The notes under the pieces were generated by a model. That model was not told the DNA's origin, did not search any database, and was given only the letters and a program-made list of their open reading frames with translations. From positions 263,542-327,541 of the forward strand of contig CAVOVE010000013.1 of assembly GCA_963699775.1 (NCBI GenBank): a stretch of DNA of 64,000 bases. Direction: 5' to 3'. Every line of letters starts with the position of its first letter. The stretch's first letter is position 1. The position numbers and the translations under genes are program-made. This DNA is from an uncultured Candidatus Rokubacteria bacterium (lineage in GTDB: Bacteria > JAUVQV01 > DATDCY01). Positions 1 through 64,000 of the stretch are shown piece by piece.

Positions 1-102
1 CGAACTGGCGGCCGCCACGTCGTACCCCTCGCGCCCGAAGACGCGCTTGAGCGACTCGCGCAGGGTGGTTTCGTCTTCGACGATGAGAATGCGTTTCGTC
101 AT
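1..102 (-). CDS. response regulator receiver domain, N-terminal fragment (gene runs off the window start)
   Basis: The reverse complement reads [34 protein letters not shown], a typical REC N-terminus. The ATG at 102-100 overlaps the stop (99-101) of the upstream kinase gene (ATGA coupling). Confidence 0.8.
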
Positions 103-3061
103 GATGTCGGCGCGATCGGCAGACGGACCGTGAACATCGTCCCCGAACCCTTCGTGCTCTTGATCGTGATCGTTCCCCCGTGGTCCCGCACGGTACCATA
201 GCAGATGCTCAGACCCAAGCCCGTGCCCTTGCCGAGCGGCTTGGTCGTGAAGAAGGGGTCAAAGACCCGGTCGAGCGACCTCGGGGTCGATGCCGCGGCC
301 GGTGTCCTCGACCTGGACGACGACCTCCGGACCCCTGCCGGCGCATCGTGACCCGCAGGTCGCCGCCCTCGGGCATCGCGTCGAGCGCGTTGAGCAGCAG
401 GTTGAGAAACACCTGCTCGATCTGGTCCGGGTTCACCAGCAGGGGGGGGATCGGCTCGAACTCGGCCTGGTAGCGGATGTGCCGGAACCGCTTGTCGTAC
501 TTGACCAGCTCGGCCGTCCGGTGGAAGATCTCGCGGATGTCGCTGGCGACCTTGCGCGAGGTGGAGACGCGGGCGAAATCCCCGAGGCTGCGCACGATGC
601 GCGAGATCCGCTCGAGGTGGCCGTTGATCGAGGTCAGCGAGTCGTGCATGAACTCCGGGCCTTCGCCGGAGGTGTCGTCGAGCGACGCGAGCTCCTGGAC
701 GAGCGAGGAGATCGAGGCCAGCGGGTTGCCGATCTCGTGGGAGATGCCCGCGGTCAGGCGGCCGATGCTCGCGAGCTTGGAGGCCTGCAGGAGCTGCTCC
801 TCCATCTTGGTCTTCTCGGTGATGTCCTCGAGGATGATCACGACCCCGCCCGAGGGGGCCTTGAAGGGGCTGACATTGAGGCGAAAGCACTGCTGGGCCG
901 GGCGTCTGGACGATCTCCTCCCGCTGCTCCCCGCCCAGGAGCAGCTCGCGCCGCAGCCACGGGAGCAGCTGGTCGACGCGCTGGTCCAGCGCCACCTCCC
1001 GGCCGATGCCCGACGAGGGACTCGATGCCGCGGTTCCAGTAGTTGACGCGCAGGGACGAGTCCACGCTGGTGATCCCGACCGGGGCGCTCTCGATGATGT
1101 TCGCGGAGAACTCCTGCAGGTAGGAGAGGGCGAGGTTGGTCTGGGCCAGCTCCTGGCGCGAGAGCCGCAGGCTCGCGGTGATCTGCTGCAGGGAGCTCGA
1201 GAGTTCCGAGCGCTCCTTCTCGGAGAGCACCAGCTTGTCCTCGAAGACGATCGACGAGAGCGAGGAGCCGATCGCGCCCGAGAGCACCCGCTCCGCCTCG
1301 AAGCGCAGCGCCCGCAGCTCCTGGACGGAGAGCTCCGGCGCCGGAGCCGCGCGCCGCGCGACGAAGTCCTCGATGACGCCGCTCGCCTGATCGGCGCCGA
1401 CGTACTGGGCGAGGATCCCCTCGATGTCGGCGGCGGTGACCGAGGTGCCCAGCGGCAGCTCCCGCGCCCGGTCGTCCGATTCCACGAACAGCAGCGCCTG
1501 GATCTCCTCCTCGCGCGAGGGGCGCACGGCCAGCGAGATGCCGACGTACAGCGCGAGATTGAGAAACGTCGACCAGAAGAGGGAGTTGCCCCACTTGCCG
1601 AGACCGTGCACCCCGAAGAGGGCGTGGGGGTTGAGGAGTCCCGAGGAGGTGAGCCGGCCGAGGGCGCCGCCCTGGGTCAGGATCCCGGCCTTGAAGAGCG
1701 CCGGGATGATCAGGGTGTAGAACCAGACCGCGAAACCCGCGCAGAGGCCGGCGATGGCCCCGGCGCGGCTGCCGCGCTTCCAGTAGAGGCCGAGGAGAAA
1801 CGCCGGGGCGAAGAGGGCGACCGCCTCGAAGGACTTCAGCCCGATGTCCACCAGGCTGTAGAACTCCCCGATCGAGACGGCGAAGAGGTAGCCGAGGTAG
1901 ACCACGGCGAGGATGATCAGCCGCTTGAGGGCCAGGATGATCGTCGGGAAGCGCCGGTGCTCGTGGAACCCGATCAGCGCCGGCATCACGATGCTGTTCA
2001 TGGCCATGGTGCTCAGGGCGAGGGACTCGACGATGACCATGCTCGTCGCCGCCGAGAAGCCGCCGAGAAAGACCATCAGGGAGAGGTATTTCATCCCCTG
2101 CCCCAGCGGGATGGAGAGGACGAAGTAGTCCGCGCCCCGCGGCGACCCGGTGAGCAGCAGGCCGGCAAAGGCGATCGGGAGCACGAAGATGTTGATCAGA
2201 AAGAGATAGAGCGGGAAGAGCCAGGCCGCCTTTTTCAGGTGACGCTCGTCGCAGTTCTCGACGACCGCCATCTGGAACTGCCGCGGGAGAAAGAGGATGG
2301 CCATCATCGAGAGCGCGAGCAGCGCGAACCACTCCGAGTACGCCGTCGCCGCCGCCCACCTCCAGCGACTGGAGACCGGCAAAAGACGTCCGGTCGATGC
2401 GGGCGAAGATGTCCCCGAAGCCGTCGAAGACCCCGTAGGTCACGAAGACGCCGACGAGCAGGAACGCCACCAGCTTGACGAGCGACTCGAACGCGACGGC
2501 GAAGACCAGCCCGCCGTGGCGCTCCGAGGCGTCGAGGCGGCGGGCGCCGAAGATGATCGCGAAACCGCCGAGAAACAGCGTGATGACGAGACCCATCGCC
2601 GACCCGCCCCGGGGCTCGTGGGAGATGATCTCGAAGGTGCTGATGATGGCCTTGATCTGCAGGCCGATGTAGGGGATGACGCCGATGACGGCAATCGCGG
2701 CCACCAGTGCCGAGAGCAGCAGGGACTTGCCGTAGCGAAAGCCGAGGAAGTCCGAGATCGTGGTGATGCGGTTGGCCTTGGCGATGCGCACGATCCGGGC
2801 GAGCACCACCATCGAGAGAGCGGCCATCAGGGTCGGCCCGAGGTAGATCGTCAGGAAGGAGAGCCCCGAGGTGGCGGCGCGGCCGACGCTGCCGTAAAAG
2901 GTCCACGAGGTGCAGTACACGGCGAGGGAGAGGGAATAGACGTAGGGGTTGTTGACGAGGCTGCGCCCGCGCCGCTCCTGGCGCTCGGCGACCCAGGCGA
3001 TGCCGAAGAGCAGCAGCAGGTAGCTCAGCAGGATGAAGAAGACGTTGTAGGGGGCGAACAT
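99..3061 (-). CDS. sodium:solute symporter (SSS)-fused PAS sensor histidine kinase (CrbS/CbrA-like architecture), frame-broken about 5 times
   Basis: ORF-track frames 209..3061, 838..2382 and 99..995 join into one protein. It has an N-terminal multi-TM SSS permease (MFAPYNVFF..., [26 protein letters not shown]), a PAS region ([26 protein letters not shown]), an H-box [14 protein letters not shown], an N-box [13 protein letters not shown], and [19 protein letters not shown]. Breaks lie near 2350, 1010, 890, 335 and 270. Confidence 0.85.
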
Positions 3062-3091
3062 CGCGTTTGCAGACCGCCGCGATCAGGCCCG

Positions 3092-3268
3092 TCAGCGCGC
3101 CGGGGGCGCCTTGCCGCCGCGCGCGGCCCGGGCCACCAGAAACACGAAGAACAGCCAGAAGACCAGCAGGTACACGAAGGGGTCGTCGTGGAAAATCCCG
3201 AGCAGCGGCCAGTTCAGGCAGAGCAGGCCGAGGCTGAAGATGGCGATCCAGACCGTGACATCGTTCAT
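3092..3268 (-). CDS. small (58 aa) two-TM membrane protein upstream of the symporter-kinase
   Basis: My own translation gives MNDVTVWIAIFSLGLLCLNWPLLGIFHDDPFVYLLVFWLFFVFLVARAARGGKAPPAR, from ATG 3268-3266 to stop 3094-3092. It sits 30 nt upstream of the kinase start and is too short for the ORF track. Small hydrophobic partners commonly precede SSS genes. Confidence 0.45.
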   Translation of the reverse strand: MNDVTVWIAIFSLGLLCLNWPLLGIFHDDPFVYLLVFWLFFVFLVARAARGGKAPPAR

Positions 3269-3428
3269 CGTCTCCCCACCAGCGGCTCCCAGCCACGGCG
3301 ATCTTCCGGCCGCGGCGCGGTCCTGTCAAGCAGCAGCGCACGAACGCGCGGCAGGATCAGCGGCCGCCGAATCCGGGTCGCGGTCACGGGCGGCCGACAC
3401 GAGCCGAATTGTTGACTAAAACAGAAGG

Positions 3429-3458
3429 TTGTACTGGCCGTTTTGCTTGTGCTATAGA
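3429..3458 (+). promoter_or_regulatory. candidate sigma70 promoter of the nuo operon (TTGTAC-N18-TATAGA)
   Basis: The only AT-rich patch (about 3405-3520) in the divergent intergenic region. The hexamers lie about 60 nt upstream of the nuoA GTG. Confidence 0.3.
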
Positions 3459-3518
3459 TTTTTCCCGTTTGACCTGGATGTGCATTCGGTTCTGGCACAA
3501 CGGAGCGGAGGACACACG

Positions 3519-3871
3519 GTGGATTTCTACTACCTGTCGTTCATCATGCTCGCCGCGGTCGCTCTTCGTGCTGCTCAACTATCACGCTCTCGCGCCTCGT
3601 CGCGCCGCACAACCCCGGGGGCGCGAAAGCCTTCCCCTACGAGTGCGGCGAGGTGCCGCTCGGCTCCGCCTGGACCCGTTTCAACGTCGGCTACTACGTC
3701 TTCGCCCTGCTCTTTCTGCTCTTCGAGGTCGAGGTGGTCTTCCTCTTCCCGTGGGCCGTGGTGCTCAAGGAGATCGGCGTGCCGGCCCTCGCGGAGGGCG
3801 GGGTCTTCCTCGTCATCCTGGTCTTCGGCTTCGCGTTCGCCTGGCGCAAGGGGTACCTCGCGTGGCGCTGA
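3519..3871 (+). CDS. nuoA: NADH-quinone oxidoreductase subunit A (2 frame breaks)
   Basis: GTG 3519 follows GGAGG. VDFYYLSFIMLAAVAL / FVLLNYHAL / NPGGAKAFPYECGEVPLGSAW...FEVEVVFLFPWAVV is spread over three frames. Confidence 0.85.
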
Positions 3872-4477
3872 ACGAGACGGACCGGGCGGCCGCCGCCCAG
3901 GCGGCGCAGTGGGAGAACCAGGACCCCCAGGCGGCAGCCGCCGCCCCGAGGCGGGTTCGTTCTCACCCAGATCGACCGCGTGCTCACCTGGGCCCGCTCC
4001 AACTCGCTCTGGCCGCTGACCTTCGGCACCTCGTGCTGCGCGATCGAGATGATGTCCGTGGGCGCCTCGCGCCACGACTGGTCGCGCTTCGGCTTCGAGG
4101 TCGCCCGGGCCACGCCGCGCCAGGCCGACATGATCGTCGTGGCCGGCACGATCACCTACAAGATGGCCACCCGCCTGCGGCTGCTCTACTCCCAGATGCC
4201 CGACCCCAAGTGGGTGCTCGCGATGGGGGCCTGCGCCACCAGCGGCGGGCCGTTCTTCTACGAGAGCTACTCCGTCGTCAAGGGCGTCGACCGGGTGCTC
4301 CCGGTGGACGTCTACCTGCCCGGGTGCCCCCCGCGGCCCGAGGCGCTGCTGCACTCGCTGATGCTGCTGCAGGAGAAGATCCGCCGCGAGGGCGGCTCGC
4401 GGCGGCAGCGGCCGCTGCCGCCGTTCCTGTTCGCGCACACGCCGATCGACCCGCAGAAGGAGTTCAACCCGGCATGA
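3862..4477 (+). CDS. nuoB: NADH-quinone oxidoreductase subunit B (1 frame break near 3945)
   Basis: [45 protein letters not shown] and PGCPPRPE are the N2 cluster motifs. GTG 3862 overlaps the nuoA stop. Confidence 0.9.
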
Positions 4478-5026
4478 GCGATCCGACCGCTCCAGACGCG
4501 AATCCGGCCCGCGGCTCCGGCAGCGGCCCGCCGCGCTCCGCCTCCGCCGCCGCCGGACCCGGCCGTGGTCGCACTGCGCGAGGAGGTCGAGCGCATCCTC
4601 GGCGACCGTGGCGACCGCCGACGCCAGCGGCGGGCGTGCCCGCGTGGCGCGTGGCTGCCGCCGGAGTTCGCCGACGCCGCGCGCCGGCTGCGCGCGGCCG
4701 GCTTCGACTACCTGTTGTTCGTGACCGCGGTCGACCGGCCGGCCGAGGCCAGATTCGAGGTGATCTACCTGATCACCCGCTTCGACGACGGCCGCCAGCT
4801 GGCGCTCGTGGCGGACATCCCCCGCGAGCTGCCCGAGATCGACACCGTCAGCGACATCTGGGCCGGGGCGGACTGGCACGAGCGCGAGACCTTCGACATG
4901 TTCGGCATCGTCTTTCGGGGCCACCCGTTCCTGCGGCGCATCCTGCTCGACGAGGACTGGCCCGGCCACCCCCTGCGCAAGGACTACGTGGACACCCTCC
5001 ACGACGTCGTCAAGCGGCCGTACTAG
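4474..5026 (+). CDS. nuoC: NADH-quinone oxidoreductase subunit C (1 frame break near 4560)
   Basis: ATGA overlap with the nuoB stop. Contains [11 protein letters not shown]...[23 protein letters not shown]. Confidence 0.85.
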
Positions 5027-5028
5027 CC

Positions 5029-6175
5029 ATGGAACTGACACCCGCCCGAACCCGCCGCCCACCGCCGAGCGCCGCCGCGCCCGTCTACGAGGACTACTTC
5101 GTCAACATGGGGCCGCAGCACCCCTCGACGCACGGGGTGCTGCGCCTGGTCCTGAAGCTCGAGGGCGAGACCGTCCTCGGGGTGACCCCGGTCCTCGGCT
5201 ACGTCCACCGCGGCATCGAGAAGATGGGCGAGGCGATGAACGTCCTGCAGTTCACGCACCTGACCGACCGCCTCGACTATCTCTCGGCGCACATGAACAA
5301 CTGGGGCTGGGCGCTGGCGGTCGAGCAGGCCCTCGGCATCGAGGTCCCGGAGCGCGCCGAGCACATCCGCGTGATCATGTCCGAGCTCACGCGCATCTCC
5401 TCGCACCAGCTCTGGTGGGGCGTGCTCGGGATGGACCTCGGGGCCTTCACCCCGTTTCTCTACGGCTTCCGCGACCGCGAACTGGTCAACGACATCTTCG
5501 AGAAGACCTGCGGCGCGCGCCTGACGATGAACTACATCCGCCCCGGCGGCGTGACGGCCGACGTCGACGAGGATTTCGCGAAGGACGTGCGCGCGTTCTG
5601 CGACTACTTCACGCCGGTCATCGACGAGTACGAGACGCTGGTCGGCGGCAACATCATCTTCCAGGAGCGCACGAAGGGGATCGGCGTGCTCAGCGCCGAG
5701 CTGGCGCGGTCGCTCGGCTGCACCGGCCCGACGCTGCGGGCCAGCGGCGTCAGCTACGACGTGCGGCAAAACCGGCCCTACGGGATCTATCCGCAGGCTC
5801 GCGTTCAACGTCCCGGTGATGACCGAGGGCGACAGCTGGGCGCGCTACAAGGTGCGCATCGCCGAAATGCGCGAGAGCCTCGCGATCGTCCGGCAGGCGC
5901 TCGACACGATGCCGGAGGGCCCGGTGCGGGCCAAGCTCCCGGTCATCGTCAAGGTGCCGGCGGGCCGCTGGCTCGGGCGCGTCGAGGCCGCCCGCGGCGA
6001 GATCGCCTTTTTCCTGGTCGGCGACGGCACCGACAAGCCCTGGCGCGTCAAGGTGCGCAGCCCGAACTTCTCGAACCTGGCGGCGCTGCCCGAGATCGTC
6101 AAGGGCAGCCGTGTGGCCGACGTCGTGGCGGTGTTCTCGACGCTCGACGTCGTCGTCCCCTGTATCGACAGGTAA
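5029..6175 (+). CDS. nuoD: NADH-quinone oxidoreductase subunit D (1 frame break near 5800)
   Basis: NMGPQHPSTHGVLRLVLKLEGE...; the C-terminal part EIAFFLVGDGTDKPWRVKVRSPNFSNL...VVVPCIDR is in the next frame. Confidence 0.9.
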
Positions 6176-6177
6176 TC

Positions 6178-7281
6178 ATGACCGATAACTGGATCTGGCA
6201 CACCGAGCGGATTCCCCCGGCCGTCACGGCCTGGCTCACCGGCCTGCTCGGCGAGGGGCTCGTCGTCGACCTGGCGAAGATGGTCATCGTCGCGGCGATT
6301 CTCACCGGGTTCGTCTCGCTGCTGGCGCTGGCGCTGGTCTGGGTCGAGCGCAAGGTCGCGGCCCACGTCCAGCAGCGGCTCGGACCGATGCGGGTCGGGC
6401 CGCACGGGCTGCTCCAGACGCTCGCCGACGGGCTCAAGCTGCTGAGCAAGGAGAACATCACCCCGCTGGAGGCCGACCACTTCGTCTTCCACCTGGCCCC
6501 GCTGCTCTGCTTCGCGGCGACCTTCGTCGCGCTCGCCTTCATCCCGTTCGCCCCGGACATCCAGGCCGTGAACTTCAACGTCGGGCTGGTCTTCGTGCTG
6601 GGCATCGGCTCGGTCGGCGTGCTCGGGATCCTCGCCGCCGGCTGGTCGAGCAACAACAAGTGGTCGCTGCTCGGGGCGATGCGCGCCGGCGCGCAGATCA
6701 TCTCCTACGAGCTCTCGGCGACCATCGCCCTGCTCTCGATGCTCGTCTTCGCCGGCTCGCTGGACTTTCGCGGGATCATCGCCTCCCAGGCCGACGGCTG
6801 GTGGATCTGGCGCGCCCCGGTGGTCGGGTTCGTGGCCTTCGTGATCTACGGGATCGCCTCGACCGCCGAGTGCAACCGCACCCCCTTCGACCTGGTCGAG
6901 GGCGAGAGCGAGCTGACCGCCGGGTTCCACACCGAGTACACCTCGATCCGCTTCGCGATGTTCTTCCTCGCCGAGTTCGTGAACATGTTCGTGGTCTGCG
7001 CGATCTCGGCCACGGTCTTCCTCGGCGGCTGGATGCCCTTCCACATCGGGAACCTCGCGGGCTTCAACAGCCTCGCCGACCTCATCCCGCCGTGGGCCTG
7101 GTTCTTCGGCAAGACGATGCTGCTGGTCCTGATCTTCATGTGGGTGCGCTGGACCTTCCCGCGCCTGCGGGTCGACCAGCTGATGAACTTCGAGTGGAAG
7201 TTCCTGCTGCCCCTGTCGTTCTGCACCCTGGCCGTGGCGAGCATTCTCGTGACGGCCGGCTGGTACTTCTTCCCCGGGTGA
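6178..7281 (+). CDS. nuoH: NADH-quinone oxidoreductase subunit H (intact)
   Basis: Continuous 367-codon frame with WVERKVAAHVQQRLGPMRVGPHGLLQTLADGLKL and TPFDLVEGESELTAGFHTEY. Confidence 0.95.
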   Translation: MTDNWIWHTERIPPAVTAWLTGLLGEGLVVDLAKMVIVAAILTGFVSLLALALVWVERKVAAHVQQRLGPMRVGPHGLLQTLADGLKLLSKENITPLEADHFVFHLAPLLCFAATFVALAFIPFAPDIQAVNFNVGLVFVLGIGSVGVLGILAAGWSSNNKWSLLGAMRAGAQIISYELSATIALLSMLVFAGSLDFRGIIASQADGWWIWRAPVVGFVAFVIYGIASTAECNRTPFDLVEGESELTAGFHTEYTSIRFAMFFLAEFVNMFVVCAISATVFLGGWMPFHIGNLAGFNSLADLIPPWAWFFGKTMLLVLIFMWVRWTFPRLRVDQLMNFEWKFLLPLSFCTLAVASILVTAGWYFFPG

Positions 7282-7298
7282 GGGGGCGGGCGACGACG

Positions 7299-7774
7299 AT
7301 GGGACTCTTCGGGCGGGCGGCGACGGCGGTGGGCGGGCTCCTCCAGGGCATGGGGATCACGTTCGGCCACTTCGTGCGCTTCAGACGAGGTCATCACCCA
7401 GCAGTACCCGGAGAACCGCGCGACGCTGAAGATGGCGCCGCGCTTCCGCGGCAAGGTCCGCCTGCTGCGCGACGCCGCAGACCGGCAACTACCCCTGCAC
7501 GGCCTGCGGCCTGTGCATGAAGGCCTGCCCGAACAACTCGCTGACGGTGAAGCGCGAGAAGGACCCGGAGACGAACAAGTTCCGCCTCTCGGGCTACTAC
7601 TACCACTTCGAGCGCTGCACGCTCTGCGGGCTGTGCGTCGACACCTGCAAGTTCTCGGCGCTGGCGATGGGCAACGAGTTCGAGAACGCCGCTCTCGACC
7701 GCCGCGCGCTGACCCTGCGGCTGGACACCCCCGACGGCGTGCCGCAGCCGGCCCCGGAGGAGCCCGCGCCATGA
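7299..7774 (+). CDS. nuoI: NADH-quinone oxidoreductase subunit I (2 frame breaks)
   Basis: Two 4Fe-4S motifs, CTACGLCMKACP and CTLCGLCVDTC. The N-terminus is MGLFGRAATAVGGLLQGMGITFGHF. Confidence 0.85.
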
Positions 7775-8310
7775 CGATGGAGACCGTTCGCCTTCTGGAT
7801 GATCGCGGCCTACACGCTGTTTGCGGCGTATTTCGTCGTGACGGCCCGCAACCTCTTCCGCTGCGCGGTCGGCCTGGCCGGGGCGCTGATCGGCATCGCC
7901 GGGCTCTACCTGCTGATGGACGCCCAGTTCCTCTCCTCGATCCAGATCGCGGTCTACGTCGGCGGCGTGGTCGTGCTCGTCGTCTTCGCCGTCCTGATGG
8001 TCGAGGACGTCACCCAGAAGGAATTTCTCAGGTCCCCCCTCTCGCGCTGCATCCTCGCCTCGATCGTCGCGGAGCTGCTCCTGGCGATCGTCGCCGGCGC
8101 CATGCTCTCGCAGGGCTTCGGCACCGACCGCGCCGCCGCACGCCTCGGCGCAGGTCCGCGAGATCGGGCACGCCCTGCTCAACATGGGGCCGGGGGGCTT
8201 CGTGCTGCCCTTCGAGGTGATCTCGCTCGTGCTCGATCGCGGCGCTGGTCGGCGCGATCACCGTGGCCGGCAAACCCGGCGACGACTACACCAAGAAGGA
8301 AGAGGACTGA
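7771..8310 (+). CDS. nuoJ: NADH-quinone oxidoreductase subunit J (3 frame breaks)
   Basis: [60 protein letters not shown], then [14 protein letters not shown], then [13 protein letters not shown] in successive frames. Confidence 0.8.
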
Positions 8311-8643
8311 TGCACCCCGGACTCGAGCACTACCTGATCCTCTCGGCGCTGCTCTTCTCCTTCGGCGTCTACGGCATGCTCACCCGGCGCAACCTGGTCG
8401 CGATGCTGCTCTGCGTCGAGCTGGTCCTCAACGCCGCGGCGCTGAATTTCGTCGCCTTCCACCGCTTCCTCTTCGAGGGCGACCCGGCCGGCGACGGTCT
8501 TCCCGATCCTGATCATCGCGGTGGCGGCGGCCGAGGCCGCCGTGGCCCTGGCAATCGTCATCGCGCTCTTCCGCCACCGGCGCAACATCGACGTGCGTGC
8601 CGCGGACACGCTTCAAGGGGAGTACCAGGACAGACGACGATGA
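8310..8643 (+). CDS. nuoK: NADH-quinone oxidoreductase subunit K (1 frame break near 8490)
   Basis: [50 protein letters not shown]; the C-terminus is [33 protein letters not shown]. Confidence 0.85.
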
Positions 8644-10667
8644 CGGGATCCTGGTTCCTCGACCACCTCTGGCTGGTGCCGCTGCTGCCGTTTCTCGGCT
8701 CGCTGCTCGTGGCACTCGTGCTGCGCCCGCTGACCAGCCCGCGCGTCTGCTCGGCCGCGGCGATCGCGGCGGTCGCCGGCAGCGCGATCGTCGGCTGGGG
8801 CGCGGCGTTCGCCTACTTCACGCGGCACGCCGGCGAGACCCTCGTGCCCTGGCAGACGCTCTGGCTGGCCTTCACGCCGACCTTCGCCGGCAATGTCGGC
8901 GTGATCGCCGACGACCTCTCGATGCTGCTGGTCATGGTCGTGACCGGGGTCAGCCTGCTCGTGCACATCTACTCCACCGGCTACCTGCACGGCGAGGGGG
9001 GCTACTCCGCGCTACTTCGCCGCGCCTCAACCTCTTCACCTGCTCGATGCTCGGGCTGGTCCTCTCGATCTCGATCCTCCAGATCTACGTCTTCTGGGAA
9101 CTCGTCGGCGTCTCGTCTTTCCTGCTGATCGGCTACTACTGGGACAAGCCGAGCGCGGTCGCCGCCTGCAAGAAGGCCTTCATCGTCACCCGCTTCGCCG
9201 ACCTGGGCTTTCTGCTCGGCCTGCTCGTGCTCTCGGCCTACGCCGGCGGGCTGGACTTCGCCCACCTCAGCGACCCCGCGACCATCGCGCGCCTGGAGGG
9301 GGTGCAGCTGCTCGGCGTCAGCGCGCTGACGCTCTCGGCGGTGCTGGTCTACATGGGCGCGGCGGGCAAGAGCGCGATGTTCCCGCTGCACATCTGGCTC
9401 CCCGACGCCATGGAGGGGCCGACCCCGGTCTCGGCGCTGATCCACGCCGCGACCATGGTCGTCGCCGGCGTCTACCTCGTGGCGCGTCTCTTCCCGCTCT
9501 TCTCGGCGACCAACGAAGGCATGACGGTCGTGATGGTGGTCGGGACGTTCACCTCGCTGTTCGCCGCCGTGATCGCCGTGACGCAGTTCGACATCAAGCG
9601 CGTCCTGGCCTTCTCGACGCTCTCCCAGCTCGGCTACATGATGCTCGCGCTCGGCGTCGCGCGGATGGAGCACCCGCTCGGGTTCACGGCCTCGCTCTTC
9701 CACCTCGCGACGCACGCCTGCTTCAAGGCGCTGCTCTTCCTCGGCGCCGGCAGCGTGATCCACGCCGTGCACACCAACGACATCCGCGAGATGGGCGGGC
9801 TGCGGCGCAAGATGCCGATTACGCACGGCACGTTCCTGATCGCCTGCCTGGCCATCGCCGGGGTTCCCGGGGTTCTCGGGCTTCTTCTCGAAGGACGAGA
9901 TCCTCGCGGCGGCGCTGCACGGCGGGCACCCGGTGGTCTTCGGCGTGGCGCTGCTCGTCGCCGGGCTCACGGCGTTCTACATGTTCCGGATCTACTTCAT
10001 GACCTTCGCCGGCGAGGCGCGCGACCACCACAAGTTCGACCACGCGCACGAGTCGCCGCCGAGCATGTGGGTGCCGCTGGCGATCCTCGCGGTGCCCTCC
10101 GTGTTTCTCGGCTTCGTGCCCTTCGGGAGCTTCGTCTACCGCGGCGAGCTCGAGCACGCCGGCATCGACTTCGCGGTCGCGATCCCCGCGACCCTCGCCG
10201 GCCTGGCCGGGATCGGGCTGGCCGCGCTGCTCTACGGGCGCAAGAGCGGCGCGCCGGCCAGGGTCGCCGCCAGCCTCGGCTTCGTCTACCGGGCGATCTC
10301 CGCGAAGTTCTACTTCGACGAGATCTACCTGTTCGTGACCCACAAGATCATCTTCCGTTTCGTCAGCGCGCCGCTCGCCTGGTTCGACCGGCGCATCGTG
10401 GACGGCACCATGGACCTCTCGGCGCAGGCCTCCCGGCTCGGCGGCGCCTGGCTGCGGCGCATGGCGAGCGGGCGCCTGCAGACCTCGCTGCTGGTCGTCT
10501 CCGGCGGGGCCTGCCTGCTGATGCTGTTTCTGATCCTCGCGGGACGGCCGCTGTTCAACGCGCTCAGCGTCGCCGGGTACGCTGCCGTCGCGGCAACCGT
10601 CGGCCGCCAGATCGTGCTGCTGCTGCTCGGCCGCACCGAACCTCTCAAACGGATCACGCGGGACTAA
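8640..10667 (+). CDS. nuoL: NADH-quinone oxidoreductase subunit L (at least 3 extra bases: two near 9005-9030, one near 9870)
   Basis: Contains [57 protein letters not shown], and [11 protein letters not shown] after frame correction. Confidence 0.9.
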
Positions 10668-10798
10668 GGGACACTATGAAATTTCACCACAACATCTGCG
10701 CTGTCCGGGAGAATGTTCGTCCGCTTCGCACGGAGCCAACGCCGTGTCTGTCCGCATGTCAGGACTTCGGCGTCTTCATGCAAAAGCCTGCATAGTCT

Positions 10799-10817
10799 CG
10801 CGGGCGAGGCGCCCGCG
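10799..10817 (+). promoter_or_regulatory. perfect 8-bp GC hairpin (CGCGGGCG-AGG-CGCCCGCG) ending 2 nt before the nuoM ATG
   Basis: Read directly. The stem and loop cover the only purine-rich SD-like GAGG upstream of nuoM. Confidence 0.4.
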
Positions 10818-10819
10818 TA

Positions 10820-12316
10820 ATGGGAATCCTCACCCTGATCACGGTCGTGCCCTTCGTCGCGGTGGGCATCATCATGCTGCTGCCCGCCGAGCGGCTCAAG
10901 ACGATCAAGCAGGTCGCCCTCGTCGCCGCCGGCATCGACGTCGCGCTCGCGGTCTACCTCGTCTTCGACGCCCTCGAGCGCGTCGGCACGCCCGGACCCG
11001 CCGGCGCCCCGCCGCTCTGGCACGTCGAGCGCTACGCCTGGCTCGACAGGCTCGGCATCGAGTACTACTTCGGCGTGGACGGGGTCGCGGTGCTGATGAT
11101 CCTGCTCACCGCCGTCGTCATCTTCTGCGGCGTGCTCGCCTCCTGGAGCCACGAGCACCGCGGCAAGGAGTTCTTCGCCTTCCTGCTGCTGCTGGTCGGC
11201 GGCGTCTTCGGCGTCTTCGCCTCCCAGGACCTCTTCCTCTTCTTCCTCTTCTACGAAATCGCGGTGCTGCCGATGTACCTGCTGATCGGCCTCTGGGGGA
11301 CCGGCCCGAAGGAGTACTCCGCGATGAAGCTGACCCTGATGCTGATGGGCGGCTCGGCGCTGATCGTGGTCGGCATCCTGGTGCTCTTCTTCCAGTCCGG
11401 CTCGCCGACCTTCTCGATGGAGAGCATCGCCCTCGCCGGCGTCCCGCTGGCAACGCAGGCCTGGGTCTTCCCGCTGATGTTCTTCGGGTTCGGCACGCTC
11501 GGCGGGCTCTGGCCGTTCCACACCTGGTCGCCCGACGGCCACGCCTCGGCGCCGACCGCGGTCTCGATGCTGCACGCCGGCGTGCTGATGAAGCTCGGCG
11601 GCTACGGCTGCCTCAAGGTGATCTGGCTGATGCCCGAAGGCGCGAAGATGTGGGGGACGTTCTTCCTCGCGCTGACGACGGTGAACATCTTCTACGGGGC
11701 GCTGGTCGCCTGCAAGAAGACCGACCTGAAGTACATCACCGCGTACAGTTCGGTCAGCCACTGCGGCCTGGTCATCTTCGGGCTCTCGACGCTCAACCAG
11801 ACCGGCTTCCAGGGCGCCGTCTTCCAGATGTTCGCCCACGGCCTGATGACGGCGCTCTTCTTCGCGCTGATCGGGATGATCTACGGGCGCACGCACACCC
11901 GCTTCATCACCGAGATGGGCGGGCTGATCAAGGTGATGCCGTTTCTCGGCGTCTGCTACATGATCGGCGGGATGGCGGGGCTCGGCCTGCCCGGGCTGGC
12001 CGGCTTCATCGCCGAAGTCCAGGTCTTCGTCGGCGCCTTCGCCGACGCCTCGACCTCGCACCGCGTGATGACCGTGCTCGCCGCCTCGAGCGTGGTCACC
12101 ACGGCGGTCTATCTGCTGCGGGCACTGACCAAGATGCTCTACGGGCCGCTGCAGGACCCGCATCACGCCGAGCTCACGGACGCCACCTTCGTCGAGCGCG
12201 TGCCGCTCGTGATCCTCGTGTTCTTTCTCGCCTTCGCCGGCATGTTCCCCGGCTGGATGATCAAGCTCATCGCCCCCTCCGTCGCGCCGATCGTGGCGCG
12301 GCTCGGGGCCGGGTGA
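10820..12316 (+). CDS. nuoM: NADH-quinone oxidoreductase subunit M (intact)
   Basis: 498-aa continuous ORF with FFLFYEIAVLPMYLLIGLWG, HTWSPDGHASAPTAVSMLHAGVLMKLGGYG and YSSVSHCGLV. Confidence 0.95.
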   Translation: MGILTLITVVPFVAVGIIMLLPAERLKTIKQVALVAAGIDVALAVYLVFDALERVGTPGPAGAPPLWHVERYAWLDRLGIEYYFGVDGVAVLMILLTAVVIFCGVLASWSHEHRGKEFFAFLLLLVGGVFGVFASQDLFLFFLFYEIAVLPMYLLIGLWGTGPKEYSAMKLTLMLMGGSALIVVGILVLFFQSGSPTFSMESIALAGVPLATQAWVFPLMFFGFGTLGGLWPFHTWSPDGHASAPTAVSMLHAGVLMKLGGYGCLKVIWLMPEGAKMWGTFFLALTTVNIFYGALVACKKTDLKYITAYSSVSHCGLVIFGLSTLNQTGFQGAVFQMFAHGLMTALFFALIGMIYGRTHTRFITEMGGLIKVMPFLGVCYMIGGMAGLGLPGLAGFIAEVQVFVGAFADASTSHRVMTVLAASSVVTTAVYLLRALTKMLYGPLQDPHHAELTDATFVERVPLVILVFFLAFAGMFPGWMIKLIAPSVAPIVARLGAG

Positions 12317-12332
12317 GGGGAGGGGCGGGGGC

Positions 12333-13777
12333 ATGAACGGAGCTTTCGCGATGATCGCGCTCGAATGCGCGCTGATGCTCCTGGCGGCGATCGTGCTCGG
12401 TATCGGCATGGTCGACCCCAAGCGCCGGGACGGCCGACCGGAGGCGCATGATCGCCGCCATCGGGTTCACCGTGCTTTTTGCCGGAACCTTTGTCGGGCT
12501 CTCGCCGCTGGGTGAGGCCTTCGGCGGCGCCTGGGGCGTGGGGCCGTTCTCCGTGCTCTACAAGCGGTTGTTCCTGGCGGCCGGCGCGCTGACCGCGCTG
12601 CTCTCCTGTCCCAGCGGCGAACCGAAGCCGTCGATCCCGCGCGGACGCCTGGGCGAGGCGCTCGGGCTGATGATCTTCTCGGTCACGGGCATGTGCGTGC
12701 TCGTCTCCTCGCGGGAGTTGGCGCTGCTGTACACCGGCCTCGAGCTGGTGACGATGCCGCTGGTCGCGCTGGTCGCCTTCCACCCGCGCGAGCCCCGCGG
12801 CGCCGAGGCCGGCCTCAAGTACGTCTTCACCTCGGCGCTCTCCTCGGGCTTTCTGCTCTACGGCCTCTCCTTCGTCTACGGACTCACCGGCACGACGATG
12901 ATCGCCGAGATCGCCGAGCGGCTGCCGGCCGGGCCGCTGACGCTGGCGGCGCTGATCATGGTGATGGTCGGCGTGGGGTTCAAGATCTCGGCCGTCCCCT
13001 TCCACCTCTGGGCGCCGGATGTCTACGAGGGCGGGCCGGTCGTCGTCTCCGCCTTCCTCGCGGTCGCCTCCAAGGCCGCCGGGTTCGCCCTCTTCGCCAA
13101 GGTCGTCAGCCTGGCGTTCGCGCGGGTCGGCGACAGCGTCAGCCTGCTCGTCGCGCTGCTTGCGGTCGTGACCATGACCGTCGGGAACCTGGTGGCGCTG
13201 CACCAGACGAACATCAAGCGCTTCCTCGCCTATTCCTCGATCGCCCAGGCCGGCTATCTGATGATCGGTCTCGCCCCCGGCGGCTACCGCGCCGACGCCT
13301 CCGTCGCCTTCTACCTGCTGGTCTACCTCGTCTCCTGCCTCGCGGCGTTCGGCGTGGCGGCGATCGTCGCGGGAGCGACCGGACGCGAGGACATGCGGGA
13401 GTACATCGGGCTTTCGGAGTCGAACCCGAAGCTGGCGTTCGTGATGATGCTCTCGCTCTTCTCGCTCTCGGGCATCCCGCCGCTGGCCGGGCTTCCTCGG
13501 GAAGTTCTACCTCTTCGCCGCGGCCGCCGAGAAGGGCATGGCCTGGCTCGTGCTCGTCGGCGCCGTCAACTCCACGGTCTCCCTCTTTTACTACCTGACG
13601 GTGATCCGCTGGATGTACATCGAGAAGCCGACCCCGGAGCAGTCGGCGGTGCCGCCGATCCGCACCTCGACTTGCGGCGGCGCGGTCCTCGCGATCTGCA
13701 CGGTGGGGATGCTGGCGCTCGGGCTGCTGCCGCAGATCCTGCGCTGGGTCGAGACCGCCGCCAGCGCCGGGTTCTGA
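12333..13777 (+). CDS. nuoN: NADH-quinone oxidoreductase subunit N (2 frame breaks near 12430 and 13495)
   Basis: Contains LALLYTGLELVTMPL, FKISAVPFHLWAPDVYEGGPVVVSAFLAV, KRFLAYSSIAQAGYL and FLGKFYLF. Confidence 0.9.
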
Positions 13778-13780
13778 CCA

Positions 13781-13807
13781 GGCGCGGGGCGCTTTTCCGC
13801 CCGCGCC
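13781..13807. terminator. GC-rich hairpin between the convergent nuoN and pabBC genes
   Basis: GGCGCGGG...CCCGCGCC, an 8-10 bp stem with a CTTTTC loop. No flanking U-tract on either strand. Confidence 0.4.
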
Positions 13808-13820
13808 CGGAAGCTTATCG

Positions 13821-15622
13821 TCAGGTTGTTGCGCGGCAGCGGCGCCAGCCTCTCACCGAGTTGATCAGCCAGAGTTCTTTCGCCTCGCGCACCTCCTCGG
13901 CCGTGATGCGCTTCTCGCGGATCGCGCCGCGCTCGAGCAGCTGGCCGCGGAACGTGCCGGCGAGCAGGCCGGCCTCCGACCGGCGGCGTCCAGTACCCGT
14001 CCTGATCGCGCACCACGACATTGGCGATTGTCGATTCCGTGACCTCGCCCTCTTCGTTGACGAGAATGACGTCGTCGCACCCGGGAGATCCTGCCAGCGC
14101 CTGCTCGTAGACCTGCCGCCGCGTGGTCTTGTGATAGAGAAACCGGTCGCGCCGCCTGACCGGTTCTTGAGCCAGCGCAACAGCAACCGCGCGGGCCGAG
14201 CGGACCGACGGGGGCGTGTCGCTCAAGGTCACCGCACGCTGCCCGAGCGGCGCGACGGTCACCTCGATCCCGCCCCGCTCATCCAGCAGCAGGCGCACGC
14301 GCTGCGGGCGGCGCAGGCCGCGCGTCGCCGCGACGAGTCGCGCCCGGATCGCGCCCGCGTCGCAGGCGAACCCGAAGTACGCCGCGGAGTCGCCGATGCG
14401 CCGCAGGTGCCGCTCGAGCAGCAGCAGGCCCTCGCCCGGCGTCCAGGCGAGCGTTTCGATGAGCCGGAACGGCGGCGGCAGACCGCCGAGCACCAGCGTC
14501 TTGGTCCGGCACTCGTCGAACTCGGCCGCGGCCCGCGCGTCCCAGACGATGCCGCTGCCGGTCCCGTACTCGGCAAGGTTTTTCCGGCGGTCCACGACGA
14601 GCGTCCGGATCGCCACGTTCATCCAGCCGCGCCGGCCCGGGCCGAGCACGCCCACGCATCCGGTGTAGATCCCGCGCGGCGTGCGCTCGGTCTCCTTGAT
14701 GATCTGCATCGTGCGCACCTTGGGGGCGCCGGTGATCGACGCCGACGGGAAGAGCGCGAGCAGGATCTCGTCGAGCGGGGCGGCGGTCTCGGCGCGGACG
14801 GTCGAGGTCATCTGCCAGAGCGTCGGGTAGCGCTCGGTCTCCCAGAGCCGCGGCACCCGGACCGTCCCGACCCGGGCGATCCGGCCCAGGTCGTTGCGCA
14901 CCATGTCCACGATCATCACGTTTTCGGCCCGCTCCTTCTCGGAGGCGCGCAGGCCTGCGGCCTGCAGCCGGTCCTCGACCAGCGTCAGCCCGCGCGGCGC
15001 CGTCCCCTTCATCGGGCGGCAGGTCAGAAGGTCGTCCTCGAGGCGGAAGCAGAGTTCGGGGGAGGCCGAGAGAACGGCATACCTGCCGGCGTCGATGAAC
15101 GCCGCGTACCGCGACCGCTGGGCCCGCGCGAGAGCGGTGAAGCGCTCGAACGGGTCGCCGTCCCAGGGAGCGCGCAGCCGGTAGGTGTAGTTGACCTGGT
15201 AGGTGTCCCCCGCCGCGATGTGCTCGTGAATCCGGCGCACCGCACCGTGGTAGATCTCCGGGGTCGGCCCCCCGCGCCACGTTGGCGTGAACGGCGCTGT
15301 CCCGGGAGTGATTGCCGGTGCGGCCGTCATCCTCCCCGCCCGCGAAGAGCGCGAACCAGGCCAACGGCACCGGGCCTGGCGGACGGACCACCAGCGCCGG
15401 ATCGAACGCCGGTGCGGCTTCGTAGGCGATCCAGCCGACCGCAACGCGCCCCGCGAGCGTCTGCCGCCGCACCTCGGCCAGCAGCGGCATGACGTCGCAG
15501 AGACGCGACGCGGACAGCACCCCGAGAGGCTCGCGGTACCGCCGCCAGCCGGAGCCGGTTTCGCGGCCGTCAGTCGCGAGGGCGGACACGGGCGGCGCAC
15601 TGACGTATTTCTTCTGCCGCAT
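13821..15622 (-). CDS. pabB: fused aminodeoxychorismate synthase component I / class IV aminotransferase (PabB-PabC), 2 frame breaks
   Basis: Chorismate-binding motifs CRPMKGTAPRG, PSASITGAPK, RGIYTGCVGVL and GSGIVWDA, followed by an ADC-lyase-like tail LYHKTTRRQVYEQA...DDVILVNEEGEVTESTIANVVV...GLLAGTFRGQLLERG. Confidence 0.85.
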
Positions 15623-15823
15623 GAGCGCAGTTTTTCACGCCCCGGGCAGGGCGTCAACGACCACCGGCTGAAGCTGGGGGCTCGAACCCTTCCCGGTCGG
15701 GACTGTCAAGGCGTACGGCGCCGGTGACGGCCCCGGGAAGACGGTCGCTGCCGGCCAGCGCGGTTGCGTACCACGACGAACGCGTGTGCGAGAACTTCGT
15801 CATTCCGTGATGTCCGTCGGCGG

Positions 15824-17041
15824 TTACAGGTCCGCGATGCCGGTGTTCTCGATCTCGGGCTGAATGGTGTCGATGTGCCGCGGCAGCGCCATGATGGAAA
15901 AAAGATACGACGCCAGGCAGAACTGGACGCCATCGATGAAGAGCAGCAGGGAGAAGAAGAGGATTCGGACCCGGTTCAGGCTGCCAAAGCCGGAGGAGAC
16001 CCACTCGAAGACCACCGCGCAGGCAATGGCGCTCCCGGCGAGCGCGATGGCGGCCGAGCCGAGGAAGGCTTTCTCGAACGTGAACCAGCGGTAGAGCCGG
16101 GCGACCAACTCGTCGTAGTGCAGTCCCGAGAGGTGGCCGTAGGACTTCGCCAGCAGGCCGACCGTCACGACCTGAATGCCGACGATGTTCAGCATGCCGG
16201 CCATGATCATGAAATGGAGGTCGATGCTGCGTCCGGCGATGACCACCGGACCAAACGCGATCGGCAGCGCCAGGAGCAGCCCGAGCACCGTACAGATCGC
16301 CCCGGGGAGCAGCAGCAGCAACGTCGGGCTGTGCAGGATGATAAAGCGCATGTGGCGCCACCCGTCGCGGAAAGACTGGAGCTTGGAGTCTCCGATCCGC
16401 GGGTGGTAGATGATGTCCCGCTGGGCCAGGGAGACCCCCACGCGAATCGCCCGCACGACCATCTCGCTGGCGAACTCCATGCCTGTCGTGACGCAGTGCA
16501 GTCGCCGGTAGGCCTCCATGGAGATCGCCCGCAGTCCGCAGTGCACGTCGCGCACCCGCTGGTCGCGGAACAGCAATCGCAGCATCCCCGAGAGCATCGG
16601 GTTGCCGATGTAGCGGTGCAGCGGCGGCATGGCGCCGGGGAGAATGTTGCCCATCCGGTTACCGATCACGAACTCCGCCTCGCCGGCGATGATTGGCCGC
16701 ACCAGGTCGCCGAGATTCCTGAAGTCGTAGGTCAGGTCGCCGTCGCCCATCACGCCGATCTCGTACCGCGCGTTGGCGAAGCCCTTGCGCAGCGACGCTC
16801 CGTAGCCGCGGTGGGGTTCCGTCAACACGCGGGCCCCGGCGGCCGCGGCGATCATCGCCGAGCGGTCGGTGGACGCGTTGTCGACGACGATAACCTCCCC
16901 CTCGGCCCCGATCGCCGCAATCCCCTCGCGGGCGGCCGCGATGACCTGGGCGATGGAGGCCTCCTCGTTGAGGCAGGGGATGATGACGCTGATGCAAGGC
17001 ACCCGGCCGAAGCCGTCGCTGCCGGGACCTTCCTTACCCAT
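15824..17041 (-). CDS. family 2 glycosyltransferase with C-terminal multi-TM domain (polyprenyl-phosphate sugar synthase-like), intact
   Basis: VIIPCLNEE, VVDNASTDRS, GDGDLTYD, then 4-5 TM helices. ATG 17041 is preceded by GGAGG; the ORF track begins at a TTG 6 nt upstream. Confidence 0.85.
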   Translation of the reverse strand: MGKEGPGSDGFGRVPCISVIIPCLNEEASIAQVIAAAREGIAAIGAEGEVIVVDNASTDRSAMIAAAAGARVLTEPHRGYGASLRKGFANARYEIGVMGDGDLTYDFRNLGDLVRPIIAGEAEFVIGNRMGNILPGAMPPLHRYIGNPMLSGMLRLLFRDQRVRDVHCGLRAISMEAYRRLHCVTTGMEFASEMVVRAIRVGVSLAQRDIIYHPRIGDSKLQSFRDGWRHMRFIILHSPTLLLLLPGAICTVLGLLLALPIAFGPVVIAGRSIDLHFMIMAGMLNIVGIQVVTVGLLAKSYGHLSGLHYDELVARLYRWFTFEKAFLGSAAIALAGSAIACAVVFEWVSSGFGSLNRVRILFFSLLLFIDGVQFCLASYLFSIMALPRHIDTIQPEIENTGIADL

Positions 17042-17128
17042 GATCAACTTCCTCCACCTCGACGCTTCCGGCAGGCCGCCGCCCTCGCCTGCGCTCAGCC
17101 AGCCTCAGGATATTATTATCGCACATCA

Positions 17129-19150
17129 TCACGATGCCGGCTGCACCTGGTACAGGATGAAGTCCGCCCCGCGGGGATGCGTCGACGTCGGAACCCCCCG
17201 CCTGCTATCGCGGAGCTTGGATGAAGCGAGGGGATAAGCCCCCACCGGGACAAGGCCCACGGCCTGCGGGTCACCGAACTTCTGCTGCGTGAGGAACAGC
17301 ACCGCGGCCCCCGCGGCAGCCCGGCGTCGCATCAGGGTCAACAGCCTCAGGCGGCGCTCGGGGTTCGGGGCCGAAAGTTCGTATGCCCTGTGCCCGTATA
17401 CGAACCGCATTGCGGCCGCGAACCCCGCCTGGTCGCTGTAGAGCTCGGCGGCCGCCGGAACGGCGCTTGCGAGTTCCTCAGACCAGCCGATCAGGCCGGG
17501 CCACTCCCGCTCGCGCGCCATTGTCCGGGTGGCGCCGGCGTTGAGCCAGAGGACCGCCACAACCAGGGCGACGCCGGCGAATGCCAGGGCCGGTGGCTGG
17601 TTCCGCCGCGCTCTCGCGACCAGCGCGGCCGCGGCGGCGATCCCGACGCTGGCGAGCGGAACGACGACCGGGACGAACCGCCGGCTGACCCACATCAGGT
17701 AGTGGTCGTGGAAGACGTTGATCGTCAGGATCACCAGCACCGAGGAGGAGGCTGCCAGCCAGGCCGTTTCCCAGAGGCGCCGGCGGGTGATGATGAGGGC
17801 AGCGATCCCGGCCAGCGCGACGGTGACGCCGAGCGGCCCGAACAAATCGACCAGGTAAAGCACGTTGCCGGATTCGGGGCCGGAGAGCAGCGCGGCGAAC
17901 TTCGGGAGCGGCGGGTCGCCGACGAGCAGCCGGAAGAGGTGTCCGGCCTGGCCCTCGCCGGCAAGGTGGGGGCGGCCGAACCAACCGAACAGAACCCAGG
18001 AGCAGAGCGCAGCGGCGGTTGCGGCCCGCAACGCCGCCGCGCGCTGCAAGAGACCCGCTTCCAGACGCCTCCCCACGCGGGTACGGCGCAGCAGCAGAGT
18101 CGCGGAGACAGCGATCACCGCTGCGGCGAGGAATCGGCCCACAAGGCCCCCGACGGGCTGGTAGAAGGGCGAGAAGAATTGCTGGTGCAAGCTGGCCTGG
18201 ACGCTGAAACCTGCAGCTATCCCGAGCGCGGCGAGGACGGGCCGGGTCTTTCCGGCAGGACCCATCCCCAAGAGGAGCACGACCGCAAGCGGGACCAGGA
18301 TCAGGACGGTGTCGTAGCGCGTGAGGACCGCCATGCCGAGGGCCGCGCCGGCAAGAGGGGCCACGAGCGGCGGCGGGTCCTCCTCCAGCGTCGCAAAGGC
18401 CAGGAGCGCGGTGCCGCAGAGGAGGAAGAGTTGCGTCATCATCTCGGCGGTCGGGAATTTCGCCTGCCAGATCTGGGGCGCGGCGAGGGCGTGCAGCAGG
18501 GCCGCAGCGAGGGCCCAGCGACGCCCGAGCAGCATTGACGCCAACGCGTAGAGGGCGAGAACGGCGGCAACGTTGAGCAGTGGGTTCACCAGCAGCGCCG
18601 CTCGGATCCCCCCCACCGACCAGGCAACGGCCATCAGGCACGGGTAGAGGTGGTAGAACTGCGGCGCGACCCGGCCGTCGCCGAGGAGGAACATCCCCTG
18701 GAAGGGCATGTACACATCGCCGAGACTGCGGAAGAGCAACTCGCGCTCCTCCGCGCCAAGAGCGACGAAATCCGGCTGGTCGATCAGCAGGGACCCCGAA
18801 CGGGCCACCACGGCGGCGGTTTGGACGTAGACGCCGGGGTCAAAACCGCCGAGGATGCTCTCGTCCGGGGGCAGCGTGAGCAGAAGCGTGGCGCAGGCGA
18901 TGCCGACGGCGAGCAGGTCCTCGGGGGCAATGCCAGGCGCATCCCCGACGCTCCTGACGCGCGACAGAAGACGGAAGGCGAGCAGGGCGGCGACCGGGAA
19001 AGCCATGAGCGGCAGGACGGCGGTGAAGTGCCCGAATTCTGCAAGCGTGAGCGACGTCCAGGAGGTTGCAGCAAGGCCCGCGACGAGTGAAGCACCGACA
19101 GCGGTTACGAGGCGCATGTCAGTCAGCCACCACGTGAGTCGGGTTCGCAC
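17129..19150 (-). CDS. GT-C fold membrane glycosyltransferase (ArnT/PMT-like), intact
   Basis: 673-aa polytopic ORF. The first periplasmic loop carries GGFDPGVY, and the hydrophobic pattern is ArnT-like. It lies directly downstream of the GT2 gene. The start could be GTG 19150 or ATG 19117. Confidence 0.6.
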   Translation of the reverse strand: MRTRLTWWLTDMRLVTAVGASLVAGLAATSWTSLTLAEFGHFTAVLPLMAFPVAALLAFRLLSRVRSVGDAPGIAPEDLLAVGIACATLLLTLPPDESILGGFDPGVYVQTAAVVARSGSLLIDQPDFVALGAEERELLFRSLGDVYMPFQGMFLLGDGRVAPQFYHLYPCLMAVAWSVGGIRAALLVNPLLNVAAVLALYALASMLLGRRWALAAALLHALAAPQIWQAKFPTAEMMTQLFLLCGTALLAFATLEEDPPPLVAPLAGAALGMAVLTRYDTVLILVPLAVVLLLGMGPAGKTRPVLAALGIAAGFSVQASLHQQFFSPFYQPVGGLVGRFLAAAVIAVSATLLLRRTRVGRRLEAGLLQRAAALRAATAAALCSWVLFGWFGRPHLAGEGQAGHLFRLLVGDPPLPKFAALLSGPESGNVLYLVDLFGPLGVTVALAGIAALIITRRRLWETAWLAASSSVLVILTINVFHDHYLMWVSRRFVPVVVPLASVGIAAAAALVARARRNQPPALAFAGVALVVAVLWLNAGATRTMAREREWPGLIGWSEELASAVPAAAELYSDQAGFAAAMRFVYGHRAYELSAPNPERRLRLLTLMRRRAAAGAAVLFLTQQKFGDPQAVGLVPVGAYPLASSKLRDSRRGVPTSTHPRGADFILYQVQPAS

Positions 19151-19551
19151 GGAGCCCCGGGAGTACGGCGGTGGAGAATTTCACTTTCCCGGCACCGCTT
19201 TGTCACCCCTTACCCGAAGCTCTGGGGAGGCAGCCGGAACCCCTCTCAAACCGGTATGTGCAGACGCGCCGTGTGAAGATTTCGTCACCCCACTATTGTT
19301 GACGGGTCGGGCATTCAGTCCCGATGGTGGAATTCTACCATCTCTCGCCTGCCGAGGGAGGGGTTTCCCGAGGCTGAAAGGTCGGCACGGGGAGGCGGGC
19401 TTGCCAGACCAAACAGAGCATGGCGTTCCCGGTGGCTCGCGCGCGATTGCGAAGACCCCCTGCGGGGGCTTTTCGATCGCGACCGCCGACCGCCAGCGCG
19501 CGGGTCAAGGAATCCCGGCAGAAACCCAAACGGCAAAGTGTGACGCGGTAC

Positions 19552-19579
19552 CTTGACAAACCCCGGATAAGCGTAAAAA
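19552..19579 (+). promoter_or_regulatory. candidate sigma70 promoter (TTGACA-N16-AAAAAT) for the lipoprotein/coiled-coil pair
   Basis: Perfect -35 hexamer, about 58 nt upstream of ATG 19637. Confidence 0.4.
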
Positions 19580-19636
19580 TCGCCGCACACATCATGCCTT
19601 CAACAACGATGACAACATGAAGAGCGAGGGAGTCCC

Positions 19637-20092
19637 ATGAAAAAAGCGGTTCTGTTCGGGTTTCTGGCCTTTCTGGCACTGCCCGGCTGTGCGTCGGTCA
19701 CCCTCAAGCCGGTCGATTTCTCCTGGTCGTACGAGAGCGTTCTGACCACGGACTCCGCGGGCTACGTCAGGGCCGAGCCGAAAACCATCGCCTTCAACGC
19801 GGGGGAGCTTTTTCGGGCGGAGCAGAAGGACCCGGCCGCAGCCGCGGGCATGGTCGTCAGGATTATCCGCGACTACGACGGGTACTATTTCATCACGGCC
19901 CCCGGCTTCAAGCACGTGTACATTTTCAGCGGGGCAAAAGGGGAATTGACCCTGAAGAAAAAGGTGCTCATTGCTGAGCAGGGCATGGAGAAGCCGTTCT
20001 TCAACCGCCGGGAACTGGGGATCGAACTGGTCGCCAACGGCCAGGCGTATCTCTTGAACAGGAAAGGCATCGTCCCGGGAGAAAAGAAATGA
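19637..20092 (+). CDS. lipoprotein of unknown function
   Basis: MKKAVLFGFLAFLALPGC has a lipobox (LPGC). SD GAGGGAG lies upstream. Its stop overlaps the next ATG (ATGA). Confidence 0.7.
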   Translation: MKKAVLFGFLAFLALPGCASVTLKPVDFSWSYESVLTTDSAGYVRAEPKTIAFNAGELFRAEQKDPAAAAGMVVRIIRDYDGYYFITAPGFKHVYIFSGAKGELTLKKKVLIAEQGMEKPFFNRRELGIELVANGQAYLLNRKGIVPGEKK

Positions 20093-21411
20093 AGAAGCTC
20101 AGCGGTTTGCTCGCGGTCCTGGCGCTCCTGCTGGTGCAGGTCGGCGGGGCGTTCGCCCTGACGTCGGATTACGAGATCATCGACTCCTTCAAGAAACGGC
20201 ACCTGGCCCTGATGGAATCCATCAAGACCGTCCAGGACCCGGGACAGCGCGACAACCTCGCGAACGAAATCGGCCGCCTGGAAGGCGAATACGCACAGCA
20301 CCGGAAACTGCTGGGCGAGGGGTTGTACCCGGAAAGCTTCGAAGCCGCGGTCGCCCGACTCCGCGACCAGCTGAAAATTTCGACCGAGCGGCTCCTCGCG
20401 GCCGAGGCCAGCCGGAAGGACAAGGTGACGATCGCAGAGCAAACCAGGGAAGTGGAAGCACGCGGGAAGAAGATCGTGGAAATCACCGCGCAGAACGAGG
20501 AATATCGGGCGGCGATCGAGAAGCTCTCGCGCGACGTGCAGGAGCAGAGCGCGCGAATTCAGCAACTCTCCACAGAAAACGCCGGCCTTCTGGAAAAGAT
20601 CAAGGCCCTGCAGCTGGAGAGCCGGAAGGACAAGGAGTCGATCGCGAAGTTGCGGGAATTGACCGACAAGCTCTACGCCAACATCCGGGACCGGGAAGAG
20701 CTGATCGTCAAGATGATGGACAGCCTGTTCGACGAGTACTCGAAGGCGGACCTGACGGACGCGCAGAAAAAAGACATCCTCGCGATCGCGCAGAAGAACG
20801 ATTACGTCAGCAAAATCGTCACGACCATCGACGGCAACATCAACTACGTCGAAACCGCCCTGTTGACGCCCCAGGATGTGAACGTCATCCGCGACCAGCA
20901 GCAGCGACTCGCCGTGAAGTGGGACGGGATCAAGCCCTTTGTCAGCAAGCTCTATCCTGACGACCAGAGCAGGACCCGCGACATCACCCTGGTGGACGGC
21001 CGGTTGGCGGACTTGAAAAGCGGCACCGGGGAGGCGACCTGGAGAAGCATCCAGCAGATTTTCACCGCGAACGGCGTCGCAATCGAACCTTTCCGCAATG
21101 CCGGCGAGTTCTCCGCCCGGGTGCTGGCGTACATCGATGCGCAGCAGATACATCCCTCGCGCGAGGCCTATCAGGTGTTCCGGCACAAGATCTGGGATTC
21201 CCCGATCAAGGACCAGTGGTTTCCCATCATCCCGCTCGACGAACTGACGGCGAAACAGCGGGCGGACATCGAAGAGCGGATCGCCCTCTGGGACAAGAAA
21301 GTCTCCGCCGCTTCCTTGCGCTGGGTGGGCATCGGCGTCTTCGCGGCCGTGCTGGTGGTGCTGGTGGCCGTGATCAGCCGGAAAAAGAAGAAACCGGAAC
21401 TGCCCGCATAA
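20089..21411 (+). CDS. secreted, C-terminally membrane-anchored coiled-coil protein of unknown function
   Basis: Signal peptide MKKLSGLLAVLALLLVQVGGAFA. About 200 aa are heptad-rich (EKLSRDVQEQSARIQQLSTENAGLLEKIKALQLES). C-terminal TM WVGIGVFAAVLVVLVAVI followed by KKKK. Confidence 0.65.
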   Translation: MKKLSGLLAVLALLLVQVGGAFALTSDYEIIDSFKKRHLALMESIKTVQDPGQRDNLANEIGRLEGEYAQHRKLLGEGLYPESFEAAVARLRDQLKISTERLLAAEASRKDKVTIAEQTREVEARGKKIVEITAQNEEYRAAIEKLSRDVQEQSARIQQLSTENAGLLEKIKALQLESRKDKESIAKLRELTDKLYANIRDREELIVKMMDSLFDEYSKADLTDAQKKDILAIAQKNDYVSKIVTTIDGNINYVETALLTPQDVNVIRDQQQRLAVKWDGIKPFVSKLYPDDQSRTRDITLVDGRLADLKSGTGEATWRSIQQIFTANGVAIEPFRNAGEFSARVLAYIDAQQIHPSREAYQVFRHKIWDSPIKDQWFPIIPLDELTAKQRADIEERIALWDKKVSAASLRWVGIGVFAAVLVVLVAVISRKKKKPELPA

Positions 21412-21418
21412 GCTGAAC

Positions 21419-21452
21419 AGCAGGCCGCTTCAAGAATGGCGAGCGGCCTGCT
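21419..21452. terminator. bidirectional hairpin with a perfect 11-bp stem (AGCAGGCCGCT / AGCGGCCTGCT)
   Basis: Lies exactly between the convergent stops at 21411 and 21454. The loop is 12 nt. Confidence 0.55.
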
Positions 21453-21453
21453 C

Positions 21454-22101
21454 CTAACCAGCCCCGAAGGGCAAGCCCCGGGAGACCTTCCTCGTGTCGA
21501 CGGCCTGGTAGTTTCCCGCCGCGAGAAGAGAGACGAGATTTTCCTCCGTCACCCGCTCCGGAAACTCCGTATAGCAGGAGCCCACGTCGACGGGCCGGTG
21601 GGCGTCGGAGCCGCCGGTGACGGGGAGCCGCAGCCGTTGCGCGGCCTGGACGGCGCGCTGGTTGAACGTGTGATGGTTGCACCCGTTGTGCCCCTCGACC
21701 GCCGCGAACCCCGGCAGCGCGAGGATCCGGTCCCCGAGGCCGCTGCCGGCGCGGTACGGGTGCGAGGGGATGACCACGCCCCCCGCGCGGCTCACCTCCC
21801 GGACCAGTTCTTCCGCCGGTGCGTACGGGTGGCAGAGACGGTCCGTGTCGACTCCGAAGACCAGACAGTGCCCCTCGGCCGCCGAGAATTCGACACCGCG
21901 CACGACCAGGATCCTGTCCCGGTAGCGCTCCCCGAGCCGTTCGAGCGACTCGGAGGCCTCGTACGAGTAGTGCTCGGTGAACGCGAGACCCTGGAGCCCG
22001 CGTTCGATGGCCTGAACGATGCACTCCTCGGGGTCCGCGAGGTTGTCGCCGCTCAGGAGCGAGTGAACGTGCAGGTCGATGCGGAACGATACGGCACTCA
22101 T
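21454..22101 (-). CDS. PHP-domain metal-dependent phosphoesterase
   Basis: IDLHVHSLLSGD, FTEH, IPSHPYR and GGSDAH. I place the start at ATG 22101 (MSAVSFRIDLHVH), not at the longer ORF start. Confidence 0.8.
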   Translation of the reverse strand: MSAVSFRIDLHVHSLLSGDNLADPEECIVQAIERGLQGLAFTEHYSYEASESLERLGERYRDRILVVRGVEFSAAEGHCLVFGVDTDRLCHPYAPAEELVREVSRAGGVVIPSHPYRAGSGLGDRILALPGFAAVEGHNGCNHHTFNQRAVQAAQRLRLPVTGGSDAHRPVDVGSCYTEFPERVTEENLVSLLAAGNYQAVDTRKVSRGLPFGAG

Positions 22102-22194
22102 TGAATGATGAATCATAGACCAGCGGCCGGCGCCGGTCAACGAAGCTGCGGCCAGCCGGTTGTAATCAGCCGCCGTTCGAGCGATAGTCCGGGC

Positions 22195-24002
22195 ATGCCC
22201 GGGCAAGCCCACCGCATCCCGAAGTCCTCCGCCCTGCCCGCTTCCCGGGACGAAATGCTGGCGCGCGGCTGGGCGGAGCTCGACGTGCTGATCGTCACCG
22301 GGGACGCCTACGTCGATCACCCCTCGTTCGGCGCGGCGATGATCGCCCGCGTGCTGGAGGCCGAAGGGTTGCGCGTCGGCGTGGTCGCGCAGCCCGACTG
22401 GCGCACTCCCGCGTCACTCCTGGTCATGGGCCGGCCGCGTCTGTTCTGCGGCGTGACTGCCGGCAACCTCGATTCGATGCTGGCAAACTACACGGCGGCC
22501 CGGCACAAGCGCCGCGAGGACGAGTACAGCGCGGGGGGGCTTCCGGGTCGCCGCCCGAACCACGCGGCAGCGGTCTACGCCCAGCTGGCGCGCAGGCGCG
22601 TTCCCCGGACTCCCGGTCGTGCTCGGCGGGATCGAGGCCAGCCTGCGGCGGGTGGCGCACTACGACTACTGGGAAGACAAGCTGCGGCCGTCCATCCTCG
22701 TCGACTCCAAGGCCGACCTGCTCGTCTACGGCATGGGCGAGCGCGCCATCCGGGAGATTGCCGGCCGGCTGGGCGCCGCCGCCGGGACGAGCGGGATCGC
22801 CGAGCTCTCCGGCATCCGCGGCACCGCCCGGCTCCTCGGCGCCAACGCGGCCAAGTCCCTGCCGCTCGACGACACGGTCGTCCTCCCCTCCCTGGAAGAG
22901 CTCCGGGCGACGTGGGGCCCGGCTGCTGGAGGCCACCCGGCTCGTCGAGGCCGAGCAGAGCCCCCTCTGCGGCCGGCGTCTCTTGCAGTTCCACGGTGCG
23001 CGCGCGGTGGTCGTCGAGCCCCCCGCCGGGCCGCTTGACGAGGCGGAGCTGGACGCCCTCTACGATCTACCGTTCACGCGGCTGCCGCACCCGGCCCACA
23101 CGGCGCCGGTCCCGGCCTACACGATGATCAGGGATTCGGTGACGATCGTGCGCGGCTGCGCGGGCGGCTGCAGCTTCTGCGGCCTGGGTTTGCACCAGGG
23201 CAAGTTCATCGCCAGCCGCAGCGAGGCCTCGATCCTGCGCGAACTGGGGAGGCTCGCCGCCGTCCCGGGTTTCCGCGGCACGGTCAGCGATCTGGGGGGA
23301 CCAAGCGCGAATCTCTACGGGTGCCGCAACGGCGCCGACGAGGCGTGCCGCGCCTGCCGCCGTCCCAGCTGCCTCGTCCCGTCCATGTGCAGACATTTCA
23401 AAATAGCCGAGGAGCCGGCCGTCAGCGTCCTGCGCAAGGCCCGCGGCGTGCCCGGGGTCAAGCACGTGTTCGTGCAGTCGGGCATCCGCATGGACGTTGC
23501 GCTGCGCACCCCGAAGTACCTGCGCGAGTTGGTGCGTCACCACGTGTCGGGCCACCTGAAAGTGGCGCCGGAGCACCTGGACCCGTCGGTGCTGCGGCGC
23601 ATGCGCAAACCCGGCGGCGTTTTCGAGCCGTTTCTTTCCGCGTTCCGGAAAGAGAGCGCGGCCGCGGGGAAGGAGCAGTACCTCGTCCCCTATTTCATCT
23701 CCAGCTTCCCGGGCTGCACGCAGGAGCAGATGCGCGTGGTCGAGCACTATCTGCACGCCTCCCGCTGGAACCTGCAGCAGGTCCAGGACTTCATCCCGCT
23801 GCCGATGACACCGGCCGCCGCGATGTACGTGACGGGGCTCGACTACGAGACGGGCGAGGCGATCCCCGTGGCGCGGGGCGCCGGCGAGCGACAGCGGCAG
23901 CGGGCAGCCCTCGGGCCGGCGCCGCGACAGCGGAACCCAGCGTCCGAGCAGCAGGCCGCTCACAAAGGCCCGGGAGCAAGGCGCCCGCGTCCTGAGGAAT
24001 GA
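22195..24002 (+). CDS. ygiQ: YgiQ-family (UPF0313) radical SAM protein, 2 frame breaks near 22600 and 22920
   Basis: N-terminal [31 protein letters not shown], the radical SAM motif CAGGCSFC, and HLKVAPEH. Confidence 0.85.
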
Positions 24003-24078
24003 CCAAGACGTGCGAGCAGCGCGCCGCAGATGGGCCTTTTTCAGCGGCCTGCTCGACACGTGACAGAAGTGGCAATGC

Positions 24079-24107
24079 TTGACAGGAAAAGTTCCTGCCA
24101 TTATTAA
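24079..24107 (+). promoter_or_regulatory. near-consensus sigma70 promoter TTGACA-N17-TATTAA
   Basis: The -10 hexamer ends 10 nt before ATG 24118. No SD is visible. Confidence 0.45.
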
Positions 24108-24117
24108 TGAGGCTGTC

Positions 24118-24480
24118 ATGGAATTTTTCTCCAGGAAGGGGCTTGCCTGCGGTTGTCGGCCGCGCTCCGCCCTGCGAACGGTGGTGTCGGTCTTTCTGAT
24201 CGCGCTCCTCGGGCTGGAAATCCTGCCGTTGGGGTTGGTGGAGTGCGTGCCCGCCGTCCCCGGCGGACCCATGGAGCGCACCCTCTGTATCGAGCCGCTG
24301 CAAGTCTGCAACCACGGGGACTCCTTCGTCGGTGTCCCGTTCGATCTACCCGTTCTTCTCCCGGGGTCACCCTGCCTCTTTCCACCGCCCGAGGGTCGGC
24401 CTTCCGTCCTGCTGGCCGACGCTTTCGTGGCGGATGGATTCCACCCCGCCATAGACCACCCGCCTCAGCTCTCGGCGTAA
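24118..24480 (+). CDS. hypothetical single-TM, Cys-containing protein
   Basis: MEFFSRKGLACGCRPRSALRTVVSVFLIALLGLEILPL... I recognise no family. Coding status rests only on ORF length and the promoter. Confidence 0.35.
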   Translation: MEFFSRKGLACGCRPRSALRTVVSVFLIALLGLEILPLGLVECVPAVPGGPMERTLCIEPLQVCNHGDSFVGVPFDLPVLLPGSPCLFPPPEGRPSVLLADAFVADGFHPAIDHPPQLSA

Positions 24481-24682
24481 CTCCGATCGCTCCGCGGTTG
24501 GGGGTGCGGCGCCTCCCGGCCTGACGGCCCCGGGGTACCGCTCCGGCACGGATACTCATCCGTGGCGGGGTTCCGGAACGGTTGAAGCACGCGCCGTCCA
24601 CGGTTTCCTCCCAGCATGCATTGGGGCAGCCCCGGGGAGTCTTCCCCCGACGTCAATGGAGTTGCCGAGAGGAGGAACGGAC

Positions 24683-25183
24683 ATGGAGTACTGGGATCAC
24701 ACGATGGGTCCGCAAGAACGGGTGGCACTGCGCGCGAGCGCGGTTCAGGCCGTGAACAACGGCGAAAAGAAACGTCAGGTGGCGCTGCGTTTCGGCGTCA
24801 CGAGACAGACGCTGCACAACTGGGTTGCGAAGCACCAGCACGGCGGGAGGGAGGCTCTTGTCGCGAAACCGCGCGGACGCGCACGGCGCAGAATGCTCGA
24901 GCCCGCGCAGGAAGCCCAAGTCGCCGACGCCATACTTCTGCTCTCGCCTTCGACCGTGCATCAGCGCTTCACCCGTTGGACGAAGAAAGCCATCGCCGGT
25001 TTCATCGAGCAGCGCTTCGGCGTGCGTCTCAGCGCCTGGCAGGTGGACAGCCACCTGCGTCGGTGGGGCTTCGCATCGCACAAGCAGGTGCGGCGGGCGT
25101 TCATGGTCAATCAGACCCGGAACGGCGCACAGGGCTGGGTGCCCGAGGCGGCTACCGGATCTTCGAGCCAGCCTCTCTATTAG
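24683..25183 (+). mobile_element. IS630-type transposase N-terminal HTH / winged-helix fragment (no DDE domain): IS remnant or domesticated regulator
   Basis: GEKKRQVALRFGVTRQTLHNWVAKHQHGGREAL...RFTRWTKKAIAGFIEQRFGVRLSAWQVDSHLRRWGF is the typical IS630/Tc1 ORF1 HTH pair. GGAGGA lies 8 nt before ATG 24683. The ORF ends with no catalytic domain downstream. Confidence 0.6.
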
Positions 25184-25304
25184 CGGTGCCGCAACCGGCT
25201 GAGGACGAGGGCGGGCATGGCTTTATTCTCCTTCCTGCAGGCACAACTCGAAACCTTGTATTACTATCGGATCCAGCCAGGTGGCGAGTTAGGGGGAACC
25301 GGCT

Positions 25305-25787
25305 GTGAAGATCAAGATTTCAGGGCGGGCCGTGGGCGCTGGAGGCCGAGCGGCCGCGCTCCTCGCTCTCGCCGCCTTCCTGCTGGGAGCCGCCAACGGA
25401 TGCGCCCGGGACACGACCAAGTACCCTGAACTGAGCGCCCTGGACGGGAGCGTGACGGTCGATCTCTCAGGCATCGGCCCCGAAGGCGGACGTTTCCACA
25501 CCTATCGCTCCAGCGCGGGGAAGAAGGTCGATTTCTTCGTCTATCGCGAGAGCTCAGGAGTGCCGCACGCGGTCCTCGATGCCTGCCGGACCTGCTACCG
25601 CTGGAAGAAAGGCTACGCCCTCGACGGCAGGGAGGTCGTCTGTCTCAAGTGCGACATGAGATTCAAGCTGGACGGCCTCGCGCAGGGAACCGGCTCCTGT
25701 GTCCCGATCGCTCTGAAAACCGAACTGCGCGGCGGCGCGCTGACCATACCCGTTTCGGAACTCGAGGCCGGAGCGCGGTTTTTCTGA
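25305..25787 (+). CDS. lipoprotein with a Cys4 zinc-ribbon-like motif (DUF2318-like)
   Basis: The signal/lipobox LLGAANGC, then DACRTCYRWKKGYALDGREVVCLKCDMRF...GSCVPI. The family assignment is from memory of the DUF2318 pattern. Confidence 0.5.
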   Translation: MKIKISGRAVGAGGRAAALLALAAFLLGAANGCARDTTKYPELSALDGSVTVDLSGIGPEGGRFHTYRSSAGKKVDFFVYRESSGVPHAVLDACRTCYRWKKGYALDGREVVCLKCDMRFKLDGLAQGTGSCVPIALKTELRGGALTIPVSELEAGARFF

Positions 25788-25813
25788 ACAAGCCGGCGGA
25801 TCGCGAGAATCCC

Positions 25814-26194
25814 GTGACCAGAGAATTGCATCACCTTGCGCTCGGGGCCTGCGACGTTGAGCTAGTTGCGGCATTTTATCGTGATCTCCTCGGCCTGAGC
25901 GAGGTGAGCCGGAGCCACAATCCTGGCGGGGGACTCCGGTCGATCTGGCTCGACCTTGGGGGGCCGATTCTGATGATCGAGCACCTCGGCGAGCCTACTC
26001 GTCCGGTGCAAGGCGCTGGCGCCGGCCTTTTTCTCCTCGCCCTGGCGGTTACACCGGCGGATCGCGGCGCGCTTGAAAGCTCACTCGCCGCCTCCGGGTT
26101 CCCCGTTGAAACTCGCACCGAACACACGATCTACGTTCGCGATCCGGAGGGGAACCGGGTAGCGCTCTCGAGCTACCCGCTCGCACCACAATAA
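25814..26194 (+). CDS. VOC / glyoxalase-family protein
   Basis: LHHLALGACDVELVAAFYRDLLGL...IYVRDPEGNRVAL. GTG 25814 is chosen as the start. Confidence 0.7.
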   Translation: MTRELHHLALGACDVELVAAFYRDLLGLSEVSRSHNPGGGLRSIWLDLGGPILMIEHLGEPTRPVQGAGAGLFLLALAVTPADRGALESSLAASGFPVETRTEHTIYVRDPEGNRVALSSYPLAPQ

Positions 26195-26288
26195 TCCCGA
26201 GACTCCCGCGGCAGACCCGCCGGTCGGACGAACATCCGGCAGGCTGCCGCTGTGGCATACTTGCCCCCGCATAACTGGGGGGCATCCC

Positions 26289-27953
26289 GTGGAGAGTTTC
26301 AGGGTCGCGCTGGCGCAGATCAACCCGACGGTCGGGGACCTGCGCGGGAACCTCGAGCGCATCGTCGCCTCCGCGGGCCGGGCTCGCGAGGCCGGCGCGC
26401 AGCTGGCCGTCTTCCCCGAACTGGCGGTATCGGGCTACCCCCCGGAAGATCTTCTGCTCAATCCCCTCTTCGTGAGCGAGTGCCGTGCCGCACTCGAGGA
26501 GGCGGCGCGCCGTTGTGTCGGCATCGACGCGGTCGTCGGCTTCCCCGAGGGAGCCGGGGGTCGCGTCCACAATGCGGCTGCCCTGTTGCGCGAAGGCAGG
26601 GTGGCGGGCATCTCGCGCAAGACCGAACTGCCGAACTACGGCGTCTTCGACGAGCACCGCTATTTCACCCCCGGGACCGGGCCGCTCATGGCCGAAACCG
26701 CCGGGGTCGGGTGCCTGATCACCATCTGCGAGGACATCTGGGTGCCGGACGGTGCCGTCGAGCGGTCGGCCCGTGAGCGGCGCCCCGAACTCGTGCTCAA
26801 TCTCTCGGCCTCCCCTTTCCACGCCGGCAAGCTCGCCGAGCGCCACGCCGCGGCGGCGCGCTTTGCCCGCACCGCGGCGGCGCCCGTCTGCTACGCAAAC
26901 CTCGTCGGCGGCCAGGACGAGCTGGTCTTCGACGGCGGCAGCTTCGTGGCGGCCGCCGACGGGCGGATCGCCGCTGCCGCACGACGCTTCGCCGAGGACC
27001 TCCTGGTCGTCGAGTTCACCGCAGGCCCGGGCGGCACGCTCGCCCCGGCGGCCGCGGCCGTCTCCCCCGACTTCGACCGACTCGGCGAGATCCACGCGGC
27101 CCTCGTGCTCGGCACCCGCGATTACCTCGGGAAAAACCGCTTCTCCAAAGCCGTCATCGGTCTCTCCGGCGGCATCGACTCCGCACTCACGGCGGCCCTC
27201 GCCGTGGAGGCGCTCGGCGCGGACCGGGTCGTCGGCGTCTCGATGCCCTCGCGCTTCAACAGCGGCGCGACCCGCGGCGACGCCGTCCGGGTCGCGGAAA
27301 ACCTCGGCATCCGCTTTCTCGAGATCCCGATCCAGGGCGTCTACGAGGGCTACCTGGAACTGCTCGCGGGCTCCTTCGACAACGGCGACCCCGGCGTCGC
27401 CGGCGAGAACCTGCAGGCGCGCGTGCGCGGGAACATCCTGATGGCGCTCTCGAACCGCTTCGGCTGGCTGGTGCTGACGACCGGCAACAAGAGCGAGACC
27501 GCCGTCGGCTACTGCACCCTCTACGGCGACATGGCGGGCGGATTCGCGGTCATCAAGGACGTGCCGAAGACGCTCGTCTGGGAGCTCGCGGCCAACCTGA
27601 ACCGCCGCGCCGGACGCGAGCTGATCCCCGAGAGCACGATCGCGCGCGTCCCCTCCGCCGAGCTGCGGCCGGACCAGCGCGACGAGGACTCGCTGCCGCC
27701 CTACCCCGTGCTCGACGCCATCCTCGCCGCCTACGTCGAGCAGCTGCGCTCCCCCGACGAGATCGCCGGCCTGGGTTTCGACCCGCGGACGGTCGAGCGG
27801 GTCATCCGCCTGGTGGACGGTTCCGAGTACAAGCGGCGGCAGGCCCCGCCGGGCGTGAAGCTCACCCCGCGGGCCTTCGGGCGCGACCGGCGCCTGCCGA
27901 TCACGAACCGCTGGACGGAGCACCTGATGCGCGCCGGCGAGGAAACCCGGTAA
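26289..27953 (+). CDS. nadE: glutamine-dependent NAD+ synthetase (intact)
   Basis: CN-hydrolase domain (FPELAVSGYPPEDL, ITICEDIW) plus a synthetase domain with the P-loop LSGGIDSALTAAL. Confidence 0.9.
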   Translation: MESFRVALAQINPTVGDLRGNLERIVASAGRAREAGAQLAVFPELAVSGYPPEDLLLNPLFVSECRAALEEAARRCVGIDAVVGFPEGAGGRVHNAAALLREGRVAGISRKTELPNYGVFDEHRYFTPGTGPLMAETAGVGCLITICEDIWVPDGAVERSARERRPELVLNLSASPFHAGKLAERHAAAARFARTAAAPVCYANLVGGQDELVFDGGSFVAAADGRIAAAARRFAEDLLVVEFTAGPGGTLAPAAAAVSPDFDRLGEIHAALVLGTRDYLGKNRFSKAVIGLSGGIDSALTAALAVEALGADRVVGVSMPSRFNSGATRGDAVRVAENLGIRFLEIPIQGVYEGYLELLAGSFDNGDPGVAGENLQARVRGNILMALSNRFGWLVLTTGNKSETAVGYCTLYGDMAGGFAVIKDVPKTLVWELAANLNRRAGRELIPESTIARVPSAELRPDQRDEDSLPPYPVLDAILAAYVEQLRSPDEIAGLGFDPRTVERVIRLVDGSEYKRRQAPPGVKLTPRAFGRDRRLPITNRWTEHLMRAGEETR

Positions 27954-27974
27954 ATGAATATTGAAATGTAACCA

Positions 27975-28002
27975 CGGGAGGGGATGAAACCCTCCCCTTA
28001 CA
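27975..28002. repeat. REP-like palindromic element, family A (CGGGAGGGGATGAAACCCTCCCCTTACA)
   Basis: Hairpin GGGAGGGG/CCCTCCCC. Two further copies lie at 48525-48593. Confidence 0.6.
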
Positions 28003-28051
28003 ACCCGGGTCGGGAACATCGTGTGTACGAGCCGGATCGGGAACAACGGAG

Positions 28052-28072
28052 GGGCGGGATGTACTCCCGCCC
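28052..28072. repeat. REP-like hairpin, family B (GGGCGGGA-tgtac-TCCCGCCC, then GAA)
   Basis: Perfect 8-bp stem. A second copy with the same layout lies at 37195-37215. Confidence 0.55.
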
Positions 28073-28118
28073 GAAAAGTGAAACTGATTCCGTTCATGAT
28101 GTACGGAGAGCGAATCGC

Positions 28119-28800
28119 ATGATGCGCGTACTGGTGATCATGCACGTCGAGAGCGAGGGCCCCGGGGTCTTCGGCGAGCTCCTCCAGGCCGCGGGCGCCC
28201 GGGTCCAGGTCGCGCGGCTGCACCTCGGCGATACGCTTCCCGAGCCCGGGGAACTCGACGCCGTGCTCTCGATGGGCGGGCCGATGAACGTCTACGAGGA
28301 GGCAGCGGTACCCGTTCCTGCGCGACGAGACGCGCTTTCTGCAGGCCGCGGCGGCTCGCGATCTGCCGGTGCTCGGCATTTGTCTCGGCGCCCAGATGAT
28401 CGCCAAGGCCGCCGGCGCGGCGGTGACGAAGAACCGCGTCGAGGAGGTCGGCTGGAGCACGGTGAGCCTGACCTCCGACGGGCTGGCCGACCCGCTCTTT
28501 CGCGGCCTGCCGGCAACCCTCCCGGTTTTCCAGTGGCACGGCGACACCTTCGCTATCCCGGCGGGCGGTGCGCTGCTCGCGACCGGCAGCGACTGTGACA
28601 ACCAGGCCTTCCGCTTCAAGCGCTCCTGCGGGCTGCAGTTCCACCTCGAGGCGGACCGCGCGCTGCTGGCCTCGTGGTTCGCCGGGACGCACCGGGAGCG
28701 CGAGATCCTGCGCCGCTGCGACGAACTCGCCCCCGAGGTCGACCGCTGCGTGCGGACCCTCTTTGCGAACTTCCTCGCGATCGCCGGGCAACCGCGCTGA
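28119..28800 (+). CDS. class I glutamine amidotransferase (GuaA-N-like), 1 frame break near 28310
   Basis: Nucleophile elbow VLGICLGAQ and the His/Glu region LQFHLE. The N-terminus is MMRVLVIMHVESEGPG. Confidence 0.8.
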
Positions 28801-28835
28801 AGGGTCGGCGACCGGGGCCGCGGCGTCGTGATAGA

Positions 28836-33438
<4,603 letters not shown>

Positions 33439-33440
33439 CC

Positions 33441-34880
33441 ATGGGCAAGACGACCGGCTTCATCGACTACCAGCGCGAGGACGCTCCCAAGCGCCCCGTC
33501 GCCGAGCGGGTCCGCGACTCCCGCGAGATCGAGCAACTCCTGCCGCAGGACCGGCTCCAGCGCCAGGCGGGGCGCTGCATGGACTGCGGCGTGCCCTACT
33601 GCCACACCTTCGGCTGCCCGCTGCACAACCGCATCCCGGACTGGAACGACATGGTCTGGCGCGGCCAGTGGCGCCGCGCGCTCGATCTGCTGCACGCGAC
33701 GAACAATCTCCCGGAGGTCACCGGCAGGATCTGCCCGGCGACCTGCGAGGCCTCCTGCACGCTGGGCATCAACGCGCCGGCGGTGAGCATCCGCCAGATC
33801 GAGTTGCAGATCGTCGAGCACGGCTGGCGCGAGGGGTGGATCGTCCCGCAGCCGGCGCCCCGGCGCACCGGGAAGCGGGCCGTCGTCGTCGGCTCGGGAC
33901 CCGCGGGTCTCGCCGCCGCCCAGCAGCTGGCGCGCGCCGGCCACACGGTCGTGGTCTACGAGAAGGCCGACCGGCCGGGCGGGATCCTGCGCTACGGCAT
34001 CCCCGACTTCAAACTCGAGAAGTGGGTCCTCGACCGCCGCATCGCCCAGATGCAGGCCGAGGGGGTCGTCTTCGAGACGCGCGTCGACGCCGGACGCGAC
34101 GTGTCGGTGAACTACCTGCGCCGCACCTTCGACGCCGTCGTCGTGGCCGCCGGCTCGCGCGTACCGCGCGACGTCAGCCTCCCGGGGCGAGAGCTCGGCG
34201 GAGTCCACCTGGCCATGGACTTCCTGACGGCCCAGAACCGGCGCGTCGCCGGGGACGCGCTCGCGCCCGAGGCCGACGTCAGCGCCGCCGGGCGGACGGT
34301 GGTCGTCGTCGGTGGCGGCGACACCGGCGCCGACTGCGTCGGCACCGCTCGCCGGCAGGGAGCCCTCGCGATCACCCAGATCGAAATCCTCCCCGAGCCG
34401 CCCAGGGAGCGTTCCGTCGACAACCCCTGGCCGCACTGGCCGCAGATTCTCCGCACCGGCTCCTCCCACGACGAGGGCTGCGCCCGGATGTGGGGGATCT
34501 CGACGAAGGAGATCCTCGGCGACAAGGCGGGCCGCGTGCGCGCGCTGCGCTGCGTCAAGGTCGCGTGGGGCGCCGTCGATACCGCCGGGCGGCGCCCGTT
34601 CAAGGAGGTCGCCGGATCCGAGTTCGAACTGCAGGCCGACCTGGTGGTCTTCGCGATGGGCTTCGTGCACACCGAGCACAGCGCGCTCGTCACGGACTTC
34701 GGCCTCCAGCTCAACCCGGGGGCCTGCCTGCTGACCGACGCCGAGCTGATGACCTCGGCGCCGGGGGTCTTCGCCGCGGGAGACTGCGTCCTCGGCGCGC
34801 GGCTGATCGTCACCGCCATCGACCAGGGCCGCCGCGCGGCCGCCGCCGCGGACCGCTACCTGCGAACAAAGCAGCTCTGA
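33441..34880 (+). CDS. gltD: glutamate synthase small subunit (intact)
   Basis: CMDCGVPYC, CPATCEASC and VVVGSGPAGLAAAQQL. The start is 2 nt after the gltB stop. Confidence 0.95.
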   Translation: MGKTTGFIDYQREDAPKRPVAERVRDSREIEQLLPQDRLQRQAGRCMDCGVPYCHTFGCPLHNRIPDWNDMVWRGQWRRALDLLHATNNLPEVTGRICPATCEASCTLGINAPAVSIRQIELQIVEHGWREGWIVPQPAPRRTGKRAVVVGSGPAGLAAAQQLARAGHTVVVYEKADRPGGILRYGIPDFKLEKWVLDRRIAQMQAEGVVFETRVDAGRDVSVNYLRRTFDAVVVAAGSRVPRDVSLPGRELGGVHLAMDFLTAQNRRVAGDALAPEADVSAAGRTVVVVGGGDTGADCVGTARRQGALAITQIEILPEPPRERSVDNPWPHWPQILRTGSSHDEGCARMWGISTKEILGDKAGRVRALRCVKVAWGAVDTAGRRPFKEVAGSEFELQADLVVFAMGFVHTEHSALVTDFGLQLNPGACLLTDAELMTSAPGVFAAGDCVLGARLIVTAIDQGRRAAAAADRYLRTKQL

Positions 34881-34919
34881 CCCAAACGGACGAGAACAAC
34901 AACCAGGAGGAGACCGACC

Positions 34920-35406
34920 ATGAGCCGTAGTTTCATCACCTTCGTCGCCGCCGCTGCCCTGTCCCTCGCCGCCACCCCCGCGACTCGGCGCCGAGCCTTC
35001 CCCGCTCGCCGAGGGCAAGGCGCTCTACGAGAAGACCTGCGCGACCTGCCACGCGCTCGAGCGCTCGCTCGCCAAGCAGGCGGACAAGGCCGGCTGGGAG
35101 AGCACGATCAAGAAGATGGTCGCCAACGGGGCGAAGCTCGACGAGTCGCAGTCCGGCCAGATCCTCGGCTACCTCACCGCGAAGTCCGCGTTCGAGACGA
35201 AGTGCAACACCTGTCACGACCTCCAGAAGCCCCTCGCGTCGATCAAGGACGCCGAGCAGTGGAAGGCGACCGTGCAGCGGATGGCGGCGATGAAGGCCGG
35301 GCACCTCGCGGACGCCGATGCCGGCGCGATCACGCTGTACCTCTCGCTGGTGGCGCCGGTCAAGCCTGCCGCTCCCGCGGCACCGGCTGCGCCCGGCTAT
35401 AAATAA
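34920..35406 (+). CDS. secreted di-haem c-type cytochrome (two tandem CxxCH repeats), 1 frame break near 34983
   Basis: Signal peptide MSRSFITFVAAAALSLAA. The repeats are KTCATCHALERS...WESTIKKM...ILGYL and TKCNTCHDLQKP...WKATVQRM...ITLYL. SD AGGAGG lies upstream. Confidence 0.7.
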
Positions 35407-35441
35407 CCCGCTCGTCTCGCGACAGGGGGAGGCACCGTTCG

Positions 35442-37132
35442 ATGGCGCTCATGGTGCCTCCCTCACCGCCGCTGTGGCGCCCCGGGTGGTTCGCCGAGAA
35501 GAACCTCTTCGAGGCGCTGCGTTCCGGCCTCCCCGAGGAGTACCACGTCTTTCACGACTACGCCTACCTCGGCAGCGCGCAGCCCCGGGAGGGTGCGATC
35601 GACTTTCTCGTCGTCCACCGCGAGCGCGGGACTGCTCGCGATCGAGTGCAAGGGGGACGGCGTCCACCTGCGCGGCGACGGCACCTGGATGCGCCTGCTG
35701 CCCGGCGGCCGCGAAGAGCCGCTCGACGAGAGCCCCTTCCGCCAGTCGCAGCGGCACATCAAGGAGCTCGTCGAGGAGCTCCGCCCGAAAATCGCCCGGC
35801 TCTTTCCCGAACTCGACGGCGCCTTCCCGTTCGTGTACGGCCACGCCGTCGCCTTCCCGTCCGCCGGCGCCGACGGCCTCGGCCCGCTCCCCGCCGAGGT
35901 CTCGCCGCGGATCGTCCTCTTCGGCGGGGACCTGGCCCGCCTCGGGACGCGCGTGCCGGAGATCCTCGGGTACTGGGGGAGCGGCCGCCCGCCCGTGCGC
36001 ATCCTCGACGAGCGGCAGTTCACCCAGTTCCGCAAGCACGTTCTTCTCCCCCGCTGGAGACTCGCCCCCACCTTCGGCGCACGCCTGGAGCTGGACAGCC
36101 AGGCGATCGTCCGGTTGAGCGACGAGCAGGTCGAGGTGCTCCGCAGCCTGGTCTCCGCCCCGCGCCTCTGCGTCCGCGGCGGGGCCGGCAGCGGCAAGAC
36201 GCTGCTCGCGCTCGAGCTCGCGCGCGCGGCCGCGCTCGAGGGCCGTCAGGTCCTGCTGACCTGCTTCAACATCGCCCTCGCGCGCTGGCTCGGCGAGACC
36301 ATCGCCTCCTGGGGCCGTCTCGCGGAGCGCGTCCGGGCGGCGACCTTCCACGATCTCTGCCGCGAGGCCGCCGCGGCCATCGGCGACATCCCGCCGCCGC
36401 CCCCGGCCGGCGACAAGCAGGCCGCCGGGGCGTACTGGAACGAGGTGCTGCCGGAGAGGCTCCTGGCGGCCCTCGCAGCCGGCCGGCTGCCGCGCTACGA
36501 CGCCGTGATCGTCGACGAGGGCCAGGACTTCCACCGGGACTGGTTCGACCTGCTCGAGGGACTCCTGCGCGACCCGCAGCGGGGGTCGTTCGTCGTCTTT
36601 TACGACCCGGCCCAGGACATCTTCGGCACCGGCTGCAATCTCCCCCCGTACCCCGCCACCGTCCTCGGCGTGAACTTCCGCAACACCCGCAGCATCGCCG
36701 GGCTTCCTGTCCGGGCTCGCCGAGCACGCCGCCGCCCCCTTCTCGCGCAACCCCGAGGGCGAACCGCCGGTGTTCCACGCGCAGCCGCAGGGCGCGGCCG
36801 CCGCAGCCCGCGCCGTGGAGCGGCTCGTCGAGGACCTGGTCAACGAGAAGCACGTCCCGCCCGGGCGGATCACGGTCATCGCCCCCCACACCAGGGCGAA
36901 CAGCTGCCTCAGCGGGATCGACCACCTCGCCGGGCAGCGGCTCTCGATCGACCCGCTGGACCGCGCGGGCGCCGTGCTCTGCACGACGATCCACAAGTTC
37001 AAGGGCCTCGAGTCCGACGTCGTGATTCTCGTCGACGTGCGCGAGGACGACCTCTTCTGCGGCCGCGCCTTCCTCTACACCGCGGCGGCGCGGGCGCGGG
37101 TGCTGCTGCACGTGTTCGAAGTGAACGGGTGA
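35442..37132 (+). CDS. NERD (PD-(D/E)xK nuclease-like) domain fused to a UvrD-like SF1 helicase, 2 frame breaks near 35630 and 36710
   Basis: The nuclease motif is IDFLVVH...LLAIECKG. Walker A is GGAGSGKT and Walker B is VIVDEGQDF. The C-terminal motif is TIHKFKGLESDVVIL. Confidence 0.8.
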
Positions 37133-37194
37133 GCAAAGGGAGTACAATCGGCATTCCAATGAACCATGCCGATACGCCATTGAGCAGTTCGCAG

Positions 37195-37215
37195 GGGCGG
37201 GGTTGACCCCCGCCC
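37195..37215. repeat. REP-like hairpin, family B (GGGCGGGG-ttgac-CCCCGCCC, then GAA)
   Basis: Same stem family and same trailing GAA as 28052-28072. It lies 60 nt downstream of the helicase stop and may also act as a terminator. Confidence 0.5.
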
Positions 37216-37456
37216 GAATTGAAGAACGATTGACCGGCAATGGGCTGAGGGCGAGCCAACCCGCTCCCCTACGCATGAGCAACAGGTTGGCGTATCAGGC
37301 TGGTTCGCTGGACATGGCGCCAGAGATACCATGCGGTATGTTTGATAGGCCATAAAATGACGGATATGTCGCAACGGCCGGACGACAGCATCTCGAGCCG
37401 ACGGAATAATCCTTCATTTGCAGCAGGTTACAAGAGCAGCCCGAGGCGGGTGGTCA

Positions 37457-37472
37457 TGGCACAGCACATTGC
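37457..37472 (+). promoter_or_regulatory. sigma54-like promoter upstream of glnN (TGGCAC-N6-TTGC, one nt longer than canonical)
   Basis: TGGCACAGCACATTGCT lies 45 nt upstream of ATG 37517. The spacing is off by +1, which could reflect the insertion errors seen elsewhere. Confidence 0.4.
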
Positions 37473-37516
37473 TCTACCCAGAGCATCTGAAATCAACCCT
37501 AACGGAGGGGAAACAG

Positions 37517-39615
37517 ATGGGAAAGAACGCGATACCTGATTTGTTCGGGGCCAACGTCTTCAACGACCGCATCATGAAGGAGCGCCTGCCCAAGGACGCC
37601 TACAGGGCGATGCGGGAGACGATCGACAAGGGCGCTGCCGCTCAAGCCGGAGATCGCCGCGGTCGTCGCCAACGCGATGAAGGACTGGGCGATCGAGAAG
37701 GGGGCCACGCACTACACGCACTGGTTCCAGCCCCTGACCGGGTCCACCGCCGAGAAGCACGACTCCTTCATCACGCCCACCGAGGACGGCGGGGTGATCA
37801 TGGAGTTCTCCGGCAAGCAGCTGATCCAGGGGGAGCCGGACGCCTCCTCCTTCCCGAGCGGCGGGCTGCGCGCCACCTTCGAGGCCCGCGGCTACACCGC
37901 CTGGGACGCGACCTCGCCGGCCTTCCTCAAGGAGGACGCCGCGGGCGACGTCACGCTGTGCATCCCGACCGCGTTCTACTCCTACCACGGCGAGGCGCTC
38001 GACAAGAAGACCCCGCTGCTGCGCTCGATGAGGGCCGTCTCCGACCAGGCGCTGCGCGTGCTGCGCGCGCTCGGCGACAAGACGGCCACGCGGGTCACCG
38101 CCACCGTCGGCCCCGAGCAGGAGTACTTCCTCGTCGAGAAGGAGCACTACCTCGAGCGCCTCGACCTGATCGCCTGCGGCCGCACGCTCTTCGGCGCCGC
38201 GCCGCCCAAGGGCCAGGAGCTCGAGGACCAGTACTTCGGCGCGATCAAGGACCGCGTCGCCGCCTTCATGAAGGATCTCGACATCGAGCTCTGGAAGATG
38301 GGCATCACCTCCAAGACCAAGCACAACGAGGTCGCCCCGGCCCAGTTCGAGATGGCGCCGATCTTCTCGACGACCAACATCGCCGCCGACCACAACCAGC
38401 TGGTCATGGAGACGATGCAGAAGGTGGCGCTGCGCCACGACATGGTCTGCCTGCTCCACGAGAAGCCCTACGCCGGCATCAACGGCTCGGGCAAGCACAA
38501 CAACTGGTCGCTCTCGACCGACACGGGCCTGAACCTGCTCGAGCCCGGCACACACGCCGCACGACAACGCGCAGTTCCTGGTCTTCCTCTCGGCGCTGCT
38601 GATGGCCGTCGACACCCACGCCGACATCCTGCGCGGCACCTGCGGCTCCTCCGGCAACGACCACCGGCTCGGCGCGAACGAGGCGCCGCCGGCGATCATC
38701 TCGGTCTTCCTCGGCGACGAGCTGACCAACATCTTCCTCGCGCTCGCCAAGGGGGAGAAGGCCTCCTCCCAGGCCGCCTCCTTCCTCAAGATCGGCGTCG
38801 ACACGCTGCCCGATCTGCCCAAGGACAACACCGACCGCAACCGGACCTCGCCGTTCGCGTTCACCGGCAACAAGTTCGAGTTCCGGATGGTCGGCTCCTC
38901 GCAGTCGATCTCCGGGCCGAACGTGGCGCTCAACACCACGGTCGCCGAGGCGCTCGACACCATCGCGGGGCGGCTGGAGAAGGCCAAGGACAAGAACGCC
39001 GAGATCCTCGCGATCGTCAAGGACGCCGGGAACAAGCACGGCCGGATCATCTTCAACGGCAACAACTACTCCGAAGAGTGGGTGGTCGAGGCGAAGAAGC
39101 GCGGCCTGCCGAACGTGCGCAACACGGTGGACGCCCTCAAGGCCTTCGTGACGCCCAAGTCGCTCGCGCTCTTCGCCAAGTACAAGGTGCTCTCGCCCGA
39201 GGAGACGCACTCGCGCTACGAGATCTACCTCGAGCAGTACGCCAAGCACATCAACATCGAGGCCCGGACCGCCTCGCAGATGGTGCGCCGCCAGTTCCTG
39301 CCGGCCGCGATGCTCTTCATGACCGAGCTGGGCACCTCCGTGAAGGCCGCCGGCGCCGCCGCCAAGGTCCAGAAGGCCCTGCTCGCCGAGGTCGGCAAGC
39401 TGGTCGTCGCCGCGGACAAGAACGTGAAGATCGTCGAGAAGGAGGCCGAGAAGGCCCACGCCGCGGGGAGCACCGAGAAGTCGGCGGCGGCGTTCCGCGA
39501 CAAGGTCGCCCCGGCGCTGCGCGCGCTGCGCGCCGACATCGACGCGCTCGAGAGCATCTGCCCGGCGGATCTCTGGCCGGTGCCGACGTACGCGGATCTG
39601 CTGTTCAAGTTGTAA
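37517..39615 (+). CDS. glnN: glutamine synthetase type III (2 frame breaks near 37635 and 38555)
   Basis: About 700 aa with [66 protein letters not shown] and [17 protein letters not shown]. Confidence 0.9.
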
Positions 39616-39624
39616 TCTTCACCG

Positions 39625-39650
39625 GGGCGGGGGCCGCAAGGCCCCCGTCC
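39625..39650. terminator. hairpin GGGCGGGGGCC-GCAA-GGCCCCCGTCC between the convergent glnN and GGDEF genes
   Basis: The stem pairs at 10 of 11 positions and carries a GNRA-type loop, 10 nt after the glnN stop. Confidence 0.5.
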
Positions 39651-39669
39651 TCATGTGACGGCCTTCAGC

Positions 39670-41571
39670 TCATCTCGCCGTGCCGTTCCAGGCTTCGACC
39701 CTGTTCCTGCCCTTGTTCTTGGCGGCATACATCGCCTGGTCGGCGCACTTGAGCAGATCTTCGAACGAGGCGCACTCGTCGTTGATTTCCGCGACTCCCA
39801 CGCTGACCGTCACCGCCACCGTAGCCCCGCCTTCGACCACCGGGCTGCTCCGCCACGCATCGACACACGCGTCCGGAGACCAGGAGGGCCTCGGCCAGGT
39901 CGGTCTCCGGCATCAGCACCACGAATTCCTCGCCGCCGTAGCGGGCGACAATATCGATCGTTCGCACCGTCTCTCGCAGGCGCTGCGCGATTTCACGCAA
40001 CACCTCGTCACCGACGAGGTGGCCCCAGCGGTCGTTCAAGTTCTTGAAGTGATCGATGTCGATCATCGCGAGCGACAACGGTCTCCCGTGCCGTCTGGTG
40101 CGCTCGTACTCGAGCTTGGCGATCATCGAAGAACTGACGCCGATTGGTCAGTCCTGTCAGGCCGTCGGTCATCGAAAGAAGCTTCGCCTGCTCAAAGAGC
40201 CGCGCATTCTCGATGGCAACGGACGCCTGGCTGGCAAAAGCGCTGCAGCCTTTGCGCGCTGTCCGCGGCGAACCGGCCCGGCGTGGCGCTGGTCAGGACG
40301 ATCGCGCCCACCACGTTCCCCCGGATCTCCAGCGGGATGCCGAGACAGGAGCGCGTCCCCGGGATCATGCGGCATCCGGACGCACACACCGGATCGTCCG
40401 CCGTGTCGGCGATGAAGCAGGATTGCCGGGTCTCGAGGAGGGGTCCGAACAGCGGCAGCTCGCTCAGGGGATAGTGCACCTGACCGAGCGGCGTTCGCCA
40501 TCCGGGAGAGCGGCGTGCCGCGGTGACGCACCAGGCGCGCACCGTCGTTCTCGAGCATCACGATGAACACGGCATCGTAGACCGCGATCCGTGCCGATGT
40601 TGTCGAGAATGCGATCCAGGACCTCATCCAATTGCAGGGTGCTGTTCATCGCCACCGCGCTGTCCCGCAAGGCCGCGGCCAGCTCGGCGCTGGTCGCTCT
40701 CGACCCGCTCGAGCGCTTTGCGCTCCGTGATGTCGGTGTGGGTACCGAGCATCCGCAGCGGCCGCCCCTCGCTGTCCCATTCCACCACCTTGCCGAGGGA
40801 AAGTATCCATTTCCAGTCGCCGGACTTTGTCATCAGCCGGAACTCAACCCGGTATTCGCTCAAAACGCCGGCGATATATTGCTCGTAGACGCGGCAGACT
40901 TTCTCGCGGTCATCTTCGTGGAGCCGTTCGCGCCACCGCACATTGCTTTCGACGAATTCGCCGGGCTCGTACCCGAGCATGCGGGCGTATTCCGGGCTGA
41001 CGATCGGTTTCGCCCGTTTGAACATTCAGATCGTAGAGCCCCTGGTTCGCCGCCATCAACGCCAGCCGCAATCGCTCCTCGCTCTCCCTCAGCCCCGACA
41101 CGGCACGCTCTCGCTCACTGATTTCATGCTGCAGGCGGGTGTTGGCCGACGACAACTCCCGGGCGACGATGCTTGCGCGTCTCATGTACAACAGGTGGTG
41201 GCTGAGGATGGTCCAGGACGGCGGCTTGATGACGAAATCCGTCGCCCCGGCATCATAGGCCCGCTGGATGGACTCCCGGTCGCCCAGACCGGTCATGATG
41301 CAGATCGGGATGTCGCAGGTCCTGGAGTCGGCGCGCAACTGCCTGCAGAGCGTGATGCCGTCAACGCCGGGGAGCATGACATCGAGGAGGATGAGGTCGG
41401 GGCAGGAAGGTTTCCAGCAGCTTGAGCGCGGCCTCGCCGTCCGCTGCGGTCTCGACGGAAAATCCCGCCGCGCCGAGCGCCTTGCCGGCCAGGGCGCAGC
41501 AGCATGCGGTCGTCGTCGACGACGAGAACACTGGGTCGATCCGGAGCAGCTCCCGTCGCATCGACGTTCAT
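39670..41571 (-). CDS. REC-PAS-GAF-GGDEF response regulator / diguanylate cyclase, about 9 frame breaks
   Basis: Pieces across all three frames join as [12 protein letters not shown] / [28 protein letters not shown] / [21 protein letters not shown]...DFVIKP (REC). These are followed by [10 protein letters not shown]...[15 protein letters not shown] (PAS), then [17 protein letters not shown] (GAF), then [21 protein letters not shown]...[11 protein letters not shown]...[18 protein letters not shown]. Confidence 0.75.
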
Positions 41572-41735
41572 CGCTTCTCCTTCCTCACGAGAGGGATATG
41601 CGGAATATAGCGAGTTCCCCGCCGCATATCAATCAATTGCCGCAGACCCGAGAACAGGCGCGCGACATCCTCTCCCGCCCCGGAAGCCGCGCCGACATCG
41701 CGAACCGCGAGCCTGGCGCCTCCGACCGGCGCTGG

Positions 41736-42827
41736 TCAGTTCCCGGGAGGCGCCGTGGGGAGCGTGACGCTGAATGTCGTGCCCCCGGGTTCGGCGCTGG
41801 TGAAGCCGACGGTGCCCTTCAGATAGCGTTCGACGAAGAGCTTGACGCTGTACGTGCCGATGCCCCTGCCCCGGTCGGCCTTGGTGCTGAAGGAGCGCTG
41901 GAAGATCTGCAACTGGACCTCGCGGGGCATGACGCCGGGATTGTTCACCTCGAGCACCACGCGCTCGCCCAGGTCGCGGCAGCAGGTGCTGACGGTCCCG
42001 CCTGCCGCAGTCGCTTCGAGCGCGTTCTTCACCAGGTTTCCGAGAACCCGCCGGAGGATCGTCCCGTCACAGCGGATGGTGCAGGCCGACTCCTCCCTGG
42101 TCTCCAGAAACTTTTTCTGCGCGACGGGATGTGCGGCGTACACCTCGCGCACCTCGCGCAGCACGGTCGCCAGATCGAGCTCCTCCATCCGGGGCTCGAA
42201 CTCCCCGCGCTCGGCGGCCAGCAGATCCCGCTGGTAGAGGATCTCCTCGATCAGACGGCGCGAAAGCCGGGACATCCCCTGCCGGCAATCCAGCTCCCGC
42301 TCCGGGGGGAGGGTCCTGCTCGTGTCGGCGAGGATGTCGGCCAGACCGCTGATCCCCCCCGCGGTGTTCAGGACATCGTGGAAGAAGAGGCTCTCCAGGA
42401 TCGCCCGGCGCTTCTGGTCGCTGATGTCGCGCAAGATGCAGACGGTGAGCGGGGTGCACCCAACCGTGGCCGGGCTGGCGATCACGAGCAGGTCCAGGGC
42501 GGCGACGTCCGCCCCGCCGACGAGGATTCGGGCCTCCCGCGACGACGTCTCGCCCGCGAGCTGGCAGGTCCGGATCGCCTGGACCGCCCCGCAGAGACCG
42601 CAGCGGGCGCCGGTGCCGCACCCGTCCGGTGACTCGGCGACGCCGACGCAGCCCAGGATTTCCCCGGGACGGCGGCCGACGAGCAGGTCCTCGGGTTTCC
42701 CGAGGGTCGAGAGGACCTTGCGGTTGGCGGCGATGGCCTGGCGCTGGGCGTCGAGGACCAGCACCATGTCGGGGATGGCCTCGAGGAATTCCGACAAAGC
42801 GGCGTCGAGGTGAATTCCGGGGCGCAT
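41736..42827 (-). CDS. cytoplasmic PAS sensor histidine kinase with a 5-Cys cluster in the sensor domain (intact)
   Basis: The start is taken at MRPGIHLDAALSEFLEAIPDMVLVLD (ATG 42827). The Cys cluster is GCVGVAESPDGCGTGARCGLCGAVQAIRTC, the H-box is FFHDVLNTAGG, the N-box is LGNLVKNALEA, and G2 is RGRGIGTYSVKL. Confidence 0.8.
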   Translation of the reverse strand: MRPGIHLDAALSEFLEAIPDMVLVLDAQRQAIAANRKVLSTLGKPEDLLVGRRPGEILGCVGVAESPDGCGTGARCGLCGAVQAIRTCQLAGETSSREARILVGGADVAALDLLVIASPATVGCTPLTVCILRDISDQKRRAILESLFFHDVLNTAGGISGLADILADTSRTLPPERELDCRQGMSRLSRRLIEEILYQRDLLAAERGEFEPRMEELDLATVLREVREVYAAHPVAQKKFLETREESACTIRCDGTILRRVLGNLVKNALEATAAGGTVSTCCRDLGERVVLEVNNPGVMPREVQLQIFQRSFSTKADRGRGIGTYSVKLFVERYLKGTVGFTSAEPGGTTFSVTLPTAPPGN

Positions 42828-42833
42828 TCCTGA

Positions 42834-42862
42834 ATTATTGACAGTTGTTCGCCGAAATACAA
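42834..42862 (-). promoter_or_regulatory. candidate promoter TTGTAT-N17-AATAAT, with the -10 ending 6 nt before the kinase ATG
   Basis: Read on the minus strand. The geometry implies a leaderless or near-leaderless mRNA. Confidence 0.4.
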
Positions 42863-43364
42863 CCACGGACGGTCCAAGAGCCGCACGGCGCTCGCAGAGG
42901 TGACGCGCGACGGCGAAGTGGTGCGTCGGGGGACGGAACAGGTGGAGGGTGTCGGTGCTGTCCGGCAGACCTTGGCTGCCTACGACCTGACGAAGGAGAA
43001 CGTCGGCATCGTGGGCGGCGGACGCTCCGGTCTTGCCAGCAATCCGGAGCGCCGGGAAGGGCTGGGGCGAGACGCATCCTCTCAGAGAACAGGCCAAGCT
43101 GAGTGCGGTTCGCCTGAATTCTTACCGATACGTAAGTAATAGAGCGAAATATGCCAAGTTTTCACACCTTGCGGTAGCTTTGTTGCCGGACGTCGAAAGG
43201 TGACCTCTCCACCAGACCCTCTCGTATATTCCATTCGCCTTGAACTTCGGCTGACGACACCACCGCGGAAAGCCTTTGTTTACAGCTAAATCCCCTCTTC
43301 ATGAGGCCCGCTGTGTTTTCCCGCGGCGGCCGCGCGCTGACGCATGAGCTTTCTGTCGCGGCCA

Positions 43365-43380
43365 CGGCACACAGATTGCT
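43365..43380 (+). promoter_or_regulatory. sigma54 promoter candidate CGGCAC-ACAGA-TTGCT with canonical -24/-12 spacing
   Basis: GG and GC dinucleotides are separated exactly as in the TGGCACG-N4-TTGC consensus. It lies about 120 nt upstream of the mvhD start, within a 670-bp lower-GC intergenic region. Confidence 0.55.
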
Positions 43381-43497
43381 TAATTTGATCAGTTACTTTG
43401 CACAGAGGCTGTGAAGCAGGCACGGGGGTGGAACGATGAGCAGGAAGCGGGGCAACGGCGGCACGAGAGCCGAGGAATGCGCGAAAGGATCCGCGTG

Positions 43498-43896
43498 ATG
43501 GGCGCCATGAAGATCACCGCATTGTGCTGCAGCAACGCCCTGTACGACGGGCTCAAGCCGGGGGAGTACTCCCGGGCGTACGTCGAGGGCGTGCAGATCA
43601 CCGAGACCCCCTGTTCGGGGAAGGTCGACCCGATCTACCTGCTCAAGGCCTTCGAGAAGGGTGCGGACCTCGTCGTGGTGCTCGCCTGCGACCAGCGGCT
43701 CTGCGCCACGATCGAGGGGAGCAAGAGGATCCACAAGCGCATCGCGCGCACGAAGCAACTCCTCGCCGAGGCCGGGCTGGAGCCCGAGCGGCTGGTGCTG
43801 CGGATCGTGAAGCGGCCTGCGCTGCAGTCGCTCGACGTCCTTTTCACGGGCATCAAGGAAGCCGCCAAGGAACTCGGGCCATCGCCCGTCCGCTGA
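43498..43896 (+). CDS. mvhD: MvhD/FlpD-family iron-sulfur electron-transfer protein
   Basis: MKITALCCSNALY...ETPCSGKVDPIYLLKAFEKGADLVVVLACDQRLCATIEGSKR matches the methyl-viologen-reducing hydrogenase delta subunit pattern. The start is 43498 or 43507. Confidence 0.85.
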   Translation: MGAMKITALCCSNALYDGLKPGEYSRAYVEGVQITETPCSGKVDPIYLLKAFEKGADLVVVLACDQRLCATIEGSKRIHKRIARTKQLLAEAGLEPERLVLRIVKRPALQSLDVLFTGIKEAAKELGPSPVR

Positions 43897-43921
43897 CAGC
43901 GCCACACCGGAGGAAACACAG

Positions 43922-44590
43922 ATGATCGTTGGTGAACGCAAACCGTTCGGGGAGATCCAGGGTCTTCTCGGCCGGTACAACAACATCCTCCTCGTCGGGT
44001 GCGGGACCTGCGTCAAGGTCTGCTTCACCGGCGGCGACAAGGAGGTCGCGGTGCTGGCCTCCCAGCTCCGGCTCGCCGGCGCGAAGGGGAAGAAAAAGCC
44101 GGTCATCGACGAGATGACCATCGAGCGCCAGTGCGAGATCGAGTTCGTCGACGAGGTCGCAAAGCAGTTCAAGGGGCACGACGTGATCATGTCGATGGCC
44201 TGCGGCGCCGGCGTGCAGATGCTGGCCGAGCGCTTCCCGGACACCCCGGTGCTCCCGGCGGTCAACACGACCTTCCTCGGCCTGCTGCAGAAGCAGGGCC
44301 ACTTCGTCGAGAACTGCCAGGGCTGCGGCACCTGCGTGCTCGGCACCTTCGGCGGGATCTGCCCGGTCAGCCGCTGCGCCAAGAGCCTCTTCAACGGCCC
44401 CTGCGGCGGCTCCCAGAGCGGGAAGTGCGAGATCGGCGGCGACGTCCCCTGCGCCTGGCAGCAGATCATCGACCGGCTCGCCAAGCTCAAGCAGCTGGAC
44501 AACCTCAAGGCGCACGTCCCCCCCAAGAACTGGAGCACCGCGCGCCACGGCGGCCCGAGAAAACTGACCCGGGAGGACAACATACTCTAA
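43922..44590 (+). CDS. metV: MetV (methylenetetrahydrofolate reductase C-terminal-domain, Cys-rich subunit)
   Basis: LLVGCGTCVKVC, ENCQGCGTCVLG and ICPVSRCAKSLFNGPCGG. SD GGAGGA lies upstream. Confidence 0.85.
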   Translation: MIVGERKPFGEIQGLLGRYNNILLVGCGTCVKVCFTGGDKEVAVLASQLRLAGAKGKKKPVIDEMTIERQCEIEFVDEVAKQFKGHDVIMSMACGAGVQMLAERFPDTPVLPAVNTTFLGLLQKQGHFVENCQGCGTCVLGTFGGICPVSRCAKSLFNGPCGGSQSGKCEIGGDVPCAWQQIIDRLAKLKQLDNLKAHVPPKNWSTARHGGPRKLTREDNIL

Positions 44591-45585
44591 TGGCTACGAC
44601 GAAGAACTCACAACCGACTCCTGGCGTCGTGACCGCTGCGGGCACCGCCCGCAGGGGCTCCGTACGAGCTCGTCAGAGCAATCTGCAGCGCGTCCTCGCC
44701 GGCGGCGCCTTCGCCGTCACCGCGGAGTGCGGCCCGCCGCGCAGCGCCGACGCCGGCGTGGTCATCCGCAAGGGGCTGCTGCTGAAGAAGTTCGTGGACG
44801 CCGTCAACGTCACCGACAACCAGACGGCGATCGTGCGCATGAGCAGCATCGCCGCCGCCGCCATCCTCAAGTCGGTCGGCGTCGAGCCGGTCTTCCAGAT
44901 GGTCTGCCGGGACCGCAACCGGATCGCGCTGCAGAGCGACCTGCTCGGCGCCTCGGCGCTCGGGCTGCGCAACATGCTCTGTCTCAGCGGCGACCACCAG
45001 AAGTTCGGCAACCAGGCGCAGGGGAAGAACGTCTTCGACATCGACTCGATGCAGCTGCTGCGCGCCGTGACCGACATGACCGAGAAGGGGCGCTTCATCG
45101 GCGACGAGTTCGCGATGGACACGCCGCCGCAGATCTTCGCCGGCGCCGCCGAGAACCCGTTCGCCGACCCCTTCGAGTACCGGGCGGCGCGCCTGGAGAA
45201 GAAGATCGAGAGCGGCGCGAAGTTCATCCAGACCCAGTGCGTCTTCAACCTCGAGAAGTTCGCGACCTGGATGAAGGAGCTCCGCAAGCGCGGGCTGCAC
45301 AAGCGCGTGCACATCCTGGCCGGCGTCACGCCGCTCAAGAGCGCGGGGATGGCCCGCTACATGCGCGACAAGGTCGCCGGAATGGACGTGCCGGACGCGG
45401 TCATCGCGCGGATGGAGAAGTTCAAGGGCGAGACGGCCCGCGCCGAGGGGATCACGATCTGCGTCGAGACGATCCAGCGGCTCCGCAAGATGGAAGGGGT
45501 CGCCGGCGTGCACATCATGGCGATCGAGTGGGAGGAAGCGGTGCCGGAGATCGTCGAGAGGGCCGGCCTGCTGCCGCGGCCGTAA
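44590..45585 (+). CDS. metF: 5,10-methylenetetrahydrofolate reductase MetF
   Basis: TAATG overlap with metV. AVTAECGPPR, DAVNVTDN, ALGLRNMLCLSGDH and AGAAENPF indicate an MTHFR TIM-barrel pattern. Confidence 0.85.
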   Translation: MATTKNSQPTPGVVTAAGTARRGSVRARQSNLQRVLAGGAFAVTAECGPPRSADAGVVIRKGLLLKKFVDAVNVTDNQTAIVRMSSIAAAAILKSVGVEPVFQMVCRDRNRIALQSDLLGASALGLRNMLCLSGDHQKFGNQAQGKNVFDIDSMQLLRAVTDMTEKGRFIGDEFAMDTPPQIFAGAAENPFADPFEYRAARLEKKIESGAKFIQTQCVFNLEKFATWMKELRKRGLHKRVHILAGVTPLKSAGMARYMRDKVAGMDVPDAVIARMEKFKGETARAEGITICVETIQRLRKMEGVAGVHIMAIEWEEAVPEIVERAGLLPRP

Positions 45586-45587
45586 CG

Positions 45588-46998
45588 ATGGCTAAGAAAT
45601 ATCACATCGCCGCCAAGGCCGCCCCGCCGCGGTTCACGATCATCGGCCGGCACGGCATCGTCGATTTCAACGAGGACTGCGCCGGCGCCTGCCACCACTG
45701 CGTCAAGAAAGAGTGCATCTACGACATCTACAAGAAGGAAGGGATCTTCACGCGGGAGATGCAGGGGGACCTGCACTACCTCTACAACTGCATGAACTGC
45801 CTGCGCTGCGTGCAGAACTGCACCCGCGGGGTCGTGACGCGGACGATCAACCCGGAGTTCCGCTGGCTGGGGGACGACTACTGGAAGCCCGAGATCCTGC
45901 TGAGCCTCTGGTACCAGTCGGAGACCGGCAAGATCCCGGTCTCCGGCGCCGGCTACCGCGGCCCGTTCTCCGGCCCCGGGTTCGACGCGATGTGGACGGA
46001 CATGTCCGAAATCGTGCGCCCGACCCGCGACGGCATCCACGGCCGCGAGTACATCAGCACCTCGGTCGACCTGGGCGCGAAGCTGCGCGACCTGGCGTTC
46101 GACGAGAAGGGGCAGATCAGCGTCGAGGTCCCCCCCGTGCACGAGCTGCCGGTGCCGTTCGTGCTGGCGAACCCGCACTTCGGCGACTTCTCGCCGCAGG
46201 TCTACGAGGCCGCCGCCCGCGCGGCGCACGAGATGGGCACGCTCTACGTGATCGATCCCGCGCTGGTCACCGGGAATCTGAAGCCGTACCGGGCGGCGCT
46301 GGCGCCGGCCGTGACGGGTGCGACCATCGCCATGAACCGCGAGCAGATCCGCGGCGCGAAGCTCGTGCAGCTGGACTTCGACGAGCAGTTCGCTCGCCGG
46401 CATCGCGGCCATCAAGGCCATCGAGCCGACTGCGGTCGTCAGCGTCAAGGCGCCGATCGACGCCGACTCCCCCGCGCTGGCCGAGCGGATGGTTCTGGCG
46501 GGCGTCGAGTCGATCACCTTCGTCGCGAACCACCACGGCCGCAGCGGCGCCTTCGGCTCCGGCGAGTTCCTCAAGGAGTCGTTCCGGCGCATCCACACCC
46601 ACCTGGTGGAGCGCGGCCTGCGCGATCTGGTGACGCTGATCGCCGCCGGCGGCATCGCCCAGGCCGAGCACATGGCCAAGATCATCATCTGCGGCGCCGA
46701 CATGGTGGTGCTGGACATCCCGTTCCTGATCGCGCTGGAGTGCCGGATGTGCCTGAACTGCACGAAGGGGCGGCCCTGCCCGGTCGACATCGCGCACGCG
46801 CCCGTCGACTTCGGGGCCCGCCGGATGACGAACCTCGGCTCCTCCTGGCACAGCCAGCTGCTGGAGGTGCTCGGGGCGATGGGCATCCGCGAGGTGCGCC
46901 GGCTGCGCGGCGAGTACGGGCGCGCGATGTTCTACGAGGACCTCGAGCGCGAGACGTTCCAGGCGCTCTTTGCCGGCGGGAAAGCGAGCAAGTCATGA
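45588..46998 (+). CDS. Fe-S protein related to glutamate synthase FMN/TIM-barrel domain 2 but lacking the AQGAKPGxGG loop (1 frame break near 46390)
   Basis: N-terminal Cys clusters CAGACHHCVKKEC and CMNCLRCVQNC. The C-terminal part, AAGGIAQAEHMAKIIICGADMVVLD...ALECRMCLNCTKGRPC, parallels the next ORF and the GltB 3Fe-4S region. It starts 2 nt after the metF stop. Confidence 0.65.
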
Positions 46999-48516
46999 GC
47001 GAGACCAAACAGGTCGTGACCGCGAAGATCACCCGGAAGGGGTCGAAGATCCCGACCCGTTTTCGCAACACCATCGGCAAGTACAAGGTCATCAGGACCG
47101 ACCGCTGCATCGGCTGCGGCAAGTGCGCGAAGCTCTGCCCCCACGGCGTGCACGTGCGATACAAGGGCTACAACCGCACGGTGCGCCCGAAGGACCACCT
47201 CTGCCGCGGTTTCCACTGCCGCGAGAACTGCGACTGCTACTGCATCGACAAGTGCCCGGTCGGCGCCCTGAGCCTGGGCCTGAACCCGGTCTACGAGTCG
47301 ATGGGAGACCCGCGCTGGACTCCCGACATGATCCTGAGCACCTGGGATCAGGCCGAGAACGGCACGATCACCAACGACACGCTCGAGACCAACCTCGGCA
47401 AATCCGGCGGCGGCTTCGACAAGCTGCGGCTCAATTTCCCGAAGGAGCCGGCCAGGAAGCTCAAGCCCTCGCAGATCGACACCCGGCTCAAGCTCAACAA
47501 GCGCAAGGGCCGGCAGGTGGTCATCGACGTGCCCTGGTACGGCGGCGGGATGTCCTACGGCTCGGTCAGCCCGGCGACGATGGTCGGCAAGGCCCACGCC
47601 GGCCGCGTCTGGAACACCTTCACCTGCACCGGCGAGGGGGGCTACCCGCCGCACCTGTTCCCGTACGACGACCACGTGATCACCCAGGTGGCCACCGGGC
47701 TCTTCGGCGTGCGCGAGGAGTCGATCCAGCGCGTCAAGATCGTCGAGTTCAAGTACGCGCAGGGCGCCAAGCCCGGCCTCGGCGGGCACCTGCTCGGCGA
47801 CAAGAACACCCCGGCCGTCGCGAAGATGCGCGAGGCGGTCGCCGGCGTGTCGCTCTTCTCGCCGTTCCCGTTCCACACCGTCTACTCGATCGAGGACCAC
47901 AAGAAGCACGTCGACTGGATCCTGGCGATGAACCCCGACGCGCTGGTCTCCTCCAAGGTCTCGACCCCGAACGACGTGGACATGGTCGCGGTCGGCAGCT
48001 ACTACGCCGGCTCGCACATCGTGCACATCGACGGCAGCTACGGCGGCACCGGCGCGGCGCCGGACATCGCGAAGAAGAACATCGCGATGCCGATCGAGTA
48101 CGCGATCCCGAAGGTCCACAACTTCCTGGCCAACGAGGGGATCCGCGACAAGGTCACGCTGATCGCCTCGCGGCGGCATCCGCAACGTGCACGACATGGT
48201 CAAGGCGATCTGCCTCGGCGCCGACGGCGTGGTCATCGGCACCGCCGAGCTGGTCGCGCTGGAGTGCATCCGCTGCGGCGCCTGCGAGAGCGGCCGGGGC
48301 TGCGCGCGCGGGATCGCGACGACCGACCTGGAGCTGAGCCTGCAGTTCGACTACGAGTGGGCCTCCCGGCGGATCGTGAATCTCTACAAGTCCTGGCACG
48401 AGCAGCTCGTGGACATCATGGTCCGCTTCGGCGTCGCGACCGTCCACGAGATGGTCGGGCGCATCGACCTGCTGCACCACGTCGACTATTCCAACCAGCG
48501 GGAGGGCGGCGAATGA
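46995..48516 (+). CDS. archaeal-type glutamate synthase FMN subunit with N-terminal ferredoxin domain (1 frame break near 48170)
   Basis: CIGCGKCAKLCPHG, CIDKCPVGAL, FKYAQGAKPGLGGHLLG, SPFPFHTVYSIEDH, IDGSYGGTGAAP and ALECIRCGACESGRGC. ATGA overlap with the preceding ORF. Confidence 0.85.
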
Positions 48517-48524
48517 ACGCCAGG

Positions 48525-48593
48525 CGGGAGGGGGTCAACCCCTCCCCTACGACGGAAAAGGTGCTACGTAGGGGAGGGGTTCATCCCCTCGCG
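48525..48593. repeat. inverted pair of family A REP-like elements
   Basis: CGGGAGGGGGTCAACCCCTCCCCTACGA (48525-48552) and its inverted counterpart TACGTAGGGGAGGGGTTCATCCCCTCGCG (48565-48593). The same unit occurs at 27975-28002. Confidence 0.65.
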
Positions 48594-48613
48594 AAACAGC
48601 CGGAGGTTCGATC

Positions 48614-50085
48614 GTGAAAACCAATTCCCCTGATCAGATTCGCAGGGTCATCGCTTCGCGCGAGCGGCTCGTACGATGGCATGCCGCCCACGTTCCAGCA
48701 CAAGGCCGAGGAGGAGGGCGGCTGCGGCGTCACCGGCTTCGCCTGCACGATCCCGGTGGCCGGGCGGCACATCTTCACGCCCTCGAAGCAGATGCACAAC
48801 CGCGGCAACGGCAAGGGCGGCGGGATCGCGGCGGTCGGCTTCGACCCGGACCAGCTCGGGATCTCGCGCGAGGTGCTCGAGTCGCACTACTGCCTGCAGA
48901 TCGCGGCGCTCGACCCGGAGTGCATCGAGGAGCTGGCAGCGAAGCACATCCGCTCCGTCTTCGACATCGCCGCCGAGTCCAAGCTCAAGACCGTCAAGAA
49001 CTGGCGGGAGCTGCCGAGCCTCGAGGTGCGGCCGCCGGACATCTTCCGCTACTTCGTCCGGGTCAAGCCGCGACGCGCTCGACGCGTTCATCAACGAGAA
49101 CGAGCTGCAGGCGATGGACCGCGAGACCGCCGAGGACGAGTTCGTCTACCAGAACTCGCTGAAGCTCAACCGCGAGTACTACGCCTCGCTCGGCGAGAAG
49201 AAGGCCTTCGTCGTCTCGCAGGGGCGCAACATGCTGGTGCTCAAGATCGTCGGCTACGCCGAGGACGTCGTGCGCTACTACTGCATGGACGACTTCAAGG
49301 CGCACGTCTGGATCGCCCACCAGCGCTACCCGACCAAGGGGCGCGTCTGGCACCCGGGCGGCGCGCACCCGTTCGTCGGACTCAACGACGCGCTGGTGCA
49401 CAACGGCGACTTCGCCAACTACCAGTCGATGGTCGACTACCTCAAGCAGCGCGGCCTGCGCACGATGTTCCTGACCGACACCGAGGTCGCGATCCTCGTC
49501 TTCGACTACCTGAGCCGGGTGCACAACTACCCGCTCGAGTACATCATCGAGGCGCTGGCGCCGACCACCGAGATGGACTTCGACCTGCTCCCCAAGGCGA
49601 AGCAGGAGATCTACCGCAAGATCCAGATCGCGCACATGCACGGCTCGCCCGACGGGCCGTGGTTCTTCATCATCGCGCGCAACAAGAAGTACGAGCGCGA
49701 GTTCCAGCTGCTCGGGATCACCGACACCGCGATGCTGCGGCCGCAGGTCTTCGCGGTCCAGGACGGCGAGGTCCAGATCGGCCTGGTCTGCTCGGAGAAG
49801 CAGGCGATCGACGCGACGCTCAAGTCCCTGGCGGCCGAGGACCCGCGCTTCTGCACCGTGGCCGACAAGTACTGGAACGCGCGCGGCGGCAGCAGCAGCA
49901 ACGGCGGCTCGTTCATCTTCAGCATCAAGGACGACCCGAACAGCCCGACCGGCAAGACGCTGACCTGCGTCGACAAGTTCGGCAACCCGGTCACGACGCC
50001 CGAGGGGCAGACGCACTGCGACGTCAGCGTGCCGGTCGCTTCCTTCTTGCCAGCGCGAAAACAAACCCCCTGGCTCCCCCTTTGA
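48614..50085 (+). CDS. class II (Ntn) glutamine amidotransferase subunit, GltB domain 1-like (2 frame breaks near 48675 and 49071)
   Basis: GGCGVTGF carries the nucleophile Cys. HQRYPTKG and VHNGDFANY parallel HQRYSTNT and AHNGEINTL of gltB. GTG 48614 has GGAGG 7 nt upstream; ATG 48681 is an alternative start. The last 8-15 codons and the stop lie inside the element at 50063-50177. Confidence 0.8.
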
Positions 50086-50177
50086 CCAAGGGAGCTCGGT
50101 TCCGTTGCTTCTCCTCGTTCAAAGGGAACTCGAACCGTCTCATCTCCCCCTTTCGCAAAGGGGGAAAGAGGGGGTTT
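50063..50177. repeat. 115-bp MITE/REP-like element with 22-bp imperfect terminal inverted repeats
   Basis: The left arm is AAACCCCCTGGCTCCCCCTTTG. The reverse complement of the right arm is AAACCCCCTCTTTCCCCCTTTG, a 19/22 match. There is an internal direct repeat CTCCCCCTTT at 50075 and 50145. Confidence 0.6.
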
Positions 50178-51421
50178 GGAGACCGAGATCAAAAGGCACC
50201 TGCAGGACCGGCACCCCCGGCAAGCTGGCCGCCGCGGCGCTGAAGAAGCTCAAGGCCTGGGACTACGACGCCCTGCGCCGCTTCTGCGCCGACCTGGTCG
50301 CGGCGGCGAACGCGAAGGACGCGCTGCGCGAGCCGGCGATCGCGACGCTGACCGCGCTGATCGACACCCCCTGCCACACCGGCGCGAAGAAGCGCGCCTC
50401 GGTACTGCAGATCCTGCACATCGCGCTGCACGAGATCTTCAACGCGCTGCCGCCGGTGGAATCAACCGTCAAGAGCAGCTACAAGCGCATCGCGTGGAAG
50501 AACCGCAAGAAACTGCGCAAGCCGGCCAAGGGCGAGAAGACCCTCGTCATCGACGCCGACGGCTTCGAGCCCGAGCTGGAGGACCGCGACTCCAGGCTGA
50601 TGGTCGACGGCTTCCGCCTCGGCTGGAAGAACTTCATCGCCTACAACCTGGTCGGGCAGCGCTTCCACGGGGTCGGCCTCGGCCCGGACACCGACGGTGT
50701 GCGCATCGACCTCTACGACAGCTCCGGCGACTACGAGGCCTCGGGCATCGACGGGCTGGAGATGCAGATCCACGGCAACGCGCAGGACCAGCTCGGCCAG
50801 ATCATGAAGGCCGGCAAGCTCGTCGTCCACGGCGACGTCGGCCAGACCTTCATGTACGGCGCCAAGGGGGGCGAGGTCTACATCCGGGGCAACGCCGCCG
50901 GCCGCCCGCTGATCAACGCCGTGGGCAAGCCGCGCGTCGTGATCAACGGCACCTGCCTCGACTACCTCGCCGAGTCCTTCATGGCCGGCAACCCGCTGCA
51001 GGGCGGCGGCTTCGTGATCCTCAACGGCCTGGAGTTCGACGACTTCGGCGGGTACGCCCCGCGCAGGCGCCCCTTCCCGGGGAGCAACCTCTTCTCGCTG
51101 GCCTCCGGCGGCGCGATCTACATCCGCGACCCCGAGCACAAGACCGTCGGCGAGCAGCTCAACGGCGGCCACTTCCACCCGCTGGCCGACGCCGACTGGG
51201 CGCTGATCAGGCCGTACCTCGTCGAGAACGAGAAGCTCTTCGGCATCAAGCTCGACGACCTGCTGACGCACAACGGCACGAAGCTCGCGCCCGGCCAGGT
51301 GTTCCGCAAGGTCGGCGCGATGAAGCCCGCCGAGGCGGTCAAGATCATCGCCGACGACGACGTGAACCTCGGCATGATCGACTCCGTCGGCAAGAAGAAG
51401 CGCAAGAAGGGCGCAGCATAG
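50176..51421 (+). CDS. GXGXG-motif subunit (GltB domain 3 / FwdC-like), start uncertain, probably 1 frame break near 50215
   Basis: GNAQDQLGQIMKAGKLVVHGDVGQTFMYGAKGGEVYIRGNAAGRPLINAVGKPRVVINGTCLDYL. The unambiguous coding frame runs from about 50225. TTG 50176 lies in the right arm of the element. Confidence 0.8.
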
Positions 51422-51446
51422 CGCCCACTCGCAACGAGCACGACCA

Positions 51447-51513
51447 GGGGACAGAATTCAAGTCTGTCCCCGGACGAAACGACAAAGCCCCGGCGGCAAC
51501 CCCCCCGGGGCTT
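51447..51513 (+). terminator. two tandem perfect 9-bp hairpins after the GXGXG gene
   Basis: GGGGACAGA-attcaag-TCTGTCCCC (51447-51471) and AAGCCCCGG-N11-CCGGGGCTT (51485-51513). The second is followed by GTTCTGT. Confidence 0.55.
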
Positions 51514-51607
51514 GTTCTGTCCGGGCGCCTCGATCCGGGAGCCCGGGCACATCTTGCCCGGCTCCGCGACGTTGCCCGTTTACCTCACGCCGTGCGCCAC
51601 ACGTTCA

Positions 51608-53878
51608 CTACTTCGTAATGCTCTTGCGCAGCACGCTGTTGGCGCTGTCGAAGCTGTAGCCGGTTTTGCTGATGCCGTTCACCGTCAGTGTGTAGGTGCC
51701 CCGGCTGCCGCTGATGCCGAACCGGGCGCTACCCTTTGAATTTGTCGTCGCGGTCTGTGTCGCCGTTCCGCCGCCGGGGATGGCCCAGGTCGTCGAGACC
51801 ACTGCGCCGGGGATGGCCGCGCCGCTGCTGCTCTTGACGACAACAGTGCCCGTCGCCGTGACCCTGCCCTTCTGCAGTGTCGCCGAGAGGTTGATCGCCG
51901 TACTGCGCATGACCTGGGTCGCAACCGGGTTCACCGTGACCATGGCCGTGTCGCCGGCGCTGGCGCCGTTGACGTAGAACACCGTCAACGTGGCGGTGTA
52001 CGTGCCGGCCGCGACGTACGTGTGGCTTGCACCCCCGGTGAACGACGGGGTGCCGTCCCCGGCGTTCAAGATGAATTGGCTGACGGGGCTGTTGTCCCCA
52101 TAGTCCAGCTGGTAAGTGCTGATGAGTGGCCCGTTCGGGTTCATCGTGGCGGAGCTGGTCAAAGTGACGACCAGAGGTGCCGTGCCGCTCGCGGGCGACG
52201 CAGTTACCAGCGGCGGCTGCTCCGGAGTGACGTTGGGACTGACGGTGATCCCGACCGCGTCGCTGACACTGGTGGCATCGGCGTAGAACACCGTCAACGT
52301 GGCTGTGTAGGAGCCGGCCGTGGCGTAGGTGTGGCTTGAAGTCTGGTTCAGGCTGAACGTCGGCGTGCCGTCTCCAAAATCAACCGTGCCGGTAATGCCG
52401 GGACTGAGGCTGTCCCCGTAGTCCAACGTGACGTAGCTCACGATGGGGCCGTTCGGGTCGCTGGTGACGGATCTCGTGAAGTTGACGGCCAGCGGCGCAG
52501 CGCCGCTTACGGGTGTTGCGGTCAGCGCCGGCTGGTAGTTGGCCGCGCCGGGAATCCGCCAGCACGTGACCAGCGCGTCGTAGCCGCCGGTGGCGCACAA
52601 GGTGCCGTTGGGAAGGGGAGTGGCCCACGCGGTCGGCAGCTTGGAGAAGGCTTCCCACTGGAGAACACCGGTCGAACTGTACCCGGCGGTCACTCCCTGC
52701 ATATAGGAGTTCCCCAATATGTCCCGGACGGGAGGTCCGCCGGTCCCGGACACCACGACGGTGCCGTCCGCAAGAGTGAAGACGGCGGCCGGCGTCTCGT
52801 CTCCGAAGACGGCGAGGTTGCGCCGGATCTGCCACTTCACTACGCCGTTGGTGTTCAAGGCCACGATCCACCAGTCGAAGTACCCTCCCGACGACGTCTG
52901 GCCAGCGACTACCAGGCTGCCGTCCGGAGCCAGGGCGACACGAGGCCCGAAGGCGCTCCCGCTTGGCGGATTGGCGTCCGTGCGCCACCAGCGGGCACCG
53001 CTCGCCCGATCGTAGGCGACCACGGTGAGAAATCCGTTGATCCCGACGTTGCCCATTCCCGTCACGTACACGGTGGTGTCATCCACGACGACGTCCAGGG
53101 CGCCGATCCCCTCTGGGGCCTGCGCCAACCATCTGCGAGCACCCGTGGACGTGTCGAACAGGGCGGTGATCCATTCAGCTCCACCGACGACCCCCCCCGT
53201 CAGCGCCACGTCGGCGCCGTCGGGGCTCAAGGCCAGCGATGTGGCGACATCGTTGGCAAAGATGCCTGTCGTGATCACCTGCGACCAGAGCAGGGCCCCG
53301 GAGCGGTTGTACTTGTGCAACTGGATGTCCTGTCCGTCTCCGATGGAATTGAAAGCCAGATACGTATTGTCCGCGCCATCCGCGATCAGCCGTGCCACCG
53401 ACGGCCTGGTTCGAGCGAGGTCCAACCGCCACCGCAGAACCCCGTCGGGTGAGTAGCGCACCATGGCCAGCCCGAAAGAATTGCCCTTCGAGTCGACGTT
53501 GGTGCCGACCGCCGCGAAATCGCCGGTCGGTGTCGCCACGACCCAATCCCCGCGAAACGTTCCTGAAACAGGGCTGACCGAGCGCTGCCACCGCAGCGCC
53601 CCGCCGGCCGTATACGACGTGACCGCCAGATTGCGCCCAAGAGCCGGCCCCGACACCACGGCAACGTTGCCCGAGCCGTCGGCGGCGATCCTGGCAGCCT
53701 GCCCGGCACTGTCGTTGCCCGCCGAGAGACCTCCGGCGGTCCACAGCGCCGGAAGGGTGGACGCTGCGACGACCGGGCTGACGGTAAATGGCTGAATCGC
53801 CAGCGATCCAACACAGGCAACCAAGCCGAAGACCCGCACCACCAAGTTCCTGATCCTGCAGTCGAGCAACCTTCTCAC
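51608..53878 (-). CDS. secreted 7-bladed beta-propeller (SBBP/PQQ-like repeats) + 2 PKD domains + C-terminal beta-sandwich protein (intact)
   Basis: GTG 53878 has GGAGG upstream. The signal peptide is VRRLLDCRIRNLVVRVFGLVACVGSLA. Seven repeats have the form xDGxGNxxVxG...Y...G.L.W. The two PKD units both carry DYGD...GDGTP..HTY..AG.YTATLTV. The tail is VVVKSSSGAAIPGAVV...GTYTLTV. Confidence 0.8.
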   Translation of the reverse strand: MRRLLDCRIRNLVVRVFGLVACVGSLAIQPFTVSPVVAASTLPALWTAGGLSAGNDSAGQAARIAADGSGNVAVVSGPALGRNLAVTSYTAGGALRWQRSVSPVSGTFRGDWVVATPTGDFAAVGTNVDSKGNSFGLAMVRYSPDGVLRWRLDLARTRPSVARLIADGADNTYLAFNSIGDGQDIQLHKYNRSGALLWSQVITTGIFANDVATSLALSPDGADVALTGGVVGGAEWITALFDTSTGARRWLAQAPEGIGALDVVVDDTTVYVTGMGNVGINGFLTVVAYDRASGARWWRTDANPPSGSAFGPRVALAPDGSLVVAGQTSSGGYFDWWIVALNTNGVVKWQIRRNLAVFGDETPAAVFTLADGTVVVSGTGGPPVRDILGNSYMQGVTAGYSSTGVLQWEAFSKLPTAWATPLPNGTLCATGGYDALVTCWRIPGAANYQPALTATPVSGAAPLAVNFTRSVTSDPNGPIVSYVTLDYGDSLSPGITGTVDFGDGTPTFSLNQTSSHTYATAGSYTATLTVFYADATSVSDAVGITVSPNVTPEQPPLVTASPASGTAPLVVTLTSSATMNPNGPLISTYQLDYGDNSPVSQFILNAGDGTPSFTGGASHTYVAAGTYTATLTVFYVNGASAGDTAMVTVNPVATQVMRSTAINLSATLQKGRVTATGTVVVKSSSGAAIPGAVVSTTWAIPGGGTATQTATTNSKGSARFGISGSRGTYTLTVNGISKTGYSFDSANSVLRKSITK
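51926..52531 (-). repeat. tandem duplication encoding the two PKD domains (about 290 bp each)
   Basis: Protein residues 555-654 and 661-756 of the long ORF align along their full length (SGAAPLAVNF/SGTAPLVVTL, SHTYATAGSYTATLTVFY/SHTYVAAGTYTATLTVFY). Confidence 0.7.
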
Positions 53879-54104
53879 GGTAGAACCCTCCTCTCCCCAG
53901 ACGCCTACCCGATTAGTGTCAGTTCGCCTATTCGATACCGTGCTGATAGTGATTCGCTTCTCTTCATTTCGCTTCAGCTGGGGACGATGCGTACAACGAG
54001 GGGACCGAACCCGTCCCTGGTTTGGCAATATATGACACTTTGTCCAACCACGCCACGATGTTTCGCTCTCCGCTCCTGCATGATGCCGGTCATGCCAAGC
54101 GATA

Positions 54105-54345
54105 CGCCGCGGCGTGCGCATCGACCTCCACGACCGCTCCGGCGACGACACCGCCTCCGGCAGCGACGGGCTGGAGATGCAGATCCACGGCAACGCGCAG
54201 GACCGGCTCGGTCAGATCTTGAAGGCCGGCAAGTTCGTGGTCTGCGGGGATGTCGGCCAGACCTTCATGTACGGCGCCAAGGGGGGGCGAAGTCTACATC
54301 CGGGGCAACGCCGCCGGCCGCCCGCTGATCAACGCGGTTGGCAAG
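54105..54345 (+). pseudogene. about 240-bp fragment paralogous to the GXGXG gene (matches 50691-50929), with an internal frame break
   Basis: The direct nucleotide alignment is long and nearly gap-free: GCGCATCGACCTC...GGGCTGGAGATGCAGATCCACGGCAACGCGCAGGACC...GGCCAGACCTTCATGTACGGCGCCAAGGGGGG...ATCCGGGGCAACGCCGCCGGCCGCCCGCTGATCAACGC. It encodes GVRIDLHDRSGDD...GLEMQIHGNAQDRLGQILKAGKFVVCGDVGQTFMYGAKGG/EVYIRGNAAGRPLINAVGK. There is no homology outside these bounds. Confidence 0.8.
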
Positions 54346-54478
54346 ACGCTGGCCGACGCCAACAGATTCGGCAGCCCGGTCAGGGCGCCGGAGGGCCGGA
54401 CGCACGGGAACAGCGACAACCCCGATGCTCCTTCATCCTCCCGGAAGCCGAAGAGTGTCAACACTATGAGCAGGCGTC

Positions 54479-54507
54479 TTGACAGAGCTCTTCTTTCTCA
54501 CGAGAAT
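54479..54507 (+). promoter_or_regulatory. candidate sigma70 promoter TTGACA-N17-GAGAAT
   Basis: Perfect -35 hexamer, 55 nt upstream of ATG 54562. Confidence 0.4.
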
Positions 54508-54561
54508 TGCGGGCGCAGATTGCATAGGATGGTTACGCACCAGACACTGTGCTGAGGAAAG

Positions 54562-56352
54562 ATGCTGAAAATACGCTCGATGCCCCGCGCCGACGAGCGC
54601 GATCGACCGATAACGGAGAAGCGTTCATCGCCCCGCACCACCGAGCAGCCGGCCGGAGCGGTCTTCATCGAAATCGAGCACTCCTATGGGCCGCTCCGGA
54701 CCAGCGTCTATCGTGTTCTGGAAGAGGACGAGCGGGGGCTTTCTTTCCTGGTCCCCGGCGAGGACGGGTACTTTCTTGAAGGGACACCCCTGCGGTTTTC
54801 GATCATTCTCAAAGATCGGCTCCGGACCAAGCACTTCGGCTTCACCCGCTCCTGCCAGCCGACGAATTCGGAGGAGGGGGAGAAGATCTACCGCATCGGC
54901 GTGGAATTGTGCGATGCGTTGCGCACCCCCCCGCGGACGGAATACACCCTCAGGGCCCCGCGCCTGAGGTCGGGAAAGGGCAAGGAATTTCACATCACCT
55001 TCCGTCTCGCGGAGGAGGAGTTCCGCTCCGAGCTGACCGACATTTCCAGATACAGCGCCGCATTCGCCTGCACGCCGGAGGACCTGCTCTCGCTGCGAAT
55101 CGGAGCCGTCCTCTCCGGTGTCCGAATCCAGGCGGGAAAGAGGGTGATTTTCGAGGGCTCGGCGACGATCCGGCGGATCGCTCATGAGGGGAAGGGCAAG
55201 CCCCGGGTCGTCATCGAGCCGCGAGGTCTTCCCATCGACCTGGACGCCGTGCGGAAGGCCGACCTGCTGAATACCGCGTTTGAAGGCACCACCAGTCTCA
55301 TCGCCCAGCATGAAAGCTATCAAAGTGTTGATGCCACATTCAGGGCGATGGTTGCGGATCTGCGGTTCTTTCTGGAGGACTTCCGGCACTATCTGGAGAG
55401 CCCCCTCCTCGACTCGGAGAGCGAAAAGCCCGAGCAACTTCTGCAGGAGATCTTTCCGCTCTTTTTCAGCGGCCTGGACGGGAAGGTCACACGGCTGGAC
55501 TCCTACGCGACGGAGCTCGGTCTCAGCGAGGATAAGGCCTGGCTGCACCGACAGTACTATCAAAAGAACCTGCTCTCCCTGTTCGTTGCCGCTCCCTACA
55601 ATCACCGCATCTATTTCAAGCCGAGAGGCTACCCCGGCGACTTCGAGATGATGCGCCTGGTGCACCGCGACAGCTTCGAGGGCGCGAGCCTCTTTGGGAA
55701 GATACTCAATAAATATTCGACATCCATCCCGATCGCACGGGCAGTGCGGGAGCGGACGACCTATTTCAAGGAGCGGCTGGCCGCGGAACTGGTCCGCAAT
55801 CCCGCGCTTCAGGTCCTCAGCATCGCCTCCGGTCCCGCGCTGGAGTTCGACGCCCTGCTCGAGGAAACGCCCGCCCTCGCCGACGGTCTCTCGGTGAGCC
55901 TCCTGGACCAGGAGATCGAGGCGCTGCAGTTCTCGCTCGAGAATCTCTCCGAGCGGCGCATCCGCACCGGCTGCGGGATGCGGGTCAGCTGTCTGCACCA
56001 GAACATCGGGAACTATCTGCGCCGTGTCGCCCGGCGGCAGATCGGCGAGCGCTACGATCTGATCTACGCCGCGGGGCTCTTCGACTACTTCGACCGCAAG
56101 ACGAGCGCCTTTGTCATCCGCCAGATCCTCTCCCTGCTCCGACCCGGGGGGCACCTCATCGTCGCCAATCTCTCGCTCACGGGCCACCTGCATCGGGTGT
56201 ACATGGAGTACGGGCACGATTGGAACCTGATCTACCGCTCGTCCGAAGAGATGGCCGAGCTTGCCGAGGGGCTGCCGGCGGGAACCCGGGTCAAGGTCGG
56301 TCAGATCGCAGACGGTCTGGTGACGCTCCTGGAAGTCTCGCCCGAGCGCTGA
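54562..56352 (+). CDS. PilZ-like N-terminal region (two beta-barrel-like modules) fused to a class I SAM-dependent methyltransferase (PhcB-like family), intact
   Basis: RSSPR (an RxxxR motif) and later TDISRYSAAF (a DxSxxG-like motif). The methyltransferase motifs are VLSIASGPALE, LLDQE, YDLIYAAGLFDYF and LRPGGHLIVANL. Confidence 0.65.
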   Translation: MLKIRSMPRADERDRPITEKRSSPRTTEQPAGAVFIEIEHSYGPLRTSVYRVLEEDERGLSFLVPGEDGYFLEGTPLRFSIILKDRLRTKHFGFTRSCQPTNSEEGEKIYRIGVELCDALRTPPRTEYTLRAPRLRSGKGKEFHITFRLAEEEFRSELTDISRYSAAFACTPEDLLSLRIGAVLSGVRIQAGKRVIFEGSATIRRIAHEGKGKPRVVIEPRGLPIDLDAVRKADLLNTAFEGTTSLIAQHESYQSVDATFRAMVADLRFFLEDFRHYLESPLLDSESEKPEQLLQEIFPLFFSGLDGKVTRLDSYATELGLSEDKAWLHRQYYQKNLLSLFVAAPYNHRIYFKPRGYPGDFEMMRLVHRDSFEGASLFGKILNKYSTSIPIARAVRERTTYFKERLAAELVRNPALQVLSIASGPALEFDALLEETPALADGLSVSLLDQEIEALQFSLENLSERRIRTGCGMRVSCLHQNIGNYLRRVARRQIGERYDLIYAAGLFDYFDRKTSAFVIRQILSLLRPGGHLIVANLSLTGHLHRVYMEYGHDWNLIYRSSEEMAELAEGLPAGTRVKVGQIADGLVTLLEVSPER

Positions 56353-56367
56353 GGCCGCTGTCCCCCG

Positions 56368-58359
56368 CTAACTATCGCGGGGACGTCCCAGTTCGGCCCG
56401 CACCGCGGCGCCGATCTTGCGCAGCGTGTAGGGTTTCATGATGTACGCCCCGGCGCCGAGACGGATGGTTTCCCGCACCCGGTCGGTTTCTGAAAAGCCG
56501 CTGGCGATGATCGCCCTGGTCCGGGGTTGGGCCTCCAGGATCCGGCGATAGGTGTCGAGGCCGTCGATCCCGGGGTCCATGATCATGTCCAGGATCACCA
56601 GGTCGACCGGGTGGGACTTCAGGTGCTCCACCGCCATCTCCCCGCTCTCCGCTGTCTCGACGAGGTACCCGAGTTTCTGTAACAGATCGCGGGCGATCTC
56701 CCGCTGGCCGGCAATATCGTCCACAACGAGGATGCTTTCGGCATTTCCCATGAATTCAAGTTCGGAGATCGACTCCTGCTCCTTGCCCGGCAGCTTGAGG
56801 GTGCGCGGTATGGAAAGGGAAATCGTGGTGCCCTGCCCCTCGATGCTCTGCACATCGATCTTGCCGTGGTGGTCCTCCACCGTTCCCCAGACCACGGACA
56901 TCCCGAGGCCGGTGCCGCTGCGGCCCATGGCCTTTTTCGTGTAAAAAGGCTCGAAGATCTTCTTGCAGTCCTCAGCCGAGAGGCCGAGCCCGTTGTCCGC
57001 GACCTCAAGGAGGACGTAGTCGCCGTCCGCAAGCAAGGTGTCCGCCCCTTTCCGGAGGCCGGAGACGGTGCGATTGAGCGTGGTGATAACCACCTCGCCC
57101 TGGCCATCGATAGCCTCGGCGGCATTCGAGACGAGGTTCATCAGGGAATTGCGGATATGGTGCGGCGAGCCCTCGACGCACCAGAGGTCGGGCAGGAGGT
57201 CGGCGGTGATCTTGACCTTGGGGTGATGGAACCCCAGTTTCTCGCATTCAGGCGAGTTGAGATACTCCGCGACAATATCGTTGATGTTCGTGACCTCCTT
57301 GACCGTCACCCCCCGCCGCGCGAGGGTCAAAAGATCCCTGACGATGGCCGCGGCCTTCAGCCCCGATTGCTGCATGGTCAGGACATGCTTGCGGGTGGGG
57401 CTGTCCTTGGGCAGCAGCAGCAGGATCAGGTCGGGATAGGCCACAATGGCGTTCAAGACGTTGTTCAGATCGTGGGCCACCCCGCCGGCCAGGCGCCCGA
57501 TGGCTTCCATCTTCTCCGCGCTGGCGAGCCGCTCCTCGAGCAGCCGCTTCTCCCGCTCGGCCTTCTCCCGCTCTTCAATCTCGCGGTGGAGGTTCTCATT
57601 TTTCACCTGGAGCTCGAGGGTCCGCTCCTGCACTTTCTGCTCAAGGTCGCGGTTGGCCGCGTGGACTTTCTCCTTTTCCTCCTCCAGCCGCCGTTGGAGG
57701 TAGAAGTCCCGCCGCCCGTAGTACTCGATCGAGTAGCAGGTGAACATCCCGATGATGTTGGCGCTGATGAAGAAGAAATTGTTGTTGACGAGGATCGGCC
57801 ACGGCGTCGCGGTGGCGACGGCGGCCAGCTCGTAGATGAGCACCAGAAACCAGGCCGCCGCGGTGGCGAAGATAAAGCGCACCCGGATGAAGGTGTAACC
57901 CCAGATGAAGATCAGGATCAGGCCGGCGTAATAGGAGAAGCTCGCCGGCGGACCGGCAAGAACGACCATCGCGATGATGACCAGACCGCCGAGGATCATC
58001 AACCCCGTCATCGTGAGCTGAAAGAACGCGCGGTAGCGGCTGGAGAAGCTCAGGAAAAACACCGCAACCAGGGCCGGGTCGACCACGGCGTACCGCAACA
58101 GCCAGAACATGTGTTTCTTCTCGGGTATCAGCACCGCGTCGAGCAGCCCGAAGACGCTGTAGAGCAGAAAGCCGAGGATGATTGCCAGCCGGATCTGCGG
58201 CAGGGACTTGAGGAAAAAGTTCTCCCGATAGGCCGCTTCGTACTCCCCGGAGAAGGTGAGGGTGAACGGGTTCAGGCCGATGGAGCGCAACCGGTGCGAC
58301 GTCGGGAAGATCAGGCGCGAACTCCGCAGGAATTCCTTCATGCCGCGGCGATTATCCAT
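56368..58359 (-). CDS. hybrid sensor histidine kinase / response regulator with an N-terminal 6-TM sensor domain (intact)
   Basis: Six hydrophobic helices, then RRDFYLQRRLEEEKEKV (coiled coil). The H-box is GRLAGGVAHDLNNVLNAI, the N-box is NLVSNAAEA, and the G-boxes are DNGLGLS and GTGLGMSVV. The REC domain is ILVVDD...VDLVILDMIMDPGIDG. ATG 58359 is chosen as the start. Confidence 0.85.
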   Translation of the reverse strand: MDNRRGMKEFLRSSRLIFPTSHRLRSIGLNPFTLTFSGEYEAAYRENFFLKSLPQIRLAIILGFLLYSVFGLLDAVLIPEKKHMFWLLRYAVVDPALVAVFFLSFSSRYRAFFQLTMTGLMILGGLVIIAMVVLAGPPASFSYYAGLILIFIWGYTFIRVRFIFATAAAWFLVLIYELAAVATATPWPILVNNNFFFISANIIGMFTCYSIEYYGRRDFYLQRRLEEEKEKVHAANRDLEQKVQERTLELQVKNENLHREIEEREKAEREKRLLEERLASAEKMEAIGRLAGGVAHDLNNVLNAIVAYPDLILLLLPKDSPTRKHVLTMQQSGLKAAAIVRDLLTLARRGVTVKEVTNINDIVAEYLNSPECEKLGFHHPKVKITADLLPDLWCVEGSPHHIRNSLMNLVSNAAEAIDGQGEVVITTLNRTVSGLRKGADTLLADGDYVLLEVADNGLGLSAEDCKKIFEPFYTKKAMGRSGTGLGMSVVWGTVEDHHGKIDVQSIEGQGTTISLSIPRTLKLPGKEQESISELEFMGNAESILVVDDIAGQREIARDLLQKLGYLVETAESGEMAVEHLKSHPVDLVILDMIMDPGIDGLDTYRRILEAQPRTRAIIASGFSETDRVRETIRLGAGAYIMKPYTLRKIGAAVRAELGRPRDS

Positions 58360-58526
58360 CAGACAACCCCTGCCCGTCAATTTCCTCTCCAGGCCGATCG
58401 CTCTGCCCCTCCGCTGAAAAATGGTTCATCTGAAAGCGAGAGGGCTGCTGCTGACGCACAACGGCCGGGCCCACGGCCGGTACGTGCCCGGCATCGGCGA
58501 TGGAGAGCACACACCCCTGGCCCGGG

Positions 58527-58555
58527 TTGACAAACCATCGGGACAGGGCTAACGG
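58527..58555 (+). promoter_or_regulatory. weak promoter candidate TTGACA-N17-TAACGG ending 6 nt before ATG 58562
   Basis: The -35 hexamer is perfect but the -10 is poor. The geometry again implies a leaderless start. Confidence 0.25.
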
Positions 58556-58561
58556 TGTGCC

Positions 58562-59173
58562 ATGGATCCCTACGGGAAGCAGGAACTGCTGACGTTCTTC
58601 GACCGCCACTTGCGCGACCACGGCGACACACCTCAGGCGGTGCGTTGGACGCCCGCGGGACAGCGTCGAAGGTACGAGGCCTTTCACGAAATCATCGGCG
58701 GCCTGGAAGGCAAATCCCTTCTCGATTTCGGCTGCGGCAAGGGGGACTTCTTCGGCTTCCTCCGCGAGAGGGGTGGTCCCGGTGCTTACTGCGGCATCGA
58801 CGTGAACGCCGGGCTCACGGCGTTGGCTCGCCGCAAGTACCCGGAGGCTGAATTTCAGACGCTCGATATCGACGAGGCCCCCTGGGAGCGACGTTTCGAC
58901 GTCGTGGTCGCCTGCGGAGTTTTCAACCTGCGGATCGGCGGCATCGCGGCGTCCCACCGCGAAACGGCGAAGACCCTGTACGGCCTGTGCCGCGAATCGC
59001 TGCATCTCAATTTTCTCACGGCTCGCAGCCCGCAGCATGACGTCGAGCTTCACTATGTGGAGCCGGTGGCCCTGCTGAGTTTTGCCCTGGAAGAGCTCTC
59101 CCCGAAGGTGACCCTGCGCCACGGCCTCGTGCCGGACGACGTGTATCTCTCGGTGTATCGCTCCGCACCCTAG
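58562..59173 (+). CDS. small class I SAM-dependent methyltransferase (intact)
   Basis: KSLLDFGCGKGDF, YCGIDVN and FDVVVACGVFN. Confidence 0.8.
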   Translation: MDPYGKQELLTFFDRHLRDHGDTPQAVRWTPAGQRRRYEAFHEIIGGLEGKSLLDFGCGKGDFFGFLRERGGPGAYCGIDVNAGLTALARRKYPEAEFQTLDIDEAPWERRFDVVVACGVFNLRIGGIAASHRETAKTLYGLCRESLHLNFLTARSPQHDVELHYVEPVALLSFALEELSPKVTLRHGLVPDDVYLSVYRSAP

Positions 59174-59191
59174 CCGATCGCAAAAAGGCGA

Positions 59192-59224
59192 GGGCTCGCC
59201 CCCCGTCTGCCCGGGGGCGAGCCC
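59192..59224 (-). terminator. perfect 12-bp GC hairpin; on the minus strand it is followed by TCGCCTTTTTG
   Basis: GGGCTCGCCCCC-N9-GGGGGCGAGCCC, 36 nt downstream of the minus-strand small ORF stop and 19 nt after the plus-strand methyltransferase stop. Confidence 0.65.
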
Positions 59225-59259
59225 AGCCGAACAATGCAGAGGCGCTGCGGGCGCGCTCG

Positions 59260-59460
59260 TCAGATCAGCGCCCGGAGAGCCAACCTGATGAGGGCCACCG
59301 TGCCGACGAACGGGAGAGCGATGATGTACGCCAGTCCGATGAACGGCGCGGCGAAGAAGAGCAGGACGTTCTTCGCGACACTCACCCCTGCGGTCCCACT
59401 GGAAAGAGCCTTGACCTCCTCGTGCCGCCCCATGTTGATCGTTCCCACCATCGTTGCCAT
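59260..59460 (-). CDS. 66-aa small membrane protein
   Basis: MATMVGTINMGRHEEVKALSS...NVLLFFAAPFIGLAYIIALPFVGTVALI. An SD (AAGGGG) lies upstream and a terminator downstream. Confidence 0.5.
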   Translation of the reverse strand: MATMVGTINMGRHEEVKALSSGTAGVSVAKNVLLFFAAPFIGLAYIIALPFVGTVALIRLALRALI

Positions 59461-59627
59461 GACCGCTCACCCCCTTCGGGTTTGTTGTTTATGTCCCTAG
59501 AGATAGCATCAATCGTGCCATACCGATCACGAAACCAATAATTGCGTTATTTATATGTATTATCAATTAGTTGCATCGCAGATCGGGCCTCGCTTGGCGT
59601 GACAGTCGCCCTTGAGCCAGGGATGAT

Positions 59628-59727
59628 CTGTACAGAATTATTATTCAGCTTTTCCCGGGCGGAATGTGAAATTCTTCTTTATTAACAGCACCGATGAATG
59701 ATCGGGGCACTGTACAAATTAAATATT
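59628..59727 (+). promoter_or_regulatory. two direct copies of CTGTACA(G/A)AATTA(T/A)(T/A)ATT spaced 82 bp apart in an AT-rich divergent intergenic region
   Basis: The copies are at 59628-59645 and 59710-59727, and each contains the palindrome TGTACA. Confidence 0.35.
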
Positions 59728-59855
59728 TAGCCCGGCGGCAAGGGGTCACAAATCTGCCCGTCCGTTGTTGCCGCAGGCACAGTAGGGTAGGATAGTTCCA
59801 TGCCAGCCCGCGCACAGCAGGACAAATCGCCCGTGGGCTCCGGGGGAACGGCCGC

Positions 59856-61160
59856 ATGAGGTTCTCCCCTCGCGCCCTGCTGGCCGCCGGAGCCCCGGCA
59901 ACGCTGCTGATCGTGGCGGCATTCTGGGTGGCCTATCAGTTCGTGCAGCCCGCGCCGCCGAACCGGATCACGATAGCCACCGGCGCGACCGACGGCGCCT
60001 ACCACGCCTTCGGGGAGCAGTACCGACGCATCGCCGCCGAGCGCAGCATCACGCTCGAGGTGCGCGAGACCGCCGGATCCGTGGAAAATCTCAGGCTGCT
60101 GGCGGACCCGGGCGCAAACGTCTCCGTCGCGCTCGTGCAGGGCGGACTGGCCACCCCGGAGCGCCACCCCGGCCTGGACAGCCTCGGCGTGGTCTTCCTC
60201 GAGCCGCTGTGGGTGTTCTACCGGGACACAGTGGAGCAGGACCGGATGGAAGGGCTGCGCGGGCGCCGGATCGCCATCGGCCCCGTGGGCAGCGGACTGC
60301 ACGTCCTCGCCAGGGAACTGCTTGGTGCCAACGATATGACAGGGCCACCCACGCAGTTGCTCGACCTGCCGACCCGGGAGGCCGCCGAGGAGCTGCTCGC
60401 GGGTCGGGTGGATGCGGTCCTCGTGGCGTCGGCCGCGCAGTCCGAAACCGTCCAGCGACTCCTGCGCGCCGTGGGGGTGCGGCTGATGGACCTGGCGCGC
60501 GCCGAGGGATACACCCGGCGCTTCCCCCACCTCGCCATGGTGACGCTGCCCGAAGGCGCCGTGGACCTGGCGCGAAACATCCCCCCGCAGGACACGCGCC
60601 TCCTTGCCAGCCGGGCCAACCTCGTGGCGCGGGCAGATCTGCACCCGGCCCTGATCACCGTCCTGCTCGAGGCCGCGGAGCGTGTTCACGGCGGTTCCGG
60701 CCTCTTCCACACCGCGGCAGAGTTCCCCTCCCCGATCGGAACCGACCTGCTGGTGCCCGAGGAAGCCCGCCGCTTCTACAAGTCCGGCCGACCCTTCCTG
60801 CAGCGCTACCTGCCCTTCTGGGCCGCGGTGTTCATCGACCGCATGCTCGTCATGCTGCTGCCGCTGGTGGCAGTGCTCCTGCCGGTTTTCAAGATCCTCC
60901 CCGCGCTGTACTCGTGGCGCGTGCGCTCCCGCATCTACCGCCGCTACGGTGAGCTGCGCTACCTCGAAGAGCAGGTCGACACGAGTTTCGATCCAGGGCG
61001 CACCGAGGACTACCTGCGCCAGATCGACCGGATGGAGCAGGCCGTGAACCGCTCCCACACGCCGGTCTCGTACTCGGACCTGCTCTACAACTTTCGCCTG
61101 CACGCCGGGATCGTGCGCGAAAAGATCGCCGCGCGGCAGGGGAAGGCGTCTCACGGATAA
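59856..61160 (+). CDS. TAXI-family TRAP-type solute-binding protein with N- and C-terminal TM anchors (intact)
   Basis: NRITIATGATDGAYHAFGEQY and LEVRETAGSVENLRLL. The C-terminal TM is FWAAVFIDRMLVMLLPLVAVLLPVF. Confidence 0.8.
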   Translation: MRFSPRALLAAGAPATLLIVAAFWVAYQFVQPAPPNRITIATGATDGAYHAFGEQYRRIAAERSITLEVRETAGSVENLRLLADPGANVSVALVQGGLATPERHPGLDSLGVVFLEPLWVFYRDTVEQDRMEGLRGRRIAIGPVGSGLHVLARELLGANDMTGPPTQLLDLPTREAAEELLAGRVDAVLVASAAQSETVQRLLRAVGVRLMDLARAEGYTRRFPHLAMVTLPEGAVDLARNIPPQDTRLLASRANLVARADLHPALITVLLEAAERVHGGSGLFHTAAEFPSPIGTDLLVPEEARRFYKSGRPFLQRYLPFWAAVFIDRMLVMLLPLVAVLLPVFKILPALYSWRVRSRIYRRYGELRYLEEQVDTSFDPGRTEDYLRQIDRMEQAVNRSHTPVSYSDLLYNFRLHAGIVREKIAARQGKASHG

Positions 61161-61199
61161 TATTTTTCCGACCGCGCAGATCCGGCGGCGCGCGATACA

Positions 61200-62450
61200 A
61201 TGAGAACGATGGAAATTGAAACCACGACCTCCCCCTGCCAGGCCGTCCCGGGCGCCGAGCTGACGCGGCGGCATCGTCGCTGCCGCGAGGCCCTGGCCGT
61301 TGTCGCCCCCGCGGCGGGTGGGCTCCTGGTTTTCTCCCCGCGCAACATCTACTACCTCGCCGGCACCCTCGCCACGGGGCTGCTGTGGCTGCCGCGCGAG
61401 GGGGAGCCGGTACTGCTCTGCCGGCGCGGGTTCGAGCGGGCGCTCCTGGAGTCGTCCCTCTCCCGGATCAGCCCCTTCCGCTCCTACCGCGACGTGCCGG
61501 GGCTCCTCGCCGGCGTCGGCTCGCCCCTCGGCGCCACGGCGGCCGCCGAGACCGGCGGCATCTCCTGGGCCCTCGGCGATATCGTGCGCGCGCACCTTGC
61601 CGGGACCGCGCTCGTCCCGGGGGACCGGGCGCTCGCGGCGGCGCGGGAAGTGAAATCGCCCTGGGAACTCGAGCGGATGCGCCGGGCCGGCGCGGCGCAC
61701 GGCCGCGCCCTCGGCGAGCTGCTCCCGGCGCGCATCCGCCCCGGCATGAGCGAGCGCGAGATCGCCGGGCGCCTCTCGGAGGTGCTCTGGGAACTCGGGA
61801 ACCTCGGGGTGCCCCGGATGGAGAACAGCGGCGACTCGGCCTTCCTTGCGCTCGTGGCAGCCGGCGTGCACGGCAATCACCCCGTGGCCTTCAACGGGCC
61901 GGTCGGCCTGCGCGGCGAGCACCCGTCGATGCCGCACCTCGGCCACGCCGGTACAAAGTGGCACCCGGGCGAGCCGCTCGTGGTGGACGCCGGCTTCGTG
62001 GTCGAGGGCTACCACACGGACAAGACCCAGGTCTACTTCGGGGGTAGCGCGTCGCAGATCCCCGCGGCGGCCGTCCGGGCTCACGAGTTCTGCGTGCAGG
62101 TGCAGGAGTGGTGCGCGGAGCGTCTGCGCCCCGGGGGCATCCCCTCGGCGCTCGCGGCGCACTGCTTCGCGTGGGCCGGGCGCGAGGGGCTGGCCGAGGG
62201 TTTCATGGCGCTCGGCGGCAACCAGGTGGGCTTTGTCGGCCACGGCATCGGCCTCGCGCTCGATGAGACCCCGGTGCTCACCAAGGGCTTCGACGCCCCT
62301 CTCGAGGAGGGGATGACGATCGCCGTGGAGCCCAAGATCGGCATCCCCGGGTTCGGCATGGTGGGCCTCGAGAACACGTTCGAGGTCACCCCGGAGGGCG
62401 GGCGCTCCCTCACCGGGGCCCCGACGGGGATCATCTGCGTCGGGAGCTGA
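61200..62450 (+). CDS. M24-family Xaa-Pro aminopeptidase / creatinase-like hydrolase (intact)
   Basis: VVDAGFVVEGYHTDKT, VGHGIGLALDE and IAVEPK. Confidence 0.8.
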   Translation: MRTMEIETTTSPCQAVPGAELTRRHRRCREALAVVAPAAGGLLVFSPRNIYYLAGTLATGLLWLPREGEPVLLCRRGFERALLESSLSRISPFRSYRDVPGLLAGVGSPLGATAAAETGGISWALGDIVRAHLAGTALVPGDRALAAAREVKSPWELERMRRAGAAHGRALGELLPARIRPGMSEREIAGRLSEVLWELGNLGVPRMENSGDSAFLALVAAGVHGNHPVAFNGPVGLRGEHPSMPHLGHAGTKWHPGEPLVVDAGFVVEGYHTDKTQVYFGGSASQIPAAAVRAHEFCVQVQEWCAERLRPGGIPSALAAHCFAWAGREGLAEGFMALGGNQVGFVGHGIGLALDETPVLTKGFDAPLEEGMTIAVEPKIGIPGFGMVGLENTFEVTPEGGRSLTGAPTGIICVGS

Positions 62451-62521
62451 GCGGACAGGCAGCCGGACCTTTTTGACCAGCCTGCCCGTTTCAGGTTTTT
62501 CCGCAACCTGCCTGATCCTGC

Positions 62522-64000
62522 CTACACCTGCGCGATCATCTCCTCGATGACCCTGAACCCGCCGCGCCAGAACCCGGGGTCGCGCATGTCCACGCCCGCC
62601 TCCGCGAGGATCGCCTCCGGGGACGCCGATCCGCCGTGGGCGAGCAGGCGCAGGAATCCTGGCACGAAGCCAGCGCCCTCCTCTTTGTAGCGCCGGTAGA
62701 GCGAGAGCGAGAGCAGCATTCCGAAACTGTAGGCGTAGCAGTAGAACGGGACGTGGTAGATGTGCGGGATGGTGATCCACTCGTGCCGGAAGATCCCGTC
62801 GACCTCGATCGAATCGCCGAACTGCATCCGCAGATTCTCCAGGTAGGCGGCGCTCATCTCCTCGACCGTGGCGCCCTGCGCCGCCATCCGGTGCGCCCGA
62901 CGCTCGAACAGCACGAAGAACGCCTGGCGCAGCACCGTGGCGTACATGTCGTCGATTTTCGCGGCGATCATGTCGCGCCGGGTAGCGGCGTCCGTCTCGC
63001 GCTCGAGCAGCAGGTCGGTCAGGAGCATCTCGGAGAAGACGGACGCGGTCTCGGCCAGCGGCAGCGGCGCCTGGAACGTGAGCACGGAATGCTCGCGGGC
63101 CAGCAACGAGTGGATGGCGTGGCCGAGCTCGTGCGCGAGCGTGGCGACCTCGCGCGGCTCGCCGGTGTAGTTGATCAACACCCAGGGGTCGCGCTCCGGG
63201 GCGACGCTGTAGCAGAACGCCCCGCCCCGCTTGCCGGGCCTGACCCCGCTGTCGATGTGCCGCGACGCGAAGACGCGGCGGGCGAGGCTCGCCGCCTCCC
63301 CCGAAAACCGCGAGAACCCTTCCATGACCGTCTCCACGGCCTCGTCGAGCGGAATCCTGCGCTCGGCCTTCCCGCTCACCGGGGCGTAGAGGTCGAAGCG
63401 TCTGAGACGGTCCGTCCCGAGCCACCCCGCCTTGAGCCCGAAGTAGCGCTGAAAGACGGGGGCCTCCTCCTCGCAGACACCCAGCAGCGTCGAGACCACC
63501 TCCCCCGGGAGGTCGTTGGCCAGGTTGCGCACGTCGATCGGCGCGCCGAAGGAGCGCAGGGAGAGATTCTCGCCCGCCCAGTCGCGCACGCGGTTGACGT
63601 AGATCTGCCCGAGCACGGCCGTCTCGGCGCCGTACACCCGGTACTGCTCGCGGTACGCCGCCTCCCTGGTCCTGGCCGACGGATGGCGCACGTACGCGGC
63701 CAGCGCATCGCGGGTCAGGGTCCTGGTCTCGCCGTCCGCCTCGAGCGCGAAGGAGAACTTGTTGGTGATCAGGTCGTAGACCTTGATCAGCGCGTGCACG
63801 CCGTTGACGTCCTTGAGGTTGACCACCTGCTCCTCGGGCTCGCTGAGCGAGTGCCGGCTCATCAGGCGCTCCTTGACCAAGTAGTAGCGCAGGTCGCCGG
63901 CGCACGCCGTCAGCCGCGCGGCATTGCCGTCATCGAGCGCCCGCCACCACAGGCTGAAGAACAGCACGCGATTGTGGAGGTCCGCGACGACCTGCTCGAC
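62522..64000 (-). CDS. pepF: M3-family oligoendopeptidase F, C-terminal about 490 aa (N-terminus beyond the window end)
   Basis: The zinc motif HELGHAIH and ETASVFSEML. The frame stays open upstream to position 64000 (VEQVVADLHNRVLFFSLWW). Confidence 0.85.
   Translation of the reverse strand, partial: VEQVVADLHNRVLFFSLWWRALDDGNAARLTACAGDLRYYLVKERLMSRHSLSEPEEQVVNLKDVNGVHALIKVYDLITNKFSFALEADGETRTLTRDALAAYVRHPSARTREAAYREQYRVYGAETAVLGQIYVNRVRDWAGENLSLRSFGAPIDVRNLANDLPGEVVSTLLGVCEEEAPVFQRYFGLKAGWLGTDRLRRFDLYAPVSGKAERRIPLDEAVETVMEGFSRFSGEAASLARRVFASRHIDSGVRPGKRGGAFCYSVAPERDPWVLINYTGEPREVATLAHELGHAIHSLLAREHSVLTFQAPLPLAETASVFSEMLLTDLLLERETDAATRRDMIAAKIDDMYATVLRQAFFVLFERRAHRMAAQGATVEEMSAAYLENLRMQFGDSIEVDGIFRHEWITIPHIYHVPFYCYAYSFGMLLSLSLYRRYKEEGAGFVPGFLRLLAHGGSASPEAILAEAGVDMRDPGFWRGGFRVIEEMIAQV

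What the first reader, a model, noticed from the sequence alone, without database searches (positions are those of the whole stretch)
43365..51513. Sigma54-fronted seven-gene operon joining MvhD-MetV-MetF to a split, archaeal-type glutamate-synthase-like module, with no HdrA or Rnf partner in sight
- Seen in sequence: mvhD, metV, metF, a Cys-rich GltB-domain-2 paralogue, a ferredoxin-fused GltB FMN subunit, a class II amidotransferase subunit and a GXGXG subunit all lie on one strand.
- The gaps between them are 25, -1, 2 and -4 nt, plus two short gaps filled by palindromic elements.
- A canonical-spacing sigma54 motif lies upstream and tandem hairpins lie downstream.
- Established knowledge: in anaerobes MetFV normally takes electrons through HdrABC-MvhD or an RnfC-like subunit. 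MvhD is a small Fe-S adaptor that normally docks onto HdrA. The three-subunit GOGAT with a ferredoxin domain on the FMN subunit is the archaeal layout.
- The same window already carries a complete canonical gltBD, so this module is not needed for ordinary GOGAT activity.
- Inference: the Fe-S/flavin proteins of GltB ancestry may be the electron-input partner of MetFV-MvhD. Alternatively the operon may couple the methylene/methyl-THF redox pair to glutamine-dependent reductive amination.
- Two further alternatives are an N-methylglutamate-synthase-like enzyme feeding C1 units to THF, or fortuitous juxtaposition.
Basis: partly seen in the sequence, partly recalled or inferred. Interest (0 to 1): 0.75.

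Follow-up and report, generated by a model that had tools for sequence, protein, structure and literature searches.

The report
MvhD-MetFV-linked split glutamate synthase operon
A gene cluster that joins a folate-reducing enzyme (MetFV) and a small iron-sulfur adaptor (MvhD) to an unusual split glutamate synthase recurs in hundreds of bacterial species from about ten phyla, so it probably encodes one undescribed redox complex that ties one-carbon metabolism to nitrogen assimilation.

Summary
The genes are real and lie on one strand: mvhD, metV, metF, a Cys-rich GltB-FMN paralogue (G4), a ferredoxin-fused GltB FMN subunit (G5), a class II amidotransferase (G6) and a GXGXG domain (G7). At least five +1 frameshifts interrupt G4, G5 and G6/G7. 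They occur throughout the window, so they are probably assembly errors. G6 and G7 are one fused gene in all relatives; here a palindromic insert carrying a stop codon splits them.

The adjacency is not fortuitous. At least 576 species genomes carry G4. In 86 loci examined, MvhD-G4-G5-G6/7 is an invariant core and about 87% also hold metF and/or metV. Neighbours are nitrogen-assimilation genes. Other phyla attach hdrCBA, GltD/HdrA or NuoEF-like genes, or fuse a FAD-linked oxidase to G4; one bacterium encodes that version as a single 3016-aa protein.

Best reading: a nitrogen-regulated split glutamate synthase in which G4 is the electron-input adaptor and MvhD/MetV wire MetF's flavin to it. The direction of electron flow is unresolved. 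I found no description of this cluster in the searchable literature. New variant of a known kind; high interest.

The parts
43365..43380 (+). Sigma54-type -24/-12 promoter-like motif, CGGCACACAGATTGCT
   Evidence: 1 mismatch; 1.17 matches expected by chance per window. Conserved in L009, and similar motifs lie upstream of mvhD in L004/L005, L021, L057 and L025, with none at 9/10 or better in the reverse-complement control.
43498..43896 (+). mvhD (FlpD family [2Fe-2S] adaptor). Start is ATG 43498 or ATG 43507; the homologue call in L009 matches 43507.
   Evidence: Pfam PF02662, E 1.6e-24. L009 gene call. Orthologous to the MvhD of loci that lack metVF.
43922..44590 (+). metV (Cys-rich Fe-S subunit of MetFV-type methylene-THF reductase)
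   Evidence: PF12225/DUF5981, E 4.8e-36. No solved relative in the PDB.
44590..45585 (+). metF (methylene-THF reductase, MetFV type). Overlaps the metV stop codon by 1 nt.
   Evidence: PF02219, E 3.2e-40. NF006396 MTHFR part, 223 bits. Aligns to solved MTHFRs including the LxGD motif.
45588..46998 (+). G4: Fe-S-rich paralogue of the GltB FMN subunit. It has an N-terminal CX3CX2CX4C plus CX2CX2CX3C region, a TIM barrel and a CX2CX2CX5C motif. Proposed electron-input adaptor. The frame is broken by a +1 insertion at about 46394.
   Evidence: The 95%-identical homologue P0001 is intact.
46995..48516 (+). G5: glutamate synthase FMN subunit with an N-terminal 2x[4Fe-4S] ferredoxin domain and a CX2CX2CX5C motif. 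The frame is broken by a +1 insertion at about 48171.
   Evidence: PF01645 positions 56-368 of 369, E 1e-85, plus Fer4. NF008730 gltB, 209 bits. Frame analysis.
48517..48613 (.). REP-like palindromic element (GGGAGGGG..CCCCTCCC arms) in the G5/G6 spacer
   Evidence: Fold dG -53.8 kcal/mol, z -4.8. Further copies at 27978-27998 and 37193-37216 and in L009.
48614..50085 (+). G6: class II (Ntn) glutamine amidotransferase half of the fused G6/7 gene. Starts at GTG 48614. +1 frameshifts at about 48677 and about 49070. Ends at TGA 50083-50085, which lies inside the inserted element.
   Evidence: Invariant EGGC-GV(T)GF, HNRGNGKGGG and HNGDFANY motifs in 34 homologues.
50045..50195 (.). Palindromic insert in the G6/G7 linker. 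Relative to the closest homologue P0123 it adds 90 nt, is in frame and carries one TGA.
   Evidence: (dG -56 kcal/mol, z -2.0; 6 of 200 shuffles fold as well).
50105..51421 (+). G7: GXGXG beta-helix half of the fused G6/7 gene. The homologous sequence resumes at about 50204-50219 after a further +1 shift at about 50208. TTG 50105 is only the first possible restart codon.
   Evidence: PF01493, E 9e-14. tblastn with fused homologues.
51447..51515 (+). Two GC-rich hairpins after the stop codon (terminator-like)
   Evidence: dG -68.6 kcal/mol for 51422-51560, z -4.45.
28893..34865 (+). Context: canonical gltB (in three frames because of +1 insertions) and gltD
   Evidence: Pfam GATase_2, Glu_syn_central, Glu_synthase and GXGXG; Fer4_20 plus Pyr_redox_2. 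Insertions at 32483 and 32490 relative to L009.
37614..39612 (+). Context: type III glutamine synthetase. In L009 it lies directly upstream of mvhD.
   Evidence: GSIII_N, Gln-synt_C and Gln-synt_C-ter. L009 gene order.

Best explanation
The operon encodes one conserved multi-subunit iron-sulfur flavoenzyme built around a split glutamate synthase.

Proposed roles
- G6/7 hydrolyses glutamine.
- G5 (2x[4Fe-4S] domain, a further 4-Cys cluster and FMN) reduces 2-iminoglutarate to glutamate.
- G4 is a full-length paralogue of G5. It has lost the 2-oxoglutarate loop but kept its Fe-S motifs, and I propose it is the electron-input adaptor.
- MvhD ([2Fe-2S]) is the constant connector on G4.
- In this lineage MvhD and MetV continue the wire to the flavin of MetF. 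One Fe-S chain would then link the methyl-/methylene-THF site to the glutamate-forming site.
- Expression is probably nitrogen-controlled (sigma54 motif, GS/GOGAT neighbourhood).

Shown here
- Domain identities and the intact catalytic motifs of the glutaminase.
- The invariant MvhD-G4-G5-G6/7 core.
- Frequent but dispensable MetVF.
- Interchangeable redox modules at the G4 end in other lineages: HdrCBA/GltD-HdrA, NuoEF-like, or a fused FAD-linked oxidase.
- Rosetta-stone fusions.

Inferred
- Physical complex formation, the electron path and the regulation.

Favoured direction in Hdr-less operons such as this one (about 0.35-0.4 on its own)
- MetFV is the donor module: 5-methyl-THF + 2-oxoglutarate + glutamine -> 5,10-methylene-THF + 2 glutamate.
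- By my own estimate from textbook potentials this is downhill by roughly 0.1 V.

The frameshifts are taken to be assembly errors, so the operon is read as functional.
For: - Domains.
- Glutaminase competence: Cys nucleophile after a propeptide of about 36 aa, and the RG and HNG..N motifs, invariant in 34 homologues.
- G5 matches the full Glu_synthase model.
- G4 and G5 are end-to-end paralogues (25% identity, E 1e-34). G4 lacks the 'YAQGAKPGLGG' segment.
- The G4 barrel is modelled with confidence and resembles FMN TIM-barrel oxidoreductases. It aligns to GltB residues 977-1162, including the cluster motif.
- Conservation: at least 576 species genomes and 364 clusters at 50% identity.
- Synteny in 86 loci: MvhD is present wherever upstream sequence exists. 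Type A (as here) about 45 loci, type B 5, type C (no metVF) about 9, type D about 20, type E 3.
- Type A and type C MvhDs are orthologous.
- Nitrogen context: glnA, amtB, glnB/K, glnD, glnE, carAB, nifB, gltBD, GSIII, NadE and sigma54 activators. Sigma54 motif.
- Modular donors: hdrCBA-mvhD-metV, GltD/HdrA and NuoEF-like genes; FAD_binding_4/FAD-oxidase_C plus Fer4 fused to G4, followed by G5 and G6/7; the whole set in one 3016-aa ORF.
- Tight coupling of the genes: -1, 2 and -4 nt.
- Purified MetFV enzymes do not use NAD(P)H, oxidise methyl-THF only with a higher-potential dye, and their physiological carrier is called enigmatic (PMC8578170).
- No other gene family recurs in more than 8 of the 86 loci.
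Against: - No biochemical or expression data exist. Complex formation is inferred from synteny and fusions only.
- The core occurs without metVF (type C), so it must be able to take electrons from something else, for example ferredoxin at the N-terminal ferredoxin-like domains.
- In type D loci NAD(P)H-oxidising modules are present. There MetF is more naturally an acceptor, as in the Moorella MetFV-HdrABC-MvhD complex (PMC5861303). This weakens the donor reading.
- 5-Methyl-THF is not a general reductant. It needs a methyl source or a reversed Wood-Ljungdahl pathway, and I could not check for either in this organism.
- The sigma54 motif is not significant by itself and is found in only a minority of lineages.
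- In this assembly G4, G5 and G6/7 are frame-broken, and G6/7 carries an in-frame stop. Decay in this strain cannot be excluded.
- The most conserved stretch of G4 (residues 118-152) is modelled with low confidence, and its role is unknown.
Confidence: 0.6

Rival explanations
1. Shared-input, two-sink complex. Reduced ferredoxin, or an unlinked donor docking on MvhD, feeds the Fe-S chain of G4/G5. Electrons then leave at two reductive sites: G5 (glutamate synthesis) and, through MvhD-MetV, MetF (methylene-THF to methyl-THF).
For: - The core exists without metVF (type C), so it has its own electron entry.
- G4 and G5 both carry N-terminal 2x[4Fe-4S] ferredoxin-like domains.
- MetFV enzymes reduce methylene-THF with reduced ferredoxin or viologen in vitro (PMC8578170).
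- In type D loci NAD(P)H modules are present, and MetF is most simply an acceptor, as in Moorella (PMC5861303).
Against: - It gives no reason why MTHFR should be tied to a nitrogen-regulated GOGAT in about ten phyla.
- In type F the position taken by MvhD-MetVF is filled by a FAD-linked oxidase of the 2-hydroxy-acid dehydrogenase kind, which is normally an electron donor.
- Spending ferredoxin on two high-potential acceptors is wasteful (inference).
Confidence: 0.3
2. Flavin-based electron-bifurcating (or confurcating) system. The exergonic GOGAT and/or MTHFR reaction pays for ferredoxin reduction from NAD(P)H. HdrA (or NuoF) would be the bifurcating flavoprotein, encoded elsewhere in this genome.
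For: - Type D loci place hdrCBA, GltD/HdrA fusions or NuoEF-like genes and a second mvhD directly after G6/7.
- MvhD docks on HdrA in the solved Mvh-Hdr complex, and the second acceptor of the MetFV-HdrABC-MvhD complex is still unknown (PMC5861303).
- Others have assumed that MetFV-MvhD clusters use an unlinked HdrABC (PMC6085437).
Against: - No Hdr, NuoF-type or GltD-like gene lies in the operon in any type A, B, C or E locus.
- None beyond the canonical gltD lies in this 64-kb window.
- The whole genome could not be searched.
Confidence: 0.12
3. Two independent enzymes that are merely co-transcribed: a plain ferredoxin-type split GOGAT, and a MetFV-MvhD reductase that works with a partner encoded elsewhere.
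For: Both halves have known stand-alone relatives. MetVF can sit before G4, after G6/7, or be absent.
Against: - MvhD stays with G4 when metVF is absent, and it is orthologous in both cases.
- In type D, metF and metV are split to the two ends of the glt-like genes.
- In types A and D metF directly precedes G4, and the junctions are tight (2 nt here).
- The association holds across about ten phyla.
Confidence: 0.06
4. An N-methylglutamate-synthase-like or other amine-exchanging enzyme that passes C1 units to THF, not a true GOGAT.
For: - MgsABC of the N-methylglutamate pathway are built from the same three GltB domains (my own knowledge).
- A THF enzyme and a glutamine-synthetase-family gene are nearby.
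- G4 has an invariant loop of unknown function.
Against: - No DAO/sarcosine-oxidase-type NMG dehydrogenase or short GmaS-type gene was found among the window reading frames scanned. The neighbour is a GSIII of about 700 aa.
- The best family match of G5 is the glutamate synthase large subunit.
- Neighbours in other genomes are amtB, glnB/K, glnA, glnD, glnE and carAB.
- MetF makes or uses methyl-THF, which is not an intermediate of that pathway.
Confidence: 0.04
5. In this particular strain the glt-like part is decaying: the frameshifts and the stop in the G6/7 linker are real. This concerns the state of the genes and is compatible with any of the mechanisms above.
For: Five +1 shifts in G4-G7 but none in mvhD-metV-metF. 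An inserted palindrome with an in-frame TGA. A scrambled relic of G7/G6 lies 2.7 kb downstream.
Against: - The same uncompensated +1 insertions break gltB, GSIII and a helicase, and frame changes are seen all along the window.
- GC3 stays at about 0.99 on both sides of each shift, so there has been no drift.
- Close relatives (P0001, P0123, L002, L009) are intact.
Confidence: 0.1

Closest known systems
Archaeal-type (split) glutamate synthase: separate amidotransferase, ferredoxin-fused FMN subunit and GXGXG subunit
   Same: - A GltB FMN domain with an N-terminal 2x[4Fe-4S] domain (G5).
- A class II amidotransferase with intact nucleophile motifs and a GXGXG domain (G6/7).
- No GltB central domain and no GltD in the operon.
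   Different: - Amidotransferase and GXGXG are fused in one protein of about 880 aa.
- A second, degenerate FMN-subunit paralogue (G4) and MvhD are constant extra subunits.
- MetFV, Hdr, NuoEF-like or FAD-oxidase modules are attached.
- The electron donor is unknown.
Bacterial NADPH-GOGAT (GltBD) and ferredoxin-GOGAT (GltS)
   Same: The same three catalytic domains and an Fe-S cluster next to FMN. G4 and G5 both align to GltB residues of about 977-1162. Nitrogen-regulated neighbourhood.
   Different: - Split into subunits.
- The cluster motif has four Cys (CX2CX2CX5C) rather than the three-Cys [3Fe-4S] motif I recall for GltB.
- GltD is replaced by other input modules.
- A canonical gltBD coexists in the same window.
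MetFV-HdrABC-MvhD methylene-THF reductase of Moorella thermoacetica (and MetFV-type MTHFRs in general)
   Same: mvhD-metV-metF gene order and families. In type D relatives the full hdrC-hdrB-hdrA-mvhD-metV string is present.
   Different: - No hdrABC in this operon or window.
- The cluster partner is a GOGAT module.
- The context is nitrogen assimilation rather than the Wood-Ljungdahl pathway.
- MvhD stays with G4 even when MetFV is missing.
Dihydropyrimidine dehydrogenase / GltD-type 'flavin - Fe-S wire - FMN barrel' enzymes
   Same: The logic of a donor flavoprotein wired through [4Fe-4S] clusters to an FMN TIM barrel (my own knowledge). The fused FAD-oxidase-FeS-G4-G5-G6/7 proteins follow this plan.
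   Different: Different donor modules. There is an extra degenerate barrel (G4) and a glutaminase.

Membership tests
Glutamate synthase (GOGAT), split/archaeal type | Class II (Ntn) amidotransferase with N-terminal Cys nucleophile and oxyanion-hole motifs | tested here: met
   EGGC37GV(T)GF after a leader of about 36 aa, plus HNRGNGKGGG and HNGDFANY, invariant in 34 homologues. The window copy has the same N-terminal motif. The Pfam match itself is weak (GATase_6, E 1.6e-6).
Glutamate synthase (GOGAT), split/archaeal type | FMN-binding synthase domain (PF01645) with an Fe-S cluster motif | tested here: met
   G5 matches positions 56-368 of 369, E 1e-85. ECIRCGACESGRGC motif. The frame is interrupted once in this assembly.
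Glutamate synthase (GOGAT), split/archaeal type | GXGXG beta-helix domain | tested here: met
   PF01493, E 9e-14. FwdC-like repeats in the PDB search.
Glutamate synthase (GOGAT), split/archaeal type | Glutamine- and 2-oxoglutarate-dependent glutamate formation | not testable with these tools
   Needs an enzyme assay.
Bacterial GltBD | Central domain (PF04898) and a GltD small subunit in the same operon | tested here: not met
   There is no significant central-domain match (G4 E 0.0016, below the curated cut-off). No GltD in the operon. The canonical gltBD is a separate locus at 28.9-34.9 kb.
MetFV-type methylene-THF reductase | MetF (PF02219) with an adjacent MetV (PF12225) | tested here: met
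   The genes overlap by 1 nt. The LSGD motif aligns with LRGD of solved MTHFRs.
MetFV-HdrABC-MvhD complex (Moorella type) | hdrCBA adjacent to, or co-occurring with, mvhD-metVF | tested here: not met
   No Hdr family was detected among the window reading frames scanned or in any type A locus. The feature is met only in type D relatives. The rest of this genome was not available.
MvhD/FlpD | PF02662 domain with its conserved Cys residues | tested here: met
   E 1.6e-24 over profile positions 1-123 of 123. The CC..PCSG..AC...C pattern is visible in the sequence.
N-methylglutamate synthase pathway (MgsABC, GmaS, NMG dehydrogenase) | Companion gmaS and mgdABCD (sarcosine-oxidase-like) genes | tested here: not met
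   No DAO/sarcosine-oxidase-type or short GS-like gene was found among the window reading frames scanned or among recurrent neighbours in 86 loci.
Sigma54-dependent operon | GG-N10-GC promoter upstream and a nearby enhancer-binding protein | tested here: inconclusive
   The motif is present, conserved in L009 and found in some distant loci. By itself it is not above chance, and no Sigma54_activat gene is in the window. Such genes adjoin the cluster in L091 and five other loci.

The most novel reading that the evidence does not exclude
This is a previously unrecognised class of glutamate synthase that takes its electrons from interchangeable dehydrogenase modules plugged into the G4 adaptor. 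In this organism the module would be MetFV-MvhD, so the enzyme would be a 5-methyl-THF:2-oxoglutarate/glutamine oxidoreductase. That would name a physiological redox partner for a MetFV-type methylene-THF reductase, which has so far been called enigmatic. It would also couple one methyl-group oxidation to each nitrogen assimilated.
Probability: 0.3. Interest if true: 0.9.

Novelty: new variant of a known kind. Interest (0 to 1): 0.72.

Why it matters
**Two open questions**
- The physiological electron carrier of MetFV-type methylene-THF reductases is unknown (PMC8578170; PMC5861303).
- To my knowledge, the electron donor of split, archaeal-type glutamate synthases is also poorly defined.

**What this cluster offers**
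- It places the two enzymes in one tightly conserved unit in hundreds of species from about ten phyla, many of them environmentally important: Desulfobacterota, Nitrospirota, Planctomycetota, Chloroflexota and Rokubacteria.
- It shows that the glutamate-synthase module accepts alternative redox modules: Hdr, NuoEF-like and FAD-linked oxidase.
- It gives a concrete, testable complex, and a way to ask how anaerobes and soil bacteria pay for nitrogen assimilation.
- It also warns that genome surveys which score 'MetFV + MvhD' as a marker of a bifurcating Hdr complex may be counting this system instead.

Tried and rejected
- **Literature.** Nine full-text searches combined MetV/MetFV/MvhD/MTHFR with glutamate synthase, and five papers were read. 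None describes the cluster. One paper I wanted (a comparative genomics study of sulfate reducers) is not held.
- **Pseudogene reading of the frameshifts.** Set aside as the main explanation. The same insertions occur in unrelated genes of the window, and GC3 is undisturbed.
- **Sigma54 motif as a family-wide feature.** Found in only about 7 of the roughly 80 loci scanned. My first scan had an indexing error and was discarded.
- **Foldseek of the G4 model.** It returned only generic FMN TIM-barrel oxidases and did not show what G4 binds.
- **PDB sequence searches.** No relative of MetV, and only GltB/GltS fragments for G4.
- **Search for further conserved partners** (metH, folD, methyltransferases) by all-against-all clustering of flanking ORFs. 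None recurs in more than 8 of the 86 loci.
- **Second metF, hdrABC or gltBD elsewhere in type A genomes.** Not possible.
- **First attempt at the type D upstream 'MvhD' in L034.** I used a wrong frame and it gave no Pfam hit. The FlpD call for type D rests on L090 and L091.

Full report
**1. What is in the sequence**

The window has about 67% G+C, and GC3 is close to 0.99 in coding regions. On the + strand between 43.4 and 51.4 kb lie seven coding regions:

| Gene | Coordinates | Family evidence |
|---|---|---|
| mvhD | 43498 or 43507 to 43896 | FlpD, E 1.6e-24 |
| metV | 43922-44590 | DUF5981, E 4.8e-36 |
| metF | 44590-45585 | MTHFR, E 3.2e-40 |
| G4 | 45588-46998 | Partial Glu_synthase match plus N-terminal Cys motifs |
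| G5 | 46995-48516 | Fer4 plus full Glu_synthase, E 1e-85 |
| G6 | 48614-50085 | Class II amidotransferase |
| G7 | to 51421 | GXGXG |

- The G5/G6 spacer is a strong palindrome. It belongs to a small REP-like family with other copies in the window and in a related contig.
- Two hairpins follow the last stop codon.
- A GG-N10-GC sigma54-type motif lies about 130 nt upstream of mvhD.

**2. Corrections to the observation**

*Frameshifts.* G4, G5 and G6 each change reading frame inside the gene. The frame plot and the translations place +1 shifts near 46394, 48171, 48677 and 49070, and another near 50208 in the G6/G7 linker.

- Contig L009 is 88-94% identical in DNA and has intact genes. Against it, the G4 shift is a one-base insertion in the window.
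- Equally uncompensated one-base insertions break gltB (32483, 32490), a helicase (36707) and the type III glutamine synthetase (38552).
- Frame changes are seen all along the window, and GC3 is unchanged across each shift.
- I therefore read them as residual insertion errors of the assembly. Real decay cannot be excluded without reads.

*G6 and G7 are one gene in relatives.* They form one fused protein of 846-923 aa in every relative. Against the closest homologue (P0123, 88-95% identical), the window's linker holds a 90-nt in-frame palindromic insert with a TGA at 50083-50085.

It matches the N-terminus of the homologues.

**3. Surroundings**

- Upstream lie glutamine-dependent NAD synthase, canonical gltB and gltD, a cytochrome c, a helicase and a type III glutamine synthetase. 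A response regulator and a PAS-kinase pair then follow on the other strand.
- In L009 the glutamine synthetase is only about 440 nt from mvhD, so the regulator pair is an insertion in this lineage.
- The rest of the window holds a nuo cluster and unrelated genes. There is no Hdr, Rnf or sarcosine-oxidase-type gene.
- The nearest named genome is a Candidatus Rokuibacteriota MAG, at 87% identity for G4.

**4. Is the adjacency conserved?**

Yes, very strongly.

- G4 has thousands of database relatives.
- A scan of one genome per species found at least 576 genomes with G4. They include Desulfobacterota, Nitrospirota, Planctomycetota, Chloroflexota, Verrucomicrobiota, Omnitrophota, Hydrogenedentota, Latescibacterota, Actinomycetota, Leptospirales and Rokubacteria.
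- A profile search of 1.84 billion representatives gave 364 clusters at E <= 1e-30.

I mapped the seven proteins and nitrogen genes onto 86 non-redundant loci. MvhD precedes the cluster in every locus that has upstream sequence, and G4-G5-G6/7 always follow.

| Type | Gene order | Loci |
|---|---|---|
| A (the window) | mvhD-metV-metF-G4-G5-G6/7 | about 45 |
| B | metVF after G6/7 | 5 |
| C | no metVF | about 9 |
| D | mvhD-metF-G4-G5-G6/7 followed by hdrC-hdrB-(gltD-like)-hdrA-mvhD-metV, or by NuoE/NuoF-like genes | about 20 |
| E | mvhD-metV, no metF | 3 |

- About 87% of loci hold metF and/or metV.
- The MvhD of type A is closest to that of type C, so MvhD belongs to the glt-like module.
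- Recurrent neighbours are glnA, amtB, glnB/K, glnD, glnE, carAB, nifB, gltBD, NadE and sigma54 activators.
- No other family recurs in more than 8 of the 86 loci.

**5. What the parts are**

- *G6/7.* It keeps the Cys nucleophile behind a leader of about 36 residues, and the RG and HNG..N motifs of Ntn amidotransferases. These are invariant in 34 homologues. Glutamine hydrolysis is therefore expected.
- *G5.* It is a complete FMN synthase subunit with a ferredoxin domain and a CX2CX2CX5C motif.
- *G4.* It is an end-to-end paralogue of G5 (25% identity, E 1e-34).
  - It lacks the segment holding 'YAQGAKPGLGG' and the GEGG motif.
  - It keeps two N-terminal cluster motifs, the phosphate-binding 'SGGIA..AEH.AK.I.CGAD' region and CX2CX2CX5C.
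  - Its barrel is modelled with high confidence and resembles FMN-dependent TIM-barrel oxidoreductases.
  - Its most conserved stretch, 'PVSGAGYRGPFSGPGFD.MWTDMSEIVRPTRDGIHGREY', is modelled poorly. It may be an interface or a cofactor loop.
- *MetF.* It aligns with solved MTHFRs, including the LxGD motif.
- *MetV.* It has no solved relative.

**6. Fusions**

Some genomes fuse G4 to G5 (P0258, P0264, P0284). Others fuse a FAD_binding_4/FAD-oxidase_C flavoprotein and a 4Fe-4S dicluster domain to the N-terminus of G4. G5 and G6/7 follow, and there is no recognisable mvhD or metVF upstream (L093). One bacterial contig encodes FAD-oxidase, Fe-S domain, G4, G5, amidotransferase and GXGXG in a single 3016-aa ORF.

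These Rosetta stones support two points:
- G4, G5 and G6/7 act together.
- The position in front of G4 is a socket for a redox module.

**7. Mechanism**

*Shown.* There is an invariant core of MvhD-G4-G5-G6/7 with all the catalytic parts of a glutamate synthase. It sits in nitrogen-assimilation neighbourhoods, with exchangeable redox modules at the G4 end.

*Inferred.* The proteins form one complex. G4 relays electrons to the FMN of G5. In this operon MvhD and MetV extend the relay to the flavin of MetF.

*Undecided: the direction of flow.*
- For Hdr-less operons I favour MetFV as donor (methyl-THF to GOGAT). No other input module is encoded. The equivalent position in type F is a dehydrogenase-type flavoprotein. 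Purified MetFV enzymes oxidise methyl-THF only to acceptors of higher potential and do not use NAD(P)H (PMC8578170). My own estimate from textbook potentials puts the GOGAT couple about 0.1 V above methyl-/methylene-THF.
- Against this, the core works without metVF in type C. In type D, NAD(P)H modules make MetF look like an acceptor, as in Moorella (PMC5861303). Methyl-THF also needs a source.
- I put about 0.6 on the single-complex, nitrogen-regulated GOGAT reading. Within it, I put about 0.35-0.4 on the donor direction and about 0.3 on the two-sink version.
- A bifurcating arrangement with an unlinked HdrA (about 0.12), independent enzymes (about 0.06) and an NMG-like enzyme (about 0.04) follow.

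**8. Comparison with what is known, and novelty**

- The system shares its catalytic domains with split archaeal-type and bacterial glutamate synthases. It shares mvhD-metVF with the Moorella-type reductase.
- It differs in three ways: the fused G6/7, the extra G4 and MvhD subunits, and the attached redox modules.
- Surveys of bifurcating enzymes noted that metFV and mvhD co-localise without hdrABC, and assumed Hdr was encoded elsewhere (PMC6085437). They did not mention the glt-like genes.
- Nine literature searches found no description of the cluster.
- I therefore rate it a new variant of a known kind. Interest is high because it bears on two open questions about electron donors.

Noticed in passing
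window 32483, 32490, 36707, 38552, 46394, ~48171, ~48677, ~49070, ~50208: Uncompensated single-base insertions break many genes of the window: gltB, a helicase, GSIII, G4, G5 and G6/7. The pattern suggests an insertion-prone, unpolished assembly. Any gene call on this contig needs frameshift-aware translation.
   Followed up: partly
window 48525-48590, 27978-27998, 37193-37216; L009 1417-1445 and 9986-9998: A REP-like palindromic element (GGGAGGGG-loop-CCCCTCCC arms) recurs in intergenic spacers of this organism and its close relative.
   Followed up: partly
window 54110-54405: A scrambled relic of the operon. 54110-54349 is 90% identical in DNA to G7 (50695-50933). The adjoining 54340-54405 is 80% identical to the 3' end of G6 (49951-50016).
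   Followed up: partly
window 39.7-43.1 kb: A response-regulator/PAS protein and a PAS histidine kinase on the minus strand sit between GSIII and mvhD. In the related contig L009 these two genes are only about 440 nt apart, so this block is an insertion in the window's lineage.
   Followed up: partly
L094 3001-12051 (protein P0387); also P0398, P0280, P0286/L093: A single 3016-aa bacterial ORF joins a FAD-linked oxidase, an Fe-S domain, G4, G5, an amidotransferase and GXGXG. Shorter versions fuse the oxidase and Fe-S domain to G4 only. The substrate of the oxidase is unknown.
   Followed up: partly
L031, L034, L041, L060, L070, L080, L090, L091 (Hdr type); L038, L075, L087, L089 (NuoEF type): In Nitrospirota, Planctomycetota and others the same glt-like module is followed by hdrC-hdrB, then GltD/HdrA-like or NuoE/NuoF-like genes. 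Where the sequence extends far enough, a second mvhD plus metV follow. In these loci metF and metV lie at opposite ends of the cluster.
   Followed up: partly
window 3.5-13.8 kb: A nuo-type cluster (NuoB, C, H, J and three antiporter-like subunits). I saw no NuoE/F/G-type gene among the frames scanned. It may be a complex-I-like enzyme without the NADH module.
   Followed up: no
L050 612-2360 and five other loci: A further Glu_synthase-like paralogue of about 580 aa occurs near the cluster in six Desulfobacterota-type loci.
   Followed up: no
window 26298-39612: The operon closes a nitrogen-assimilation island: glutamine-dependent NAD synthase, gltB, gltD and a type III glutamine synthetase. 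NadE also adjoins the cluster in five other genomes.
   Followed up: partly
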